From the IMG/VR virus record IMGVR_UViG_3300029845_000007: 64,000 nt of DNA; one strand, given 5' to 3'. The stretch is from a virus. A program made the translations under genes and the position numbers. Positions 1 to 64,000 of the stretch are shown here, piece by piece. The stretch's first letter is position 1; each line of letters starts with the position of its first letter. The notes under the pieces were generated by a model, which made no database searches, was not told where the DNA came from, and worked only from the letters and a program-made list of their open reading frames with translations.

Positions 1-39
1 GCTAATGCAACATTATCTGCAAATAACAGTCTTTCCATT

Positions 40-693
40 TTATTCTAATTTAGATAATTCGTTTGAAACTTTCTCATAACTATTATTATTAGAGATAGCG
101 TTAAAGGTATTAACAGCTCTCTTAATAACTTCTTTCATAGCAACATCTGATAGTTCGTTCGTAGTATCAGTTGCAATATTAATTAGAGTAGGATACTTAA
201 TATAATTAACTAAGAACTTATCTATCTCAAACGTTGCTATAACTTCAATATTTGATTCAGTCTTATAACATATAGGACTTATAACAATAGATTTTGAATG
301 ATAATCATTCATTGTTTCACTAACTAAGTCTAAGTCAATCAATCTGCAACGATAAGATTTATCCCCCTTAAAGGAGTAGACTGATGTATAGAACATCGGT
401 GTAGCATAGTTATTTAATTCTATCTTATAACCTGTACCAAACATTATATCTCCTTGTTCAGCTTCTAGTTTAATACTAGTATGAAGGCTACTAAGTTCTG
501 TTAATCTTATAACATTATCAGAGATACCATCGAGTTCACGATTACCCTTACGAGAGAAAACGTCTTTGACATATTCGATAGCCTCTAAATTAATTAGTCG
601 GTCTAACTCTTCAGGAAGTATAGCTCGGACACTTTTCATACCCATTTGTTGGGCTAAAAGCATGAACTCGTTATGTACCTCTTTTACTTTCAT
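40..693 (-). CDS. hypothetical protein, probably virion/structural (last gene of the capsid operon in this window)
   Basis: 217-aa intact ORF co-oriented with and immediately downstream of the MCP-like gene. No recognisable motif. Carries one copy of the dispersed motif (YSFKGDKS). Confidence 0.4.
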   Translation of the reverse strand: MKVKEVHNEFMLLAQQMGMKSVRAILPEELDRLINLEAIEYVKDVFSRKGNRELDGISDNVIRLTELSSLHTSIKLEAEQGDIMFGTGYKIELNNYATPMFYTSVYSFKGDKSYRCRLIDLDLVSETMNDYHSKSIVISPICYKTESNIEVIATFEIDKFLVNYIKYPTLINIATDTTNELSDVAMKEVIKRAVNTFNAISNNNSYEKVSNELSKLE

Positions 694-705
694 AATAACC
701 AGTTA

Positions 706-1860
706 TTATAATTTAAGTTTAGTTTCAAGTGCTTTTTTGTAGTCAGCATTTTCAGGATTACTGAAATAAGCTAATGCTTCTTTCATGTTGGCTCCAATGA
801 ATCCGCCTTCAGGAGTTAAAACAGTTTGGTTAACTTCCGAACGAACTAGTTCTCCTCTAGCGATAGCTTCTTCAATAAACGCTTGAAGTTCAACTTGTGA
901 ATTGTTAAACAGTTTGTTGAATTTCTCCGGCTCTTTAATTGCGAACTCATCAAGAATCTTTTCTTGAATTGTACGGTCAAGTAACAAGTTAGACAATACA
1001 TCTTGTTTGTTGCTTGCACAGTAGCATACAAAGATAGCTTTGAACTTAACATCATTATCAATAGCATCAAGATAATTACGTCTTGCTTTATTAGCCTGAA
1101 TACGACTACGTTTCAAACGATTAGCTTCACGTTGTTCATCTTTTATGTAGAACTTGATTCGAGAATCAAAACTAATAACAGATACGTCTTTAGCTACAAT
1201 CGGATATAATAAGCAATGACGATATGCAAGATAATCATCTACTTTAATAGGATGTCCATATTTATAACGAGTAGATTCAAGAGCATTAATCTTATTGACA
1301 TATCTAGCAATAGCATCTTTCAACTGTTTAGGATTAGACTTTTCGGCATTATCATATTCTTCTATGATAGCTGTTTCATCTATTTTATAATTCAGATAAT
1401 CTCTTTTCTTTCTCCATTGGAACGAACAGTTGAGTTTCTTTCCGTCACCGTCAACTGGAATAGATATACTATTAAACCAACGTTGAACTCTAGTAACATA
1501 CTCTTGTGCGTTAGGAGAACAGCCAATAAGAGAAGGCATATAAGCTGCCATTTCTTCATAGTTGCTAGTCAAGACTCTAGCTGAATTAATACTACCACCA
1601 ATACTATCATGACGTTCAGCAATGTATCTAGCATTAACTTGACGATAAACAGAATTAATAGTAATATCAGTAGCAAGAGCTATTACAATATATCTTTCTT
1701 CAAGAAAGTCTTTGTCTAAACCATCTTCTTCTTTAAGAATTTGTTCATAGGTTTGTTTAGGAGCTTCAGGAGTTTTAGTCTGCGGAATACTTGCAGACTG
1801 TGGATTTGGATTAGCTAGACTACTACCGAATGTACCGGTTTTTGGTGTTTGTCCTTCCAT
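706..1860 (-). CDS. hypothetical structural protein (capsid-associated?)
   Basis: 384-aa ORF, 25-nt gap after the MCP-like gene, same strand. Function not recognisable from sequence. Confidence 0.4.
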   Translation of the reverse strand: MEGQTPKTGTFGSSLANPNPQSASIPQTKTPEAPKQTYEQILKEEDGLDKDFLEERYIVIALATDITINSVYRQVNARYIAERHDSIGGSINSARVLTSNYEEMAAYMPSLIGCSPNAQEYVTRVQRWFNSISIPVDGDGKKLNCSFQWRKKRDYLNYKIDETAIIEEYDNAEKSNPKQLKDAIARYVNKINALESTRYKYGHPIKVDDYLAYRHCLLYPIVAKDVSVISFDSRIKFYIKDEQREANRLKRSRIQANKARRNYLDAIDNDVKFKAIFVCYCASNKQDVLSNLLLDRTIQEKILDEFAIKEPEKFNKLFNNSQVELQAFIEEAIARGELVRSEVNQTVLTPEGGFIGANMKEALAYFSNPENADYKKALETKLKL

Positions 1861-1885
1861 TATAATTTAGTTTAATTGTTTAACT

Positions 1886-3361
1886 TTAGAGTACACACTC
1901 CAACATGAACATCTTCTCTTGTCTGTCAACTTGCAGACCACGAGACATTTTAACTTCATATTGAGATTTATCAATATCCGTAGATATAGAATTGCTAGGA
2001 ACAGAACCCCAAGACGGTGGAATAGGAGTAAGACCTTTCAATACACCAACAAGATAAGACTGACCTTTCATACGTACCATACGAACATTACGATTTCCGT
2101 TATATACAGAATTGTCAATGAACATCAGTTTGTGAGATGTCATAGGCAAGCCAGTACGAGGATGAATAAGACCATTAGCTTTTGCTGTTTCAGCAATAGG
2201 TGATTTATCCAAGAATGGAAGATGAACACAAGTAACTGTATGTCCGTCAATAGTCTTATATTTACGGAAGTATTTACCATAAGTAAGACCACCACCTTCT
2301 TCACCAATCATCTTTTCTCCAAGTGGAGTAATGAATCCTTCTGACTTAACATCTTCACGAATAGCCATGTCGAAATCTTCGATACCACCTTTACCTGCAT
2401 ACAGAGTAATCTCCATAGAACCAGTATCGGTATCTTTATCAACTACATCACCAATAGTTCTTTTTAACTTGCTAAGAGGCAAGTATTCACCATAAGTATC
2501 GTAGTTAGATTCTTCTAGGATTTCAAACATTCCGGCAGTTTCAGGAATAGGTTGGTCATTATCCCAATCCTTCATATCAATAGTACCATTAACAGTACGA
2601 TTGTAACGAGATGTCCATAAGTCAATCTCATTAGAGATACGCATCTGAACATCGAACTGACGCATTTCTTCATTAATCCAACGAGTATCAGTACCACCGC
2701 CTTTTGTCTTGAAAGCATAACTAACAATAACATTACTAATGTTACCTGCAATTTCCTTGCTATAACGTTTGAATCCTAACTGAGATTTCATAACACCAGG
2801 ACCCATAACATTAGTTTTGTTACCCTTAGAATAAGATTCAGGAATAGACGGAGCTAACATACACCAATACTTACCTTTCTCAAAGTTAGCTGGGTCAATA
2901 TAAGCACTCTTATCTGGATTCTTTAGCTGCAAAGAATACAGATGTCCACCATGATTACCTGCACCGTGGTCACGCATTACACGAACAGTTGTCTTACCAT
3001 CAGGAGCAAGCAAACCATACTGTTCAATAATAAGACCAGTAGCAAACTCGACTTTAATAGGTTTACCACCAATACCAGGAGTAGTATCACTAGTGTCAGC
3101 CCAAACAATGTAATCATTGAATCTTTGACGACCCATTGTCTTCCAAGTCCACTCAACAGTAGTAATGTCACGAACACCAGCAGCACCTTGTCCTTCAGTA
3201 AGGAAAGTTAGCGGGAATCGGTCATCTTCCATACCATAAGTGTAAGTTAAGAAGTTGTTGATTTCCTCCGGTTTTTGAATCATTAAGGCAGCAAGAGATT
3301 GTTCATTAGAATAACCTCTGTCATCATATCTACCTCTTTCGACTTCTCTTAATCTGTACAT
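1886..3361 (-). CDS. putative major capsid protein
   Basis: 491-aa ORF in the canonical position downstream of terminase, portal and a scaffold-like gene. Size typical of crAss-like HK97-fold MCPs. No diagnostic motif can be checked by eye. Confidence 0.5.
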   Translation of the reverse strand: MYRLREVERGRYDDRGYSNEQSLAALMIQKPEEINNFLTYTYGMEDDRFPLTFLTEGQGAAGVRDITTVEWTWKTMGRQRFNDYIVWADTSDTTPGIGGKPIKVEFATGLIIEQYGLLAPDGKTTVRVMRDHGAGNHGGHLYSLQLKNPDKSAYIDPANFEKGKYWCMLAPSIPESYSKGNKTNVMGPGVMKSQLGFKRYSKEIAGNISNVIVSYAFKTKGGGTDTRWINEEMRQFDVQMRISNEIDLWTSRYNRTVNGTIDMKDWDNDQPIPETAGMFEILEESNYDTYGEYLPLSKLKRTIGDVVDKDTDTGSMEITLYAGKGGIEDFDMAIREDVKSEGFITPLGEKMIGEEGGGLTYGKYFRKYKTIDGHTVTCVHLPFLDKSPIAETAKANGLIHPRTGLPMTSHKLMFIDNSVYNGNRNVRMVRMKGQSYLVGVLKGLTPIPPSWGSVPSNSISTDIDKSQYEVKMSRGLQVDRQEKMFMLECVL

Positions 3362-3377
3362 ATTAGTTTTAATTTAG

Positions 3378-4712
3378 TTAGTTCAAGACTAGTTGGTCAT
3401 TATCAACTGTCTTAGAATTATTACCTTTACTATTGATAATAACAGTCCTTTTACCAGTAGTTTGCGCTGCGGCAGTTCTAATAGATAGAACTTTTTGTTT
3501 ATTAACAGCCATACCAACAAGACTAGCATAATCGCCACCAGTAAACCTTAGAAATGCTTTAAGTAAATCATCCTGCATACGAGCATCAGAATCAACTTTA
3601 GCTTCGTCTAACATATAAGCTGTATTACCTTCACTATCAACAGGAGTAGACACATACTTCAAGAAGTCTTTGCGACTAAGCATTACTTTCTTTCCGTCTT
3701 TGTTACATTGGATTTGTTCAGGAATACTATAACCTAATAGTTCGCCTTTGCTAATAGTCTTTTCTACATTATCCCAATATGCTTTTTCTTCAGCAGCAGC
3801 AGCAGCTTCTTTAGCTTCTACTTGTGCTTTCTGTTCAGCAAGTCGAGATTCATATATGCTATCAACAGCTTCTTTAGATTCAACAGCAGTATCATAAAGA
3901 ATACCAGCGTTCTTACAATAGTCAATAAATTTGTTTACGTCTCCTTTCTTACCGCTAAGTTTCCATTCTTCACGAATGAAAGTAGCTTGTTGTTCTTCGT
4001 TATCTTTACTAACAGTAATCTGACTTCTATCAGGTATTTCTACGAAGTCATCAAGAGTACCATTAAGTTTAAGATGATTAATAACTTGTTCTACTTGAGG
4101 ATAAGTTTCAAATAAGTTATTAATAGCAGCAGTTTGAGCTTCTTTAACTCTACTCTGAACTACTGTTTCAACATAAGCAGCAATGCCTTCTTCATTATCA
4201 TCAAATACGATAGGATTACCGTTTTCATCTTTAAAGTCAGAACCGAAACGAGTTTGTAATTGGTTAAGAACACTTGGTTCAGAACCATTTTGAGCGATAA
4301 GTTCAGCAAGTTCAGTAGCAGTACGGAATACAGTTCCGTCAGCAGCAATAGCATTACCTTCAGCATCAATAGTATAATCTACACCGTCTACATTAATAGT
4401 ATCACCTTCTGATAACTTAACTTCCCCCATAGAGGAGTCTTGTTGCTGATTATCCACTTGACCTTGCTGACCTTGATTTCCAGTATTACCATTACCGTTA
4501 TTAGCATTAGTATCAGGATTAGTATCAGGATTACCATTACCATTACCTTGTTGACCTTGTTGATCTTGTTGTCCAGCACCTTGTTGTCCCTGTCCGGTAG
4601 TATTACCGTTATTACCAGAGCCAGCACCTTGACCTGCACTACCAACAGTAGATATATCATCTATTTTAGTAGTACTTAAATCGAGAGAATCATTATTATT
4701 AAAAGTTGGCAT
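3378..4712 (-). CDS. scaffold-like / capsid-associated protein with disordered Q/G/N-rich N-terminus
   Basis: 444 aa. The N-terminal about 100 aa are low-complexity (QGQQGAG... repeats). The rest is helical with a coiled-coil segment (AEQKAQVEAKEAAAAAEEKA). Lies between portal and MCP, where scaffold proteins usually sit. Confidence 0.35.
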   Translation of the reverse strand: MPTFNNNDSLDLSTTKIDDISTVGSAGQGAGSGNNGNTTGQGQQGAGQQDQQGQQGNGNGNPDTNPDTNANNGNGNTGNQGQQGQVDNQQQDSSMGEVKLSEGDTINVDGVDYTIDAEGNAIAADGTVFRTATELAELIAQNGSEPSVLNQLQTRFGSDFKDENGNPIVFDDNEEGIAAYVETVVQSRVKEAQTAAINNLFETYPQVEQVINHLKLNGTLDDFVEIPDRSQITVSKDNEEQQATFIREEWKLSGKKGDVNKFIDYCKNAGILYDTAVESKEAVDSIYESRLAEQKAQVEAKEAAAAAEEKAYWDNVEKTISKGELLGYSIPEQIQCNKDGKKVMLSRKDFLKYVSTPVDSEGNTAYMLDEAKVDSDARMQDDLLKAFLRFTGGDYASLVGMAVNKQKVLSIRTAAAQTTGKRTVIINSKGNNSKTVDNDQLVLN

Positions 4713-5008
4713 AATAAATATGTTTTAATTATTACTTTCAAGTCAAATGTAGTCTAATAATATAAGAAATACAACTCTTGCTAGTTTGAATACCTTACTA
4801 TTAGGTTTAGAAAAGCCTGTATTTGAATTTAAGTAATATAAGAGTTAAATAGTATCAGCTAAAACGAACGTTCAACATAGGGCAAAAGAATAAGCCATTT
4901 TAAGGCTTGCTACGGCATTTTAATGCTTTATAATACAGTTCATCTCTTTAAGGGGGAAAATTCAATAGAAGTCAAAAAAATGCGGTCTACGTCAATCTTA
5001 CGGGTACG

Positions 5009-5035
5009 AAAAACCCTACGGAGACATCCGTAGGG
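5009..5035 (-). terminator. rho-independent terminator on the minus strand after the portal gene (CCCUACGG-augucu-CCGUAGGG-UUUUU)
   Basis: 8-bp GC-rich stem at 5014-5035 plus a plus-strand A5 (5009-5013) that gives U5 on the minus transcript. Followed by about 280 nt of non-coding DNA before the scaffold-like/MCP genes. Confidence 0.6.
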
Positions 5036-5083
5036 CACGTCTGAATCATAGAGAAAGGTATATAGCTAATTATAACTTAGTGT

Positions 5084-7516
5084 TCACTTCTTACTAGAAC
5101 TACTACTAGACTTTGGTTTATCATATTTGTTCTTATTCTCTTTAGCTATCTTTAGTTGATTATCTCTATCTAATGCAGCATTAATCATATCCAAGTCTTT
5201 AGCTCGTTTCTTCTCATTTAGTTCAGCTTGTTTTAAAGATAGTTCGGCAGAGTTATCTTGTGGTACAGTTTGTGCAGGTTGATTAGCTAGAGCAGCCATT
5301 GCAGCTTCTGTATCCATTCCTTTAGCAAGAAGGTCATAATAACCTTTGATTTCGGCAAGTCTAGCATCTTGTTCTCCTTTTGCAGCTATCTGTTCAAGAG
5401 CAGCTTTATTCTTAGCATCTTCTAACTGTTGGTCTAGTTGACGAAGAGATTCTTCGTTTTTCTGACGAATTTCTTGATAACGATTAATAGCTAGTTTAAG
5501 ACTAGATATATTCCCTGAAGTAATAGCTGCGACAGCTGACATTAAATCTCCATTCTGACTAGCATTGAAAGCCCACTCTTTGAGTTGCTCGAACTTCTCT
5601 GTTTCTCTATCAGAGTTCTTAGCTTTAATCACATACTGTCCGAGAGTATGATTCTCTACATTAAGAGAAATATATTGCTTTCTATCTGACTTATCATAAT
5701 AAGAAGTATCTAACCCGTCAATCCAAGCTAGCTTAGAATTATTTAAGTCTACGATATATTCATCTTCACGAAACTTATCAAACATATAATTGGTAATAAC
5801 AGTTCCCATTGAACTACGAATAATTGCTTCTTCCGTAGTACCTTTACCAGCACTAGTAGCTATTTGTCCATAACGTTGTGGTGTCATATCTACCATTTCA
5901 CGTGCACTGACTTTAATAGATTCAATAAGATTAGATATTTCAGTAATATAACCAGAGATATTAGCATCGAGCATTTTAATAGATTGCGCTTTAGTGCTAT
6001 TAATATCTTCTGCATCATCGTATGGAAATATACCTTCAGCAGCTATATTATATATAGCTTCTTCCGCATCTTCTCCAAATAAAGACTTAGCTGCAACAAG
6101 AATAAACATCTTATTTTTAGCTATCATCATTTCTCTATGATAAGAGAATATATTGATTAGTATTTGGAAAGGAGTAAGTATCTCTACAATGGAGAACTTT
6201 CCCATTTGAGGAAGAACTTCTTGAAGTCCACAATATTGCAATCTAGCATCATCGTCTATTTGGAAAGGAATAGGTTTAGCACCACCTGGGTATATACCGA
6301 AACGTTGTCCTCCAATACGATAACCTTCATATATCTGCGGTTTATATACAACAGATATTTCAATATGACCTAGTTCAGGATTAAATTCAAAGTCATCAGG
6401 AACAATCATTTCATCAACTAAACCTACTTCGTTAATATACTTTAGTATCTTAACTTGCGCATATCCTCTCCAATTAACATGCCATACTTCTAACAATTCT
6501 CCGTTCTTTAATCTTAAATCATAACCTTCTGACGGAAATATCTCACCAGTATCTTCTTTATAGTTCTTACACTTTTCAGGAAAATAATAAGTATAAGAAT
6601 TAAGACTAAGAGTACGAGTAGCTCCAACAGTACTAGGATTATAATACTTAGTTATAAATTCTAGTTGTTCCTCTGTTAATTCATCAGAGAATTGGTCTAT
6701 TACCTGATTGTAACTCATTAACATTCTACGAGCTACAATATCATATTTAGATACCATTTGTTCTCCATTAGGAACAGGATACATATCAGTAGTAGGAACA
6801 TATTCTTTAATTAGTTTCTTACCACGAACAGTATGGAAACTATAAACTTCCCCCGTAGTGATATAGTTGAAATACTCAACCGGAATTATTGTCTCATTAT
6901 TAAGAACATCATCAATAACTTCTAATAGTTGCTGTGCTTGTGAACTTATCTCATCTATATAATTATCAATAAAGTTCTTTTCAAACTCTTCTGCATCACC
7001 TGCAAGTTGTGCTGGGTCAACATCTTGTGTTGGTTGTCCTTGAGCTTCTAGTTGAGCGTTTTCAGCTTGTTGCTGTTGTACTCTCTTTTGAACTTCTTGT
7101 TGAAACGCTATCATAGCTCTCTTAACTATATCTTCTCGAATAGCTGCATCACGAGCCATAATAATTTCAGGATTATTAGCACCAACAATAAATTCATGCT
7201 GAGACTTAACATATTCTGATAAATAACGACGAACTACATCATTAATAATATCAAGATTTCTTAGAGTAGCAGGAAACCTCTTAAAGTTCTCCTTAGTAGC
7301 ATTATAAGGATTAAGTGTCTTACGATAAAACTCGTCAGGCATTTCTCCATGAAGTATTTCAAGAAGTTGTTCAGTCTTAGTTCTATCATTACAAGCTAGT
7401 CCGGCAGCAATACAATAATCTATTGTTCTGCCTGCCCAATACTCATCCTTTTCAGAATTAGGGATACGCTGTTTAGGCATATCCCCAAGTCTAACATTTA
7501 GCTTTGCATCAATCAT
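5084..7516 (-). CDS. putative portal protein
   Basis: 810-aa ORF immediately downstream of the putative TerL in the same operon, as in the crAss-like TerL-portal arrangement. Long helical C-terminal tail ending in a poly-Ser/Lys stretch. Inferred from synteny and size only. Confidence 0.5.
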   Translation of the reverse strand: MIDAKLNVRLGDMPKQRIPNSEKDEYWAGRTIDYCIAAGLACNDRTKTEQLLEILHGEMPDEFYRKTLNPYNATKENFKRFPATLRNLDIINDVVRRYLSEYVKSQHEFIVGANNPEIIMARDAAIREDIVKRAMIAFQQEVQKRVQQQQAENAQLEAQGQPTQDVDPAQLAGDAEEFEKNFIDNYIDEISSQAQQLLEVIDDVLNNETIIPVEYFNYITTGEVYSFHTVRGKKLIKEYVPTTDMYPVPNGEQMVSKYDIVARRMLMSYNQVIDQFSDELTEEQLEFITKYYNPSTVGATRTLSLNSYTYYFPEKCKNYKEDTGEIFPSEGYDLRLKNGELLEVWHVNWRGYAQVKILKYINEVGLVDEMIVPDDFEFNPELGHIEISVVYKPQIYEGYRIGGQRFGIYPGGAKPIPFQIDDDARLQYCGLQEVLPQMGKFSIVEILTPFQILINIFSYHREMMIAKNKMFILVAAKSLFGEDAEEAIYNIAAEGIFPYDDAEDINSTKAQSIKMLDANISGYITEISNLIESIKVSAREMVDMTPQRYGQIATSAGKGTTEEAIIRSSMGTVITNYMFDKFREDEYIVDLNNSKLAWIDGLDTSYYDKSDRKQYISLNVENHTLGQYVIKAKNSDRETEKFEQLKEWAFNASQNGDLMSAVAAITSGNISSLKLAINRYQEIRQKNEESLRQLDQQLEDAKNKAALEQIAAKGEQDARLAEIKGYYDLLAKGMDTEAAMAALANQPAQTVPQDNSAELSLKQAELNEKKRAKDLDMINAALDRDNQLKIAKENKNKYDKPKSSSSSSKK

Positions 7517-7779
7517 AATAATTCGCTTAGTTTAATAAGTATATTAATGTACCAATCAATAGCACCCGTAGCTATTACTATAATAAGCATTAACACGAAT
7601 CCTATCATTCCGCCAAGCAATGTAGCTAAAATATCTAAGAAATCAAACTTACCTCCCGACATTTTATCTTTAAACTCCATACCAACGGCAAGACCTGCCA
7701 CAAACATTATTCCTAGCAATCCACATGGAATTGCATAGAGGAAATGTTTTAACCTGTTACTTTCTGTTAACCAACTCAT
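7513..7779 (-). CDS. small membrane protein with two predicted TM helices (holin-like topology)
   Basis: 88 aa. Hydrophobic segments FLYAIPCGLLGIMFVAGLAVGM and FLDILATLLGGMIGFVLMLIIVIATG. Translationally coupled (4-nt overlaps) between TerL and portal. Confidence 0.35.
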   Translation of the reverse strand: MSWLTESNRLKHFLYAIPCGLLGIMFVAGLAVGMEFKDKMSGGKFDFLDILATLLGGMIGFVLMLIIVIATGAIDWYINILIKLSELL

Positions 7780-7781
7780 AA

Positions 7782-10079
7782 TTAATAACGTTTACGATTC
7801 CAAAAATTTTCTTTTTCTGTTTGAACTCTTTGTCTATGTTCAAGTTGCTTTTTAGCAAACTTATCATTAGCAGCCCATTCAATACCTCTAACAATCATTT
7901 CTGATACACGGTCAAAGTTACCAGTATTAGACCATTTCTTTAACTCTAGTACCGACTGATAATCATATATAGTATGAAGAACAAGCATGTCACGTCCGTC
8001 TTCAAACTTCCCTATGGGGGAATACAACATTTCCTTCAACATACGCAGACCGTCAAGTTTCACTGTCTCACTACTAATATCATAACCAATAGTATTAACC
8101 TTCTTACTATTAATATTAGTGTCCCAAAGATGAACAGGATGATAACCTAGATACTTAACAGCTTTCCACTTCTTAAAATTACTTACTGTTTCACCACGAT
8201 TGATTTCAACATTAGTTGTACCAAGACAATTATAAGTAACTGCAAAGTAATAACATATTCTGTCTGCCTTTTCTAGTTCATCAGGACGACCATAATACAC
8301 AGCACATAGTCTAGGACGATAACCATTATATATACAGGGATTCATCCATACTTTAATACTATTATGAGAATGTTTGTTAGTAAGCTCTTTTTTATCTTTA
8401 TCAATACCAACAGGGTCATAACTAATACTATATATTCCCGGAGGAGTACCTTTAGTCAACTGACCAGTTTTCTTATCTACATATTCAACTTTAATAGGAT
8501 TAAACCACTTACGAATACAACCTTCGGGGTCTTCATTAGAATGACGAGGAACATTCTTAATATAATCAAAGAAGTCTTTTCTATATACACCACCAGTTGC
8601 AGCAATACGTTCATTAGGAATAAACTCAAAGTTTTCAGAATCATATTCCACAAACTTACCGTCTATATAGAAGTTATACCTATTAGACATCTTTAGCTCT
8701 TGTTCCCATTCATCTAGTATCTCACTACTAAATATATTCTCACTTACAGAACTAAATGATTCACTAGGCATATTAGCATATTGTCCACAATAACTAATAA
8801 ACTTAGCAAATGATTTACTTTTAGCTTTTTCAATAGCACGTTCTTCTTCGGCTATCTGAAAACCTAAAACTATATCAGAATTACCGTCATCATCAAGAGA
8901 TGTAAGAGTAGCAATCTGATTATCATCACCAATCTTATAACCTTCAAGTCCCCAACAATAAGGTTTAAAATAACCACATACTTCCGGTCTACTATCTTTA
9001 TCCCATACATTTTCAAATGCCATAAAGTTTCTACCTCTAGGGTCATAGAAGTTCTGTTCAAATGTAACCCAACCAGCATTAGCTTTACCAGCAGTACCCC
9101 AAGCATTAAGAAAACCAGTAGTAACAGAACCTGTCTTTAGTGTAGGTTCAGTAACATCCATAAAATCATCAAAGTTTTCAAACTCTGACATTTCCTCACA
9201 CTTAATTTCTCCGGCATCTTTACCGACAGCGGCAGAAGGATTATTCTTAGTAGACACAGATATACAAGCACTATTCCAACTATTATCATCAATAATGGCT
9301 GTACTAGGGTCTTTATAACCTAAGATAAAATCACTAGCATCAATCTTAGCTATACCTCTTACAAATGGTGTATTAGATTCATAGAAGATAATCTGTTTCT
9401 TCATAAAGTCTGATAAACCACCTGACTGAACTAAGAACTTGTTATCACTAGCTGCATGAATAACAGCACGATTAGGAGTAAGATTAATAAAGTTTGCAGA
9501 ACCAATAGCTTCCATATAACTAAATCCACCACGACGAGTTTTATCATTTATAAGGAATAAACCATTATCTCGACAGAACTGTTTAATCAAGAAGTACCAC
9601 CATTGACAATCTATGAATCGTGGAAATCCTCTTATCTTACGTCCAGTAACTTTACCTTCTTCAACACGAAGTGTTTTAGTATCTAGTTTAAGAATACGTC
9701 CATAATTGATAAAGTTATAATGTTCACCAGTAATATAAACCTCTTCTATCTCACCAGTTCTAGTATCCATAAGACATGGAGCTTTAAAACCTACAAGTCT
9801 ACGAAGAGTTTCTTGTTTACGAAAGTTAGTATAAGGCATACTATCTACTGCAAACTTAGTATAAACCCCATCTTTCTCATAAGCAATAGCAGCAGGACGA
9901 AGAAGCTCTGTATTAACAAATCTCTTATTTTGGTCAATGTTCATTAAGAATCCTCCACTTTCTCCTATTAAGAAATGGTCAAATGGGTCTTTATATCCAA
10001 AGTCACTAGCATGTTTATACTTCTTTCCTTTATCTTCTTCCATGTAATACATGAAAAATGGATATTCAGACAATTGCAT
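7782..10079 (-). CDS. putative terminase large subunit
   Basis: 765-aa ORF directly upstream of the portal-like gene. Size and position match crAss-like TerL. No canonical Walker A could be found by eye, so the call rests on synteny. Confidence 0.5.
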   Translation of the reverse strand: MQLSEYPFFMYYMEEDKGKKYKHASDFGYKDPFDHFLIGESGGFLMNIDQNKRFVNTELLRPAAIAYEKDGVYTKFAVDSMPYTNFRKQETLRRLVGFKAPCLMDTRTGEIEEVYITGEHYNFINYGRILKLDTKTLRVEEGKVTGRKIRGFPRFIDCQWWYFLIKQFCRDNGLFLINDKTRRGGFSYMEAIGSANFINLTPNRAVIHAASDNKFLVQSGGLSDFMKKQIIFYESNTPFVRGIAKIDASDFILGYKDPSTAIIDDNSWNSACISVSTKNNPSAAVGKDAGEIKCEEMSEFENFDDFMDVTEPTLKTGSVTTGFLNAWGTAGKANAGWVTFEQNFYDPRGRNFMAFENVWDKDSRPEVCGYFKPYCWGLEGYKIGDDNQIATLTSLDDDGNSDIVLGFQIAEEERAIEKAKSKSFAKFISYCGQYANMPSESFSSVSENIFSSEILDEWEQELKMSNRYNFYIDGKFVEYDSENFEFIPNERIAATGGVYRKDFFDYIKNVPRHSNEDPEGCIRKWFNPIKVEYVDKKTGQLTKGTPPGIYSISYDPVGIDKDKKELTNKHSHNSIKVWMNPCIYNGYRPRLCAVYYGRPDELEKADRICYYFAVTYNCLGTTNVEINRGETVSNFKKWKAVKYLGYHPVHLWDTNINSKKVNTIGYDISSETVKLDGLRMLKEMLYSPIGKFEDGRDMLVLHTIYDYQSVLELKKWSNTGNFDRVSEMIVRGIEWAANDKFAKKQLEHRQRVQTEKENFWNRKRY

Positions 10080-10090
10080 AATCTATATAA

Positions 10091-10585
10091 TTATTTTAAT
10101 AATACGACAACAAGAATAGCTAGCACACTTGTACTAGCTATAAATCCATTACGTTGTTTTTTATATCTCTTAGACTTTTTATACTCCTTATTAAGATTAG
10201 TAATAGCTTCATTACCTATTAACGTTATCCTTCTTATTTCTTCACATTGCTTAGATATAACAGAATCCTGCAAGTAGCTATCTTGAACTTTTAATTCATA
10301 TAACTTCTTGTAGGATTCGTATTGGTTTTTGTACTCTTCTGAAAGTATTAACTTAGCATTGGCTATTCTTAATACTTCTTTATCTAAGCTCCGCTTCGCT
10401 CCGCTATCCCCCATAAAGGGGTGTGATTGCTGTAAACTATCTACCTTCGTCTCTAGTCTCTTGATTCTTAATTCTGACTGGTTTTGACACAAGATATATG
10501 AAGCGTTCGAGGATAGCAATACTATCAGTATCACTAATCGCTTTATTAAATTCTTTCTCATACTGATTAGTATTATTAAGAGCAT
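10091..10585 (-). CDS. membrane-anchored coiled-coil protein (spanin-like; true start may be internal at 10561 or 10423)
   Basis: 164 aa. N-terminal signal-like hydrophobic stretch (MRKNLIKRLVILIVLLSS...C), central coiled coil, C-terminal TM (FIASTSVLAILVVVLLK). Overlaps the upstream ORF by 149 nt in another frame. Confidence 0.3.
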   Translation of the reverse strand: MLLIILISMRKNLIKRLVILIVLLSSNASYILCQNQSELRIKRLETKVDSLQQSHPFMGDSGAKRSLDKEVLRIANAKLILSEEYKNQYESYKKLYELKVQDSYLQDSVISKQCEEIRRITLIGNEAITNLNKEYKKSKRYKKQRNGFIASTSVLAILVVVLLK

Positions 10586-10772
10586 TGAGAATAGAATCTA
10601 TTACTAGTTGTAAACTATCTCTCTTTGTTTCTATTTCCTGATATATAGTATCAGGAACGATAAGTGGGACTTCTACACATTCCTTATTTGAAACAAAATG
10701 GGTGAATACTCTAATTCCAATAAATAGTATAATTACTACTAATAGTCCTATTCCAATGCTCTTTAGTTTCAT
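10437..10772 (-). CDS. type-II membrane protein (i-spanin-like)
   Basis: 111 aa. N-terminal TM (IGIGLLVVIILFIGIRVF) followed by a helical periplasmic-type domain. Immediately downstream of the YkuD-like hydrolase gene (4-nt overlap). Confidence 0.3.
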   Translation of the reverse strand: MKLKSIGIGLLVVIILFIGIRVFTHFVSNKECVEVPLIVPDTIYQEIETKRDSLQLVIDSILNALNNTNQYEKEFNKAISDTDSIAILERFIYLVSKPVRIKNQETRDEGR

Positions 10773-11392
10773 ATTATCAAATCTTTTTCTTCTAATAACG
10801 TATAACTGAATATATCTCCGTAAATAGGAATGGATAATTCAACTATATTCATAAGTTCTCTAAAATCAGTATCTCTTGCTAGAACTTGACAACCTGCCGA
10901 CCAACCGTCAACAACAACACTAGCTTCACCTGCCTTATGAATATTAATACCAAACATACCTTCTTCAATAGAAGATTCATCACAGTCCATATAAAAATCC
11001 TTGTTAGCATCACGGAATACTTTAACAGGTTTATGTTGAACTAGAGCAGCATACTGTCCTTTATGATAACCTTTCTTAAAACAACCACGATATTGACCAG
11101 GAACTAGAATTGCACAACCTTTAAAATTAACAGGTTTTTCAAGACTTTTAAATCCTGGGTCAGTAGTACAAGGATAAATAGGAGTATATCTTCTACTATT
11201 ACCTGTCCAATAATCAATTATAAAAGCATCGTTAAACTCATTATTATCACGTTCTTTAGCACGAACTCCAATAAGATTAAGATTATACTTTCCAGTAGAG
11301 AAATAAACATATCCTTTACTTTCCAATGTCTTTCGCCAATCAACTAGTCGACATTTATTTATTAACGCATCATTATATTTAAAACCACTCAT
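10769..11392 (-). CDS. YkuD-like (L,D-transpeptidase catalytic fold) putative peptidoglycan hydrolase / endolysin candidate
   Basis: The motif GINIHKAGEASVVVDGWSAGCQV matches the YkuD catalytic signature H-x16-[S]-x-G-C-[IVQ], with the canonical 16-residue His-Cys spacing. Confidence 0.5.
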   Translation of the reverse strand: MSGFKYNDALINKCRLVDWRKTLESKGYVYFSTGKYNLNLIGVRAKERDNNEFNDAFIIDYWTGNSRRYTPIYPCTTDPGFKSLEKPVNFKGCAILVPGQYRGCFKKGYHKGQYAALVQHKPVKVFRDANKDFYMDCDESSIEEGMFGINIHKAGEASVVVDGWSAGCQVLARDTDFRELMNIVELSIPIYGDIFSYTLLEEKDLII

Positions 11393-11397
11393 AATTA

Positions 11398-12396
11398 TTA
11401 TACAAATAAATTCATTTGTTGTTTCTGACTTCCATTAACAGTTTGATAACGAATATTAAGCATAGTATCTATTTCAGGTTCTAACCTAGATATTTTATAC
11501 CATTTAGCTGTTTCTGTCCTACTTTCATCAATATGAAAACCGTCTTTAAATCTTTGAGGTCTACCATATTGGTTAAGTATAAATGGAACTTCAATATGAC
11601 AAAGAGCTAAACCTTTACATGGTAAACCAGTAATAAGATGAACCATTTTAGCATATAAGTTTAATTGTAAACTATATGTAGTTCCATTACAATTAGGAAG
11701 ACCACCAAAAGGTGGAAGAAGAACATCTTCAGGTTTATGTACCCATTCATCTGTTTCTTGAACAGGTCTAACACTCTTATCTTTCTTATAATAACCTGCC
11801 TGAAATCTAAGACCAGTACGATTAGTTTTCCAATCTAGTATAACGAATCCGTCCTCTCTTATAGGCAATATATCAATAGTACCACTAACTAAATACTTCG
11901 GAAGAAAAGCTCCTATCTCTGAATAAATCTTATAATCTCTTTCAGTATAGAACTTAAATACTTTATATATTTCTGGGTATTTGTTTTCGGTATGGTCAAT
12001 AAAAGCATCAACATCAAGAAGTTTAGTATGACTATCAACAACATCTAAATCAGCAACAGTAACCATTTGTTTACTCTCTTGCTTATTAAGATATTTAATA
12101 GCATTAAAGAACTTACTATTTTGACGAATACCTTCTTCAAAGCTATTATGATAAACATTACCCATATCACAAGCCTTGTCTCTTATCTTATCCCATTGAT
12201 TCTTTATATCTTTAATAGAAGTATTTTCTTCTTTAGCTTTATATTTAGCCCAATAATTAGAATCGAACTTAGGAACATAAGAATGAATAATTGTAGTAGC
12301 ACTAATATAAGAATTACCACAATTATCTGTATACTTATGAGTAGGTTCATCAAAGTATAACTTCGTTTGTTTATATTCAGATTTTACAGGTATCAT
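11398..12396 (-). CDS. hypothetical protein; weak PD-(D/E)xK nuclease-like motif
   Basis: 332 aa. The segment GTIDILPIREDGFVILDWKT resembles a D...(D/E)xK nuclease core. Weak, from sequence pattern only. Confidence 0.3.
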   Translation of the reverse strand: MIPVKSEYKQTKLYFDEPTHKYTDNCGNSYISATTIIHSYVPKFDSNYWAKYKAKEENTSIKDIKNQWDKIRDKACDMGNVYHNSFEEGIRQNSKFFNAIKYLNKQESKQMVTVADLDVVDSHTKLLDVDAFIDHTENKYPEIYKVFKFYTERDYKIYSEIGAFLPKYLVSGTIDILPIREDGFVILDWKTNRTGLRFQAGYYKKDKSVRPVQETDEWVHKPEDVLLPPFGGLPNCNGTTYSLQLNLYAKMVHLITGLPCKGLALCHIEVPFILNQYGRPQRFKDGFHIDESRTETAKWYKISRLEPEIDTMLNIRYQTVNGSQKQQMNLFV

Positions 12397-13112
12397 TTTG
12401 TACTCTCGTATTTCCCCCGTAAAGGAGCGTTGACAATTGTATCACTTACTAATCCTAGCTCTCTCTTTTGAGCCTCTACTTGAGCTTCCAAATCACTAGC
12501 ATCTTTTGCAGACATAGACATAGTAACAACCTTACCACCTCTAGCTTTCTTTTGCTCTATTTCAAGAGCAGCAGCTTGTTTAGCTTCACCTAAAGCTTTA
12601 ATTTGATTAGGAATGATATTAATAATACCATTTAGTTTTGTCACTAAATCAATAACTGGTAAAGCATCTTCGGCTTGTAAACCAGAGTTTAACTTATTAG
12701 TAAGTTGCTCACTAATAATATTTGCTGCACGAGAACTATTATGAACAGCTCTAAGAATACTTTCAAGAGCTTCTCCTGCAACACCCATTTTATCTTCATG
12801 ATATCTATCAATAAGACGAAGAATAAGAGCATCAGGATTCCAATCAGCAGGAAGACCATAATTAGTCTTTGCAGAAGCTAATGCTTCAGAACGACTATAT
12901 CCCATTTGATTAGGTGGAGATTTAGGGTCGGCTACATAAAAGATAACTCCGGCTTCTTTAATATACCGAAGTTTATCCTCACTATTATCACGAAGATATA
13001 ATTCTCTTACATCTTTATCCTGTATCTGATAAACGTTAGGAGCATAGGGATAACCTTGCTCATTAACACTAATCATACCACTTAAATCCAATGGGGAAAT
13101 CTTCGCAATCAT
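12393..13112 (-). CDS. hypothetical protein
   Basis: 239-aa ORF in an operon with its neighbours (4-nt overlap). Contains a motif copy at the 3' end. Confidence 0.4.
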   Translation of the reverse strand: MIAKISPLDLSGMISVNEQGYPYAPNVYQIQDKDVRELYLRDNSEDKLRYIKEAGVIFYVADPKSPPNQMGYSRSEALASAKTNYGLPADWNPDALILRLIDRYHEDKMGVAGEALESILRAVHNSSRAANIISEQLTNKLNSGLQAEDALPVIDLVTKLNGIINIIPNQIKALGEAKQAAALEIEQKKARGGKVVTMSMSAKDASDLEAQVEAQKRELGLVSDTIVNAPLRGKYESTK

Positions 13113-13614
13113 AACCTTCTCTATTTAATAGATTAATATAGTAATCAGAATCATTAACTGGTTTCATCTTACTAAAGAAATACATATATAGTTTATAACC
13201 ACGTTCATCTCTACCAAATTGTCTAAGTTTTCGTCCAGCTAGAACTTTATTAAGTCTAATTGTACGAGATATTATAGTAGTTCTACTTTTAAATCTACGA
13301 CGTTGAACAACCCTAGACAATATAAGACCTCTTCTAAACTCTTTGTATTCTTCAGGAGTAAGCTCTTGCCTTTTCTCTTTCATTAAAGCATGATGCTCCA
13401 TTGCATCAAGTTTACCTTCATTCGGAAAGAATGAACCGATACGAGGAATTGTAACTCTCCCCATAATCTTAATTCTATTGACTACTTGACTTTCAATATC
13501 ATCAACAATATCATTAATAATAAGAGCATCTTGGGGAGTGACACCTAATAGAGCAATAATATCAGCTCTATCAAGCATCAATTCTCTCTTCTCTTTTAAA
13601 TCAATAGACGGCAT
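13069..13614 (-). CDS. hypothetical protein
   Basis: 181-aa ORF. Overlaps the downstream ORF by 44 nt. Confidence 0.4.
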   Translation of the reverse strand: MPSIDLKEKRELMLDRADIIALLGVTPQDALIINDIVDDIESQVVNRIKIMGRVTIPRIGSFFPNEGKLDAMEHHALMKEKRQELTPEEYKEFRRGLILSRVVQRRRFKSRTTIISRTIRLNKVLAGRKLRQFGRDERGYKLYMYFFSKMKPVNDSDYYINLLNREGYDCEDFPIGFKWYD

Positions 13615-13617
13615 CTA

Positions 13618-14307
13618 TTATATTTGTAATAAGTTTGTAGCAACAATAAACTTTTGAGGTTTACCATTAGGAATAAGACCTTCAATAGTATTCTGTCCTT
13701 GAATATCAGAAAGACGAACAATCTTATAACCAACACAAACTACTGTTTCAGCAATAGTAGTAATCAATTTACCATTGTCACCTTTCTTTTCAATAGTCGC
13801 AGGACTTACCTCATTACCAAGTAAACTAATAACAGAACCAGTACTAACCTTACGGAATATCTCACCACGAGCAATACTTATATTTAAGTCTTGGTCACTA
13901 CGAATAAATTCAGCAAGATTATAAGGAGTAAGTTCATTGCTACGAGGATTACAATCTATACCCATAAATACGTCAGAAGGAGCGACATATAAGAAACGAT
14001 TAAGCAAAGCTCTATCGCCTTCTTTAACATCATCACTATAATTAGCTTTAACTAATATGAACTTAGTATTACCAGTACCTTTTAAGTCAGGATTAATAAT
14101 TTCACGAAGTTTAGCAGTCTGAATAATAGCAACAATACCAAAATGCTTGAAAGGAGTAATATTCTTAACTCTTTCAGAAACATATTGGAAATCAATTTCT
14201 GCCATGTGTTGAGGAACTAGGAAAGTCTCTCCTTTAGTTTTGTTCTCTAAGTGTAGCATAATTACTTTAATTAGATTATTAATATTATTAATTAAGTTGA
14301 CTAACAT
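13618..14307 (-). CDS. hypothetical protein (first gene of the minus-strand operon)
   Basis: 229-aa ORF preceded by a long non-coding promoter-like region. Confidence 0.4.
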   Translation of the reverse strand: MLVNLINNINNLIKVIMLHLENKTKGETFLVPQHMAEIDFQYVSERVKNITPFKHFGIVAIIQTAKLREIINPDLKGTGNTKFILVKANYSDDVKEGDRALLNRFLYVAPSDVFMGIDCNPRSNELTPYNLAEFIRSDQDLNISIARGEIFRKVSTGSVISLLGNEVSPATIEKKGDNGKLITTIAETVVCVGYKIVRLSDIQGQNTIEGLIPNGKPQKFIVATNLLQI

Positions 14308-14559
14308 TACTAACTGTAATATAACCGTCAGTCATTAATAGCACAAGTATACGAATAATATCTATATCATCAATATCTAACTAGTTAAAAAACCTTTAGA
14401 ATTGTATTCTCTGTATAATTCACATCCATTCACACTAGTTCACATTAGTATACACTCTAATACAAGTCCACTACTTAACTAAAATATCGACTAAATCTTA
14501 CCATTCTATTTTTACAATCCTAATGCTAAATCTTCGGACTCTTCGATAGAAGAGGAGAA

Positions 14560-14880
14560 AGGTAATACACAATAAGACACAATAGACAACTAATACTATA
14601 TAATATAAGTAAGACCAATTAAGGACTTAAAGGAATTAATTAGACTAATAGGACTAACTAATAAGATAATTCTTCTATAAGAAGAGTTAGACTACTAACA
14701 ACAATAGATATACAGAAGGGAATTAGAAATACTATTAGAACTAACTAATGTATATAGACTTAGAAATAGGACTGGAACTACTGTTAGAAATAGAATTAGG
14801 AATAGGACTAATAATGAACTTAGAAATAGGATTAGGACTATTAGAAGAAATAAACTTAGAGGTACTACTATTAGTGCTGC
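14560..14880 (+). repeat. purine-rich degenerate tandem repeats (units beginning TTAGAAATAG..., 24-36 bp) upstream of the minus-strand operon
   Basis: Four consecutive units between 14756 and 14880. The preceding 200 nt are rich in TAGGACT/TTAGACT/AATTAG words. Confidence 0.5.
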
Positions 14881-14969
14881 CCCACAAAATAATATTTTTC
14901 ATGAGTATATTTTTATCGAGACGAAGCTCCTACCCTGATAGCCCCCTGCTCTCAAACCAATTCCAATAC

Positions 14970-14997
14970 CCCCGTCAAGACCAAATGACTTTAAACA
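14970..14997 (+). promoter_or_regulatory. copy 1 of a 27-28 bp repeat CAA[AG]ACCAAATGACT[AT]TAAACATATTGC, immediately upstream of ATG 15008
   Basis: The same element recurs at 15366-15392 and 15398-15424, upstream of the next plus-strand unit. Candidate early promoter/operator. Confidence 0.45.
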
Positions 14998-15007
14998 TAT
15001 TGCTATA

Positions 15008-15187
15008 ATGTTTAATTTAATACTAATGTTTATGATATTCTTGATATTGTTATTGGTTGCAGTTGTTATGACTACTGCAACTTATCGTTCTGTTGTTAAT
15101 AAACAGAGACGTGATTGGAGAGAACATGGTCGTGCAGGCGAGACTTATGAACAATTTTGTTCACGTTATTATACTAGATACGTATGA
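15008..15187 (+). CDS. small single-TM protein (59 aa), not in the ORF track (<60 aa)
   Basis: ATG 15008 lies directly after repeat copy 1. The hydrophobic N-terminus is followed by a basic tail. The stop overlaps the next ATG (ATGA). Confidence 0.3.
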   Translation: MFNLILMFMIFLILLLVAVVMTTATYRSVVNKQRRDWREHGRAGETYEQFCSRYYTRYV

Positions 15188-15366
15188 GTACTCGTGATAA
15201 GATTAAAGTGGTACACTTGGCATTAAGTATGCTAGGTGTGCCAGTATTCATACATCTAAGTTACATTAAATTGTATGATAATCATGTGAATAGTTTCTTA
15301 ATACTATTGGTCGTACTAGTATTGATACCAGACATAAATAATATAGTAAAAGAACTATTGAACTAG
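15184..15366 (+). CDS. small membrane protein (60 aa)
   Basis: ORF-track entry. Two hydrophobic segments. Translationally coupled to the 15008 ORF. Confidence 0.3.
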   Translation: MSTRDKIKVVHLALSMLGVPVFIHLSYIKLYDNHVNSFLILLVVLVLIPDINNIVKELLN

Positions 15367-15424
15367 TCAAACCAAATGACTATAAACATATTGCAGTTAC
15401 TATCAAACCAAATGACTATAAACA
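15366..15424 (+). repeat. two tandem copies of the 27-bp CAAACCAAATGACTATAAACATATTGC element
   Basis: Exact direct repeat at 15366-15392 and 15398-15424, about 80 nt upstream of the ATG at 15506. Confidence 0.6.
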
Positions 15425-15505
15425 TATTGCCATTGTGTGTGTGGTTAGGATGCACATTGGTTGAACAGTTGCTAACCGATTTATAACATTTAATTTATTT
15501 GTATT

Positions 15506-16180
15506 ATGGGAACAAGAGTTAATGATGCAGCTAGAAAAGCTGCTGAAGAAGCTGCTAAGAAAGCTGCCGAAGAAGCTAAAGCTAACGCTAGTAATGATGC
15601 TAGTAACGATGCTAGTAATGATGCACGTATCGTTGATTTGTCCGAGTATCACGGAAAAGACGCAGACGATATTACTCGTCTGTTGCTTGACCGTCCTGAT
15701 TTCGAGAATCACGATAGCTTGATGATTACTAATATCATTGATAATAGCAGTCGTTATGCAGGTGCTCTTACCATTGTTGTTAACCGTAACCTTCCACAGT
15801 TTGTGAAAGATGCTGCAAGTGGTGATTATGTCGAGTCTGTAACTCGTAATATCTTTACCACTCGTATTCAGCTATCTGCAATACTGAAAGGTCAAGGCGA
15901 ACCAATGCTTGCCAATGCTGTTATGACTGCACCGTTATCAGTGCTGCACGTTATCTTCAAGAAGGCACGTATTAGCGTGCTTGGACACGTGCTTGGAGCA
16001 GGTGAGATATTTGTAAATCCGTATGCCAGTAAAATGGCTAAGGAGGAACGTGTTAATGAACACGACCGTTACGAGTATTTCCCATACGAACTAAGTATGC
16101 GTAGTTTGTCCCTTGCGGACGAAATGCTCGTAGCCGACATGTTGGCTAAATACCAGCCTGATGCAGAGAGTGCTGCTTAA
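15506..16180 (+). CDS. hypothetical acidic protein with an (ASND)x3 repeat; GC-richer codon usage than its surroundings
   Basis: 224-aa ORF. The 12-bp tandem gctagtaa[tc]gat x3 encodes ASNDASNDASND. Followed by a 9-bp-stem hairpin at 16190-16211. Confidence 0.5.
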   Translation: MGTRVNDAARKAAEEAAKKAAEEAKANASNDASNDASNDARIVDLSEYHGKDADDITRLLLDRPDFENHDSLMITNIIDNSSRYAGALTIVVNRNLPQFVKDAASGDYVESVTRNIFTTRIQLSAILKGQGEPMLANAVMTAPLSVLHVIFKKARISVLGHVLGAGEIFVNPYASKMAKEERVNEHDRYEYFPYELSMRSLSLADEMLVADMLAKYQPDAESAA

Positions 16181-16189
16181 CCAGTTACG

Positions 16190-16211
16190 TAGGAGAGAGA
16201 AATCTCTCCTA
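16190..16211 (+). terminator. hairpin TAGGAGAGA-gaaa-TCTCTCCTA (no U-run) after the 224-aa gene
   Basis: Perfect 9-bp inverted repeat read directly from the sequence. Lacks a T tract, so its terminator function is uncertain. Confidence 0.35.
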
Positions 16212-16337
16212 CTAAACTAAGAATACACCATTCGGCACGTGTTCGACAATACTACCGACTTATGCTCGCCGTCCGGCAAAGCCTTCGGGCACAGCCGTCA
16301 GGCAAAGCCACTAAGGATTGGAAACGACACTAGTCAC

Positions 16338-16392
16338 CTGATAAGCGAAATGCTACAACTGATAAGCGAATCCAACCAACTGATAAGCTATT
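16338..16392. repeat. three iteron-like direct repeats [C/A]CTGATAAGC[G/T]A at exact 21-bp spacing
   Basis: Copies start at 16338, 16359 and 16380, inside a locally GC-rich convergent intergenic region. The last copy overlaps the stop of the winged-helix gene. Confidence 0.55.
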
Positions 16393-16903
16393 TGTCCGAA
16401 TACAGTCTCATGTAATCCGATACGAACTTGTTTCTATCTCCCATGAACATCATATTATGGTTTATGATATAGACATTGTTCTTATCATTAATAGCTTTAG
16501 CTATAAAGTTAGCATCGATTAGTTGACGGATACCGTCACTTATTCTCTGTTGACTAACAGACAATTCACCAGCAATCTTAGTTTGGTTAAGTACTATCCA
16601 GTTACAACCGAAACCTATATTCCTATATATGTAATTCAACATGGATAAACCATGGGTCTTTAAATATCTTAGGTTAGACATTCCATCGAAGTACAACTGC
16701 ATAAAGTTACCTGTATATCTAACTTTATCATCTTCGATTACAACAATTGTCTTACCTGTCTTATTAGCCCATTGTTTAAGCTCGTCAAGACTGTCGTCAG
16801 AACAATCTTTAGGATTAATATTAAAAGGAAATACAGTAGGTTTGATAAGATTGTCCACTGGTTGGACTTTAGCATTAGCTTTAGCATTTGTTTCTACTTT
16901 CAT
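16388..16903 (-). CDS. winged-helix DNA-binding protein (RepA/Rep_3-like WH domain or transcriptional regulator)
   Basis: 171 aa. NWIVLNQTKIAGELSVSQQRISDGIRQLIDANFI fits the N-[WF]-[IV]-x-x-[NT]-Q-x-x-IA-x-EL-x-x-S-x-x-x-[IV] wHTH pattern. Flanked by palindromic operators upstream and iterons downstream. Confidence 0.5.
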   Translation of the reverse strand: MKVETNAKANAKVQPVDNLIKPTVFPFNINPKDCSDDSLDELKQWANKTGKTIVVIEDDKVRYTGNFMQLYFDGMSNLRYLKTHGLSMLNYIYRNIGFGCNWIVLNQTKIAGELSVSQQRISDGIRQLIDANFIAKAINDKNNVYIINHNMMFMGDRNKFVSDYMRLYSDK

Positions 16904-16945
16904 AATTGTTAATTTATAGTTAAAAACTCATTTTCGGCTTCTAAA

Positions 16946-17008
16946 TTACACAGATTTGCGTGTAAAAACAAGCATTACACCTAGTATTTTACACAGATTT
17001 GCGTGTAA
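16946..17008. promoter_or_regulatory. two identical dyad-symmetric operator-like sites TTACAC-AGATTTGC-GTGTAA (16946-16965 and 16989-17008)
   Basis: Perfect 6-bp inverted half-sites with an 8-bp spacer, duplicated 43 bp apart, 40-100 bp upstream of the winged-helix gene start (16903). Confidence 0.55.
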
Positions 17009-17039
17009 TTTGAAATTCGTAACTGACTGATAATGACCG

Positions 17040-17900
17040 ATTTAACATAAAATTAACACGCTATAACAAGATAGGGAATCTTGTAAAAAATAGATTTTTA
17101 TTTTGTATATGCAAATATAATACTATTTTTTTTATTAGCTCACCTATTCGATGACTATTGTCGTAGACAATAGGAAGAAGCTCATACAATAACAACAGTA
17201 GTATCAACAATAGTATTATCAACATCAGTAGTATGAATAGTATGAATAGTATTATCAACATCAATAGGAAGAAGACTATTACTAATATCAATAGCATCAA
17301 TAGTAGTATGAATAGTAAGATATAGAGATGATAGCGAAACTACATTCCCTTAACTCAATATAACTCCTCACACTTACTAAATTAAACCTCTTAATGTTTA
17401 CTTTTGAACCTATTCAAAATCCATATAGAGTATAAATCAAATTTATTCGATTGTACTATTATCGCTATGTTTCCGATACTATATTTCCGATACTCTATCG
17501 TCATTGTTACTATCGTCATTGTTATTATATTATATTATTATACTATCACATGTTATTACTATTACTATTAGGTTTTAATCTAATCTCACTATTGCCAATC
17601 TCACTATATACTATTAGTATTATATCTTGGTTGTATTGTATGAGGTCTAGTTCCTATTCTTACAGAATAGTTCACTAGTATATTAATACTATATATAACA
17701 TCTGATAACGAGAATACCAATAGATTGAATATAAGGCTATATAATAGACTGGATAGTATTATTACCAATAGATTGGATAATAGAATAAGTATAGTAATAT
17801 GTATAAATATGTATAGATATGTATTACTATTAATATCTAGATTACTATTTGGTTTGTTACTTAGCTGGTCTAGTCCCGCTCGCAAAGCTCGCTTTTCTCC
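17040..17900. repeat. AT-rich low-complexity region made of many short direct/tandem repeats
   Basis: Examples: ATAGTATTATCAACATCA, AGTAGTATGAATAGTA, TTTCCGATACT x2, ATCGTCATTGTTA x2, ACCAATAGATTG[GA]ATA x2, ATATGTATA(A/G)ATATGTAT. The ORFs called here are all-Ile/Leu/Phe artefacts. Confidence 0.6.
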
Positions 17901-17964
17901 CCCATAAAGGAGCGTGATTGCTGTTACATCTTCACCTTTTATTTACCATTTAACTTATATCATT

Positions 17965-18144
17965 ATGAATACCGATATTTATTTCTTTATAATAACTGTA
18001 TTACTATTTGTTATTACTACTCTCTTACTGAATAACTATCTCATTGATAAGAAGTCTAATATTTTGTCTATGACAATATTTATTATAGCTGTTATGGCTA
18101 TCGTTATTATCTGTGTTGCAATATTTAATCTTTCTAGTATATGA
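17965..18144 (+). CDS. possible small membrane protein (ATG 17965; the ORF-track version starts at GTG 17914 inside the motif copy)
   Basis: Two hydrophobic segments. AT-rich context makes a spurious ORF possible. Confidence 0.25.
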   Translation: MNTDIYFFIITVLLFVITTLLLNNYLIDKKSNILSMTIFIIAVMAIVIICVAIFNLSSI

Positions 18145-18326
18145 CTACTTATCAATTCCATATATTTCTATCTTTAATTGGAATAGTTATATGTCTGTTG
18201 TATTTGATGTTTAATTACCTTTCTTATAAGAAGGTTTTTATCGTCCGTTCTTTAGTTCAAACTATAATAACTTATATAATAGTTATTAGCTTTATTCGTT
18301 TACTATATCGTACTATATTATTATGA
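18141..18326 (+). CDS. possible small membrane protein
   Basis: 61 aa with two hydrophobic segments. ATGA overlap with the previous ORF. Low-complexity context. Confidence 0.25.
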   Translation: MTTYQFHIFLSLIGIVICLLYLMFNYLSYKKVFIVRSLVQTIITYIIVISFIRLLYRTILL

Positions 18327-18378
18327 TATAGATTCATTACTTTTAAAATTAAATTCTTAATAATTAATACATGTATTT

Positions 18379-19278
18379 ATGAAAGCTGTTGTAAATGATA
18401 AAAATCATCTAACTTTTGTATCTCATCTTAATGGAGTTACTATTGTTGAATCTAGTGGTTTTATTATCGATTTAGATTATCAATGTCTTACTTCTATTTG
18501 TGAGATTTCTGATATTGGTAATAATTATAGTATTGCTGAATCTAATAGAATCTCTGAATTAGAGAAAACTATTTCTGAATTAGAAGCCGATGTTGCTAAT
18601 AAGTCTACTCAAATTAGTAAACTGTCTAGTGAATTAAATCTTCGTGCTAGAGTTATTAGTGAGAAGAACGAAGAGATTGAACAACTTAAATCTGATATTA
18701 TTAAGTTCCAAGCTGATATTGCTAATTTTCAGGCTTGTGCTGCTAATGTTTCTGATATTGAATATGAACTGAATAAATGTCGTGAAACAAATAATGCACT
18801 TACAGAAAAGTTAGAAAGTAAAACTTCTGATTTAGCTGAAAGAACTTATTGGTTCAGATATTATAGACGAGCATTTCGTGCTGTTAAGGAGTATCTTAAG
18901 CCTAATGAAAAATATGGTTTAGATTCAAGCGGTTATAATATTGTTAATAGTATTGATAGTAAATTTATAATATCATTTAAAGATACAAGTATTGCTAGTA
19001 AAGCATTTAATGAGTTAAGATATTCTATTTCTCCAAGAACTGTATTACTCAAGTATGAAAATGATATTGTTGAATATAATGTCGATGCTATGAATATCTA
19101 TTTTATTGAAGCTAATACTCCTACGGTTATTCGTAAGTTTAATGATGAAAACTTTAGTATTACTTGTTGCGATGTTTATACTGCCGAGATTACTAATGCT
19201 CTTCTTAATTGTGGTTTTCCTGCTAGTGATATTGTTTCTACTTATAAATCATATATAGCATTTAGTAATATCAATTAA
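18379..19278 (+). CDS. hypothetical coiled-coil protein (first clear gene of the plus-strand module)
   Basis: 299 aa. Extended heptad-like region (ELEKTISELEADVANKSTQISKLSSELNLRARVISEKNEEIEQLKSDI). Confidence 0.5.
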   Translation: MKAVVNDKNHLTFVSHLNGVTIVESSGFIIDLDYQCLTSICEISDIGNNYSIAESNRISELEKTISELEADVANKSTQISKLSSELNLRARVISEKNEEIEQLKSDIIKFQADIANFQACAANVSDIEYELNKCRETNNALTEKLESKTSDLAERTYWFRYYRRAFRAVKEYLKPNEKYGLDSSGYNIVNSIDSKFIISFKDTSIASKAFNELRYSISPRTVLLKYENDIVEYNVDAMNIYFIEANTPTVIRKFNDENFSITCCDVYTAEITNALLNCGFPASDIVSTYKSYIAFSNIN

Positions 19279-19345
19279 TAAAATTATCTGTATTGTTTGG
19301 TATTTCAATTATTTATTTCTATACTTGCATCCGTATTAAACGATT

Positions 19346-19507
19346 ATGATTATGTACGAAGAACAAGGCATAGAATTTCCTATTTGTGGTTTGATAGACG
19401 ATATAGACTATCTTGACTGTGAAATGGCTAATAATTGGAATACTGGCAATACTCTAAGTGAGAATAATATAGACCTTGACTTAGATATAACTCATATTGA
19501 AAATTAA
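19346..19507 (+). CDS. possible small acidic protein (53 aa, below ORF-track cutoff)
   Basis: ATG 19346 to TAA 19505-19507 (MIMYEEQGIEFPICGLIDDIDYLDCEMANNW...). Fills an otherwise empty 240-nt gap. Confidence 0.2.
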   Translation: MIMYEEQGIEFPICGLIDDIDYLDCEMANNWNTGNTLSENNIDLDLDITHIEN

Positions 19508-19520
19508 TTAAATAATAGTT

Positions 19521-19904
19521 ATGGAAGAAAATAATAAAGTTGATGTTCTTAGTAAGAAACGTCCTACTGTCAATGAGTTAAAGACAGAAGTTATTCGTTT
19601 ACGCAAAGATTTGGATAAATCTAATGCTGGTCTTAATCATTACAAATATACTTATGAGAAAGTTTCTAGCGAACAAAAGAATCTTATTGATAAGTGTTCT
19701 AAACTTGTTACTAGTAATAACTTTTTAGAAGCTAATAACAAGACTCTTAAAAATAGCATTGCATCTCTTGAAATTAATTTAGCTAAAGCTAAGAAGGATT
19801 GTGAAGAACTTAAAGCTAAGAATCAGTATAATTCTTCTGCATTTGTTATTGCAGCTATTATTGCTCTTGGTGCTGTTATTACAATGATTTTACGTTTAGT
19901 ATAA
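19521..19904 (+). CDS. tail-anchored coiled-coil membrane protein
   Basis: 127 aa. Coiled coil followed by a C-terminal TM (SSAFVIAAIIALGAVITMILRLV). Confidence 0.45.
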   Translation: MEENNKVDVLSKKRPTVNELKTEVIRLRKDLDKSNAGLNHYKYTYEKVSSEQKNLIDKCSKLVTSNNFLEANNKTLKNSIASLEINLAKAKKDCEELKAKNQYNSSAFVIAAIIALGAVITMILRLV

Positions 19905-20018
19905 TTCCGATATATACTTAATTTAATTCATATCTGACAAAAGGGTTAAATAATGTCGGTTCACTCTATTAAGATTATTCAGGTCGTGAGACTAGAGTAA
20001 TATTAGTAGAGTTTTTTA

Positions 20019-20570
20019 TTGTATAATTTAAAACTTACTATAATGAAAGAGATTATTAAAGCAATTATTGCTGCTAGTATGGGTTCTGATATTATTGATA
20101 AAGCTAAGAAAGAATTTCATAAACGCTTTATTAATGGAGAACTTAATAAAGAACTTATTAAAGATATTGAATCTATTAATGTGAAATCATTAAATCAACT
20201 TCTTGAAGATATTCTTGACGGTGAATATTCTATTGAAGATAAGGTTAAAGCTGTTGAACAATGGGATAGCATTATACTTCCTTATATCAAATATATTAGT
20301 GATATGAGAGATAGTGCTAAAGAATCTTATGATAAACTTCTTGCTAAATATGAAGCTAGTAAAGCTCCGATTTATTCTGTATTCTATTGTTCTGAAAATC
20401 ATCTTGTATTCTTAGACAAGAATGATAAGCTAAGAAAGTCTTTTAATGGTAATGCTAAAACTCTTTACTCTGGTAATAGTAAAGATGAAGCTCGTAGAAT
20501 ATGTGAATCATTTCTTAAGGATTGTCCTGATTTTTATTGTGTAGATTATACAAAGATATACAATAAGTAA
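20019..20570 (+). CDS. hypothetical protein (alternative start at 20043)
   Basis: 183-aa ORF with no recognisable motif. Confidence 0.45.
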   Translation: MYNLKLTIMKEIIKAIIAASMGSDIIDKAKKEFHKRFINGELNKELIKDIESINVKSLNQLLEDILDGEYSIEDKVKAVEQWDSIILPYIKYISDMRDSAKESYDKLLAKYEASKAPIYSVFYCSENHLVFLDKNDKLRKSFNGNAKTLYSGNSKDEARRICESFLKDCPDFYCVDYTKIYNK

Positions 20571-20938
20571 TTTGCCAATTTTGTTTGTCTGTTTTAGTTA
20601 AACTAAAATTAAATTTTGTCGTATTGTAGTTTTATATCTGTTGTTTGTGAAGATAGTAGATATAGGTTTTATGGAATTCTAATAGTACTGTTCGTGAGAA
20701 TCGTGCTATTTCTTATGATAGCTCTGATGATGACTAATCTAAGTTGAAACATTAACCAAATGGTTGAAGTAAGGGAAATCCTCTTCATAAAATGTCAGCT
20801 ATAAATACATAGTATTGTGTTTAACATACAAGTTGCATTTACTGTCGTGAGACAGAAAAACTTTATTTGTCTTTTAATTTTTACCCCTAATTAAATTACT
20901 GTCGTGAGATAGAATTAGGTGTCAATAGTTTAATGGTA

Positions 20939-20963
20939 GGAGAGGAAGCGTCCTCTCCTTTTT
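20939..20963 (+). terminator. rho-independent terminator GGAGAGGA-agcg-TCCTCTCC-TTTTT
   Basis: Perfect 8-bp GC-rich stem, 4-nt loop and T5 tract, read directly from the sequence. Confidence 0.7.
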
Positions 20964-20996
20964 AATTGATTATTAACTAAAAACTAATATACCGAC

Positions 20997-21317
20997 ATGG
21001 ATAAGAAAGAATTTACTAAATTGTTTAAAGAGTTACAGAAGATACAACTTAGTCTATTGTATAGTACTAAACTCTCTAGTGACCTTTATACTAATTGCAA
21101 TCTTAATAATACTTCTTATATTAGTATGTATCTATTTGTTCTTGATATTAATAGAAATATTGATGAAACACATAGTTACAATCTTTATAGCAATGATAGT
21201 ATTGATAAGAATAGAGCTGTTGTAAATGAAATTAAGCAAAAGGTTAAACAATTCACAACTCCTTTAAGGGGGAATAAAGCGAAGCGAAGCGGAGCGTCAG
21301 ATACTCCAATTAAGTAA
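20997..21317 (+). CDS. hypothetical protein
   Basis: 106 aa. The 3' end contains a motif copy plus a GC-box (encodes TPLRGNKAKRSGAS). Confidence 0.4.
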   Translation: MDKKEFTKLFKELQKIQLSLLYSTKLSSDLYTNCNLNNTSYISMYLFVLDINRNIDETHSYNLYSNDSIDKNRAVVNEIKQKVKQFTTPLRGNKAKRSGASDTPIK

Positions 21318-21404
21318 TAACTAAATACTAAACGTAAATGATTAAGAAGAAAATTAAATTTGGAAAAAGTGAGAAAAGTTACAAATTAGTAGCTTTTACT
21401 CTTA

Positions 21405-21779
21405 ATGTACTTGAAAGTATTAGTGTTAAACTTGTTAGAATGGAAGAAAGGAGACGTATTCCTAGTTATGCCGAAATTAAACGAGTTTAAACAAGATAAT
21501 GGTAAGCTCATTGTCACGACTGGTAAATGTCTAGTCTGTGGTGATGAGCTTCTTGTGTTTGGTACAGATGATATTTATATCTGTCCTAAGTGTAAAGAAA
21601 TATTAGATGCTGATAATTGTCTAGTTCTTGAAACAATGTTTGTTGAAGATGATAGAATAGTTACTGCAAGAAATTGTATTGTTCCTAAAGAACAAATGCA
21701 TACTAATGTTCCTATTATTTGTATGCCTTCTGATGAGTTTAATAAGTTATACGAAATATATAAAACTAAAGCTAATTAA
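21405..21779 (+). CDS. zinc-ribbon protein
   Basis: CLVCGD...x16...CPKCKE (two CxxC pairs). Confidence 0.45.
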   Translation: MYLKVLVLNLLEWKKGDVFLVMPKLNEFKQDNGKLIVTTGKCLVCGDELLVFGTDDIYICPKCKEILDADNCLVLETMFVEDDRIVTARNCIVPKEQMHTNVPIICMPSDEFNKLYEIYKTKAN

Positions 21780-21780
21780 T

Positions 21781-22032
21781 ATGATTGTAGATTTAAAACA
21801 ATGTGTTAATCCTGATAGTACTTTTGATGTATATTTTGAAGGACTTAAAGCTGTTATTTCTCATGATTTATGTGTTAATACTTATTATTGTATTATCGTA
21901 GATGTTCATAGTGATAGATGTTGTGAAATTACTCCATTACCTAGAATTATGAATACTGATAAATATAAGATATTCCCCCGTAAAGGAATGTGTTGCGTAC
22001 AGTATAGTGTTAACCAAATAGTCAAACCTTAA
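21781..22032 (+). CDS. hypothetical protein (start moved to ATG 21781; the track ORF 21679 overlaps the upstream gene by 100 nt)
   Basis: MIVDLKQCVNPD... begins immediately after the previous stop. Confidence 0.35.
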   Translation: MIVDLKQCVNPDSTFDVYFEGLKAVISHDLCVNTYYCIIVDVHSDRCCEITPLPRIMNTDKYKIFPRKGMCCVQYSVNQIVKP

Positions 22033-22036
22033 TATT

Positions 22037-22402
22037 ATGGGATTAAGTTTCAAACTATCAGCGGTAAATGAGGAACAGAAAATTCCTCGTGAGAAAGTAA
22101 TAATGCAGATTGTTACTGGAACTATCGTTCTACATGATAACATGTATAAGTTTAAACCTAAAGATAGTGATGAATTTATTACGTTATCTGAACGTTCGTA
22201 CTCATGTAAAGGTTTTAAGACAATATATACTCGTGCATTAGATAATTATGGTAGACCTACTAAAATTGTTAGATGTACTGATGCTTATTGTGTTATGCCT
22301 AGCTGTTATATTCCATTTAAGATAGGATTACCTGTTAAGGGTTATATACTTAAATGTCGTGATAATATTGATAGATTCTTACTAAAATGCAATGAATTTT
22401 GA
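22037..22402 (+). CDS. hypothetical protein
   Basis: 121-aa ORF. Confidence 0.4.
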   Translation: MGLSFKLSAVNEEQKIPREKVIMQIVTGTIVLHDNMYKFKPKDSDEFITLSERSYSCKGFKTIYTRALDNYGRPTKIVRCTDAYCVMPSCYIPFKIGLPVKGYILKCRDNIDRFLLKCNEF

Positions 22403-25015
22403 AAAGTTTGATGATGCTAAGAAAGACGATAAAGTCTTAAATAGTTTTACTCGTGACCAAAAGATTGCTTATGAAAACCTAGTAGCTTTTATTGAGAAAG
22501 GTTATGTTGCAGGTGATTATAAACGTGCTCTTATTGGCTCGGCAGGTACAGGAAAAACATATATGATACGTGAAGTAATTAGACGATGCGGATTATCTAA
22601 ATCCGTTATTGGTCTTGCAGCTCCTACACATAAAGCTGCTCGTGTACTTCGTGCATCTACTGGATATTCTACGTCTACTGTGGCTAGTGATTTAGGTTTA
22701 AGACTTAATACTGATGTTACTGATTTTGATATTAATAATCCTCCTTTTGACCCATTAGCTGAAAAGAAGATTAAGCAATATAAGTTATATATTGTTGATG
22801 AAGCGTCTATGATTGGTATTAATCTTAAAACTCTTATAGAAAGAGAATGTGAACAGTTTGGTTGTATGCTTATTTATATGGGTAAATAGTTATTGCCCAG
22901 TTTAAACTCTTCTAATTGCTGGAAACTCGTGAAGGTAATAGTACTACAACATAAGTTGAAAAACTAAGTGTGAATGTTAGAAAAACTATTATTATATGAC
23001 AATCAGCAGCGAAGTCTCTAAATTATGTTCATTTACATAATAAGAGAAACGTTCATCGACTATCCCGTAAGGGAGTACAATTCTATGGAATTGGAAACGG
23101 AGAGAGTTGTATATTTGCAATTTACTCCTTATATTTACATAAATTTTTAAAATGTAAATATTATGAGCAAAAAAGAAACTCCAAAAATGTATGGTTTAGA
23201 ACATAAGTTAAATTCTAAGTGTGTTTATATTCATTTTATTAAATCTATTAATATTCCTATTTATATAGGAGAAGGAAATGTACAAAGAGCTTTTGATTTT
23301 ACTAATAGAAATAATAAATGGAAAGAACTAGTTAGCAATCTTAATGATGTTCATGTTGAAATAGTTGCTATTGATATTAATAAAGAAGAATGTGTAGAAA
23401 TAGAAAAGCAGCTAATAAAACTATATAAAGAAAGAGGATTTGAACTTGTTAATTGTAATAATGGAGGTAGTTGTATAGGAACTTTTGGAGAAGATAATTA
23501 TTTTTATAATAAACATTTGTTTGGTAAAGACAATGGTAATTATGGAAATAAATATTCTAAAAATCCTTTATCCATTGAAGTTATTCAGTTAGATATATTT
23601 GGAAATATTATTAAGAAGTGGAGTTCTGCACAAGAAGCAGAAGAAATAGGTGGATATATTGCTAGTTGTATTAATAGTTGTTGTAATGGTAAACGTCAAC
23701 TACACAATAATTATCAATGGATATTTGCTTATAATTATAATCCTAATAAATCTTATGAATATATTCCTAAAGGAACTTCTATGAGAATTTATTTAGCTAT
23801 TGGTATAAGAGATAATAAATCTTATATTCATGGTATATATAATTCTAGTAATGAACTTACTAATGAAGGATTTAATCCTAAACTAGTTCAACAAGTTGTT
23901 ACTGGTTATAAAAAGTCTCATAAAGGTTTTGCTTTTGTTGATTTCTTTAGATTAACTAAAGACCAACAAGAAAAATATAAAGAACAAGTTATTGCAAAAT
24001 TATATAGCTAAGATATAGTCAGACTATTATAGAAATATAGTAGGTTATGGATAACTATCAACTTCAACCAGTTAAAGAATCTCGTTCACGTTGTTTTGAT
24101 AATGTTAAGTTTTATACTCTTAGACAGATTGTTAGACAAGAAGAAGATAATCCTGTTAGTGAGTTATTAAAGATACTAAGAAAAGATATTGATAATAGGA
24201 GTTGGAAATTCCTAGAATATATCAATAAAAACAGATATGCTTTCGATTCAACTCAAACTAAAGGATATTATACTTGTGGTGCATACGAGTTTCAATCTCT
24301 TGTAATAGACGGATTTTATAATGAAGAGTTTACTAGAGATGTTGATACTTGTCGATTAATAACTTATACTAATAAATCTGTATCTGAATGGAATAAATTT
24401 ATTCGTAACAATATCATCGAAGGTAGTGATAAAGCAATTCTAACTCGTAATGATTTAGTAATGTCTTATAATACTTTTGTTGATGAGTTTAAAGATACTA
24501 TTATTGTAAATTCTGAAGATTATATAATACATGATATTAAGAATTTTACTAATAAAGATGAAATCTTTGGATTCAATGTTACGTTCATTCAAGTTAATGG
24601 TGGTAATAGAACTAAACCTTTATTTGTAGTAGACCATTCTAATTTAAATAATGTTATGCTTTATTATAAGTTAGGTGAAACTTATATTCAAAATGCAATT
24701 AATGCAGAGAAATATAATAGAAGTAAGCGTTGGAAGGAATACTATGACTTTAGAGAGAGGAACTTGTTACTAGTTAACTTATTAGATAGGTCTACTGGTA
24801 AGATTAAGTTTAGTCGTGACTTAGATTATGGATTTGCTCTTACAGCTAATAAAGCTCAAGGAAGTACTTATTTTGATGTATATGTAGATATAAATGATAT
24901 TGTATTTGATATGCGTACTGGTAATCCGTGGGGAAATATAGATGAAACTCTTCGTAGATTATATACTGCTTGTAGTAGATGCAAAAATCGTTTATATTTG
25001 TGTTACGGTAAATAA
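22392..25015 (+). CDS. Dda/RecD-like SF1B DNA helicase, interrupted by a group I intron (exon 1 22392-22883, exon 2 24050-25015; spliced product about 486 aa)
   Basis: Exon 1 has Walker A GSAGTGKT and Walker B LYIVDEASM and ends ...LIYMG. Exon 2 begins DNYQLQPV. Joined in frame they give LIYMGDNYQLQPV, the canonical motif III (GDxxQLxPV). Downstream motifs YTLRQIVRQ (IV) and TANKAQGST (V) are present. Confidence 0.75.
22884..24049 (+). mobile_element. group I self-splicing intron (1166 nt) with a GIY-YIG homing endonuclease ORF in a peripheral loop (P8 position)
   Basis: The 5' exon ends in U (GGU). An IGS-like GCCCA at 22895-22899 can pair with the exon UGGGU to form P1. A P-like box AATTGCTGGAAAC lies at 22914-22926. 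R element GACTA is at 23058-23062. S element AAGATATAGTC (exact consensus) is at 24010-24020. The terminal G at 24049 precedes exon 2. Confidence 0.75.
23163..24011 (+). CDS. GIY-YIG homing endonuclease (intron-encoded)
   Basis: N-terminal VYIHFIKSINIPIYIGEGNVQRAFDF is a GIY-x10-YIG module with the following Arg. The C-terminal half has NUMOD-like Gly/Lys-rich DNA-binding repeats (NGNYGNKYS, CCNGKRQLH). Its stop codon overlaps the intron S element. Confidence 0.8.
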   Translation: MSKKETPKMYGLEHKLNSKCVYIHFIKSINIPIYIGEGNVQRAFDFTNRNNKWKELVSNLNDVHVEIVAIDINKEECVEIEKQLIKLYKERGFELVNCNNGGSCIGTFGEDNYFYNKHLFGKDNGNYGNKYSKNPLSIEVIQLDIFGNIIKKWSSAQEAEEIGGYIASCINSCCNGKRQLHNNYQWIFAYNYNPNKSYEYIPKGTSMRIYLAIGIRDNKSYIHGIYNSSNELTNEGFNPKLVQQVVTGYKKSHKGFAFVDFFRLTKDQQEKYKEQVIAKLYS

Positions 25016-25028
25016 AAAGTATAAGTAT

Positions 25029-27299
25029 ATGAGTTCTATGTGTTATGATGTCGAAGTAACTAGAAATTACTTCTCGGTAGTATTTGTTGATTTACGTAGT
25101 TATCTTAAAACATTTTCTGATTGTGTTGATAATGAGGGAAAAGCTATTCCTATTATTGATAAACTTAGTGTTACAGAGATAAAGAAACGTTTAGAAACAA
25201 TACCTAAGAAACGTTTTGTTTTATATGAAGATGATGATAGTGATTTATTTAATCTATTATATTGGTTAATACAGAAGGCAGATTACTTCGGTTATAATAA
25301 TCGTAAGTACGACCGCTTAATGTTAAGTGCATTATTAATGTATTATAATCAATTTGATAAACCTAGTAAACTTATTACATTTCTATATGAAACATCACAG
25401 AGAGTTATTCGTAATTCTAATAATGATACTCTTTGGACTGATAACTTCACTTCTCTTATACTGCGTAATAACGTGGCATTTCGAGACTTGGATTTATTCC
25501 AAATATTTAGGCTAGACCATTTTCATAAAAGTCTCAAACAGACTTCTATTAATATTAAATGGTATAATCTGAAAGAGTATACTATGCCACCTATTGGTGA
25601 CTTAGATAGACATTATTACCATGAGCGACTTCCCGAAGCTAAAAGCATGACAGATAGAGAACTTAATATCCATTATCGTAATGTGTTTGAAAGATTTATA
25701 CCTAAAGAATATCTTCAAGAAATGGCTGATTATAATGACAATGATGTTTATATTGTTGCCGAACTAATTAGAATGAATCAAGAAGAAGTTCTTCTAAGGT
25801 ATCGTATTAGTGAAGAATATAAGGTAGATGTATTCTCTGCAAGTAGAAGTACGATAGCTGATAAAGTTATTGTTAAGCTATATAGTAAGTTTACTGGTCT
25901 GCATCCTAAAGCCTTCATTGATACTAAGACAATACGTAGGAAAATCGTAGTTTCCGAAATTTTGTCAGATAAAATCGCATTTTCCACGCCTGAATTGAAC
26001 GATATTTTGTCAGACATACGTTCGCTAACCCTACGTGGGGAAAAGAGCGAATTTGACAGGGAATTTACCTTCATGGGCACGTCATACACTATCGCAACAG
26101 GAGGTTTACACTCAAACGAGATTCCGAACATTTATCGTAGTTCTGCTGATTATTCAGGTGCTACTGATATTACTATTGGTAATCCTTATGATAGTAATGG
26201 CAATATTGGAGTTAGTACTTCTGATATATATATTTGTGATTTTGATATTAATTCAATGTATCCTAATATTATTAGAAGTCTTAAAGTATGTCAGAAACAT
26301 CTACTTCCTAAGGCATGGTTTCGTATAGCTGATACTATTGTCGATGAACGACTAGAACATAAACATTTATCCAAAGATAAATCTCTTGATAGTAAAGAGA
26401 GAGATAAACATGCTACTGCTGCTGCTTGTCTAAAGATTGTAGCAAATGCTGGTATATTTGGTAAAATGGGTAGTGAACAATCTTTCTTGTGTGATAAGAA
26501 AGCAATGTATCAAGTTACTATTAATGGGCAATTATTTCTACTAATGTTAATAGAGAAACTTGAACTTGCAGGCATTCATATAATAAGTGCTAATACTGAC
26601 GGTATTGTTTCTATAATACCAAAAAATAAGTTTGAATTATATTGTAATATTTGTCACGAATGGGAGAAAGTAGTTGGATTGACAGGTGAATTTACTCCAT
26701 ATACTAAGTATGTTACAGAAGGAGTAAATAGTTATCTTACTGTAAAACCTAATAATGGTAGAAAATTCAAAGGTAGAATGAATCCTAAGATGTTCTTAGA
26801 GGATTTATCTAAAGGATATAATTCTCCTATTGTAGCTAAATGTGTTACTGAATACTTTATTAACGGTACTCCTGTTATGGAAACTCTTCGTAATGCTAAA
26901 TCTATTCTTGATTTCTGTCGTACTCAAAATGTTAATCATAAGTATAGACTAGAGTTTACTCACGTTGTAGACGGAAAGATAAGAACAGATGTGGTGCAGA
27001 GGAATACAAGGTTTTACATCTCCTCTACGGGGGGAACCCTCATGAAGGTTGAGAGTATAGGCTGGAACGATAATGGTGAAGAACAAGTTAAAAAGAGTTC
27101 TTTATGTGCAGGTCAACGTGTTTCTATATGTAATACTGTTGATGATACTGATATATCTGAACTAAATGTTAATTACTTATATTATTATAATGAAGCTATG
27201 GCTATTATTGAACCAATAGAGCAAAGTCGTAATAATAAAGGTAAAGGTAAACGTTTAGTTAAGAAATACTATGGAATGAGAAATACTTTGTTTGATTGA
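25029..27299 (+). CDS. family-B DNA polymerase (start at ATG 25029; the track ORF start 24942 overlaps the helicase)
   Basis: Exo I YDVEVT (DxE) near the N-terminus. Motif A DFDINSMYPNII (Dx2SLYPS). Motif B-like KIVANAGIFGKMG. Motif C ISANTDGIV. Confidence 0.8.
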   Translation: MSSMCYDVEVTRNYFSVVFVDLRSYLKTFSDCVDNEGKAIPIIDKLSVTEIKKRLETIPKKRFVLYEDDDSDLFNLLYWLIQKADYFGYNNRKYDRLMLSALLMYYNQFDKPSKLITFLYETSQRVIRNSNNDTLWTDNFTSLILRNNVAFRDLDLFQIFRLDHFHKSLKQTSINIKWYNLKEYTMPPIGDLDRHYYHERLPEAKSMTDRELNIHYRNVFERFIPKEYLQEMADYNDNDVYIVAELIRMNQEEVLLRYRISEEYKVDVFSASRSTIADKVIVKLYSKFTGLHPKAFIDTKTIRRKIVVSEILSDKIAFSTPELNDILSDIRSLTLRGEKSEFDREFTFMGTSYTIATGGLHSNEIPNIYRSSADYSGATDITIGNPYDSNGNIGVSTSDIYICDFDINSMYPNIIRSLKVCQKHLLPKAWFRIADTIVDERLEHKHLSKDKSLDSKERDKHATAAACLKIVANAGIFGKMGSEQSFLCDKKAMYQVTINGQLFLLMLIEKLELAGIHIISANTDGIVSIIPKNKFELYCNICHEWEKVVGLTGEFTPYTKYVTEGVNSYLTVKPNNGRKFKGRMNPKMFLEDLSKGYNSPIVAKCVTEYFINGTPVMETLRNAKSILDFCRTQNVNHKYRLEFTHVVDGKIRTDVVQRNTRFYISSTGGTLMKVESIGWNDNGEEQVKKSSLCAGQRVSICNTVDDTDISELNVNYLYYYNEAMAIIEPIEQSRNNKGKGKRLVKKYYGMRNTLFD

Positions 27300-27537
27300 T
27301 AAAATGGATATAGAAAAGATATGTATAGCTAATCTTGGAAAAGAGATTATGTATGGTAGACTTAAAGGAATGATAGTAGGTTATGATACTATATTAAAAT
27401 ATTTAATCATTTCTTTTACTAATAACTATGGTTGGAACTTTTTAATAGATAATAGTGTTATTCTATTAAATAGTCCTCTTAATCATAGTTATGTTCTTAT
27501 TAATCCTGAATATTATAAAGGACAACTTGTCTTATGA
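27292..27537 (+). CDS. hypothetical small protein
   Basis: 81-aa ORF, translationally coupled on both sides. Confidence 0.35.
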   Translation: MIDKMDIEKICIANLGKEIMYGRLKGMIVGYDTILKYLIISFTNNYGWNFLIDNSVILLNSPLNHSYVLINPEYYKGQLVL

Positions 27538-29000
27538 ATGATGTAACTGATATTTATAATGAAGCTGCTAATAAATGGTCTGATAACAAAGGTGTGGGTA
27601 GTGTTATTCTATCCGAACCACTAAGTGTAATGAACTTTGTTACAATGGTGTTAGATAAAATGGTAGCTAAAACTCCTGATTTAACGTCTCTTATTATAAC
27701 AGAGACAATGGAAGATAGAGCTAACATTACTTATTATCTTGACAACACTTCTGAACTAAAGGACATTCATAAACAATTAATTACTGATAAGAAATGTCTT
27801 ATACTTACTCGTGAATATGTAGAGCGTTCTCCATATAAACCTAGTCCTAGTAGTCATAAAGATGTTCTTATTACTATTAATGTTAAGAAGTTCCGAAAGA
27901 TTGCAGAGAAGTATAATGGTAATTACTTTAAGTTTAAACTACTTGCTACTAATGCTATTGATAGTGTTGCTGATAATGCTGTACTTATGTATAAGTATGC
28001 ACCTAAAGTATATGAAATTAATTATGCTCACTTAATCAATCGTTCTATTCATTCCCCCATAAAGGAGTACCAAAAAGGTGTTGTCCTAACTGATGCTGAT
28101 AGAATCTATTACGATAGATGTAGCCAATATATTAATGAAAGTGTTACTATATTTGGTAGTTTCGATAAGTTAGAAGAATGTCGTACTGGTAATCCTAGAC
28201 TAAATATTGCAGCTGAAACTTGTAGATTGCAAGTAGCGGAAAGTAATGGTTGGTCAGCTAAAATGGATATGACTGATGCTATGTGTCGTAAGATAGATGA
28301 ACTATATAATCCTAGTTCTTTAATTGAGAGAGTTAATCAAACTTATAACATTATCAGAGAAAGAACTAAGATAGTAACTGATAATATTGTTAAGTTAGAT
28401 GCTATACTTGATATAGTTAAGGAAAATATAGGCAAGAGAATACTAATTATTTCAAAGAATGGAGTATTTGCCAGTAAAGTAACAGAATATCTAAATGCTA
28501 ATATAAAGTATGAGGGTAAATCTATTATGACTAATGGTGAGATATTCCAAACTGGAATAAGTATATTACAGTATGATTATTGCGGAAACTATCATAACGA
28601 TATGGAAGGAATACAGGCTTATGACAAAAACGGAAAACCTAAAGTATATAAATCAGGAGCTAAAGTCGGACAGCCTGTAATCATAAAAGCTCAAGCCCAA
28701 AGAACGCGAAATTTGGAACTGTTTAATGACGACTATATGAAAGTATTGTCGGCAAATAATTCTATTGATACGAGCTTTAAAGGAGTTGTAGACGTTGTAA
28801 TTTTCACGTCACCTCTTTGTAGCTCCATACGAGACTTAAAATATCGAATACCTAATCTATCTTTTAGTTCTGTACCTAACATTATATATAAGATATATTG
28901 TCGAGGTACGAACGAAGAGAAGAAGTTAATAGAGACGAAAGGAGGAAAAGACTATGAAATAGTTAAAGATAGTGAAATTGATTTCATAATAGGAGAATAA
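27534..29000 (+). CDS. hypothetical replication-module protein (possible degenerate helicase-like fold)
   Basis: 488 aa. No P-loop found by eye. Weak helicase-like blocks (LIITETMEDR, ILIISKNGVF). Sits in the replication module. Confidence 0.35.
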   Translation: MNDVTDIYNEAANKWSDNKGVGSVILSEPLSVMNFVTMVLDKMVAKTPDLTSLIITETMEDRANITYYLDNTSELKDIHKQLITDKKCLILTREYVERSPYKPSPSSHKDVLITINVKKFRKIAEKYNGNYFKFKLLATNAIDSVADNAVLMYKYAPKVYEINYAHLINRSIHSPIKEYQKGVVLTDADRIYYDRCSQYINESVTIFGSFDKLEECRTGNPRLNIAAETCRLQVAESNGWSAKMDMTDAMCRKIDELYNPSSLIERVNQTYNIIRERTKIVTDNIVKLDAILDIVKENIGKRILIISKNGVFASKVTEYLNANIKYEGKSIMTNGEIFQTGISILQYDYCGNYHNDMEGIQAYDKNGKPKVYKSGAKVGQPVIIKAQAQRTRNLELFNDDYMKVLSANNSIDTSFKGVVDVVIFTSPLCSSIRDLKYRIPNLSFSSVPNIIYKIYCRGTNEEKKLIETKGGKDYEIVKDSEIDFIIGE

Positions 29001-29073
29001 TCGATGCTAGTCTTTGGAGTTAACAGAGAAATTAGTATCTTTGTAGAGTAATCAATAAGCGACCTTTGAAATA

Positions 29074-29988
29074 ATGGAAGAAGTAAAGACAGAGAATGAG
29101 AGAACTCTAGCTAAGACAGAACCAAAAGCAAAACCGAATAATAATAGTATGGTTATGGCTTCTGCTCTTAATACCCTAGACATTTACAATCCCGATGATA
29201 GGAGTAAGTTAGAGTTGTATCTGAAATCAGTAATGTCTAGTGATAAGTGCGGTATTAAGACTATTCAAGACGGTCTTGCAATATATAGCCGTGCTAAAGA
29301 GTTAGGTTTACCGTTTACTAGTTGTATTGAACATCTAGGAGTTATTAATGGTAAAACTACATTAGACGTTCACTTAATCAAAGCATTATTATTGAAGGCA
29401 GCTATAACATGGGAGTGCACAAAAGATTATATAGCTCTGTATGAATATACAGACGGTAATAATGTTTATATAGATAGTAAGATACCTGACTATTGTAGGC
29501 GATTCAAAAGCAAGAGAGAAGCTGATGAATTTAATGCTAGTGCTGATAATGACGAAATTGGTATTTATCCAGTTAGAAATTATCAAGATTATAACGGTAC
29601 AATCTACAAGGAATATCAGTTGAATAATAAGTTTGGTGTTGCAGCTAATCAACAACAAGCTAAAGATATTGCAGCGAAAGGATTAGTTCCAATATTCCGA
29701 ATACCTAATGTTCCTTGTGATTATATTACTGAATATAAACTTACTCGTATAGTAGATAATAGAGTTATTACTAGTATTGGTCATTTTAGTTATAGCGACG
29801 CTGTAACTGCTGGACTTGCTAGTAAAGATACTTATACTAAGTATATGAGAACACTTATCGGTCATAGAGCTTTTACGCTTGCAGCTCGTGATATAGCGGC
29901 TGATGTCATACTTGGTTGTATGGAAACAACAGAAGCTAAGATAGTGAACAATATGAGTATTGATGATGCTGATATTGTAGAGATTTGA
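29074..29988 (+). CDS. hypothetical protein
   Basis: 304-aa ORF with no recognisable motif. Confidence 0.45.
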   Translation: MEEVKTENERTLAKTEPKAKPNNNSMVMASALNTLDIYNPDDRSKLELYLKSVMSSDKCGIKTIQDGLAIYSRAKELGLPFTSCIEHLGVINGKTTLDVHLIKALLLKAAITWECTKDYIALYEYTDGNNVYIDSKIPDYCRRFKSKREADEFNASADNDEIGIYPVRNYQDYNGTIYKEYQLNNKFGVAANQQQAKDIAAKGLVPIFRIPNVPCDYITEYKLTRIVDNRVITSIGHFSYSDAVTAGLASKDTYTKYMRTLIGHRAFTLAARDIAADVILGCMETTEAKIVNNMSIDDADIVEI

Positions 29989-30110
29989 TAGTAATAGAAG
30001 TCTAACTATTACTAATCAATAGATACGAAATAAGACAAAACTTTACGCTAACAATGAGCTATATGCTCACTTTTAATAATTAATTATTAATCATTTAAAA
30101 TTTTACAATT

Positions 30111-30866
30111 ATGGGACTTCAATTTGGATTTTCCGCAGTACAGAGTGGTAAGAGAGTAATGCAATCTAGTAACGAACCTACATTGACAGCTAACAGCACT
30201 AAAGCTAAGTTTAGTCTTACAGGTGCAGTTACTCGTATCATGGGTCTTGTTCCTGGCGATACAGTTCAGTTTATTAGTAATGTTGCTGATATTGATGCAG
30301 CTATTGCTGAACGTGATGCTGAAGTTGTTGCATGGTGCGAAGCTAACAATGTTGAATTTGGTACAGAAGCTGCTCGTGCTGCACTCATCCAAACCTTTAG
30401 CGAATATGGTATCTGTAAAGGTGTACCTTTGTTCGAGAAAGACGGTAAAGTTAAACTTGTTGGTGTTCGTATGACAGCTGAACAAAAAGCTGCTGCTTTT
30501 GAACTGAACAAAGAGAAGATTGCAGAGGAACTTGGCAAGTCAGTAGAAGAAATCACTATTGATGATTATTCTCCTGTTACTCGTGCTTACTCTGGTGCAC
30601 GTACTTCTACTTCTTCCAATCTTAATGGTGTTGGTTTGCCGTTAACTTTCTCTGATTCCAGTATGTGGAATGAATTGAAAGAGAATCTCGGTGAAGATGC
30701 AGAGAAAATCAACCGTGTATTCGAGGTTAAACTTAACGAACCTTTCTCTGTTGCTGTTGAAACTGGTAGAGTTATCGGTGACGAAAAAGAAACTGTTGAA
30801 GTTAGTGCTTACAAGATTGTCTTCCAGTCTGATGAAGAACCTTCTGTTCGTCAGTCAGCTAAATAA
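30111..30866 (+). CDS. hypothetical protein, monocistronic, with GC-richer codon usage (probably abundant)
   Basis: 251 aa. AT-rich upstream region and a perfect terminator directly downstream. Codon usage is visibly Ala/GC-enriched relative to its neighbours. Confidence 0.5.
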   Translation: MGLQFGFSAVQSGKRVMQSSNEPTLTANSTKAKFSLTGAVTRIMGLVPGDTVQFISNVADIDAAIAERDAEVVAWCEANNVEFGTEAARAALIQTFSEYGICKGVPLFEKDGKVKLVGVRMTAEQKAAAFELNKEKIAEELGKSVEEITIDDYSPVTRAYSGARTSTSSNLNGVGLPLTFSDSSMWNELKENLGEDAEKINRVFEVKLNEPFSVAVETGRVIGDEKETVEVSAYKIVFQSDEEPSVRQSAK

Positions 30867-30893
30867 GACTTCTTCCAGTAATAGCTAGATTAT

Positions 30894-30933
30894 AAAGAGC
30901 TAAATTCTTAATTGAATTTAGCTCTTTTTTATT
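30894..30933 (+). terminator. rho-independent terminator AAAGAGCTAAATTC-ttaatt-GAATTTAGCTCTTT-TTTATT
   Basis: Perfect 14-bp stem and T-rich tail, read directly. Confidence 0.75.
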
Positions 30934-31037
30934 GGCTATAATTTTGAAATTTATTATATTTGGAAACTTTGCAATAAACAATAGCAAGCCTGTACAACTT
31001 GTTATTGCTAGTATTAATCTTTATAAAAACAATTTTT

Positions 31038-32078
31038 ATGAGTACTCAAAAAGAAGGAACTGCCAAAGTAGATGAATCAGTAGTAAATCAACCAGCTAAT
31101 AGTGCTGCAACTACTGCTCCTAAAAAGCGTCGTAGAGGTATTAGTAATGAAACAAGAACTACTTCTCGTAAGAAGTTCTCTCACAAAGATGCTATTAATA
31201 ATCTTTGGTTATTTGTTGGTCATCTCCATGCTCGTGTTGCTTGGGTAACTATGAAGGAAGAAAGCAATATGCGTCCTGCATTTGCAGGAAAAGCTGTTCC
31301 ACAGCTTATCATTGAAGCTACTTCTCTTCATACCAATCCTATTGATGTTCGTGTTGCAAGTAAGACATTCTGGGCTTATGAAAGTAATGTTGACTATATT
31401 CCTGGCGGTGCTAAAGAGAAGTTTATTAATATGGACTTTGCTTGGATAAAACACTTCCTTGATGTAGTTGTATTCAAAGGTCGTGAAATGACTGGTGAAG
31501 AATCTGAAATGCTTGAACTTGGTTATGTTGATTATGACGATAATGGTCAGTATGAACCAGTTGAAGTAGAAGATGTTATCAAGGCTTGGGGAGTTCTGTT
31601 TGACAATGTAGTTAAACTTGTTGAAACAGGTGGTGAGAATGGTAAGTCTGCATTACTTGATAAAGTAGGCAACCAAAGACAGTTTTGGTTCAGACTTAAT
31701 CGTTACTACAAGAACAAAGGTGATTGGGCTTTCTCCGGTCAAGGTTCAGAAGAAGGCGACTTAGTATTTCCGAACATTGTCGGACAAGGTATCTTTGAAG
31801 AAAAGTTCATGTTAGATGCTACTCATTTCAAAGAACCTAGTCTTATGTTTGATATTACTAAGGAACGTATTGCTCCTATGGACGGTGTTCAATCAAAACA
31901 AAAGAAAGCTCCTAATCTTGCAGCTGCCCCAGGTATTGGTGGTATTGCAATGGGTGCAGGAATTGTTCAACCTAGTATGGGTGGTATGCCAAACTTTGGT
32001 GCAGCAGGTGGTTTTAATCCAACTGAAGGTTCTGCATTTGCTCCTGATTCAGAAGACAATGGTGGACTTCCATTCTAA
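31038..32078 (+). CDS. SSB-like protein (Gly-rich C-terminal linker with acidic tip ...SEDNGGLPF)
   Basis: 346 aa from ATG 31038 (the track start 30999 adds a hydrophobic artefact). The C-terminus GGIAMGAGIVQPSMGGMPNFGAAGGFNPTEGSAFAPDSEDNGGLPF mimics the bacterial SSB tail (DDDIPF). GC-richer codon usage. Own terminator downstream. Confidence 0.45.
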   Translation: MSTQKEGTAKVDESVVNQPANSAATTAPKKRRRGISNETRTTSRKKFSHKDAINNLWLFVGHLHARVAWVTMKEESNMRPAFAGKAVPQLIIEATSLHTNPIDVRVASKTFWAYESNVDYIPGGAKEKFINMDFAWIKHFLDVVVFKGREMTGEESEMLELGYVDYDDNGQYEPVEVEDVIKAWGVLFDNVVKLVETGGENGKSALLDKVGNQRQFWFRLNRYYKNKGDWAFSGQGSEEGDLVFPNIVGQGIFEEKFMLDATHFKEPSLMFDITKERIAPMDGVQSKQKKAPNLAAAPGIGGIAMGAGIVQPSMGGMPNFGAAGGFNPTEGSAFAPDSEDNGGLPF

Positions 32079-32107
32079 GTAATCCAAATATATTTCGTTA
32101 ATAATGT

Positions 32108-32140
32108 TATAAGCCTAGTGTAAAGCTAGGCTTATTTTAT
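32108..32140 (+). terminator. rho-independent terminator ATAAGCCTAG-tgtaaag-CTAGGCTTAT-TTTATC
   Basis: Perfect 10-bp stem plus T-rich tail. Confidence 0.7.
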
Positions 32141-32151
32141 CTAGTTATACT

Positions 32152-33285
32152 ATGCGTAGAGGAATAAGACAAGACTTAACAAAAGAGTTTATATTATCTA
32201 AGGTTAGTCAGGAAATGATTATGGCTAAGTATATGGGTATACCTGTATCAGTAGTTAATGATTGTGTTGAAAACAATGTTCTTATATGTTCTCCTTTACG
32301 TGTTGATAATCATCCAACATTTGGTTTTGCTTTTAATAAGAATCATAAGCTAAAAGCATGTGATTTTAATGGTTCTTTCTTTGGTGACTGTTTTGATTTA
32401 GTAGCTTATGTTCTAAGTTTTAAAACTGGTCGTCATATAAATGTTGCTAATAAGGCAGATTTCTATTATGTATTAAAGCACATAGCTTATACTTTCCGTA
32501 AGATAATATATGACGGAGAAGTTGACGATGAGAATGAAATCTTGCTTAAACAAGTAATATCTAAAATCAAAGCAAGTAAACCTATTATTGAAGTAGCTAC
32601 TAGAAGTTGGAATAATAACGATAAGAATATTTGGAAAAAATGGGGAATTGGTCTTCATTGGCTTAATACTCATTTTGTCTATCCTGTTGACCAAATGTAT
32701 ATTAATAGATATTGTCAACCTATTCCTAAATATAAGTATAAAGAATCTGACCCTTGTTATGCTTATGTTACTGGATTAGATAGTAATGGTATCTATAATA
32801 TTGAATGTTACTTTCCTCTTCGAGATAGAAGTAAGGGAGAAGTAAAGTTCATAACCAATCATAATGGTCTAGTTGGAATACTTAATCTTGATAAACCTAA
32901 GTATGATATAATTATTATAACTAAATCATATAAAGACAATCTAGCATTAAGTAATTGGTTACATTCCTATCCTTTAAGGGGGAATTTGTCAGAGTCTAAA
33001 ATAGGAGTAATTAATGTTACTTCGGAGAGCTACGTTCTTAAAGATTACGAATATAATTGGCTTCAATCTAAACTAAATGACGGTGGAATACTTGTTTCAT
33101 TCTACGACTGTGACCTAACTGGTGTACATGGTGCTCGCAGGTTACGTAAAGAATATGGTATTATACCTATTATTATTCCTAGAAGTTATGGAGCTAAAGA
33201 TTTCTCGGAGCTAATTACTATGTATTCTAAAGAAACTATTAATTTATTCATAGAACAAACAGAATCATTATTTGAATATGATTAG
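32152..33285 (+). CDS. DnaG-like DNA primase (zinc-binding domain plus TOPRIM)
   Basis: CSPLRVDNHPTFGF...C..FG-like zinc finger (compare DnaG CPFHxExTPSF). TOPRIM DxD in LVSFYDCDLTGVHGA. Confidence 0.7.
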   Translation: MRRGIRQDLTKEFILSKVSQEMIMAKYMGIPVSVVNDCVENNVLICSPLRVDNHPTFGFAFNKNHKLKACDFNGSFFGDCFDLVAYVLSFKTGRHINVANKADFYYVLKHIAYTFRKIIYDGEVDDENEILLKQVISKIKASKPIIEVATRSWNNNDKNIWKKWGIGLHWLNTHFVYPVDQMYINRYCQPIPKYKYKESDPCYAYVTGLDSNGIYNIECYFPLRDRSKGEVKFITNHNGLVGILNLDKPKYDIIIITKSYKDNLALSNWLHSYPLRGNLSESKIGVINVTSESYVLKDYEYNWLQSKLNDGGILVSFYDCDLTGVHGARRLRKEYGIIPIIIPRSYGAKDFSELITMYSKETINLFIEQTESLFEYD

Positions 33286-33814
33286 AGAAGAAGAATATAA
33301 GCCGCTACCTAAAGCGCAAGAAGAATTGCGAGTGATTAATTTTAATTCATTTGCACCATTGAGAAGAATAGCTATAAATAGTTTCGGTAATAGTGGAGCT
33401 GTTCATAGCTATTATTTTATGTACCCTTTAACAGATGAAGAAGAGAGTTACTTAAACCATATTAAGCAACAAATGATTGATAATCCTAATACATTGTTTC
33501 GTATTTCATTGTCTGACGGTACACCAATAGATTTCTCTAAGATAAAAATCTATGGTAACTTTGACTTTGATAATGAAGAACATATTGCGATTATTAAAGA
33601 ATACTTGGCTAAAGATTTGTACAGTTCTCATAAGATACCTAGAGAGTTCAATTATGAAGCTAATACTTCGGTATCTAAAGGAAACTTTATACAGTGGACT
33701 GAAAGTACTGATTATTTAAAGTGTTTCAAGTTCTATCATGCGAGAATAGGTAAACCTAAAAAGTATATAATTGTAAGACTTACAGCAAATGAAATTAGAT
33801 ACAAATCCGTTTAG
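33272..33814 (+). CDS. hypothetical protein
   Basis: 180-aa ORF, 14-nt overlap with the primase. Confidence 0.4.
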   Translation: MNMIREEEYKPLPKAQEELRVINFNSFAPLRRIAINSFGNSGAVHSYYFMYPLTDEEESYLNHIKQQMIDNPNTLFRISLSDGTPIDFSKIKIYGNFDFDNEEHIAIIKEYLAKDLYSSHKIPREFNYEANTSVSKGNFIQWTESTDYLKCFKFYHARIGKPKKYIIVRLTANEIRYKSV

Positions 33815-34301
33815 TTACGAATTAGATGAATCAGACATTAGGATGATTAGACATAACTGTAATACTAAAGGTATTCCTAATACTATTGCTAATTATCTTC
33901 ATGAATTAGATTTACCTAATTATCCTTATATTCAGACTATTCATTTCAGATATAAATGGATAATGGCAGCTCTCTTATATTTAGGATATGATAAAGAATC
34001 TCTTGAAAAGATTCATGAAGCTAATCTTAAATATGAAGAAACTCATCCTCCTATTATTTACGAAAAGAAAAGAGGTGGAACTAATAAGACTAGTGCTAAA
34101 CGAATTACTAAATCTTCCCCCATAAAGGAGTGTGGATTTGTTGCATCTTCTTCTAATGGTGGAAAATCCGTTGCAACTCCTGTCAATTCTAAAGTTAGAA
34201 TTATTGTTATTGAAACTAATAAGTCTATGATTATTGATAGAGAAGTTGCTATTGGTCTTATGCGTGAACAACCTAACAAATATAAAATTGAAGAACTATG
34301 A
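33789..34301 (+). CDS. hypothetical protein
   Basis: 170-aa ORF. Contains a motif copy (encodes SSPIKE). Confidence 0.4.
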   Translation: MKLDTNPFSYELDESDIRMIRHNCNTKGIPNTIANYLHELDLPNYPYIQTIHFRYKWIMAALLYLGYDKESLEKIHEANLKYEETHPPIIYEKKRGGTNKTSAKRITKSSPIKECGFVASSSNGGKSVATPVNSKVRIIVIETNKSMIIDREVAIGLMREQPNKYKIEEL

Positions 34302-35563
34302 GCGAATCGAAAAGTATTATTCTTTATAAGCGTAATGCACAAGGTAAACCAATCTTTTGGTCAGCTGAAATACTAGGACACAAGATTATACTAAAGTATG
34401 GTATTGTTGGTAAAGAAGGGACTACATCTGAATATGTTCCACCTAGAGGTGTTGAGAAAGAATGGAAAACTATTGTTGCAGCTAAGCGTAGAGAAGGAGG
34501 TATGGAACTGTCTGAATTATATGATGCAGCTCCTCAAGAAATACCTAATATTGAGGCTTTGAAACATTATCTTGATATGTATCTTCCTAAATACAATACT
34601 AATAATGAAGGATTTGTTCTTCCTATGCTAGCTAAGATATATGAATATAATAACGAACAAAACCTGTTAGCTCAAATTAAGATTAACGGTGTTCGTTGTA
34701 ATATATCAGCTGTTATGCGTGGTGAAGGATTCTTTAAAACTAAAGGTCTTGTATTTCATAGTCGTAAAGGACTTGAATATAAATGTCCTGTATTGGAGAA
34801 TGTATTGCTTGATGATGTTATTACAGACAAGCTATTCAATCGTATGTTAGAAGATAATCTAGTATTAGACGGAGAATTATATATTCCAGGTCTTGAACTA
34901 AATGATATTCTAAGTGCTGCCGAGAATCTTAAAAGTCCGTATAATCGTTTTCTTCAATTTTGGTGTTATGATTTAGCTATTGATGATATGATTCAAACTA
35001 GTCGTATATCATTATTGAAGACAGAGTTCGGTAAGTTTAAGATGCCTAATTACGTTAATGCTAAAGCTATTCTTGATTATCACATGAATAATAAGAATCG
35101 TTTCGTTCTTATTCATACTTATGATAATGTAAATGGAGATGAAGATATTATTAAGTATCGAGATATCTTTGTTAAAGCTAAGTTCGAGGGAGCTATTCTC
35201 CGAAATCCTTATGCTACATATCAGTTTGGTAAACGTAATTCTAATATGTACAAAAGTAAACCAATATTAGACGGTAAATTCGAAATTCTAGATATTATTC
35301 CTGAAGGAGCTAAACGACCTAACTTTAGTAAGTTTGTTCTTCGTAATGATATTAATGGTGAAACATTTGAATGTATGCCAGTTGGTGATGCTTCTACTCG
35401 TCAAAGTTATCTTATTAATAAAGACAAGTTTATTGGAAAGATAGCGTTTGCTGAATTTAGATGTAGGTCAGGTGTCAAGGAAGTCCCCTCACATGGAAAT
35501 GTTATAAAAATACTTGATAATGAGCCTACAAGATTACCAAATAATAACGAAGAAGAAAGTTAA
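34298..35563 (+). CDS. ATP-dependent DNA ligase
   Basis: Motif I KINGVR (KxDGxR variant). Motif III LVLDGELYIPG. Motif IV EGAILRNP. Motif V MYKSKP. Confidence 0.7.
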   Translation: MSESKSIILYKRNAQGKPIFWSAEILGHKIILKYGIVGKEGTTSEYVPPRGVEKEWKTIVAAKRREGGMELSELYDAAPQEIPNIEALKHYLDMYLPKYNTNNEGFVLPMLAKIYEYNNEQNLLAQIKINGVRCNISAVMRGEGFFKTKGLVFHSRKGLEYKCPVLENVLLDDVITDKLFNRMLEDNLVLDGELYIPGLELNDILSAAENLKSPYNRFLQFWCYDLAIDDMIQTSRISLLKTEFGKFKMPNYVNAKAILDYHMNNKNRFVLIHTYDNVNGDEDIIKYRDIFVKAKFEGAILRNPYATYQFGKRNSNMYKSKPILDGKFEILDIIPEGAKRPNFSKFVLRNDINGETFECMPVGDASTRQSYLINKDKFIGKIAFAEFRCRSGVKEVPSHGNVIKILDNEPTRLPNNNEEES

Positions 35564-35640
35564 TTATAATCAATCTTATATAGACTATAAGAAAAAGAAA
35601 CTGATAATAAAAGATATACATTTGAATAATAAACTAAAGA

Positions 35641-35873
35641 TGCTTATAATGTCTAAGTTCGACCCAATAGAAGGACAAGACGGTATGTATCTAGGTTTTG
35701 TTACAGATAATGTTCTAGGTCAATGCCGAAATGTATCTGTTTCTGATTATGGTTATTATTCTGTTTCTGCATCTGATATTATACAAGCTCTCGATGTTAA
35801 GTCAGATACTAATGTTAAGTTAGTAAAAGAAGAAGAGGATGATAACCTTGTAGTATATAAGTTGTTAAAGTAA
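35641..35873 (+). CDS. hypothetical small protein (internal start of track ORF 35514-35873)
   Basis: MLIMSKFDPIEGQDG... The upstream part of the track ORF overlaps the ligase 3' end. Confidence 0.3.
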
Positions 35874-35890
35874 GTCGTGGTTTGATTCTT

Positions 35891-35930
35891 GCCCTATCAT
35901 TAGTCGAAAGATTAGTGGTAGGGCTTTTTT
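35891..35930 (+). terminator. terminator-like hairpin GCCCTA...TAGGGC plus T6
   Basis: 6-bp GC stem with a long loop, followed by TTTTTT. Confidence 0.45.
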
Positions 35931-36133
35931 GTTGTTCCCTTGTAAAGCTAAGTGTTACTACTATATATTCTGATTGTGAGATAAATCGTTAGCTTATACT
36001 CAAAGAGGACTGTCGGAACGTATAAGAAACAACACTCCTTTATGGGGGAAATCAACGAGAATACCCGATATTTTGTCTCTGTACGATTTACTATGCCAAC
36101 CTTAACAACTATACTATTTTTGTCTTACGTTTA

Positions 36134-36508
36134 ATGACAAGCCTTAGAATCGTTTTTCTGCGTATGCTGAAAAACAGTAAGATTTTCTTTGGTCTAATAC
36201 TAGGATTGATTATATTTGTAAATGAAGTAATGGAGAAGAAGCAAATAAAAGCTAAATACATAGTTGTTAAACAACCTGACGATAATATTGCATATCGCAA
36301 TGTTATCAAGTTCTTATATATCGTAATAACTCGTGAAGAACTATCTAAGAAAATCGACAATTATCTTAACGGTAAGATTGAAAGGACTGCTGGTGTTTAT
36401 GCTCCTCTTGATTTGTTTAATCATATTATTAAGCATAGGAAAGTTTATTCCTACGAAGAAGCTAAACGTCGTGCACGTTATTTAAATAAAAAGTATGGAA
36501 GAAGTTAA
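36134..36508 (+). CDS. hypothetical protein
   Basis: 124-aa ORF. The preceding 30-aa ORF (36042-36134) starts at the ATG inside a motif copy. Confidence 0.35.
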   Translation: MTSLRIVFLRMLKNSKIFFGLILGLIIFVNEVMEKKQIKAKYIVVKQPDDNIAYRNVIKFLYIVITREELSKKIDNYLNGKIERTAGVYAPLDLFNHIIKHRKVYSYEEAKRRARYLNKKYGRS

Positions 36509-36827
36509 AAACACAGTCAGATTCGTTACTATTCCTAATTTTCCTAATTATTGTATAGGAGAAGACGGAAGAGTTTGGTCTGATAATCGTAAACGTTATC
36601 TTAAATGGTATCGTGGTAAAGGTTGCGAACGACCTCATGTCAAATTGTTTCACAATGGTAATAGTGCTAAGCTATTTATAGCTACTCTCGTTGCTCAAGC
36701 ATTTGTTACTAATCCTAAGCCTAATGTATATAAATATGTTAGGTATAAAGACGGTAACAGTGCTAACAATCATTATACTAATATTGAATGGTGTAGAAAT
36801 CAAACTGGAAGTAAATATGGAAAATAA
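36495..36827 (+). CDS. free-standing HNH/NUMOD4-type homing endonuclease-like protein
   Basis: N-terminal IPNFPNYCIGEDGRVWS (NUMOD4-like). C-terminal KDGNSANNHYTNIEW (HNH_3-like DGNxxNNxxxNLEW), with the first His replaced by Tyr, so possibly inactive. Confidence 0.55.
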   Translation: MEEVKNTVRFVTIPNFPNYCIGEDGRVWSDNRKRYLKWYRGKGCERPHVKLFHNGNSAKLFIATLVAQAFVTNPKPNVYKYVRYKDGNSANNHYTNIEWCRNQTGSKYGK

Positions 36828-37095
36828 AATAAAAAATGTTTTAGATATTATAGCCGAAATAAGTAAGAAAGATAAGAAGAAACAAGTATTCATTCTTATT
36901 AATCTTATAAATCAGTTAAAAAGTACTCGTATAGAGGCTAACAGCAATTATGAAGATTGTCAGCTTTCTTATGCTCGTAGAACAGATAATTATATTGATA
37001 ACTTTAAGCTGATGCTATTTAAGAAACGATTAGATTGTCTGGATATGATTATTGAGAACTTAGATTTTTATCTTGACGAATTATTAAACAAATAG
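36817..37095 (+). CDS. hypothetical protein (start moved to ATG 36817)
   Basis: MENKIKNVLDIIAEISKK... The longer track ORF 36691 overlaps the HNH gene. Confidence 0.35.
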   Translation: MENKIKNVLDIIAEISKKDKKKQVFILINLINQLKSTRIEANSNYEDCQLSYARRTDNYIDNFKLMLFKKRLDCLDMIIENLDFYLDELLNK

Positions 37096-37096
37096 T

Positions 37097-37402
37097 ATGA
37101 ATAGAGCTAAAATCTTTCAAAGTGTCATTAAAGGAACTAATGTATTTACTCCTATTATTGATAGTTATCATACTGTTGGTAATCACATTATTGAACTTAG
37201 TTGTTCCGAAAAAGATAATCAACATGGGTTATACAATAGAGAAGTTAATGGCATTAGCTTTAAAGGTACATATGGTGTGACTGTTATTACTAATAACGGT
37301 AATGGGTGGGAACGTAGTATTGAATTAGATAAATTATGTTATTCTCGTGAAGAAGCCATAGAATATATTAAATCATTAGGAGATAAAGAAGATGAAATTT
37401 GA
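37097..37402 (+). CDS. hypothetical protein
   Basis: 101-aa ORF. Confidence 0.4.
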   Translation: MNRAKIFQSVIKGTNVFTPIIDSYHTVGNHIIELSCSEKDNQHGLYNREVNGISFKGTYGVTVITNNGNGWERSIELDKLCYSREEAIEYIKSLGDKEDEI

Positions 37403-37554
37403 TAATCCTTATAGTATATTTCTTGATGATAGTCCTCTTGAATTAGTATTTCCTTCTAACAATAGTTACAAAGGAAGTTCTACTAAAGAAGGTTCTAATT
37501 CTAAAGCTATTGCTAAGAGACGTAAACGTAATAAGAATAAGAAAACTCATAGAA

Positions 37555-37887
37555 ATGCAAAACGGTGAAATAATTCCTATGCTTATTGCTAGGATAAAAC
37601 AGAACAATACTGATAACATGGTTATTCGTTCTAAACTTTATAGCTTATTAACCGATATTACTAATAAGTTTGATGAAGTTATTAGAGCTGTTCCTCGTAT
37701 CGAAGACTTTCAAAATATGTCTAATGAACAAGTACTTGAACATTATTATCTAAGTGTTGGTGCTGAAAGTCTTTGGGATTCTCGTGAGCTTATTATGAAA
37801 GCTATATCTGAACAAAATAAATTAATTAGAGAAGAATATGAAAAACCTAAAGAAGCTAGCAAAGAAACTATTAAAGATAAAGGATAA
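37555..37887 (+). CDS. hypothetical protein (start at ATG 37555)
   Basis: MQNGEIIPMLIARIKQ... A 58-aa basic ORF (37390-37566) lies upstream. Confidence 0.4.
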   Translation: MQNGEIIPMLIARIKQNNTDNMVIRSKLYSLLTDITNKFDEVIRAVPRIEDFQNMSNEQVLEHYYLSVGAESLWDSRELIMKAISEQNKLIREEYEKPKEASKETIKDKG

Positions 37888-37997
37888 AGAAGTTACTCGT
37901 TCATGCTCTAATTGTGAAAAGTACAGAAGTATGAGATGTCCTAATAGTTTCTATTGTTACAGTACTGAAAACAAACCGTTTTTTAAACCGAAACATA

Positions 37998-38771
37998 ATG
38001 GGAAATAGTTTATTTAGTATTAAAGCCGAGTTGCAGGATATTATCTTGCAACTCGAAGAAGGTGAAGCAACAGATGAACTTGTTGCAAAACTAGGTATTA
38101 CCGAAGATAATCTTAAAGATAAGATTGCTGATTATCTTCAAGTAATTAAACGTTATCAATGTGACGTTAAAGAATGTAATGACGAAGTTGCTCGTGTTAA
38201 CCAAATTAAGAAAACAAGAGATAATACTCTTAGACGTCTTAAAGATGCTGTTCTCGAAGCCGTTCTTATGTTTGGTTCTACTGGTAAGTCAGGTAATAAA
38301 GTTATTGAGGGTAGTACTTATAAAATCTATTCTCGTAATACAACTACCACTGTATTAGATGATATTCGTATCTCTGATATTATCCGACAGTTTGTAGATA
38401 TTGTTACCGAATACTTAGCGAGTACTGAAATTAAAGAAAGTCTTAGTATTGAGTATCTTGCTCGTATTATTAGTGCTCACATGAAAGCTGAAACTTCCCC
38501 CATAGAGGAGTCGGAAGATGTGCGATCTCCTTTCGTCGACGTAACTACTGATGATATATTTGCTATTGATACTGAAATAACTATTAATATACGTTTATCA
38601 GAACTAGCAAATGCTACTAATTTCAATCTTGTTCAATGGATTGGACAGAATCCTCATAGGGTAGAATTTAAATCTTCTACTAGTAAATCAGCTGTTGCAG
38701 CTAATTTAGATTTAAATGCTGACCTTACTATTGCTAAACAAGTACCTAATACATCATTAATAATTAAATAA
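37998..38771 (+). CDS. hypothetical protein
   Basis: 257-aa ORF. Contains a motif copy (TSPIEES). Confidence 0.45.
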   Translation: MGNSLFSIKAELQDIILQLEEGEATDELVAKLGITEDNLKDKIADYLQVIKRYQCDVKECNDEVARVNQIKKTRDNTLRRLKDAVLEAVLMFGSTGKSGNKVIEGSTYKIYSRNTTTTVLDDIRISDIIRQFVDIVTEYLASTEIKESLSIEYLARIISAHMKAETSPIEESEDVRSPFVDVTTDDIFAIDTEITINIRLSELANATNFNLVQWIGQNPHRVEFKSSTSKSAVAANLDLNADLTIAKQVPNTSLIIK

Positions 38772-38890
38772 TATGTTTGAAGTAGAAGATTGGGTAGAAG
38801 AACTTATCGAGAGAATTATGAATACTTATGGTTGTAATCGTAAACAAGCCATTGATTCAATAAAAGAAAATCTTTATTAAAAAGTTAGAT

Positions 38891-39979
38891 ATGCAATTTA
38901 ATTTTAGAGATTCAGATTATAGAATTAAGTACAAAGCTCGTGGAATTGCTTGGAGAGGAAAAATTGGAGTAGATGTTAGTGATTGTAAAACAACAGAAGA
39001 AGCTATTGTAAAAGCTAAACTTGATTATACAGTTGCTAAATGTCAATTGTCTGCAAAAATGCCAACACATGATAATGGTGTTAGTCGTGACGGTTCTATT
39101 TTTCCTAATATAGTTAACGGCTTTGAATTTGTTGATGTTCCTGGTGAGTTTGCAACTTATCGTACTGATACTAATATTCCTCTTGGGAAAGTAAAGTCTC
39201 GATACGAAGTAGTACAAAATCAAATGGCTTTTGGCTTCTTTGACGATGCTCTTGGTGGTAGAGTAAAACTTGACCGTGCAGGATATTTTGGTTATGGACA
39301 AAAGATATTTATGTCAGCAACATTTGATAAAGATATTAATATTGGTGGTAAAAATGATACTATCCAACATTATTTTGTCTTTACTAATAGTCATGACGGT
39401 GGAAGTGCTGTACAAATGATGATTACTCCTATAAGAGTTATTTGTATGAACGCACTTCATGCAGCTAGAATATCAGCTGAAAGTTATATATCTTTTAGAC
39501 ATAACAAAGGTGTTAATACTAAGATACTTACTGTTCCTGAAATACTTGGTCTTACCGAACGTAAGATAGAAGAGGAAGAAGATATGTATCGAGTATTATA
39601 TAAAACTAAAGTATCAGACGAAGAAGTAAAAAAATATCTCTCTGCAACTTTCCTTACGGGGGAAGAATTCGAGAGAGTAGATGAATTGTATTTATATAAC
39701 GGTTTGTTCCGTAGAGATAATTCTGCCTATGAAGCCTCTGGAATATCTATGCAGAAACTAAATACTCTCTGCGATTCTTTTGAATATTATCAGGAAGGCG
39801 TTGGTCAAAGACTAATAGCTGGTACAGCTTATGGTGCTTATAACGCTGTTACAGGTTATTTCTCTAACGTTAAAGAGTATAAGACAGAAGAACTTCGCTT
39901 GAAGAATACAGTATTTGAAGGCGACTACAATACTAGTCTTAAAGCTCTTAACTATGCTCTAGCTAATGTATGGGAATAA
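38891..39979 (+). CDS. hypothetical protein
   Basis: 362-aa ORF. Confidence 0.45.
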   Translation: MQFNFRDSDYRIKYKARGIAWRGKIGVDVSDCKTTEEAIVKAKLDYTVAKCQLSAKMPTHDNGVSRDGSIFPNIVNGFEFVDVPGEFATYRTDTNIPLGKVKSRYEVVQNQMAFGFFDDALGGRVKLDRAGYFGYGQKIFMSATFDKDINIGGKNDTIQHYFVFTNSHDGGSAVQMMITPIRVICMNALHAARISAESYISFRHNKGVNTKILTVPEILGLTERKIEEEEDMYRVLYKTKVSDEEVKKYLSATFLTGEEFERVDELYLYNGLFRRDNSAYEASGISMQKLNTLCDSFEYYQEGVGQRLIAGTAYGAYNAVTGYFSNVKEYKTEELRLKNTVFEGDYNTSLKALNYALANVWE

Positions 39980-40122
39980 GAACTTTTATTGAAAAACTAA
40001 TTGGGTTATTTACTGTTCCACGTTGTCCTAATTGTGGTGCTAGACTAGAAGAAGTTCCACGGGAAGAGGAAAATGACCCAATTGCTTTTAAATGTATTAA
40101 CTGTGGTAAAGAATGGAGTTAG
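39970..40122 (+). CDS. small zinc-ribbon protein (50 aa, below ORF-track cutoff)
   Basis: MGIRTFIEKLIGLFTVPRCPNCGARLEEVPREEENDPIAFKCINCGKEWS. CxxC-x17-CxxC. Start and stop overlap the neighbouring genes. Confidence 0.35.
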   Translation: MGIRTFIEKLIGLFTVPRCPNCGARLEEVPREEENDPIAFKCINCGKEWS

Positions 40123-40358
40123 AAACCGTATTAAAAACAATTTTATTAGATGTCCCTGTTATTGAATGTTTTATTCAGTTTGTAATAACTGCAATAGCAC
40201 TAAAGATTACTAAGGAAAGACTAGATGATGAAGTAATAAGTACAGTTACTCTTAATTGTGTTTTATTCTTTATTCCAATATTAGGTCATGTTCTATTTGT
40301 AATATTTATAATCAGGTTTGTTCATTTATTAAAGTATCTATATGGAAAAGAAGAATAA
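40113..40358 (+). CDS. small hydrophobic membrane protein
   Basis: 81 aa with two hydrophobic segments. Confidence 0.35.
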   Translation: MELETVLKTILLDVPVIECFIQFVITAIALKITKERLDDEVISTVTLNCVLFFIPILGHVLFVIFIIRFVHLLKYLYGKEE

Positions 40359-40536
40359 AGTCAGAACTTGCGGTAATTGTATTCATTTAGTAAAGAGAGA
40401 AAAAGGTTGTTTCTATAAACATTATACGTGCTTAGAAAGAAGTAGTGATACTATTATTACTTCTTGTTATAGAAGACCTAGTACTCCAACTGATTGTTCT
40501 TATCATAAATTTAAAAATAATAATTATAATGAGTAA
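40342..40536 (+). CDS. small Cys-rich (zinc-binding?) protein
   Basis: 64 aa: CGNC...C...C...C..C. Confidence 0.35.
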   Translation: MEKKNKVRTCGNCIHLVKREKGCFYKHYTCLERSSDTIITSCYRRPSTPTDCSYHKFKNNNYNE

Positions 40537-41071
40537 ATTAAGTAAAGCAATAGCTAATGCTATTATTGAATTTAATGGTGGTTTATTAACTCAAGATAGA
40601 CTCTTTGATAAACTAGAACGAGACATTGATAATGTCTCTGTTAAAGTATGGCGTGAAGATAAATCTGTTCCATTACCTACTTATGGTAAAGAAGGAGATG
40701 CTTGTTGTGATGTCTATGCTAAGAATATAGAGATTAAACAAGATGATAGAATAGTTGTTCATACAGGTCTTCATTTTGCTCTTCCTGATAATTACGAAAT
40801 GGAACTTAGACCTCGCAGTAGTTTTACTAAAGGAAATCTTGTAATGCAAAATAGTCCGGGGACGCTCGATGAATCTTATAGAGGAGAATTACTATTTGTA
40901 TTTAGAGGACTTTACGACCTTGAAGAACCTATTGTTCCAAAAGAAGGGGAACGTGTTGGTCAACTTCTTGTTCGTCGTCGTGAGAAGATTACTTGGGATG
41001 AAGTTGAAACTCTCGAAGAACTAGGAACTACTGAAAGAGGTGTAAAAGGATTTGGTAGTACTGGAAAATAA
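40529..41071 (+). CDS. dut: dUTPase
   Basis: Start at MSKLSK (the track ORF 40445 carries a 28-aa hydrophobic artefact). Motifs: EGDACCDVYA, RPRSSFTKGNLV (motif 3), GTLDESYRGEL (GxIDxDYRG), ERVGQLLV (motif 5). Confidence 0.75.
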   Translation: MSKLSKAIANAIIEFNGGLLTQDRLFDKLERDIDNVSVKVWREDKSVPLPTYGKEGDACCDVYAKNIEIKQDDRIVVHTGLHFALPDNYEMELRPRSSFTKGNLVMQNSPGTLDESYRGELLFVFRGLYDLEEPIVPKEGERVGQLLVRRREKITWDEVETLEELGTTERGVKGFGSTGK

Positions 41072-41107
41072 ACTAATTACTAATTTTAAACAATAAATAA
41101 TTAAATT

Positions 41108-41791
41108 ATGAAAGCAATTGGAATTAAAATGGTTGAACTTCAACCAATGAGAGCTAGTATGGCTCTATCAACTGGTTATAAAATAGGTAATGCTCATCCT
41201 GATGATATGGGTTATGAAGTTACTTATCCAGATGGATATAAAAGTTGGACACCTAAAGATGTAGCTGATGCTGCGTATTATCCTCTTTCAGAGAATAATG
41301 ACGGTACTAAGATTATTAAAGAAGATGTTGAGAACTTTATCACAAATGTAGATGTTACAACAATAGGAGAAAAGACTACTGTTGTTAATGCTCATACTCG
41401 TAGTGGTTTCGATATAGTTCGTCATTCTTCTTGTGTTGACCCTAAGAACTATAACGAAGAACTTGGCAAACAATATGCTATGGAAGAAGTTATTAATGAC
41501 ATTTGGGCACATCTTGGTTTTGTCCTTCAATGGGCTAAATACGGTATTAATGTTAAACCTAAAGAAAGTAAATATCCTCCTCATATTCAAAGAGTAATTA
41601 CAGAATATGAAGAGCTTAACGATAAGATTGGTAAACTTAATAAATTTATTAATGGCAATCCTTTCTTTAAGAAACTTGATGCAGAAGAGAGAAATGATAT
41701 GGCTTGTCAGCTTACTTCTATGAGAAACTATTCTGATACTCTTCTTTCTCGTCTTACAAGAGCTGGCGTTGATTTCAAAGAACTTATTTAA
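41108..41791 (+). CDS. hypothetical protein
   Basis: 227-aa ORF. Confidence 0.45.
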   Translation: MKAIGIKMVELQPMRASMALSTGYKIGNAHPDDMGYEVTYPDGYKSWTPKDVADAAYYPLSENNDGTKIIKEDVENFITNVDVTTIGEKTTVVNAHTRSGFDIVRHSSCVDPKNYNEELGKQYAMEEVINDIWAHLGFVLQWAKYGINVKPKESKYPPHIQRVITEYEELNDKIGKLNKFINGNPFFKKLDAEERNDMACQLTSMRNYSDTLLSRLTRAGVDFKELI

Positions 41792-41802
41792 AACTAAAAA
41801 AT

Positions 41803-42096
41803 ATGCTTAAATTAAATAATGTATTATCCATAGAAACTTATGGAATTAAATCTAAAGTAGTAAATCCTAAGATACCATATAAGGTATATCAGTGCAATAG
41901 TCTAGCTCGTATGCAAGACAAGAACGGTAGTAATACTCTTCATATTGTTCTTGAAGATATAACTCCTAGTGCTGACAATGATACTTTTGACCGAGAAAAA
42001 ATTGTAGTTGAACTTAATCAGTTCGCGAATACTTGGAATCATTATGCTGAACCGAAAGAAGAAATAAAAGATGAAGTCGGAGAAGTACATGATTAA
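41803..42096 (+). CDS. hypothetical protein
   Basis: 97-aa ORF. Confidence 0.4.
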   Translation: MLKLNNVLSIETYGIKSKVVNPKIPYKVYQCNSLARMQDKNGSNTLHIVLEDITPSADNDTFDREKIVVELNQFANTWNHYAEPKEEIKDEVGEVHD

Positions 42097-42234
42097 ACAG
42101 ATTCGTAAAGCTATGCGATATGTTAGTTGTTTACCGCAACTTAAAGCTCGTAATAAAGTTTATCTCAAACTACAAGAGATAGAAAAGAAGTATAAAGAAT
42201 AATAAGTAATAATCATTTTTAGTTATACATTATT

Positions 42235-42271
42235 AAGAGTACTAGTAGTAATACTGGTACTCTTATTTTAT
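42235..42271 (+). terminator. rho-independent terminator AAGAGTAC-tagtagtaatactg-GTACTCTT-ATTTTAT
   Basis: 8-bp stem and T-rich tail. Confidence 0.55.
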
Positions 42272-42277
42272 AATACT

Positions 42278-42463
42278 ATGACAAAAAGAATAAGCGTTAA
42301 AGTAAAAGCCTATCAATCTAATGGATTTAGTAGAACTTGTAAGAACTGTATTTATAGACCTTGTACTCCAATGCAATTAAATCTATGTACTAAAGCCTAT
42401 ATAGAAGGTTATATGAAAGGTTACAAGAGAGCTAAAAAAGATATTAAAGAAAGAATAATATGA
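42278..42463 (+). CDS. small basic Cys-containing protein
   Basis: 61-aa ORF (CKNCIYRPC). Confidence 0.3.
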   Translation: MTKRISVKVKAYQSNGFSRTCKNCIYRPCTPMQLNLCTKAYIEGYMKGYKRAKKDIKERII

Positions 42464-42639
42464 CACTAGAAACTGTTGGAATAATTATAGGAGGATTAAT
42501 ATTTGCATCAATACCATTTGGAATGTTAATCTATTGTATTGTAAAAGAATTAGCTGAAAAGAAGTTATGGGGATATTTATTATTCATAGTAATAATGATA
42601 ATATTGTTTTTAACGAAATCTTCCATAGAAACTTCATAA
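42460..42639 (+). CDS. small 2-TM membrane protein (59 aa, last plus-strand gene)
   Basis: MTLETVGIIIGGLIFASIPFGMLIYCIV...LLFIVIMIILFL. Confidence 0.3.
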   Translation: MTLETVGIIIGGLIFASIPFGMLIYCIVKELAEKKLWGYLLFIVIMIILFLTKSSIETS

Positions 42640-42646
42640 TAGATTA

Positions 42647-42688
42647 GAACTATTAATAGTAGTAATACTGTTGATAGTTCTTTTTTTT
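42647..42688 (+). terminator. rho-independent terminator GAACTAT-(20-nt loop)-ATAGTTC-T8
   Basis: 7-bp stem and an 8-T tract at the end of the plus-strand module. Confidence 0.6.
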
Positions 42689-42746
42689 ATGTTGTACTTG
42701 GATAAAATCAACGTATTAATGATAGTTGTATTGCTGGACTTGCCTA

Positions 42747-42842
42747 CGCTCGCAAAGCTCGCTAAATCCCCCATAAAGGAATGGAATTATAGGTAAACCA
42801 CTCCTCTATGGGGGAAGAAAGCGAGCCGATAGGCGAGCGAGA
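42747..42842. repeat. about 95-bp imperfect inverted repeat built from two inward-facing copies of the dispersed motif, each with a GC-rich box
   Basis: Left arm CGCTCGCAAAGCTCGCTAAATCCCCCATAAAGGAAT. The reverse complement of the right arm is CGCTCGCCTATCGGCTCGCTTTCTTCCCCCATAGAGGAGT. Spacer AATTATAGGTAAACCA. Confidence 0.65.
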
Positions 42843-43273
42843 TATAGTAAAGCTAGTATTAATAATAATAGTTCAAACAATAATACTAACGGCACTGGGG
42901 ATAGTGTTCAGGAAGATGTTCTTCGTTAGATAGAACATTTGGGAACTTTTTGGATATAGTGAGGTCATAGACGGAGTAAATAGTATTCGGCTCTTTTTCG
43001 GGTAGTGAAGCTAAATCAATCGCTATTGACAATCATTCTACTAATCCTTGTAGCTTTGTTTCTATTTATCGTCCGAGGTTTTGCACTAGGGCGGAGACAC
43101 TGCCTAAATGAAATAGTACTTATAAGTACTAAGACTAATCGAGTTCCCTAGCTCTCCACACTACACGCAACTAATCTAATTAGTCAGATAGCAAATGCTA
43201 AATCCCGTACAACAGTCCGAGACGGTAGGTACTTGTTCACTGCAAAGGTAGTAATTATTTTGATATAAACAAT

Positions 43274-43305
43274 AAGTCGGACTACTTTCACAAGCAATCC
43301 GACTT
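43274..43305 (-). terminator. terminator-like hairpin AAGTCGGA...TCCGACTT followed by a U-rich tail, after the giant gene
   Basis: 8-bp stem with a 16-nt loop. On the minus strand it is followed by AUUGUUUAUAUC. Confidence 0.45.
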
Positions 43306-43334
43306 TCCTATGAGTTGTAATATTAAGTAGTTAG

Positions 43335-46300
43335 TTATTCTTCATCTTCATCAGTAATCATATTAGCAACAACTTGACCTAAACCACTAAACGGACTACT
43401 ACGTACTTTATAGTAACTATTATTAGCACCAAGTCTTTCATGTTTTATAATCTGATTAACTAATGGTACTTGTTTAAAGAAATTTACTACAAGTTTATTT
43501 TCATCTGAATAGCTTCCTGAATTATAATATAAATCATCAGGATTACCAGTAATAATATAGCTACAAAGTGCTCCTAATAATCTAAGATTATCTTGCGCAA
43601 TACTTAATGCAGCAACAGGTTGACTATATAGTTTCTTACCTTCATTAGCTAATCCCCACGGAGTATATTGAATAATTTCAGACATTAGACGGTCAGCACT
43701 ATATAAGATATAGTCAGCTACTTGTGTAGAATCATCATCGTCATCTAGCATTAATTTTCCTACTACAAATAGTGCTACTGCTTTAGTAATAGCTATCCAT
43801 TCACCTAAGCATCTACGAATATTGGCTTTATCATATTCAGGAAGAATGTTATAATAAGTAGTAAGATTAGCTACAAAATCTGCATAACCTTTAGCAATTC
43901 CTTGAAGAGTACGAACAGCTTGAAGTTCGTTACTATCATTAAGTTCGTAGTATTTCTTAAATGGCATTGCTATAAACTCACCTAAACTAACATAAGTTCC
44001 TTTACTAATAGATTCTCTAGTTTCATTATATATACCGTCAAAGTGACCTAAACGATAACCAAAACGTTTTTGGAATCCAGGAACTAAGTGTTTATGGAAC
44101 TGCATTAGTAAAGCTCCCCACCAAGATTGTTGTAATTGATTAGCACCAATCTTATCATAGATACCATGTATTTGATGATTAACTGATATAACCTTATTAC
44201 GGAAAGCTGCAATATCATTATTAGTAAGACCACTGTCAGGTTTAAGAATAGCAACACCATTTTTCAAGATAAGACTTTCTCTAAAAGAAGGATGATTCTC
44301 GAACTTAGTTCTTTCTTCTTTAGTATCTTCTTTATAGGTAGCTTTAAACTCTTCTCTTATCTCTTTAGGAACAGAGCGTAAGAAGTCAGTTATTATATCA
44401 GCTTTAAACTTAACATAACGTTCTTTCTCAATATATGATTCAAGTACTTTATCTCTGAATGTTTCATATTTAGTAACTAATTCAGGATTATTCTTACGAA
44501 GAACTTTAAGCAATGCTTCTTCTCTAAGTCCCATAGCAAACTGTTCAAATGACATTACTTTATTCTTACCATTAACAGTAACAACTCTATGAGAATGAAG
44601 CATAGCTAACAATGTAGCGTTCTGCATATAATGTTCACCTGCGGTTTGTTGGATAAACAACAGATTTTCTAATTTACCCATAGGATTGTTACCTTTACCA
44701 TAACGTTCTGTTATCATATCAGATTCAATAACATTGAATAATCTAATAATAGCATTAGTTTCGTTATTAGTAGTTTCATTATAAGCATCAGCTAAATAAC
44801 TACCTACATTCTGCATCCATTCGTTCTCACCTTTACGGAAGTCTTTGTATTTAAAGAATTGTCCGGCAGCCATTTCCATTTGTATCTGTGTCTTACCATA
44901 TAATACGTTGGCAATACCACCAGTAACGTTTAACATCATAAACTTACTAGATACCATATTACGCATAACACGAGATACTTTAGAACGAGTACCTTCATCC
45001 ATTTCAAATTCATTAAATACTAACTTACGAACTTGATTCTCAAAGTGCTTAACTATATTAGAATCATCACTTTTAGTTGTGCGTATTTCTTGTTTACCAG
45101 TAATTCTACTAAGTAATCTATTATCCATAAGTTTATCGTTAGGATTTCTCTTAATAATATCCATATTACGTAATTGATTACTAGTAATTTTAGCTAATCT
45201 AGCTATATCATTACGAGTATTAAAGTTATACATACTATCAATAAATGAATTAAGTCTTTCAAGAACATTAGGATTATTACGTTCTACATTTTCCTGTGCT
45301 CTTTGCTTACGTAACTCATTGTTCCTAGCTTGAGTTTCACGAACATAAGCTAGATATTCATCAGTAGTTTCACCTTCTTGTTTCTCACGAATAGGAAGAA
45401 GTTTAATCTCTGATAAACTATGTAACATAGGAGCATTACTAAATCTTTTATATAGATTAAGCTCTATATCAGATTTATTAGGAGTATCATACCAACCATG
45501 ACTGCGTTTAAAGTCTTGCCAATAATCAGTAAATCCTTGATGTGGTTGTTCAACAGCTTGATTAGGTAAATAACCACGATTAATATAAGCACGACTACGT
45601 TTATCTTTAACAAGACTATTAAGTAGATTATCTACTTCATTGTATAGTTGTTGCTGATAGTTATTCATTCCATAATATTTATCATTGCGATATTTATTAG
45701 TAGAAGGTTGTAACTTAACTTCATCATAGTTAGGATTCTTGTACTTGTCTTTAACTTTAGTTTCTAACCATTTATATTTAGGACTATATTCCATATTATT
45801 AGCTTCGTCCTTAACTATCATTTGTCTCCAAATAGCTAATGGTTCGTATTCTTTAGTAATAGGATTAAGCACATGATTCTCGTTATACCATTTATCAAAT
45901 ACTACTTTACCCATTTTGTTCATAGCCACATACATAGCTTCGTAGTATACAGTATTGATATAGCTTATATGCTCATCTAACCACTTTTGAGCTTGTTCTT
46001 CATTTGGCTTAACTCTACCAACAGCTGCTGCAAACATTTGCTCTTGATGTTTCTTTAAGTTAGCTATTTGCACTTCTGTAAACTTAGTACCGTCAATAAC
46101 ACCTGTTTCATCATACTTACCGTATGCCATAGTACGAACAAAACTATCAAAAGGATTGCCAGCACGAGTATCCATATAAGCTTTCTTTAACTCATCTAAG
46201 AACTCACCTTTTAACTTATAGTCAGTATTAGCTTTAAGCCATTCAGCTGATTCTCGATAAGTTTCAGATGTTTCAGGGTATTGAAGTCCTTCAATAGCTT

Positions 46301-49300
46301 GTTTATAACGAATAGTAAAAGCATCCTTAGGTCTGTTCTCTTTATACTTATTATTAAGTTGACGACGAGACAATAGATAATTATTAACTGCATTAGCTTC
46401 ATAATAATTCTCTTTGTAATTACCGTCAACATCAATAACAGCACGCATTTCAGTAAGTTCACTTTGAATCTCGTTAAGACGTCTTTCATTTTGAACAGTA
46501 AGAGTACTATAATCATTGTCAATCATTGTACTTAATATATCTCCTTCTTCATGCAATAGCTTCATTAACTTAACATAAGTTTCAGGGTATTTATTAAGTA
46601 ACTGGTTTGTATTGTAGTACTCTTGATACATCTCTTTAACGTATTCACGTTCTACATTATCTATTAAGAACTTCTCTAACTCATCTTTAGCTTTCTTATA
46701 TATTAAACCGTCTCGACCGTTCGGGTCTTCGATTTGTGCCAGTTTTACAGCCTCTTTTAGCGACCTTAATTTTTCAGTGAACGTTTCATTATACGGCAGC
46801 AAAAGATTGCCATTTTCGTCCAAAATATCGTTCAGAGACACGTCTATACCGTTGTTTTTTGCGTCCTCAATGATAGCCGATATTGCCGAAGTAAACGCTA
46901 TCTTTTTGTCTCTAGCTTCTATTTCACTAGCTCTTAACTGATTCATCATTTGTTTAAGAACTATTTGAACTATTGGTATATGTGTCTCTTGACTATCAGC
47001 TAACCAAAACTGGAAGAAGTTTTCATCTTCAAATGCTTCTGTAATGCTAAGCATATTAGATTGTACACGAGGGTCACTAGAAAGACTAGTAATGTAACTA
47101 TCGAAGTACATCTTAGTACTACGTTTAACTACATTATCTAAGTCTTTGATACGTTTGAACTTATCCTTAATCTGTTTAAGCATATCATTAGTTCTACGCA
47201 AACCTTCGATTTCTTCTTCTGTTTCACTTACAGTATAAGCCTCATCAATATTATAAGGTTGAATAGCTTCAATAATAGAATAGTCTTCTACAAATCTATT
47301 AATATCATCTAGGAACATCTCATAACGAGTACGTAATGTTTCATCCTTTAACATAAGGTCGAATAACTTCTTATTAGTTATACTCCATTTCTCTTGAACT
47401 ATCTTGTTACCATTTTCATCTAACTTATAAGTTCCGTCAGGATTAGTAACATAAGTAGTAAAGAAGTTGTGTATATCAAATAAGAAATCATCAATACGTC
47501 TATTAGTATAACCATTGATAATTCTCAACGCTTGTTCACGTAAGTTATCATTTAACTTAGTAGCTGTATTAGAACGTAAATCAATAGCTGTAAATGAACG
47601 GAAAGCATCGTTTAATGCAGCTTCTTCTACATTAGCATTACTACGTTCAACACTTTCAATAACACGAGATATATAATCATTTATCTCTTTATCATTATCT
47701 ATCAATGCAGATTCAAGTATATCTTCATTAATAAAGTTATCTTCTGTCTGAACACGAATAATGTTATTATTAGCAAATTTATCTAATCTAGCATTTTCTT
47801 TAACTACTTGAGTAATGGCATTACGTCTAGGGAATTGTAATTGACTAACACTATTAATAGTTACTTTCTTACTATACATATAGTCAGGAGTGAGACCAAC
47901 AGATTTAGTAGTTACACGACCTAAGTTAGTAACAATATAAACATTACCTTCCTTTTCGTATCTAAAATATCCACCAGCTCTAAAACCTGTATTATCTACA
48001 ACAGTTTGTAAAACAGGAACAAAACCAATACCATTAACATTAACATCTTCAATAGTTTGATTAATGCTAGCTTTAAGTTGAGCATAATAAGGAGATTCAG
48101 AATTATCTGATTTCTTCTTTCTAAGTTGAACTTCATTAGCTTCTAACTTAGTCATAGATGTTTGTAGTCTCTTGGCTGCAATATCAATGTTATTACGGTC
48201 ATTAATAAGTTTACGGATATTACCGTAATTCATATTAGGAGCTACAACAACATAATTAGTAATACCAACAGCTTCAAGAGATTCAATAGTATCTAGTATG
48301 ACCTGATTATCAGTAGCAGCAATAATGTATCTACGAGAAGTATCAACTTGTTGCTCCTTTATGGGGGAAGTTAAGACAGTACTATTAGGAAACGCTTCTT
48401 CTATTAATAAATTAGCACCAGCTTCAAATGCTTTAGGAAGAACTACAAACTTACGAATATCAGAGTTCATAGCTATATTAATAGAACTAATAAATGCAGG
48501 GTCATACTGATTAATAGAAATTTCTTCTAATATATCTAATGGAAGAAACATTCTATTATTATCAGGATTAACACTAATTTCTCCAATTTCATTCTGTTCT
48601 AATGGATTAGTAGGAAGCATATATACAACATCATTATCATATACTAGCTTATATAAACGTAGAACTTTATTATTATCATTAGTTTTAGCGTAATGACGAT
48701 ACTTACGATTATCTTCACTACCAGTAATCATTCTGCGTTCTTGTGCTTCTTTAAAACTAAGCATACCTACACCAAGTCTATTGAATACTATCTTATTAGA
48801 TTCTTTGTACTTCTTATTCTCAAATGTAAGTACATCAGGATTATTAGGATTAGTTCTAAAGAATAAGTCACGTAATTTTTCTATTGCCTTATCATCATTA
48901 CTAAGTCTTTCATAGGTTCCTGTTTCACTACCGTATTGAACCATACTATTAATGGCTTTGTCTGAATCATTAATAATATTAGTAGCTGTTGAAACTCCAT
49001 TATCAGAATCAATACCAGTATCCTGTCCATATAAAAGCTCAACAGGAATAATCTTACTAACTGTTCCGCCTTTAAACTTATAACCTTCTACTACCATAGA
49101 ATATCTTACTAAATCCATAGCTGTAAGTTTAACGAAAGGATTATTACTATGCCAAGCATTACGAAACATCTGATATTGAGATTCAGTAGATATAGTACTA
49201 TCAATAATAGATATTCTATCATAACTATTGCGACGACCTTTATACTCCACATTTAGATTTTTAAATAGATTATCATCCGAAGTATATCTTTGAATCAATA

Positions 49301-52300
49301 CTACTTTATTTGCAGGAGACAACTTCATAAATGCTTCTACATTCTTTTCAGACATATCAGACATATCGAAGCTACCTATTACATTAGTATAACCATATAA
49401 TCTAGCACGAGTATTCTGTTGACTGCTAATAAGATTCAAATTATAACTAGGAATAAACTCATTATCGCTTCTAGTTATAAATCTATTAGTATTAACAAAA
49501 TTAGATTGTGCTTGACTCATATTAATTATGAAACTCTCTAACTGTTGAATAGTTTGTAGATTACGAACATCGAACTTACTAACTAACTCACGGAACTGTG
49601 GAGTTTGAGTTTTGAATATTTCACTATCACGAATAATCTTTTCAGTAGCTATACAGCTATACTTCAGTTGATAATATAAAGAAGGATATGCTGATTCTGA
49701 ATCATCCTGATTAATATCGTTAATAGTATTGAAACTAATCTTAGGATAAATAGCATCTATAAGATATTTATTACCTTCTTCTGTAACAGCTTTAAGAACA
49801 GGATTACCTTTCTTAATACGAGCAATATTGTTATTCTTAATATCAGTAATACGATTAATTACATTATCAATTTCGTTAGCAGATTTACCAGCACCAAACT
49901 TATCACTAGTAATAACCATCATGTTAGTATTGATTTGGTCACCTATCTCTTTGAAATATTCAAATGCCCTTAATGCTTTAATCTGATATATAAGATTATC
50001 TGTATTATTATAGCTAGTACTTTCTACATCATCTTTAAGATGTTCTCTTAATTCAGTTACTCGTATTCCTTCTTCGAGTAATTCATTTTCATTGATAGTT
50101 ATTCCTCTAGCTTCAAGCATTGCTTTAACATCTTTAAGACGAGTTTTCTTAGTAATACTATTAGCTGGAATACCAACAGTCTTAGCCAATCTTATATACA
50201 TATCTCGTCTCAATCCTATAAGGGGATTAAATCCAGTTTCACCGAATACATTATCATTAGCATTTTGTCTAGCAATAAGTTCGGTTATTACAGGTTGATT
50301 AACGAATAAGATAGAAGTTTCATAGTTTGCACCACAATCAACAATAGACTTATATACATCGAAAGTATATAAATCAACATTAGGTACACCACCTTCTTTT
50401 ACACCGTCAAGAATAAGTGCAGTAGTTTCAGAAGAGTAAGGAGTAATTAAACGATTATCTATATTAAGATTATCGTAACTCCAACCTAACTGATTATGGT
50501 CTACCATTACTTCTTTTCCACTTCTAGTTACGTCTCTGAAACGTTTTCTTAATTTTGCTTGAGCGTCTTTGGCTTCTTTCTCTGTATTATATGTATATAC
50601 AAACCTAAAACCACCATGAGCACCGTCAATAATAGTCTTAGCTTTATTACCAATAGAGGCAAAGTTGTCACGATTAACAGAAATAGCTTTAAGACGTGCA
50701 CCGGACATATTAGCATCACGATACCAATTTTGAGCAATTACTGAATTAATATTACGATAAGTCTCTGACAAACCTTCAAAGATATTACTCTTTGCAGCTT
50801 TAATATCTTCAAAATTACTAGACGATAAGTTCTCACCAATAGATACTGGTAGATTCATTATATTAATAAATGTATCTACTATTTTATTGTTACGAGCATC
50901 ACGAGTATTTTGTTGAGCTACTGTTAATTGACTAAATTCTTCAAGAGACATAGCTCCTACTATTTCAGCTCTTGCTTGAATAGTTTGTTCTAATCTAGCT
51001 CTACGAGTTTCATCAGCATAATCAATAGCTAGTTGTTCAGCGTTATCTTTTACATTTTGATAAAATTCTCTTTGTTCATTAATAACAGATTGAATATTAC
51101 GATACTGTTGTGCAAACTTAGCAACATATTCATCATTAGCATATTCACTTTCATAAAAGTCCATCTTACTTACAATAGCGTCTACTCTTTCACCAAACTT
51201 TAATTCTTTTGATTTAAAAGTAATAGTAAGATTATCTTTTATTTCTCTTGGAAGCTCAGCCCATGTTTCATCTGTTTCAGCTATTAAATCTCTAACTTGG
51301 TCAGTTAAGAATTTATCATATTCTTCATTAGCTTTAAGAACAGTTTCTCTTGCAGCTTTACGAGCTTCTTTAAATTCTTCTTTAGTAAATTCAGAATTAG
51401 TAGCTTTACGAGTTTCTTTATCTATTAAAGAATTAACATATCCTATATATCTACGATAAGTAGATACTTCGTCTTCTCCTCCTATATATTCGACTTTATG
51501 AGGTTTACCATTTCTATCAAAATAAGCAGTATGATAAATACCATAGATACTATCAATATCAAAGTCAGCACCGGTCTGTAATACCCATTCATCAGGAACA
51601 ACAATAGTAGAACCTTGAGATTCATCTAATAAACCTACTACTTTCATTACTGCTACTGATTGCTTACCTTCTGTTGGAATACGATAACCAATCATAGTAT
51701 CTAGTCCAGCATTTTGTAAATCTTTAAGAGTAACTTCCTTAACTAGATTACCTTCTGCATCATAAGTATTATAAGCTTTTACCATCCATTTAGGTAACAA
51801 TATCTCTACTATTTGACTACCGTCTTTATGATACGTTAGTTTACGTCCAAGAGAATAACCGTGTTTCTCTTCTACTCTAGATTGCATCAAATCTCTTAAA
51901 TCACTACGACCTGATAGTTCGGTCATGCCAATATCTGAAACTTGACTAGCATGAAATCCTGGAAGTACTTGTCGAGTAACACGATTAGTAAATATACTAT
52001 TTACAATATTTTCTATCTTGCTACGAACTAGATTAGTCCAAGCAGGCATATAAGGCAATCCAGTTTCAGGATTTATTTCAGCATACTTACGATAATTACT
52101 GTCTAATCCTCTACGAGTTAACTCATCCTTAATAAGAGATATAAACTGATTATTATCTATCTTAGCTTGATTACCTTCATATACTACATTACCTTTAGCA
52201 TCAATCTCTACACCAATACGAGCAGCAGCATCTTTAAAACTATCTTGAATATTAGCAGTAAAGTTGTCAAAGAAATCTTTAATAAGAGATTGACCTTCGG

Positions 52301-55300
52301 GAGTATTACCAATATTATCTATTAGTTTCTTAACAATTTGCAGTCCTGCCTTATTTTCACCATCCATGTGTTGAGGAATATCTTGCTGGGTATAAAGATT
52401 AGAATACCAACCAGTTTTATACTTAGTTTGAATATCCAAGTTAAACTGTTTCAACCTTTCTTTAGAGGGGAATTTCCCATGAGAATCCCAAAATTCTAGT
52501 ACTCTATTAGTAGTAGCTTTTTCAGTAGTAGTAAAGTTAACCTGACCTATATTATTATCAGTCATATATTTAGCTAAAGCAGCAAGTTCACTATTGCCTA
52601 AGAATCTAGGTATAAGTACGAACTCTGCATTTTTAATCTGAATAGGATTAGCTAACTTAGCATCATTATCTATTTCTAAGTCATAATAGAAGTTCTTTTG
52701 AACTTGTATCTTCTTAGATAATTCTCCTAACTTAACATTGTCAATAGGCTTACTTTCGTCATAAAGAGCTTCAATTAAATCTTTATAACTATCATACTCT
52801 CCACGTAGATACATTCTACGAACAAATTCATCAAGAGTAATAAACGATTGAGCATCTGTTACTTCTGACTTATCTTTAGAGAACTGTTTAAGTATAAAAG
52901 CTCTAGTCTCTTTAGATACATTAGCTATATCTAATTGCTTCTTTAAATCATCGAGAACTTTACCGCTACTTTGAACATCTTCAAGAGTAATATATTTGAA
53001 ACTACTATCTATACTAATAGTCTTATTAGGAGCTACTGTTATATCTCCCAAATGCTTTTGTACATTATATAAATCATATCCTGCATAAGCTAATCCTCCG
53101 GCTTGATATTCTTTGTTACGTTTAATAGTATCACGAGAATCTTTATAATATGCTTCATCTCCGAAGAACATATCATTTAGATTATTATATTGAATCTCAT
53201 AGTTAAGTACCATTTCTGCAATGAAAGCGTTAAATGATTCTTGACTAGCATTCTTATATTTATCTACAAACTCTTTATTAGAACTGTATTTAGCGACAGC
53301 TTCTTGTATTCTATAATTGATATAATTATCTATATAATTATAAACTGAATTACGAAGCTCACCAGTAAGTCTAATATTATATTCTCCGTTCTCATCTTGT
53401 ATTAGCGATATTTCACTATTCTTTCCCCCGTAAAGGAGTGAGAATACGTCACCTCCCTCGAATAGCCAATTCATATCCACTGTTTTAGCTGTCTCACTAT
53501 TATAGTTATTAAGATTCTTAACTTTATCAATAAGTAGACTTCTAAATTTAAATACATTACCAGTTGGTTTACCATTGCTATCAAGAATACTTTTACGATA
53601 ATGATAGTTAAGTCTAGCTTCTGATTTACGTAAATCTTTAAACTCTTCTTTTATCTTAGGTTTACCGTTCTCATCTGATACAATAGTTACTACTCCATTC
53701 TCAACAGTTGTCTCAAATAAGAAGTTAATAGCTTGCGCCATTTCTGCGAGTTCTTTAGCATAAATATTAGCATAAGCTACATATATAGGATGTCCACGAT
53801 TAATAGAGCTGTTAGCATTAAATAGTCCAGTATAATCTAACTTATAACTATTAAATACGAAAGTCTTAGGTGCATCAGAAGGAGTTTGAGTAAAGAACTT
53901 AGATTTCTTAACTCCTTTAGTCATCTCATAATTGTCACCATTATTAGCGTATTCATTAAGCGTAATAATATCCCACTCAAGAGCATTAATATCTTTATAA
54001 GATTTAGCCTTTCCTGTTACTTCATTACTAACTCCGTTATATAATTGTGCACCAAATTCACGATAATATTCAGTTAGTTTATAACCAGTATCTGTAAGAC
54101 GAAGTAAACCTGGGACTATTTTTCCATTAGACAAAGTTTTCTCAATAAGAATATTACTATATCTGTATTGAGGAATATTAGTAAATTTAACTAAGTAATC
54201 ACGTAGTTCGGTATTACTAACAGGATTATCATTATAACGATTATCGTTAATTCTTTCAAAGAACTTACTTATATAGTTGTTTTTTAGAATATCACTAACT
54301 AGATTGTTCTCTGCATTAATACTATTAAATTCAGAATCTACTATCTGATAATCTTTAAATCTATTAGATATACGATTGGCTATATTATTAGCATAACCAC
54401 CTTTGTATTGTAGTTGAGATTTATCAAAAGGAACTACCACATATTCTTCATTCTCTTTAGTTTTAGCATATTCACCTGCATAATAGATACGTTGTGCTTC
54501 ATTATCTATCTTTAATAGATTAGTCGCCTTACCTACTACTTTATTAAACTCTAACAAATCATCGACAATAGAAGAGATATTAGAAAGTTGGTTATCACCG
54601 AAGTTACGAACGTAGTTAACAACACCCTGTCTATTGATGCCGAAGTTATACTTATTAAAAATTGCAGCAATTTGCTCCGTAATTTCTTGGATTTCATTTG
54701 TGTTAGAATTTTTTAGTGTAGATAATCTGTTTTTAAGTTCGTCTAATACGGCAATATCATTAGCCATAATAGAAGGATTGTGAATAAGTGAATCGAAACT
54801 ATTAAGTATTTTGTTTTGTAGATTAAGTTTAGGAAAAGTATTACGATTCTTAGTAACCACATTAGAACCGTCTTGACTATAAACTACTTCATTACGTTCC
54901 CAAATAGATTGTTTTAGTTGAGTAAATATCTTATTTCTCATCTGAACATTGGCTTCGTCTTCTAGTAAACGTGCAGCATATTCTAAATGAGATACTTCTT
55001 TAAATCTTGCAGCAATAGTATGGAAACTCTCTATCATAGCTTCAACACTAGAGAAATTACCATAGTTATTAATAGCTTTAAAAGAACTAGAAAAAGTAGT
55101 ACTTTCAGCCATGCCTGAATAAGTATTATTAGAAGTATCAGGCTGTTCATTTATAAAACTATTACTATTTGTTTTAGGTAAACGAGCAAACCATTCTTTT
55201 ACTTCTTTGCTAACATTTTTATCTATATCTTTTCGTTGGTCAGATATTTCAGACCAATCAGCACGAAGAGCAGCAATAGTTTCTTGGTCATCTTGACGAG

Positions 55301-56054
55301 AGTTTTGTTCACTATCTTCTTTAACATCATCATTAGATTCAAAATCTTCATTAGTATCTATACCAAACTCTTTGCTAAGACTAACTACTTCCGGTGAGTT
55401 AATTACTATATCAAATAACTCATTACGATTATAATTACCGCCATCGTAAAGATTACGAATAATAGTACCTACATAAGCCTTTTGTTCTTGAGTAAGTTTC
55501 TTATCATTCTCTTTTAGATGTCTATTAAGATAAGTAATCATAGTCAGCTTTATAGCGGCTTGAGGACTTAACTCATTACCAGCTTTATCCTTTATTACTT
55601 CGTTTTCACCCTTACGTTTTTTATTAGCAAGAGCTTTACGAATACTTCCTTGACTCTTTAAATAAATAGTAGCAAGAATATTAATAGCGTGGTCTTCTTT
55701 CGCTATGTCATTACCAAATACACCAGTCCGTGAAGTACGAACGTTCTGAACATAATCTTTACTATTGATAATCTCTCTGTTATTATATGCTATTATAGCA
55801 TTAACAGTATTAGTATCAATATTCTCATCATTAAAATCTCTACCAGTCTTTTCTTTATACCAATCACGAAAACTATTGTCTTCGATAGTAGCAAGGTATT
55901 CAGTAGACTTTCTAACATCATTATTAGTAAGCGTTAATAGCTTATCTAATTTAGGGTTACTAGGAATACAACTCATATACTTTATATTATTAATTAAGTT
56001 ATTACTAACATTACCAAAGATAGCATTATTATCAATACTATCAAATAGATTCAT
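43335..56054 (-). CDS. giant virion-type RNA-polymerase-like polyprotein (4239 aa)
   Basis: Uninterrupted 12.7-kb ORF. The DFDID motif (VLQTGADFDIDSIYG, nt about 51545-51580) resembles the beta-prime DPBB NADFDGD metal-binding motif. Size and position next to other giant genes fit crAss-like virion RNAPs. Confidence 0.5.
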   Translation of the reverse strand: MNLFDSIDNNAIFGNVSNNLINNIKYMSCIPSNPKLDKLLTLTNNDVRKSTEYLATIEDNSFRDWYKEKTGRDFNDENIDTNTVNAIIAYNNREIINSKDYVQNVRTSRTGVFGNDIAKEDHAINILATIYLKSQGSIRKALANKKRKGENEVIKDKAGNELSPQAAIKLTMITYLNRHLKENDKKLTQEQKAYVGTIIRNLYDGGNYNRNELFDIVINSPEVVSLSKEFGIDTNEDFESNDDVKEDSEQNSRQDDQETIAALRADWSEISDQRKDIDKNVSKEVKEWFARLPKTNSNSFINEQPDTSNNTYSGMAESTTFSSSFKAINNYGNFSSVEAMIESFHTIAARFKEVSHLEYAARLLEDEANVQMRNKIFTQLKQSIWERNEVVYSQDGSNVVTKNRNTFPKLNLQNKILNSFDSLIHNPSIMANDIAVLDELKNRLSTLKNSNTNEIQEITEQIAAIFNKYNFGINRQGVVNYVRNFGDNQLSNISSIVDDLLEFNKVVGKATNLLKIDNEAQRIYYAGEYAKTKENEEYVVVPFDKSQLQYKGGYANNIANRISNRFKDYQIVDSEFNSINAENNLVSDILKNNYISKFFERINDNRYNDNPVSNTELRDYLVKFTNIPQYRYSNILIEKTLSNGKIVPGLLRLTDTGYKLTEYYREFGAQLYNGVSNEVTGKAKSYKDINALEWDIITLNEYANNGDNYEMTKGVKKSKFFTQTPSDAPKTFVFNSYKLDYTGLFNANSSINRGHPIYVAYANIYAKELAEMAQAINFLFETTVENGVVTIVSDENGKPKIKEEFKDLRKSEARLNYHYRKSILDSNGKPTGNVFKFRSLLIDKVKNLNNYNSETAKTVDMNWLFEGGDVFSLLYGGKNSEISLIQDENGEYNIRLTGELRNSVYNYIDNYINYRIQEAVAKYSSNKEFVDKYKNASQESFNAFIAEMVLNYEIQYNNLNDMFFGDEAYYKDSRDTIKRNKEYQAGGLAYAGYDLYNVQKHLGDITVAPNKTISIDSSFKYITLEDVQSSGKVLDDLKKQLDIANVSKETRAFILKQFSKDKSEVTDAQSFITLDEFVRRMYLRGEYDSYKDLIEALYDESKPIDNVKLGELSKKIQVQKNFYYDLEIDNDAKLANPIQIKNAEFVLIPRFLGNSELAALAKYMTDNNIGQVNFTTTEKATTNRVLEFWDSHGKFPSKERLKQFNLDIQTKYKTGWYSNLYTQQDIPQHMDGENKAGLQIVKKLIDNIGNTPEGQSLIKDFFDNFTANIQDSFKDAAARIGVEIDAKGNVVYEGNQAKIDNNQFISLIKDELTRRGLDSNYRKYAEINPETGLPYMPAWTNLVRSKIENIVNSIFTNRVTRQVLPGFHASQVSDIGMTELSGRSDLRDLMQSRVEEKHGYSLGRKLTYHKDGSQIVEILLPKWMVKAYNTYDAEGNLVKEVTLKDLQNAGLDTMIGYRIPTEGKQSVAVMKVVGLLDESQGSTIVVPDEWVLQTGADFDIDSIYGIYHTAYFDRNGKPHKVEYIGGEDEVSTYRRYIGYVNSLIDKETRKATNSEFTKEEFKEARKAARETVLKANEEYDKFLTDQVRDLIAETDETWAELPREIKDNLTITFKSKELKFGERVDAIVSKMDFYESEYANDEYVAKFAQQYRNIQSVINEQREFYQNVKDNAEQLAIDYADETRRARLEQTIQARAEIVGAMSLEEFSQLTVAQQNTRDARNNKIVDTFINIMNLPVSIGENLSSSNFEDIKAAKSNIFEGLSETYRNINSVIAQNWYRDANMSGARLKAISVNRDNFASIGNKAKTIIDGAHGGFRFVYTYNTEKEAKDAQAKLRKRFRDVTRSGKEVMVDHNQLGWSYDNLNIDNRLITPYSSETTALILDGVKEGGVPNVDLYTFDVYKSIVDCGANYETSILFVNQPVITELIARQNANDNVFGETGFNPLIGLRRDMYIRLAKTVGIPANSITKKTRLKDVKAMLEARGITINENELLEEGIRVTELREHLKDDVESTSYNNTDNLIYQIKALRAFEYFKEIGDQINTNMMVITSDKFGAGKSANEIDNVINRITDIKNNNIARIKKGNPVLKAVTEEGNKYLIDAIYPKISFNTINDINQDDSESAYPSLYYQLKYSCIATEKIIRDSEIFKTQTPQFRELVSKFDVRNLQTIQQLESFIINMSQAQSNFVNTNRFITRSDNEFIPSYNLNLISSQQNTRARLYGYTNVIGSFDMSDMSEKNVEAFMKLSPANKVVLIQRYTSDDNLFKNLNVEYKGRRNSYDRISIIDSTISTESQYQMFRNAWHSNNPFVKLTAMDLVRYSMVVEGYKFKGGTVSKIIPVELLYGQDTGIDSDNGVSTATNIINDSDKAINSMVQYGSETGTYERLSNDDKAIEKLRDLFFRTNPNNPDVLTFENKKYKESNKIVFNRLGVGMLSFKEAQERRMITGSEDNRKYRHYAKTNDNNKVLRLYKLVYDNDVVYMLPTNPLEQNEIGEISVNPDNNRMFLPLDILEEISINQYDPAFISSINIAMNSDIRKFVVLPKAFEAGANLLIEEAFPNSTVLTSPIKEQQVDTSRRYIIAATDNQVILDTIESLEAVGITNYVVVAPNMNYGNIRKLINDRNNIDIAAKRLQTSMTKLEANEVQLRKKKSDNSESPYYAQLKASINQTIEDVNVNGIGFVPVLQTVVDNTGFRAGGYFRYEKEGNVYIVTNLGRVTTKSVGLTPDYMYSKKVTINSVSQLQFPRRNAITQVVKENARLDKFANNNIIRVQTEDNFINEDILESALIDNDKEINDYISRVIESVERSNANVEEAALNDAFRSFTAIDLRSNTATKLNDNLREQALRIINGYTNRRIDDFLFDIHNFFTTYVTNPDGTYKLDENGNKIVQEKWSITNKKLFDLMLKDETLRTRYEMFLDDINRFVEDYSIIEAIQPYNIDEAYTVSETEEEIEGLRRTNDMLKQIKDKFKRIKDLDNVVKRSTKMYFDSYITSLSSDPRVQSNMLSITEAFEDENFFQFWLADSQETHIPIVQIVLKQMMNQLRASEIEARDKKIAFTSAISAIIEDAKNNGIDVSLNDILDENGNLLLPYNETFTEKLRSLKEAVKLAQIEDPNGRDGLIYKKAKDELEKFLIDNVEREYVKEMYQEYYNTNQLLNKYPETYVKLMKLLHEEGDILSTMIDNDYSTLTVQNERRLNEIQSELTEMRAVIDVDGNYKENYYEANAVNNYLLSRRQLNNKYKENRPKDAFTIRYKQAIEGLQYPETSETYRESAEWLKANTDYKLKGEFLDELKKAYMDTRAGNPFDSFVRTMAYGKYDETGVIDGTKFTEVQIANLKKHQEQMFAAAVGRVKPNEEQAQKWLDEHISYINTVYYEAMYVAMNKMGKVVFDKWYNENHVLNPITKEYEPLAIWRQMIVKDEANNMEYSPKYKWLETKVKDKYKNPNYDEVKLQPSTNKYRNDKYYGMNNYQQQLYNEVDNLLNSLVKDKRSRAYINRGYLPNQAVEQPHQGFTDYWQDFKRSHGWYDTPNKSDIELNLYKRFSNAPMLHSLSEIKLLPIREKQEGETTDEYLAYVRETQARNNELRKQRAQENVERNNPNVLERLNSFIDSMYNFNTRNDIARLAKITSNQLRNMDIIKRNPNDKLMDNRLLSRITGKQEIRTTKSDDSNIVKHFENQVRKLVFNEFEMDEGTRSKVSRVMRNMVSSKFMMLNVTGGIANVLYGKTQIQMEMAAGQFFKYKDFRKGENEWMQNVGSYLADAYNETTNNETNAIIRLFNVIESDMITERYGKGNNPMGKLENLLFIQQTAGEHYMQNATLLAMLHSHRVVTVNGKNKVMSFEQFAMGLREEALLKVLRKNNPELVTKYETFRDKVLESYIEKERYVKFKADIITDFLRSVPKEIREEFKATYKEDTKEERTKFENHPSFRESLILKNGVAILKPDSGLTNNDIAAFRNKVISVNHQIHGIYDKIGANQLQQSWWGALLMQFHKHLVPGFQKRFGYRLGHFDGIYNETRESISKGTYVSLGEFIAMPFKKYYELNDSNELQAVRTLQGIAKGYADFVANLTTYYNILPEYDKANIRRCLGEWIAITKAVALFVVGKLMLDDDDDSTQVADYILYSADRLMSEIIQYTPWGLANEGKKLYSQPVAALSIAQDNLRLLGALCSYIITGNPDDLYYNSGSYSDENKLVVNFFKQVPLVNQIIKHERLGANNSYYKVRSSPFSGLGQVVANMITDEDEE

Positions 56055-56166
56055 TAGACGGACGAAAACCGCACGTTACGAAGGCAGATGGATGCCCGTA
56101 GACCTCAAATTCCTGCCGAATTTCGCATTTTATATGCTATCGTGATAGTAAGATAAGGAAAATATA

Positions 56167-56221
56167 AAAGTCCGGCAGATGCGCTTAAAATGGCTCATTC
56201 TAAGGCTCTCTGCCGGACTTT
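56167..56221 (-). terminator. 13-bp perfect inverted repeat AAAGTCCGGCAGA-(29-nt spacer)-TCTGCCGGACTTT between the two giant genes, followed on the minus strand by a U-rich tract
   Basis: Read directly from the sequence. Lies 21 nt downstream of the 2018-aa gene's stop and about 115 nt upstream of the 4239-aa gene's start. Confidence 0.5.
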
Positions 56222-56241
56222 CGTCTCTAGGCTTATCTTAC

Positions 56242-59200
56242 TTAACTACATACGAAACTAAGCTCACCAGTGTCAAACAAATGCGTCACAATAGCCTTTT
56301 GTCGATTATTCAATCCCTCAATCAGACTATCGAAATTATCGACTTGACGGTAGTTATCACTTATACTACTATCTAAATCTAAGTCTATATCAGGAATATC
56401 AAATACATCATCAGTAGGAACGCTAACATCTTCCTCTGCTCTATCAAAAGTATCGTCATGAGTAACAGTAGAAGTACTAGCTGTATCACTAGTTTCTAAT
56501 CCAATAGTAGATAAACGATTACGAACTTCTCCAAGTAATGTATTATCTATTTGTCCTATCTTACCTATTAATTCTACTAAAGCATCTACTATTTTAGTAA
56601 ATAGGTTGTTTGATTCAATAGTAGGATTAGAATCATACTTAATTCTAGCTAGTAATCTAGCAAATGTGCGATTAGTAATAGCTTCGACTACAAACTCTTC
56701 AATAGCAACAGCTCTAGGTTTACTACTATTTAAGAAATCTCCATACTCATCTATTAGACGAGAATCTTGATTAATAAAGTTAGCAAACTTATCGTATAAG
56801 TCTCCGAATGATTGTTCTATATTAGCACGTTCATCATTAAGTAGATAATGTACACCTTCATGTATAAGAGTAAGAACTCTACGTTCAGGAGCAAGACTAT
56901 TAAAACGATTACTAAGAGTAATAGTATTACCACCAGCGACTATTCCTGCAAATCTACCTTTTTCACCTACTGTTTCAATATCAGGACTAAGTTTAATACC
57001 AGCAGATTCTAATGCAGATACAACAGATAATAGATTAGGATTATCAGTATTAGCTTGTGCAACTTCCATAAGAGTACCTATTTGAGGAACACTGTCTTGA
57101 CTAGCAAGTGGGTCAGGTACAACTACGGGAGACACAGTTTGTTGCCCCTTTATGGGGGAAGTAGCGGCGTTAGCCGCGTCAGTACGACTAGCATTGCGAC
57201 TAGGATTCATAAGGGTAATAGTCCTATTATAAACATCACCAACATAATTAAAGTTACTAACAATATTACCTTTACTATCAGTAACACTTCCTAAATCAGT
57301 AACCAATACTCCGTCCTTAGCTACAAATTCTTCATAACTACTATAACCAGTATCAAACCATTCATCTTGAAGTATATTAGGTATCTTAGCTTGTAACTTA
57401 CCGCCTACTACTCTAAATAAACTAGATTCACCACGAATAGCCGAATTAACAACATTACGAGTAAGTAAAGCATATACTTCTTGTAACATTTTACTAAAGT
57501 TACCATGATTATTAGTAGGAACAAAACCATTAGGCATACGAGCCATAAGTCTTCTAGGTTTAAGTTCACCAGGAATAGAGAAAGCTACATTTCTATCTTT
57601 AAGATTAAAATAAATAGTTGGTGCAACTCTATTAATAGGTATTAAAGCATGACCTCTTACTTCATAACCATACAATACTTTCTGTTTACCTATATATTTA
57701 GATACTTCTTCTAATAGTTGAGTATGAAGATTTTCATTGCCTTGTAAAGTAGCATCTAATAAAGAATGAAGTAGTTTATCTAATCCTTCATTAAACCTCT
57801 TAGTATATTCAGTAGCACCAGTTTCACTATTACTCATAGTATTCTCACGACTAGGAACTGCAATAAGTCTTCCTTCTGAATCTTTAATAGTCATACCTAC
57901 TACATTTCTAGGAATACGACTAGCCGCAATAATAGTATTGGTTTTAATATCAGCTACTCCACCGTCAACTCCTACTACTAAACGATAACCGTCAGTTGCT
58001 TCACTAGTAGTAACATCTCCAAACTTACGATATATAGGATTACCTTGTTTATCTTTAGCATAAATAACACTACCTGAACTTGTACGTCCAACAACTAGAC
58101 GTTTCTTTTTAGACTTAGTTTTACTAATAGAGGACTTTAAGTTATTAATGTCCGTATAAGACTTCTTGAGTTTATTCATCCAATTAGTTAACGAATCGTT
58201 AACAATGGTACTAAAATCAGACTGATTAACATTAAGAGCATTATTAAAGAATATAATACTATTAAGATGTCTAATCCTATCTAATAGATTAGTTTGAGTA
58301 TCACCGAATAAACTAGTTAGATTCTTCCAGTTCTTATTCTCTTGTAAAGCATTAAGCTGATGTCCGAATGTTCCTTCAACTTCAGGGTTATTACGAACAC
58401 GATACAAACGACGTATATTATTAAGTGTTTGTACAAACTCTTTAGCACTTTCATCTTCATTACTAATAATAGATTGGAGTTGCGTTATAAAATCTATATT
58501 ACCATTTCTAACAGTGTATCTCCAACCTTGATTTATAACTTCAACGTTCCCATTATTATAATTAATTTTAGGAAACTCACCTATCTTAATTCCACGAGAT
58601 TTAACGATAAGATTATCGTTTTCATCTAGTTCTACATTTACTGTATCATTAGTCTTTAACTGACCGATACGAGAGTAAACCTTACTATCATTTAGATTAA
58701 CTAGATTAAAGAAGTAACCATTATCTTTAGTATTCTGTCTATTCTCTGCAATAGCATTTTCTAATGTCTTACTTGCAGACTGTATAATATCAGAAGGCGT
58801 CTTAACTTCTGTATCAACATTAACTATCTTACCGTTTATTATTTGACGATTAGCTAAAACTTTAATATCATTATACAGATTAATAGCTCTAGGATTAAGT
58901 TGTTGTAAATATATCATCATATCATTAAGACTAGTAAAAGTTTTACCTTCTACTTCATTGCCTTGTATCTGATTATACAAGTCTATGATAAGATTGATTT
59001 CTTCTATACGTTGACGCTGACCTTCTAAATCATTATCAGATATAGCTGATTCAAGAACTGTATCATCAGTTCTAGTATCTTCTTTCTTAGAAGTATCTAC
59101 AACAGTAATATCTCCAATAGCAATAGCTGCATTAAGTTCTTCAATAGTGACATCAGCAATTATATTGCCTTTAGCATCTAATCCGTCAATACTTACATTT

Positions 59201-62200
59201 CCGAATCTACTAATACGAATATCAATATCGTTAACTTTAACTGGTTTACGAGATACGTCACTAAGACTTGCAAAAGGATTTACTATCGTAAATTCAAGAT
59301 TACCTATATTAGACTTATTTACAATACCTGAATTAGATTGAGATACTACTTTGTCTAACGTTTCCTTTAATTTCTTCTCTTTTGCAGTCTTTGGTTTAGG
59401 TCTAGGCTTAGGCTTAACTTCTAGTTCTTCTTGAGTCGTCGCTTCGCTCCTCCCTTCCCCCATAGAGAAGGTTTCTTGCTGATTCTCCGGCTGTCTTTGC
59501 TGTACTTCATTCTGTATAGCTAACTTATTTCTTCTCTTAGTAATAGCTTCTCTTAGATTACTTATTTCATTCTTACCATTCTCTGAATTAGTTAAAATAC
59601 TAACAGCATTAGATAAACTCTTATTGCTAGTATTCTGACTTTCTTCATCAGTAAACGCATTATCTAGTGCTTTCTCAAGATTACCAAGCTCTTCTTCATT
59701 AGCCATATTAACAAAGTCATTAAGATTCTTCTTTGCTGATTTAACTAGATTCTTAGCTGCATCTTCTAATTCTTTCTTACGAGTATCTTCAAATTCCTTA
59801 GCTTGTTCATTAGTAGTAATAATACGAGAACGATAATTATCTCTACGAATTTCATCAAGAAGTATCTGTCCCATATTATCCATATACTCTGAATTAATAT
59901 TATGAACTTGTTTAGCAAGAGTACCAAGACTAAAGTCTTTACCTGCCTGTTTAAACAGAGCTACATCACTTTCATCAAGTTCTTCTATTTGTTTCTTGAT
60001 TAAGTTGTTCTGTTCTTCGCTACCTTCTATTCCTAATGCAATATTCTCTACACTACGAACATTATCTAGAAACAGACTTTCCATAGAACTTAAACCTCTT
60101 CGTAAGTCTGTAACCTTAGATTCAATTATTCGCGATAAATCAATATACTGACTAGCTTGCGCTCTATCTAAAGGATTGTTACTATTCTTTAGACTATTAT
60201 AAGTAGACATTACTTCTCTACGATACTGTTCTAATATACCTAATTGCATACGATTCTTAGCCATTGGATTAAGAACTTCATTAATAGCCGGTATGCTATT
60301 CTCTAATTGAGATTGAATAGTATTAAGTCTTTCTACTCGTTTATTTAATAAGTCCGCTTCTTGTGCATTAACTATATTCTCTGATATAGCAACATCTAGT
60401 AAAGCATCATCAATATTAGCACTACGTAACGCAGTAGAATAATTGACATATCTATCGAGAACAGTACGCATAGTTTTCTTTAATTCTTGCGTATCTCTAT
60501 CGTATTCAACATCATCTACAAGACCTGAATCAACTAGTTTCTTCTTTAGTCTAGGGTCTTCAATATAATCTTCAAGTAGTTCATAATTACCTGAACGAAT
60601 AGCATTTAAAGTAAGAGTAGTAGTAAACTTCTCTTTAGCCGCTGCCCGCAAATCTTCTTGTTCTTCAGGGCTAACCTTAGTATAACGAGTAGTACCAACT
60701 GTTGGGTCTTGACTAACAGTACCGTCATCTAAATAAGTAATAGGATTACCATTAGCATCACGTTCTATTTGATATGGATTCTCACCATTATCAATAATCT
60801 GCATCTGACGAGCATACTCATTGAATACCTGTTCACGACCATTTATTTCAGCAATACGTTGTTTCTCTTCTACATTACCACCTTTACGATTATTAATAGC
60901 TGACATAGTACCACCAAAAGTAATACCACCAATAACTCCCCAAAGTGCAGCATTGTATAATTGAGGATTCTGCAAGTACTTCTCTATTCTATCCATAGAT
61001 ACAGCACCATTGTATTGTTCAGCTTGACCTAACAAATAACGACCGTATAAAGTACCTTCTTCTTGACCTACAAAGTTAATAGCTTCTTCAATACCTTCTG
61101 TTAATTCAGATAATAGTAGATTCTCACTAGAATTAACAAAGCGATTTATTTTACCTGCAAAATCTTTAATAGTACCTTTTGCCGCTTGACCTAAAGTTTG
61201 ACTAGCAGATTCAACACCAGTAGAAGCTATTCTATCGAGAGCTTGATTCTGTGAATAACGAATACGTGGAGTAATAGCACGATTGACTTGTCCTATTGCT
61301 TTATTAACAGCACGTAACTGCATGAAATCAAAGAATACGTTACCTGCGTTATAACCAAAGTTACGCATAGCTGCCTTATCTGCAACTATAAGAGCAGCTT
61401 CTTCTTTAGTTCTTTCTTTAGCCTCACTTGCAATATCAGGATTGTTATCTAACCAATTCTGAAACTCTTCGTCAGACATTCCAGTAAATAGAGACAATGC
61501 TTCACCTTCTATTTGTTCTGCAACACCACGAGCTTCTTGATAATTCTCACCTAAACGCATACCAATAGCTGTAATACCGTCATTAGCTAATATCTTTAAT
61601 CTATTAGCACGATATACATTATCTAATTTAGTAGCCTTCTTTGCCCAATTCATTGCACGACTTACTTTAGAACTACTACGTCCTAATGCTGCAACTCCTT
61701 TACCAACAGCTCCAACTCCTTTAGTTAAAAGAGTGCCAGGAATCATTAAAGATAGAGAACTAGCAATACTAGGAACTTGACTAAAGAACCAACCTGAAAA
61801 GTCATTCATATCAAATGCTTTATCAGGGTTCTCACGATATATAGGAAATAAATCGTCACGAACATAATCAGATATAGTATCACCAGCTCTTGTAATAGGA
61901 TTACTAAAAGGTTTATCATCCCATAATCCGGCAGTAGCTAAATCTATTAGCATACCCATACCTCCAACAGTATCACCAATAACAGTACCAATAGTTTGTC
62001 CTAAAGCATTACTTGCCTGTTTCCAAGCTGATTGATTCTTAGCACGTAGAGTTTCTAATTCTTCTCTACTTTGATACCTATTAGGTTCAGCACCATACTT
62101 AGCTAATGAATGATAATCTTCCTCTGTACCAGTAAACACTTCTTTACCTGTAAGATTACGAAACATAAAGTTGCCTTGTGCAGCAACATCAGGTTTATAT

Positions 62201-62298
62201 TTAGTAACAGTAGGAACATCATTAGCCATATTAACAGAATTAGCCCCACTAGTTAGTGGAGCTTTTTCTACTGATATATTATCAAACATGTTTGGCAT
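56242..62298 (-). CDS. giant virion protein with C-terminal zincin-like metallopeptidase motif (2018 aa)
   Basis: HExxH in RRVLTLIHEGVHYLL (nt about 56862-56876). Long coiled-coil-rich central region. Adjacent to the RNAP-like giant gene. Confidence 0.5.
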   Translation of the reverse strand: MPNMFDNISVEKAPLTSGANSVNMANDVPTVTKYKPDVAAQGNFMFRNLTGKEVFTGTEEDYHSLAKYGAEPNRYQSREELETLRAKNQSAWKQASNALGQTIGTVIGDTVGGMGMLIDLATAGLWDDKPFSNPITRAGDTISDYVRDDLFPIYRENPDKAFDMNDFSGWFFSQVPSIASSLSLMIPGTLLTKGVGAVGKGVAALGRSSSKVSRAMNWAKKATKLDNVYRANRLKILANDGITAIGMRLGENYQEARGVAEQIEGEALSLFTGMSDEEFQNWLDNNPDIASEAKERTKEEAALIVADKAAMRNFGYNAGNVFFDFMQLRAVNKAIGQVNRAITPRIRYSQNQALDRIASTGVESASQTLGQAAKGTIKDFAGKINRFVNSSENLLLSELTEGIEEAINFVGQEEGTLYGRYLLGQAEQYNGAVSMDRIEKYLQNPQLYNAALWGVIGGITFGGTMSAINNRKGGNVEEKQRIAEINGREQVFNEYARQMQIIDNGENPYQIERDANGNPITYLDDGTVSQDPTVGTTRYTKVSPEEQEDLRAAAKEKFTTTLTLNAIRSGNYELLEDYIEDPRLKKKLVDSGLVDDVEYDRDTQELKKTMRTVLDRYVNYSTALRSANIDDALLDVAISENIVNAQEADLLNKRVERLNTIQSQLENSIPAINEVLNPMAKNRMQLGILEQYRREVMSTYNSLKNSNNPLDRAQASQYIDLSRIIESKVTDLRRGLSSMESLFLDNVRSVENIALGIEGSEEQNNLIKKQIEELDESDVALFKQAGKDFSLGTLAKQVHNINSEYMDNMGQILLDEIRRDNYRSRIITTNEQAKEFEDTRKKELEDAAKNLVKSAKKNLNDFVNMANEEELGNLEKALDNAFTDEESQNTSNKSLSNAVSILTNSENGKNEISNLREAITKRRNKLAIQNEVQQRQPENQQETFSMGEGRSEATTQEELEVKPKPRPKPKTAKEKKLKETLDKVVSQSNSGIVNKSNIGNLEFTIVNPFASLSDVSRKPVKVNDIDIRISRFGNVSIDGLDAKGNIIADVTIEELNAAIAIGDITVVDTSKKEDTRTDDTVLESAISDNDLEGQRQRIEEINLIIDLYNQIQGNEVEGKTFTSLNDMMIYLQQLNPRAINLYNDIKVLANRQIINGKIVNVDTEVKTPSDIIQSASKTLENAIAENRQNTKDNGYFFNLVNLNDSKVYSRIGQLKTNDTVNVELDENDNLIVKSRGIKIGEFPKINYNNGNVEVINQGWRYTVRNGNIDFITQLQSIISNEDESAKEFVQTLNNIRRLYRVRNNPEVEGTFGHQLNALQENKNWKNLTSLFGDTQTNLLDRIRHLNSIIFFNNALNVNQSDFSTIVNDSLTNWMNKLKKSYTDINNLKSSISKTKSKKKRLVVGRTSSGSVIYAKDKQGNPIYRKFGDVTTSEATDGYRLVVGVDGGVADIKTNTIIAASRIPRNVVGMTIKDSEGRLIAVPSRENTMSNSETGATEYTKRFNEGLDKLLHSLLDATLQGNENLHTQLLEEVSKYIGKQKVLYGYEVRGHALIPINRVAPTIYFNLKDRNVAFSIPGELKPRRLMARMPNGFVPTNNHGNFSKMLQEVYALLTRNVVNSAIRGESSLFRVVGGKLQAKIPNILQDEWFDTGYSSYEEFVAKDGVLVTDLGSVTDSKGNIVSNFNYVGDVYNRTITLMNPSRNASRTDAANAATSPIKGQQTVSPVVVPDPLASQDSVPQIGTLMEVAQANTDNPNLLSVVSALESAGIKLSPDIETVGEKGRFAGIVAGGNTITLSNRFNSLAPERRVLTLIHEGVHYLLNDERANIEQSFGDLYDKFANFINQDSRLIDEYGDFLNSSKPRAVAIEEFVVEAITNRTFARLLARIKYDSNPTIESNNLFTKIVDALVELIGKIGQIDNTLLGEVRNRLSTIGLETSDTASTSTVTHDDTFDRAEEDVSVPTDDVFDIPDIDLDLDSSISDNYRQVDNFDSLIEGLNNRQKAIVTHLFDTGELSFVCS

Positions 62299-62302
62299 AC
62301 GC

Positions 62303-63988
62303 TTACTTCATTAAGTCGTTCATTTGATTAAGTATAACTTGACTAGGAGTTTCTCCCGTAAGACTAGAGTACATTCGATTAAAGAATTGAAATACTTGTC
62401 TCTTAGTATCTATATCTAATTCATTTAGATTACCAGTAGCACCTGCCATTATCATAGCCTTCTGCATAAGCGGACGAGCAATCACTTGTTGCTCTTCTAT
62501 GGGGGAATTTGCAATAGAACCATTTCTAGCACTAATCAAATCTATATCTTCTTTAACAGGAGCAAGAACAGCATTAGCTTGATTGTTTTGAAGCATACGT
62601 TCAAATAACTCACTTTCAGTAATTTTAATTACAGGAGAATCACTAGCATCGAGTATTTGATACAGGTTGCCATCAGTAACAGCTGAATAACTACCGTCTC
62701 CAAATTCACTATCTGATAAACGATAACCTCTTTTAAGAGCGTTATTGTACTTAATAGAATTGAGAGTGTCCCATGCTTTAACAGCAGGCAAAGATTTAAA
62801 TCTCTCTATCTCATCATTAAGTACAGCACCTGTAATCATATAGTCTCCGGCTACTGCGTTCTGTATTCTATCTTCCATATCAGAATCAGGATTCTTACCA
62901 ACATTCTTACCTGTCTTTACAGTATAAGGAATATTTAAGAATATACCATATTCACCAGTAGAAGCAGAACTACACCAACCGTTATTAATATTCTTCTTCT
63001 TAATTTGTGCTTGAATAGTTTGCATGATAGCATCTCTATCTCTACTATCTTCAACAACTTCAAGAACTCCTTCTTCATTACGTTTCTTAATAACTATACT
63101 TCCTGGATTAGCAATACTAACCATATTCATAACCCGTTCATTATAGTCTTTTAGTTGTTCAGATTCAAAGCCCTGACCTAAAGCAACAACATGAGGCGGT
63201 AAGTCAAATACCGCTAAGTCTACATAAGTAGGAGGAAGAGTTTTAGATACTCTTTCAGTCGCAGCATTAGATATTTGTGCAGCTTTCTCATATACATAGG
63301 CTATTGAGTTTTTATCACTTCCGGCAGTTGTTATCTCTCCACGACCAAGTGCTCTAAAGCCAGCCATAAATGCAGTGACTTCACTACCATAATATTTATT
63401 ACCATGATAGACTTCATCAGCCCTAGTAAATGATTTAGGTTCTACACCTTCATTAGTAAATCCAATAGGATTAACTTTTAATACTTCACTTATTTCAGGA
63501 GCTAAACGAGTATAAGCATCTTTACTAATACGAATATATTCTTTATCCCCTATTTTAGAGAATGATACATCTTGTCTAGTAAGACCCATATCAACTCTTA
63601 GTTTAGATATAATAGCAGCTTTACTAGCTTCGTTAATAGGATTAACAAGAACTGTATCGAAACTATTACCTTGCGAATCTGTGAATAACTTGTTCATTCT
63701 ATTAGCATATTCACGTTGCATAGGATTATTAGTATCTGCCATATTTCCATTACTAAGTCTCTTACCTAAGAAATCAGATGCAAACTGTTCATCTTGTGTA
63801 AGATGTCCTTTCATAGCATCTAATCTATTATTAGCGTTATTAATACCACTATAATAATTATATGCTTCATCCAATGCTTGCTTCTTAGCTGTATCAGACA
63901 GATTGCTATTATTAGCAATACTTGACCTTAATTGAGCATACGCTTTATCTAATGGAACAGATTTAGATATTCCATAAGTAGCAAACAT
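62303..63988 (-). CDS. hypothetical virion protein (561 aa in window; the frame stays open to the window edge, so the true start may lie beyond 64000)
   Basis: ORF co-oriented and translationally coupled with the 2018-aa gene. Confidence 0.45.
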   Translation of the reverse strand: MFATYGISKSVPLDKAYAQLRSSIANNSNLSDTAKKQALDEAYNYYSGINNANNRLDAMKGHLTQDEQFASDFLGKRLSNGNMADTNNPMQREYANRMNKLFTDSQGNSFDTVLVNPINEASKAAIISKLRVDMGLTRQDVSFSKIGDKEYIRISKDAYTRLAPEISEVLKVNPIGFTNEGVEPKSFTRADEVYHGNKYYGSEVTAFMAGFRALGRGEITTAGSDKNSIAYVYEKAAQISNAATERVSKTLPPTYVDLAVFDLPPHVVALGQGFESEQLKDYNERVMNMVSIANPGSIVIKKRNEEGVLEVVEDSRDRDAIMQTIQAQIKKKNINNGWCSSASTGEYGIFLNIPYTVKTGKNVGKNPDSDMEDRIQNAVAGDYMITGAVLNDEIERFKSLPAVKAWDTLNSIKYNNALKRGYRLSDSEFGDGSYSAVTDGNLYQILDASDSPVIKITESELFERMLQNNQANAVLAPVKEDIDLISARNGSIANSPIEEQQVIARPLMQKAMIMAGATGNLNELDIDTKRQVFQFFNRMYSSLTGETPSQVILNQMNDLMK

Positions 63989-64000
63989 ATTGGCTAATTG

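Follow-up and report, generated by a model that had tools for sequence, protein, structure and literature searches.

The stretch of DNA analysed here (the window, 64,000 nucleotides) belongs to a Jahgtovirus (crAss002-like) phage and is approximately 94% identical to crAss002 and cr107_1. At a 0.7-kb junction between positions 42640 and 43334, the replication-gene module on the plus strand converges with the virion-RNAP and structural module on the minus strand. The giant gene that ends at the junction (43335..56054, minus strand) codes for a homologue of the RNAP catalytic subunit crAss002 gp33 with a length of 4239 aa. Rather than a single element, the junction combines four parts that are independent of one another: the terminator of the plus-strand module, a GC-rich stem-loop, a polymorphic cassette slot and the minus-strand terminator of the giant RNAP gene.

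A preliminary description of this locus had reported a convergent junction with two opposed terminators. Both were found by a terminator scan and both fold better than shuffled sequences. The terminator of the plus-strand replication module (42646..42689) consists of a 16-bp stem, a 4-nt loop and a T8 tail (stem 42646-42681; −20 kcal/mol, z −6.3), and it is kept in all Jahgtovirus loci. The terminator of the giant virion-RNAP gene (43274..43305, minus strand), which is also the right edge of the cassette slot, has a 14-bp stem with a minus-strand folding energy of −20.6 kcal/mol (z −6.2); the plus strand folds more weakly (−10.5 kcal/mol). The base pair 43277/43302 of this stem shows a compensatory change from T-A to C-G in about half of the 26 distinct relatives, and the T-run following the minus-strand stem is ATTGTTTATA. 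With a stem-loop followed by a T/U run, 42646-42689 (plus) and 43305-43274 (minus) are both Rho-independent terminators by definition.

The elevated GC content that had been described for the region is also present: it is 0.39-0.41 over 42700-43300, compared to 0.23-0.33 in the flanks. The cumulative GC skew peaks at the junction because the gene orientation, and with it the coding strand, switches there. As the preliminary description had stated, ORFs are lacking in the junction: the longest reading frame has only 48 codons and is without homologue, and TAA, TAG and TGA stops are found in all six frames, which speaks against a coding gene in the standard code as well as against one with TAG or TGA reassigned. 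No tRNA or tmRNA was found, and a search of the whole window against Rfam at the gathering threshold yielded no match. With a relaxed threshold (E ≤ 10), the region 42500-43450 gave only sub-threshold matches that we take as chance: a Rhizobiales sRNA (E 0.01) aligned to the terminator stem 43274-43305, and miRNA/snoRNA models aligned to the large hairpin (E ≥ 0.16).

The GC-rich stem-loop and the cassette slot

Downstream of the first terminator lies a conserved leader, TGTACTTGGATAAAAYCAACGTA...GCTGGACTTGCCTA (42690..42744, plus strand), which is present in all 42 loci covering this position, whichever cassette follows. It leads into the GC-rich stem-loop (42745..42842), which was delimited by sequence inspection, repeat search and folding. 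The inverted repeat of about 95 bp (approximately 100 nt) made of two motif copies, as previously described, is indeed located here; its arms were recovered by the repeat search as 42767-42784/42798-42815 (18 nt, 89%) and 42757-42772/42811-42826. Both arms are built from the same composite repeat, (GCTCGC)x2 followed by TTCCCCCRTARAGGAG. In the left arm two copies of GCTCGC (42748-42762) precede the word TCCCCCATAAAGGAAT (42767-42782); after the loop (42785-42797) the right arm carries the reverse complement of the word, CTCCTCTATGGGGGAA (42801-42816), and two copies of GCGAGC (42821-42838). Secondary-structure prediction, as had been suggested for this region, showed that a stretch of 107 nt folds as one long hairpin with −50.4 kcal/mol (z −7.1) as plus-strand RNA and −60.8 kcal/mol (z −9.3) on the minus strand. 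None of the 200 shuffled sequences folds as well, and the outcome is the same with DNA parameters.

Similar hairpins occur two to three times per genome. In Carjivirus communis the equivalent hairpin is located between gp41 and gp42, shows G-C/A-T exchanges and is preceded by a stretch homologous to the leader. Equivalent hairpins also separate the N4-gp49-like gene from the giant RNAP gene in other crAss-like contigs with protein identities of 26-60%, and one of these copies is followed by TTTTTATAT. Hairpins of the same kind are also found within the structural operon (crAss002 28708/28744) and between ordinary genes. Among 59 distinct hairpins, the R1 position of the stem is an A-T pair in 31 and a G-C pair in 26; the R2 position is mismatched (A·C or G·U) in approximately 17%, with no consistent strand. 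Pairing in the hairpins is therefore not strictly maintained. The hairpin at 42745-42842 is not accompanied by a T/U run, since the stem is followed by AGATATAGTAAAG on the plus strand and GTAGGCAAGTCC on the minus strand, and it was not reported by the terminator scan. Because this run is missing and a good terminator is located just upstream, a terminator role of the large hairpin is unlikely here; hairpins with a homologous stem in other crAss-like genera do carry a T-run. The large hairpin was also considered as a host-borne repeat, and a scan of 185,579 bacterial and archaeal genomes, made with the hairpin, gave only scattered, unrelated taxa and no multi-copy host family.

The stem-loop borders the cassette slot. 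In related genomes four types of cassettes (A-D) occupy this slot between the same flanks, and the hairpin is kept with all four. Type A, found in this genome, consists solely of an ORF-free block of 410 bp (42873..43282). In type B (crAss002) the block is accompanied by the gp34 gene, the stop codon of which abuts the block. Type C is a RepL-like replicon cassette (PF05732) that directly follows the hairpin and brings along its own promoter and two iterons, and type D contains an O-like HTH gene (HTH_36/"replication initiation O-like" protein). Of 46 related contigs, 30 carry the block; no contig of type C or D has it. Comparison of the cassette types places the left junction of the slot at 42843..42872, with breaks at approximately 42848 (type D), at approximately 42856 (A versus B and C) and at 42872/42873 (blastn). 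Types B and C have a promoter that belongs to the cassette and not to the hairpin, and no canonical Bacteroides promoter was found at the left edge of the block. The cassette junctions are located 6-30 nt from the large hairpin and at the far terminator, that of the giant gene. Of the recombination site proposed in the preliminary description, this part is retained, but the sites of the word in general do not coincide with identity break-points. Variable segments adjoin hairpins in another crAss-like genus as well.

A second variable locus of the window (16386..17140, minus strand) harbours a RepL-like replicon cassette identified by its match to PF05732. It comprises a promoter, TATATTTG (17119-17112), two 20-nt iterons (16946-16965 and 16989-17008) and an ORF for 171 aa (16388-16903), and it is 73% identical to the type C cassette at the amino acid level and 74% at the nucleotide level. 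No RepL gene is located within 42640-43334, so that the junction of this genome does not hold a RepL replicon module; crAss002 lacks the RepL cassette altogether and has neither a RepL nor an O-like gene. In Carjivirus communis, the slot beside the giant gene holds RepL (KP06_gp43), the last plus-strand gene facing the giant gene, and the type C RepL-like gene is 28% identical to Carjivirus communis RepL. RepL-like replicon modules are optional, mobile cargo within one genus, being located at one of two loci or absent. This cassette polymorphism bears on the phage-plasmid lifestyle that has been proposed.

A dispersed word in crAss-like genomes

The word found in both arms of the hairpin is not confined to the junction. 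Its core, CCCCRTARAGG, has 20 matches in the window (0.6 expected), 28 in crAss002 and 32 in Carjivirus communis, the prototype crAssphage, that is, approximately 30 per genome. Nine-mers of the word head the list of over-represented sequences in all three genomes, which represent two subfamilies (z 20-70). The word is 12-17 nt long and occurs in both orientations, and most copies are solitary and located inside genes. About one quarter of the copies have an upstream (YCGCT)n or GCGAAGC-like element, and beyond approximately 17 nt nothing is conserved around most copies.

Outside the junction, plus-strand copies are located at 4425..4435, 12415..12425, 21976..21986, 28055..28065, 34118..34128 and 38498..38508, at 10409..10419 (with a GC-rich upstream element), at 364..374 (one mismatch) and at 59458..59468 (one mismatch, with a GC-rich upstream element). 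Minus-strand copies were found at 27022..27032 and 36037..36047, with one mismatch at 32971..32981 and 62494..62504, with one mismatch and a GC-rich upstream element at 21261..21271, and with a GC-rich upstream mini-hairpin at 57147..57157. Two further copies lie in the giant gene: a sense copy encoding SPIKEQQ (48356..48366, minus strand) and an antisense copy, LLYGG (53426..53436, plus strand), which has an orthologue in the giant gene of Carjivirus communis. A solitary composite copy, GCTCGCAAAGCTCGCT plus TCTCCCCCATAAAGGAG (17878..17915, plus strand), is located in a non-coding stretch of about 1 kb beside the RepL cassette; in its GC-rich part it matches the left hairpin arm exactly.

The orientation of the word is mixed or alternating along the genome and not polar; crAss002 has 12 sense and 16 antisense copies. 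Chi-like sites are words of 5-8 nt that are co-oriented with replication or with DNA-end entry and are also abundant in the host. The frame that encodes S-P-I/V-K/E-E is used by nearly all sense copies. Within them the variable R positions alter the amino acid and the third codon positions are invariant. Each of the 20 sites of the window has its orthologue in crAss002, including those with flanks of only 76-84% identity; identity between the window and crAss002 is 93% for the word and 86% for the flanks. One site is common to the giant genes of two subfamilies, although their proteins are only 32% identical. These comparisons show that the word is kept by selection on the nucleotides and not on the encoded protein. 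Intergenic hairpins made of inverted word pairs recur at a shared syntenic position across several crAss-like genera. Hidden hairpins at solitary copies were rejected, since the local folds there are ordinary. When the window was compared with crAss002, the word sites showed no significant coincidence with break-points of identity (p = 0.14), and a role as general recombination hotspots is therefore not supported.

Two alternatives address the word and the hairpin together. The hairpin might be a replication origin, or part of one, or an initiator-binding locus, with the adjoining slot as a replicon-module slot and the block serving an initiator-independent function, e.g., one activated by RNA or transcription. 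The initiator genes speak for it: types C (RepL-like gene and iterons after the hairpin) and D (O-like protein) place them in the slot, and both RepL genes of Carjivirus communis are preceded by inverted word pairs with GC-rich flanks (28077/28173 and 95745/95865). An origin directly upstream of the first RepL was predicted with Ori-Finder (PMC10983915), and in the window the composite word copy is located about 730 nt from the RepL cassette at 16386-17140. However, the word is found mostly as solitary copies inside genes, comparable hairpins occur in the structural operon and between ordinary genes, and crAss002 has the hairpin yet no RepL. The block contains neither iterons nor an AT-rich unwinding element and is GC-enriched, and the GC-skew peak is not origin-like, though it is confounded by gene orientation. 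Taken together, we regard an origin at this locus as unlikely. A variant in which the block is an RNA-primed origin alternating with initiators was dropped, since this genome carries a RepL cassette elsewhere and crAss002 contains neither a RepL nor an O-like gene.

Alternatively, the word and the hairpins could be a selfish GC-rich palindromic mobile element that has spread through an AT-rich genome, also in frame into genes, and has no function for the phage, comparable to REP/BIME, Rickettsia palindromic elements or the GC clusters of yeast mitochondria. The word is GC-rich in a genome with 31% GC, the element found upstream of about one quarter of the copies suggests a longer ancestral unit, copies inside genes are read as short hydrophilic or Q-rich linkers, and hairpins adjoin cassette junctions. 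Against this, no presence/absence polymorphism was seen: all 20 sites are orthologous in surroundings that differ by 6-24%, and one is conserved between subfamilies. In addition, the lack of conservation past approximately 17 nt around most copies, the better conservation of the word compared to its flanks and the missing multi-copy host family in the scan made with the hairpin (185,579 genomes) argue against a mobile element, which makes this explanation improbable.

The 410-bp block

The mean pairwise divergence of the block is 2.6%, compared to 12.3% at fourfold-degenerate sites of the adjacent gene. This low diversity could partly reflect recent spread by recombination. Counting of variable columns revealed an ultra-conserved core (43022..43177), with variation in 4 of 156 columns; outside it, 41 of the 254 remaining columns of the block vary (Fisher p = 6e-6). 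The core contains TTGACAAT..TTCTACTAATCCTT..TAGCTTTG at 43026-43058, and its 14-mer 43036-43049 is also found in Carjivirus, just 3′ of the hairpin there. The core is followed by a small variable hairpin, GAYAGC-loop-GCTRAAT, and a degenerate word copy, AAATCCCGTAC (43186..43210). Its positions 43189/43200 show a compensatory change from T-A to C-G in 8 of 26 distinct sequences, and the 10-mer GCTAAATCCC of this region also occurs in the left arm of the large hairpin.

Outside the genus the block was not found. It has no similarity to plasmids, matches only crAss002 and cr107_1 among other phages, and an exact 21-mer scan of IMG/VR returned the same genus only; nhmmer searches gave no homologues in more distant loci or elsewhere in the window. 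The terminator scan identified no terminator within the block. The Bacteroides-type promoter motif TAnnTTTG occurs at 43051 (plus) and 43243-43250 (minus), and one per strand is the chance expectation.

Hairpin and block together (0.6 kb) might also form one large structured non-coding RNA, a reading that we consider about as improbable as the mobile element. The region has no ORF and is GC-enriched, a stretch of 645 nt folds with z −5.4 (plus) and −6.7 (minus), the core is ultra-conserved, and long, highly transcribed intergenic regions have been reported for the crAss-like phage phi14:2 (10.1101/2020.03.07.982082). But the fold signal comes wholly from the hairpin and the terminators; the block alone is close to shuffled sequences (z −0.93 on the plus and −0.95 on the minus strand). 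Wobble-compatible substitutions do not single out a strand for such an RNA, as the variation fits the consensus folds of both. Of the 134 predicted pairs only two, both local and outside the core, show double changes, in an alignment of sequences that are 96-99% identical and therefore of low power. Rfam gave no match even at E ≤ 10 beyond chance alignments, and the two elements are separable, since a gene separates them in crAss002 and only the hairpin is found in types C and D. The structured ncRNA considered in the preliminary description is thus narrowed to the hairpin itself.

A GTG-initiated ORF of 48 codons (43005-43151) lies within the core and is probably not a gene. If translated, it would yield a membrane peptide of 48 aa, e.g., a small toxin or a holin-like accessory protein. 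In favour of such a peptide, the ORF coincides with the diversity valley, a single hydrophobic helix followed by a basic patch is predicted, and neighbouring genes also encode small membrane proteins. Against it stand the GTG start, the lack of a PHROG match and of any relative in approximately 5.8 billion clusters, none of which shares even three 5-residue words, and the ease with which hydrophobic ORFs arise by chance in T-rich sequence. Moreover, only 1 of 25 fourfold-degenerate sites varies, and conservation is therefore at the nucleotide level; a peptide gene is improbable.

A packaging (pac) site or replication terminus, both candidates in the preliminary description, is the least probable of all and is not supported: the convergent junction with its GC-skew maximum and the reported pac-type headful packaging of crAss002 (PMC8042965) would fit, but the block is missing in at least 13 closely related genomes or contigs, complete ones included and several of 93-97 kb, and being dispensable it therefore cannot be an essential pac, ori or ter site, while the hairpin, present in all relatives, is of a multi-copy type, the terminase genes are approximately 35 kb away and the skew maximum is explained by the coding-strand switch.

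Proposed function and comparison with known systems

The reading that we prefer, with a chance that we put somewhat below even, is that the junction is a mosaic and neither a terminus nor a packaging site, with the word as a genome-wide recognition sequence, the hairpin as a boundary and cassette flank and the block as an accessory part. The word would be recognised by a sequence-specific factor, most likely encoded by the phage, and could act as a "self" tag or as a dispersed operator. Two head-to-head copies in an intergenic spacer would form a double site, able to extrude as a hairpin or cruciform or to fold in RNA, and such double sites may mark the limits of operons and cassettes. With a T-run behind it, the same stem would act as an operon terminator in other crAss-like genera. 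The hairpin and the far terminator might provide the homologous flanks between which cassettes are exchanged, because both are conserved in every genome. For the block we assume an accessory role in the slot, as a non-coding gene or as regulatory DNA. It would most likely be transcribed on the plus strand, as would have to be the case in crAss002, where it comes immediately after gp34 without an intervening terminator.

A more far-reaching version, possible but less probable, extends this to the crAss-like phages of the Intestiviridae including the prototype. They would share a genome-wide cis-code, a 12-17-nt word (CCCCRTARAGGA core) repeated approximately 30 times in each genome, kept by nucleotide-level selection even in essential genes and read by a putative phage factor. 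This factor might be a global silencer in a carrier or plasmid-like state, as with stoperators, or might read the word as a tag of self DNA that serves in packaging, in discrimination by nucleases or in site-specific nicking. The hairpin would then be a high-affinity double site at the boundary of the replication module and the block an accessory ncRNA gene alternating with RepL-type replicon cassettes.

Among the viruses of the human gut, crAss-like phages are the most abundant, and crAss002 is cultivable. The word bears on how these phages control their genomes and persist without lysogeny, and it offers a concrete, testable handle on a putative DNA- or RNA-recognition system. We found no description of the word in the searchable literature on the word itself and on crAss hairpins, origins and ncRNAs; a genome-wide cis-code in crAss-like phages may be previously undescribed. 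For annotation, the locus is a warning that a "non-coding junction" can be a mosaic of unrelated parts rather than a single element.

Several known systems resemble parts of this arrangement. The two terminators are of the classical Rho-independent type, whereas the large hairpin differs from it by its long GC-rich stem without a U-tract on either strand here. As to the cassettes, RepL modules are known from phage P1 and prototype crAssphage (KP06_gp43, gp88), and a RepL or RepL-like gene occupies the slot adjoining the giant gene in Carjivirus communis and in type C, respectively; the slot of this window differs in having only the ORF-free block and no initiator gene, with the RepL cassette at 16386-17140 instead.

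Repeated stem-loops at gene boundaries, like the hairpin here, are also formed by REP/BIME elements and T4-type PeSL. PeSL flank hyperplastic regions and give short homologies for modular shuffling, as the hairpin and the terminator might do at the slot, but the junction hairpin carries no promoter. REP and PeSL are extragenic, and REPs are associated with a RAYT transposase. In contrast, the crAss word is non-palindromic, mainly intragenic and positionally stable, and with intragenic copies and 20 of 20 sites orthologous it has neither the extragenic location nor the insertion polymorphism of REP/BIME or MITE-like elements.

In its distribution the word is similar to the DUS of Neisseria and the USS of Pasteurellaceae, which tag the chromosomes of naturally transformable bacteria and are recognised by their competence machinery. 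Both share a core word of 10-12 nt with a longer weak context, massive over-representation, occurrence in both orientations, in genes with a reading-frame bias as well as between genes, and conservation at orthologous positions. DUS/USS also form close inverted pairs that give intergenic hairpins or terminators, which for the crAss word was seen in related contigs. The likeness is one of distribution only. The crAss word belongs to a lytic or carrier-state phage without an uptake process, and phages are not known to have a DNA-uptake process.

The stoperators of cluster A mycobacteriophages (L5, Bxb1) are an asymmetric word of 13-17 bp with approximately 25-35 copies per genome, conserved within the lineage; in L5 they are bound by one phage repressor that silences the genome globally. 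The crAss word is likewise asymmetric, with similar length, copy number and lineage conservation. Stoperators are, however, mostly intergenic and in one orientation to transcription, whereas the crAss word is mostly intragenic with orientations of about 50:50 and thus lacks the intergenic, single-orientation arrangement of the L5 type. Phages of the crAss-like group are not known to have a repressor. Global silencing similar to that by stoperators would be an attractive model for how this phage family persists over long periods.

Architecture of the convergent junction

The DNA around the junction at 42640-43334 (approximately 0.8 kb) shares 94% identity with Bacteroides phage crAss002 (MN917146; Jahgtovirus, Intestiviridae) and with cr107_1; no other match was found among 50,697 phage records. 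The left neighbour is the final small gene of the plus-strand replication module (42460-42639). The right neighbour is the stop of a 4239-aa gene on the minus strand (43335-56054), a homologue of crAss002 gp33, which is annotated "RNAP catalytic subunit" (termed here the giant gene).

A preliminary description had reported two opposed terminators, an inverted repeat made of two motif copies, a raised GC content and the absence of ORFs, and all of these were found again. An independent consensus scan recovered the plus-strand terminator (16-bp stem, 42646-42681, followed by T8) and a second terminator hairpin on the minus strand (43274-43305), which folds with −20.6 kcal/mol on the minus strand and with only −10.5 kcal/mol on the plus strand. 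A compensatory T-A to C-G exchange is present in the latter in about half of the relatives. According to secondary structure prediction the inverted repeat is a single long hairpin (42745-42842) with −50 kcal/mol (z −7) on the plus and −61 kcal/mol (z −9) on the minus strand, and none of 200 shuffles folded as well. The motif copies proved to be two inverted copies of a signature word of the phage family (core CCCCRTARAGG), with a GC-rich (GCTCGC)x2 element in front of each. The GC content of the junction is 0.39-0.41, compared to 0.23-0.33 in the flanks, and all reading frames are closed, stop-codon reassignment included. Searches covering the junction revealed no tRNA and no Rfam family. The junction is a mosaic of four parts, namely plus-strand terminator, hairpin, cassette slot and minus-strand terminator; this architecture is close to certain.

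The right outer arm of the hairpin (42821-42838) occurs among relatives as two alleles with three coordinated differences. Allele GCGAGCCGATAGGCGAGC pairs with the invariant left arm; allele GCTAGCCGTTAGGCTAGC mismatches it and forms its own perfect 7-bp local hairpin.

Word-pair hairpins and the genome-wide word

In Carjivirus communis an equivalent hairpin occupies the syntenic position, flanked by gp41 (N4-gp49 family) and gp42. It consists of CTCCCCGTAGAGGATGGAAT ... ATTCCATCCTCTACGGGGAG with a 71-nt loop, and two A-T pairs of the Jahgtovirus stem are exchanged for G-C in its stem. IMG/VR, scanned for the pattern, yielded 74 stretches, which include, besides Jahgtovirus, many contigs of approximately 50-135 kb, often with two to three hairpins apiece and with proteins that share 26-60% identity with window proteins. 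There too the hairpins are located between an N4-gp49-like gene and the giant gene, showing that several genera have word-pair hairpins at this one module boundary; one hairpin per pair, followed by TTTTTATAT, is an operon terminator. In 59 distinct hairpins, which are phylogenetically related and therefore represent non-independent events, the first R position is an A-T pair in 31, a G-C pair in 26 and an exception in two; the second is mismatched in approximately 17%, the strand being inconsistent. Scanning bacterial and archaeal genomes revealed no host repeat of the hairpin form. The pattern also matched eight unrelated viral contigs of 8-83 kb (L079, L094, L099, L110, L113, L122, L124 and L125) with CCCCATAAAGGGATAA..TTATCCCTTTATGGGG adjoining an ordinary terminator. 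These encode no protein similar to window ORFs of at least 150 aa and are probably chance or convergent matches.

The window contains 20 matches to CCCCRTARAGG (up to one mismatch; 0.6 expected), with the extended consensus TTCCCCCRTARAGGAGY. There are 28 copies in crAss002 and 32 in Carjivirus communis, the latter of the form ACYCCCCGTRGAGGATGGA, and an unbiased 9-mer census places these words at the top of each of the three genomes (z 20-70). About one quarter of the solitary copies also have a (GCTCGC)x2-like GC-rich element upstream; a fold check found no local structure at solitary copies. Most copies are intragenic, with sense and antisense in similar numbers. Sense copies are almost always read in the frame S-P-(I/V)-(K/E)-E, in which both variable R positions are non-synonymous and the third codon positions invariant, a codon pattern opposite to that of protein-level constraint. 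The word is deeply conserved: each of the 20 window sites has its orthologue in crAss002, including those with flanks of 76-84% identity, and word identity between the two genomes is 93%, versus 86% for the flanks. One antisense copy (LLYGG / ILYGG) is conserved in position between the giant genes of two subfamilies, which encode proteins of 32% identity. Word sites do not coincide with identity break-points (p = 0.14). Adjacent copies tend to alternate in orientation (20/27 in crAss002, p = 0.01; 21/31 in Carjivirus, p = 0.035).

The first 50 kb of crAss001 (Steigviridae; L219, 1-50000) contain no copy of the word. This stretch over-represents a different 9-mer, CTCCAGAAG (13 versus 0.8 expected), mostly on the sense strand and encoding (S/T/A)-P-E-(G/E), which is either a DNA signal or a peptide/codon effect. 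Early promoters of phi14:2 have been reported to lack a common motif, and its middle promoter is sigma70-like and differs from the word (10.1101/2020.03.07.982082). Neither full-text searches for the word nor those for origins, hairpins and ncRNAs of crAss phages returned a description of it; their coverage is incomplete, and a prior description is possible.

The main rival explanation, an origin or initiator-binding role of the hairpins and word pairs, is unlikely. Word pairs adjoin RepL genes in three contexts and an origin prediction has been published, but many word copies lie within genes, hairpins are found within the structural operon and crAss002 has the hairpin without RepL. Close inverted word pairs are also found in intergenic regions, in crAss002 at 28708/28744 and in Carjivirus at 22901/22928, 28077/28173 and 95745/95865. 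The 95745/95865 pair immediately precedes RepL gp88, at a place for which an origin has been predicted. That word and hairpins together form a selfish palindromic element is less probable still; the lack of insertion polymorphism between window and crAss002 speaks against an element that is mobile at present.

The 410-bp block and the cassette slot

The mean pairwise divergence of the ORF-free block between hairpin and minus-strand terminator (42873-43282) is 2.6% across 30 genomes; in the adjacent giant gene it is 12.3% at fourfold-degenerate sites and 5.7% across all positions. Variable columns are scarce in the block core (43022-43177; 4 of 156, versus 41 of 254 in the remainder; Fisher p = 6e-6), a diversity valley as expected of purifying selection or of a recent sweep centred on the core. 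One large structured RNA spanning the whole region is a doubtful explanation, since the strong fold z-scores of the region are due to the hairpin and the terminators and the block alone folds no better than shuffles (z −0.93 and −0.95 for the two strands). Only two predicted pairs covary, both outside the core. A small membrane peptide encoded by the core has slightly less in its favour: a 48-codon GTG ORF with one hydrophobic helix overlaps the core, but it has no relative among approximately 5.8 billion protein clusters and just one of its 25 fourfold sites varies, so that coding fails to explain the conservation. Window positions 12428-12470 and 43024-43060 share an extended similarity (TTGACAAT..(8-11 nt)..CT(T)ACTAATCCT..TAGCT), and the 14-mer TTCTACTAATCCTT (43036-43049) recurs behind the hairpin of Carjivirus communis (L078, 1918-1931). 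A second regulatory motif may be common to these loci.

We gathered 46 related contigs via the C-terminus of the giant protein (91-99% amino acid identity) and compared the DNA past its stop. Four arrangements with identical flanks were found. In type A (this window and others, approximately 24 contigs) the hairpin module is followed by the block and the terminator. Type B (crAss002, six contigs) has the 71-aa gene gp34 with its own promoter inserted between hairpin module and block. The block is replaced in type C (at least nine contigs) by a gene for a 163-aa protein that passes the Pfam RepL threshold (PF05732, 24.2 bits; cut-off 20.3), and in type D (four contigs) by a 182-aa HTH_36 / "replication initiation O-like" protein and a 75-aa ORF. 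The slot begins 6-30 nt past the hairpin and ends at the terminator; the right outer-arm alleles are independent of cassette type. The block of crAss002 begins directly at the stop of gp34, no terminator intervening; judged from this layout, the block must, in crAss002 at least, be transcribed on the plus strand as a 3′ extension.

A 21-mer of the block is absent from the entire type C and D contigs, several of which are 93-97 kb long, and the block is therefore dispensable. Being optional, it is not a cis site that is both essential and unique (pac, cos, sole origin or terminus); this removes the pac/cos-like site and replication terminus proposed in the preliminary description for most of the region and makes a pac site or terminus very improbable. 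The slot beside the hairpin is more convincingly viewed as a hot-spot of accessory cassettes. Our conclusion is that the block, acting as RNA or DNA, is accessory, non-coding and under selection. In L106, a contig of another crAss-like genus, two word-pair hairpins approximately 600 nt apart bracket two small genes (880-2800), and segments just upstream of the second hairpin and approximately 230 nt downstream are exchanged between related contigs (L115, L109, L093), which echoes the cassette exchange in the window.

The RepL-like protein of type C shares 28% identity, across 95% of its length, with the prototype crAssphage RepL, KP06_gp43. There, too, gp43 is the final plus-strand gene facing the giant gene, as already pointed out by Schmidtke et al. 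(PMC10983915). The window itself carries DNA with 74% identity to the type C cassette on the minus strand at 16386-17140, comprising a RepL-like ORF (171 aa, 16388-16903), two 20-nt iterons (TTACACAGATTTGCGTGTAA, 16946 and 16989) and a Bacteroides-type −7 box/promoter (TATATTTG, 17119-17112). Beside it lies approximately 0.8 kb of AT-rich non-coding DNA in which ACCAATAGATTG is directly repeated (17716 and 17764) and the word has a composite copy (17878-17915). This locus is polymorphic too, crAss002 carrying a different 464-bp segment there; 16386-17913 looks like a second variable locus and is a possible origin region. Since crAss002 has no RepL, the cassette is found at two loci and the locus is polymorphic, RepL-like replicons are optional, mobile cargo within the genus. 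The alternation of the block with initiators had been considered as a hint of an RNA-primed origin; this was dropped because the window has a RepL cassette elsewhere and crAss002 lacks RepL. Further along the window a helicase seems to be interrupted (22392-25015): between an ORF resembling the AAA_30/PIF1 N-terminus (22392-22889) and a UvrD_C ORF (24047-25015) lies an ORF with an I-HmuI/NUMOD-like endonuclease domain (23163-24011). An inserted homing endonuclease or intron is a possible cause; the Rfam search of the window gave no group I intron.

Proposed role and related systems

Taken as a package, we tentatively propose, with slightly less than even confidence, that the word would be the recognition sequence for a sequence-specific factor and that the hairpin would be a double site, located where the replication module ends, that could also extrude or fold. 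Hairpin and far terminator would then provide conserved flanks for cassette exchange. The functional part of this proposal is a reasoned guess from computational analyses.

In its distribution the word seems closest to DNA uptake sequences, which are likewise over-represented, present in both orientations, intragenic with a frame bias and found as inverted pairs in terminators; in copy number and asymmetry it resembles the stoperators of phage L5. Both likenesses draw on established knowledge of those systems. The exchange of cassettes between hairpin and terminator flanks would proceed in a manner similar to that of the PeSL elements of T4.
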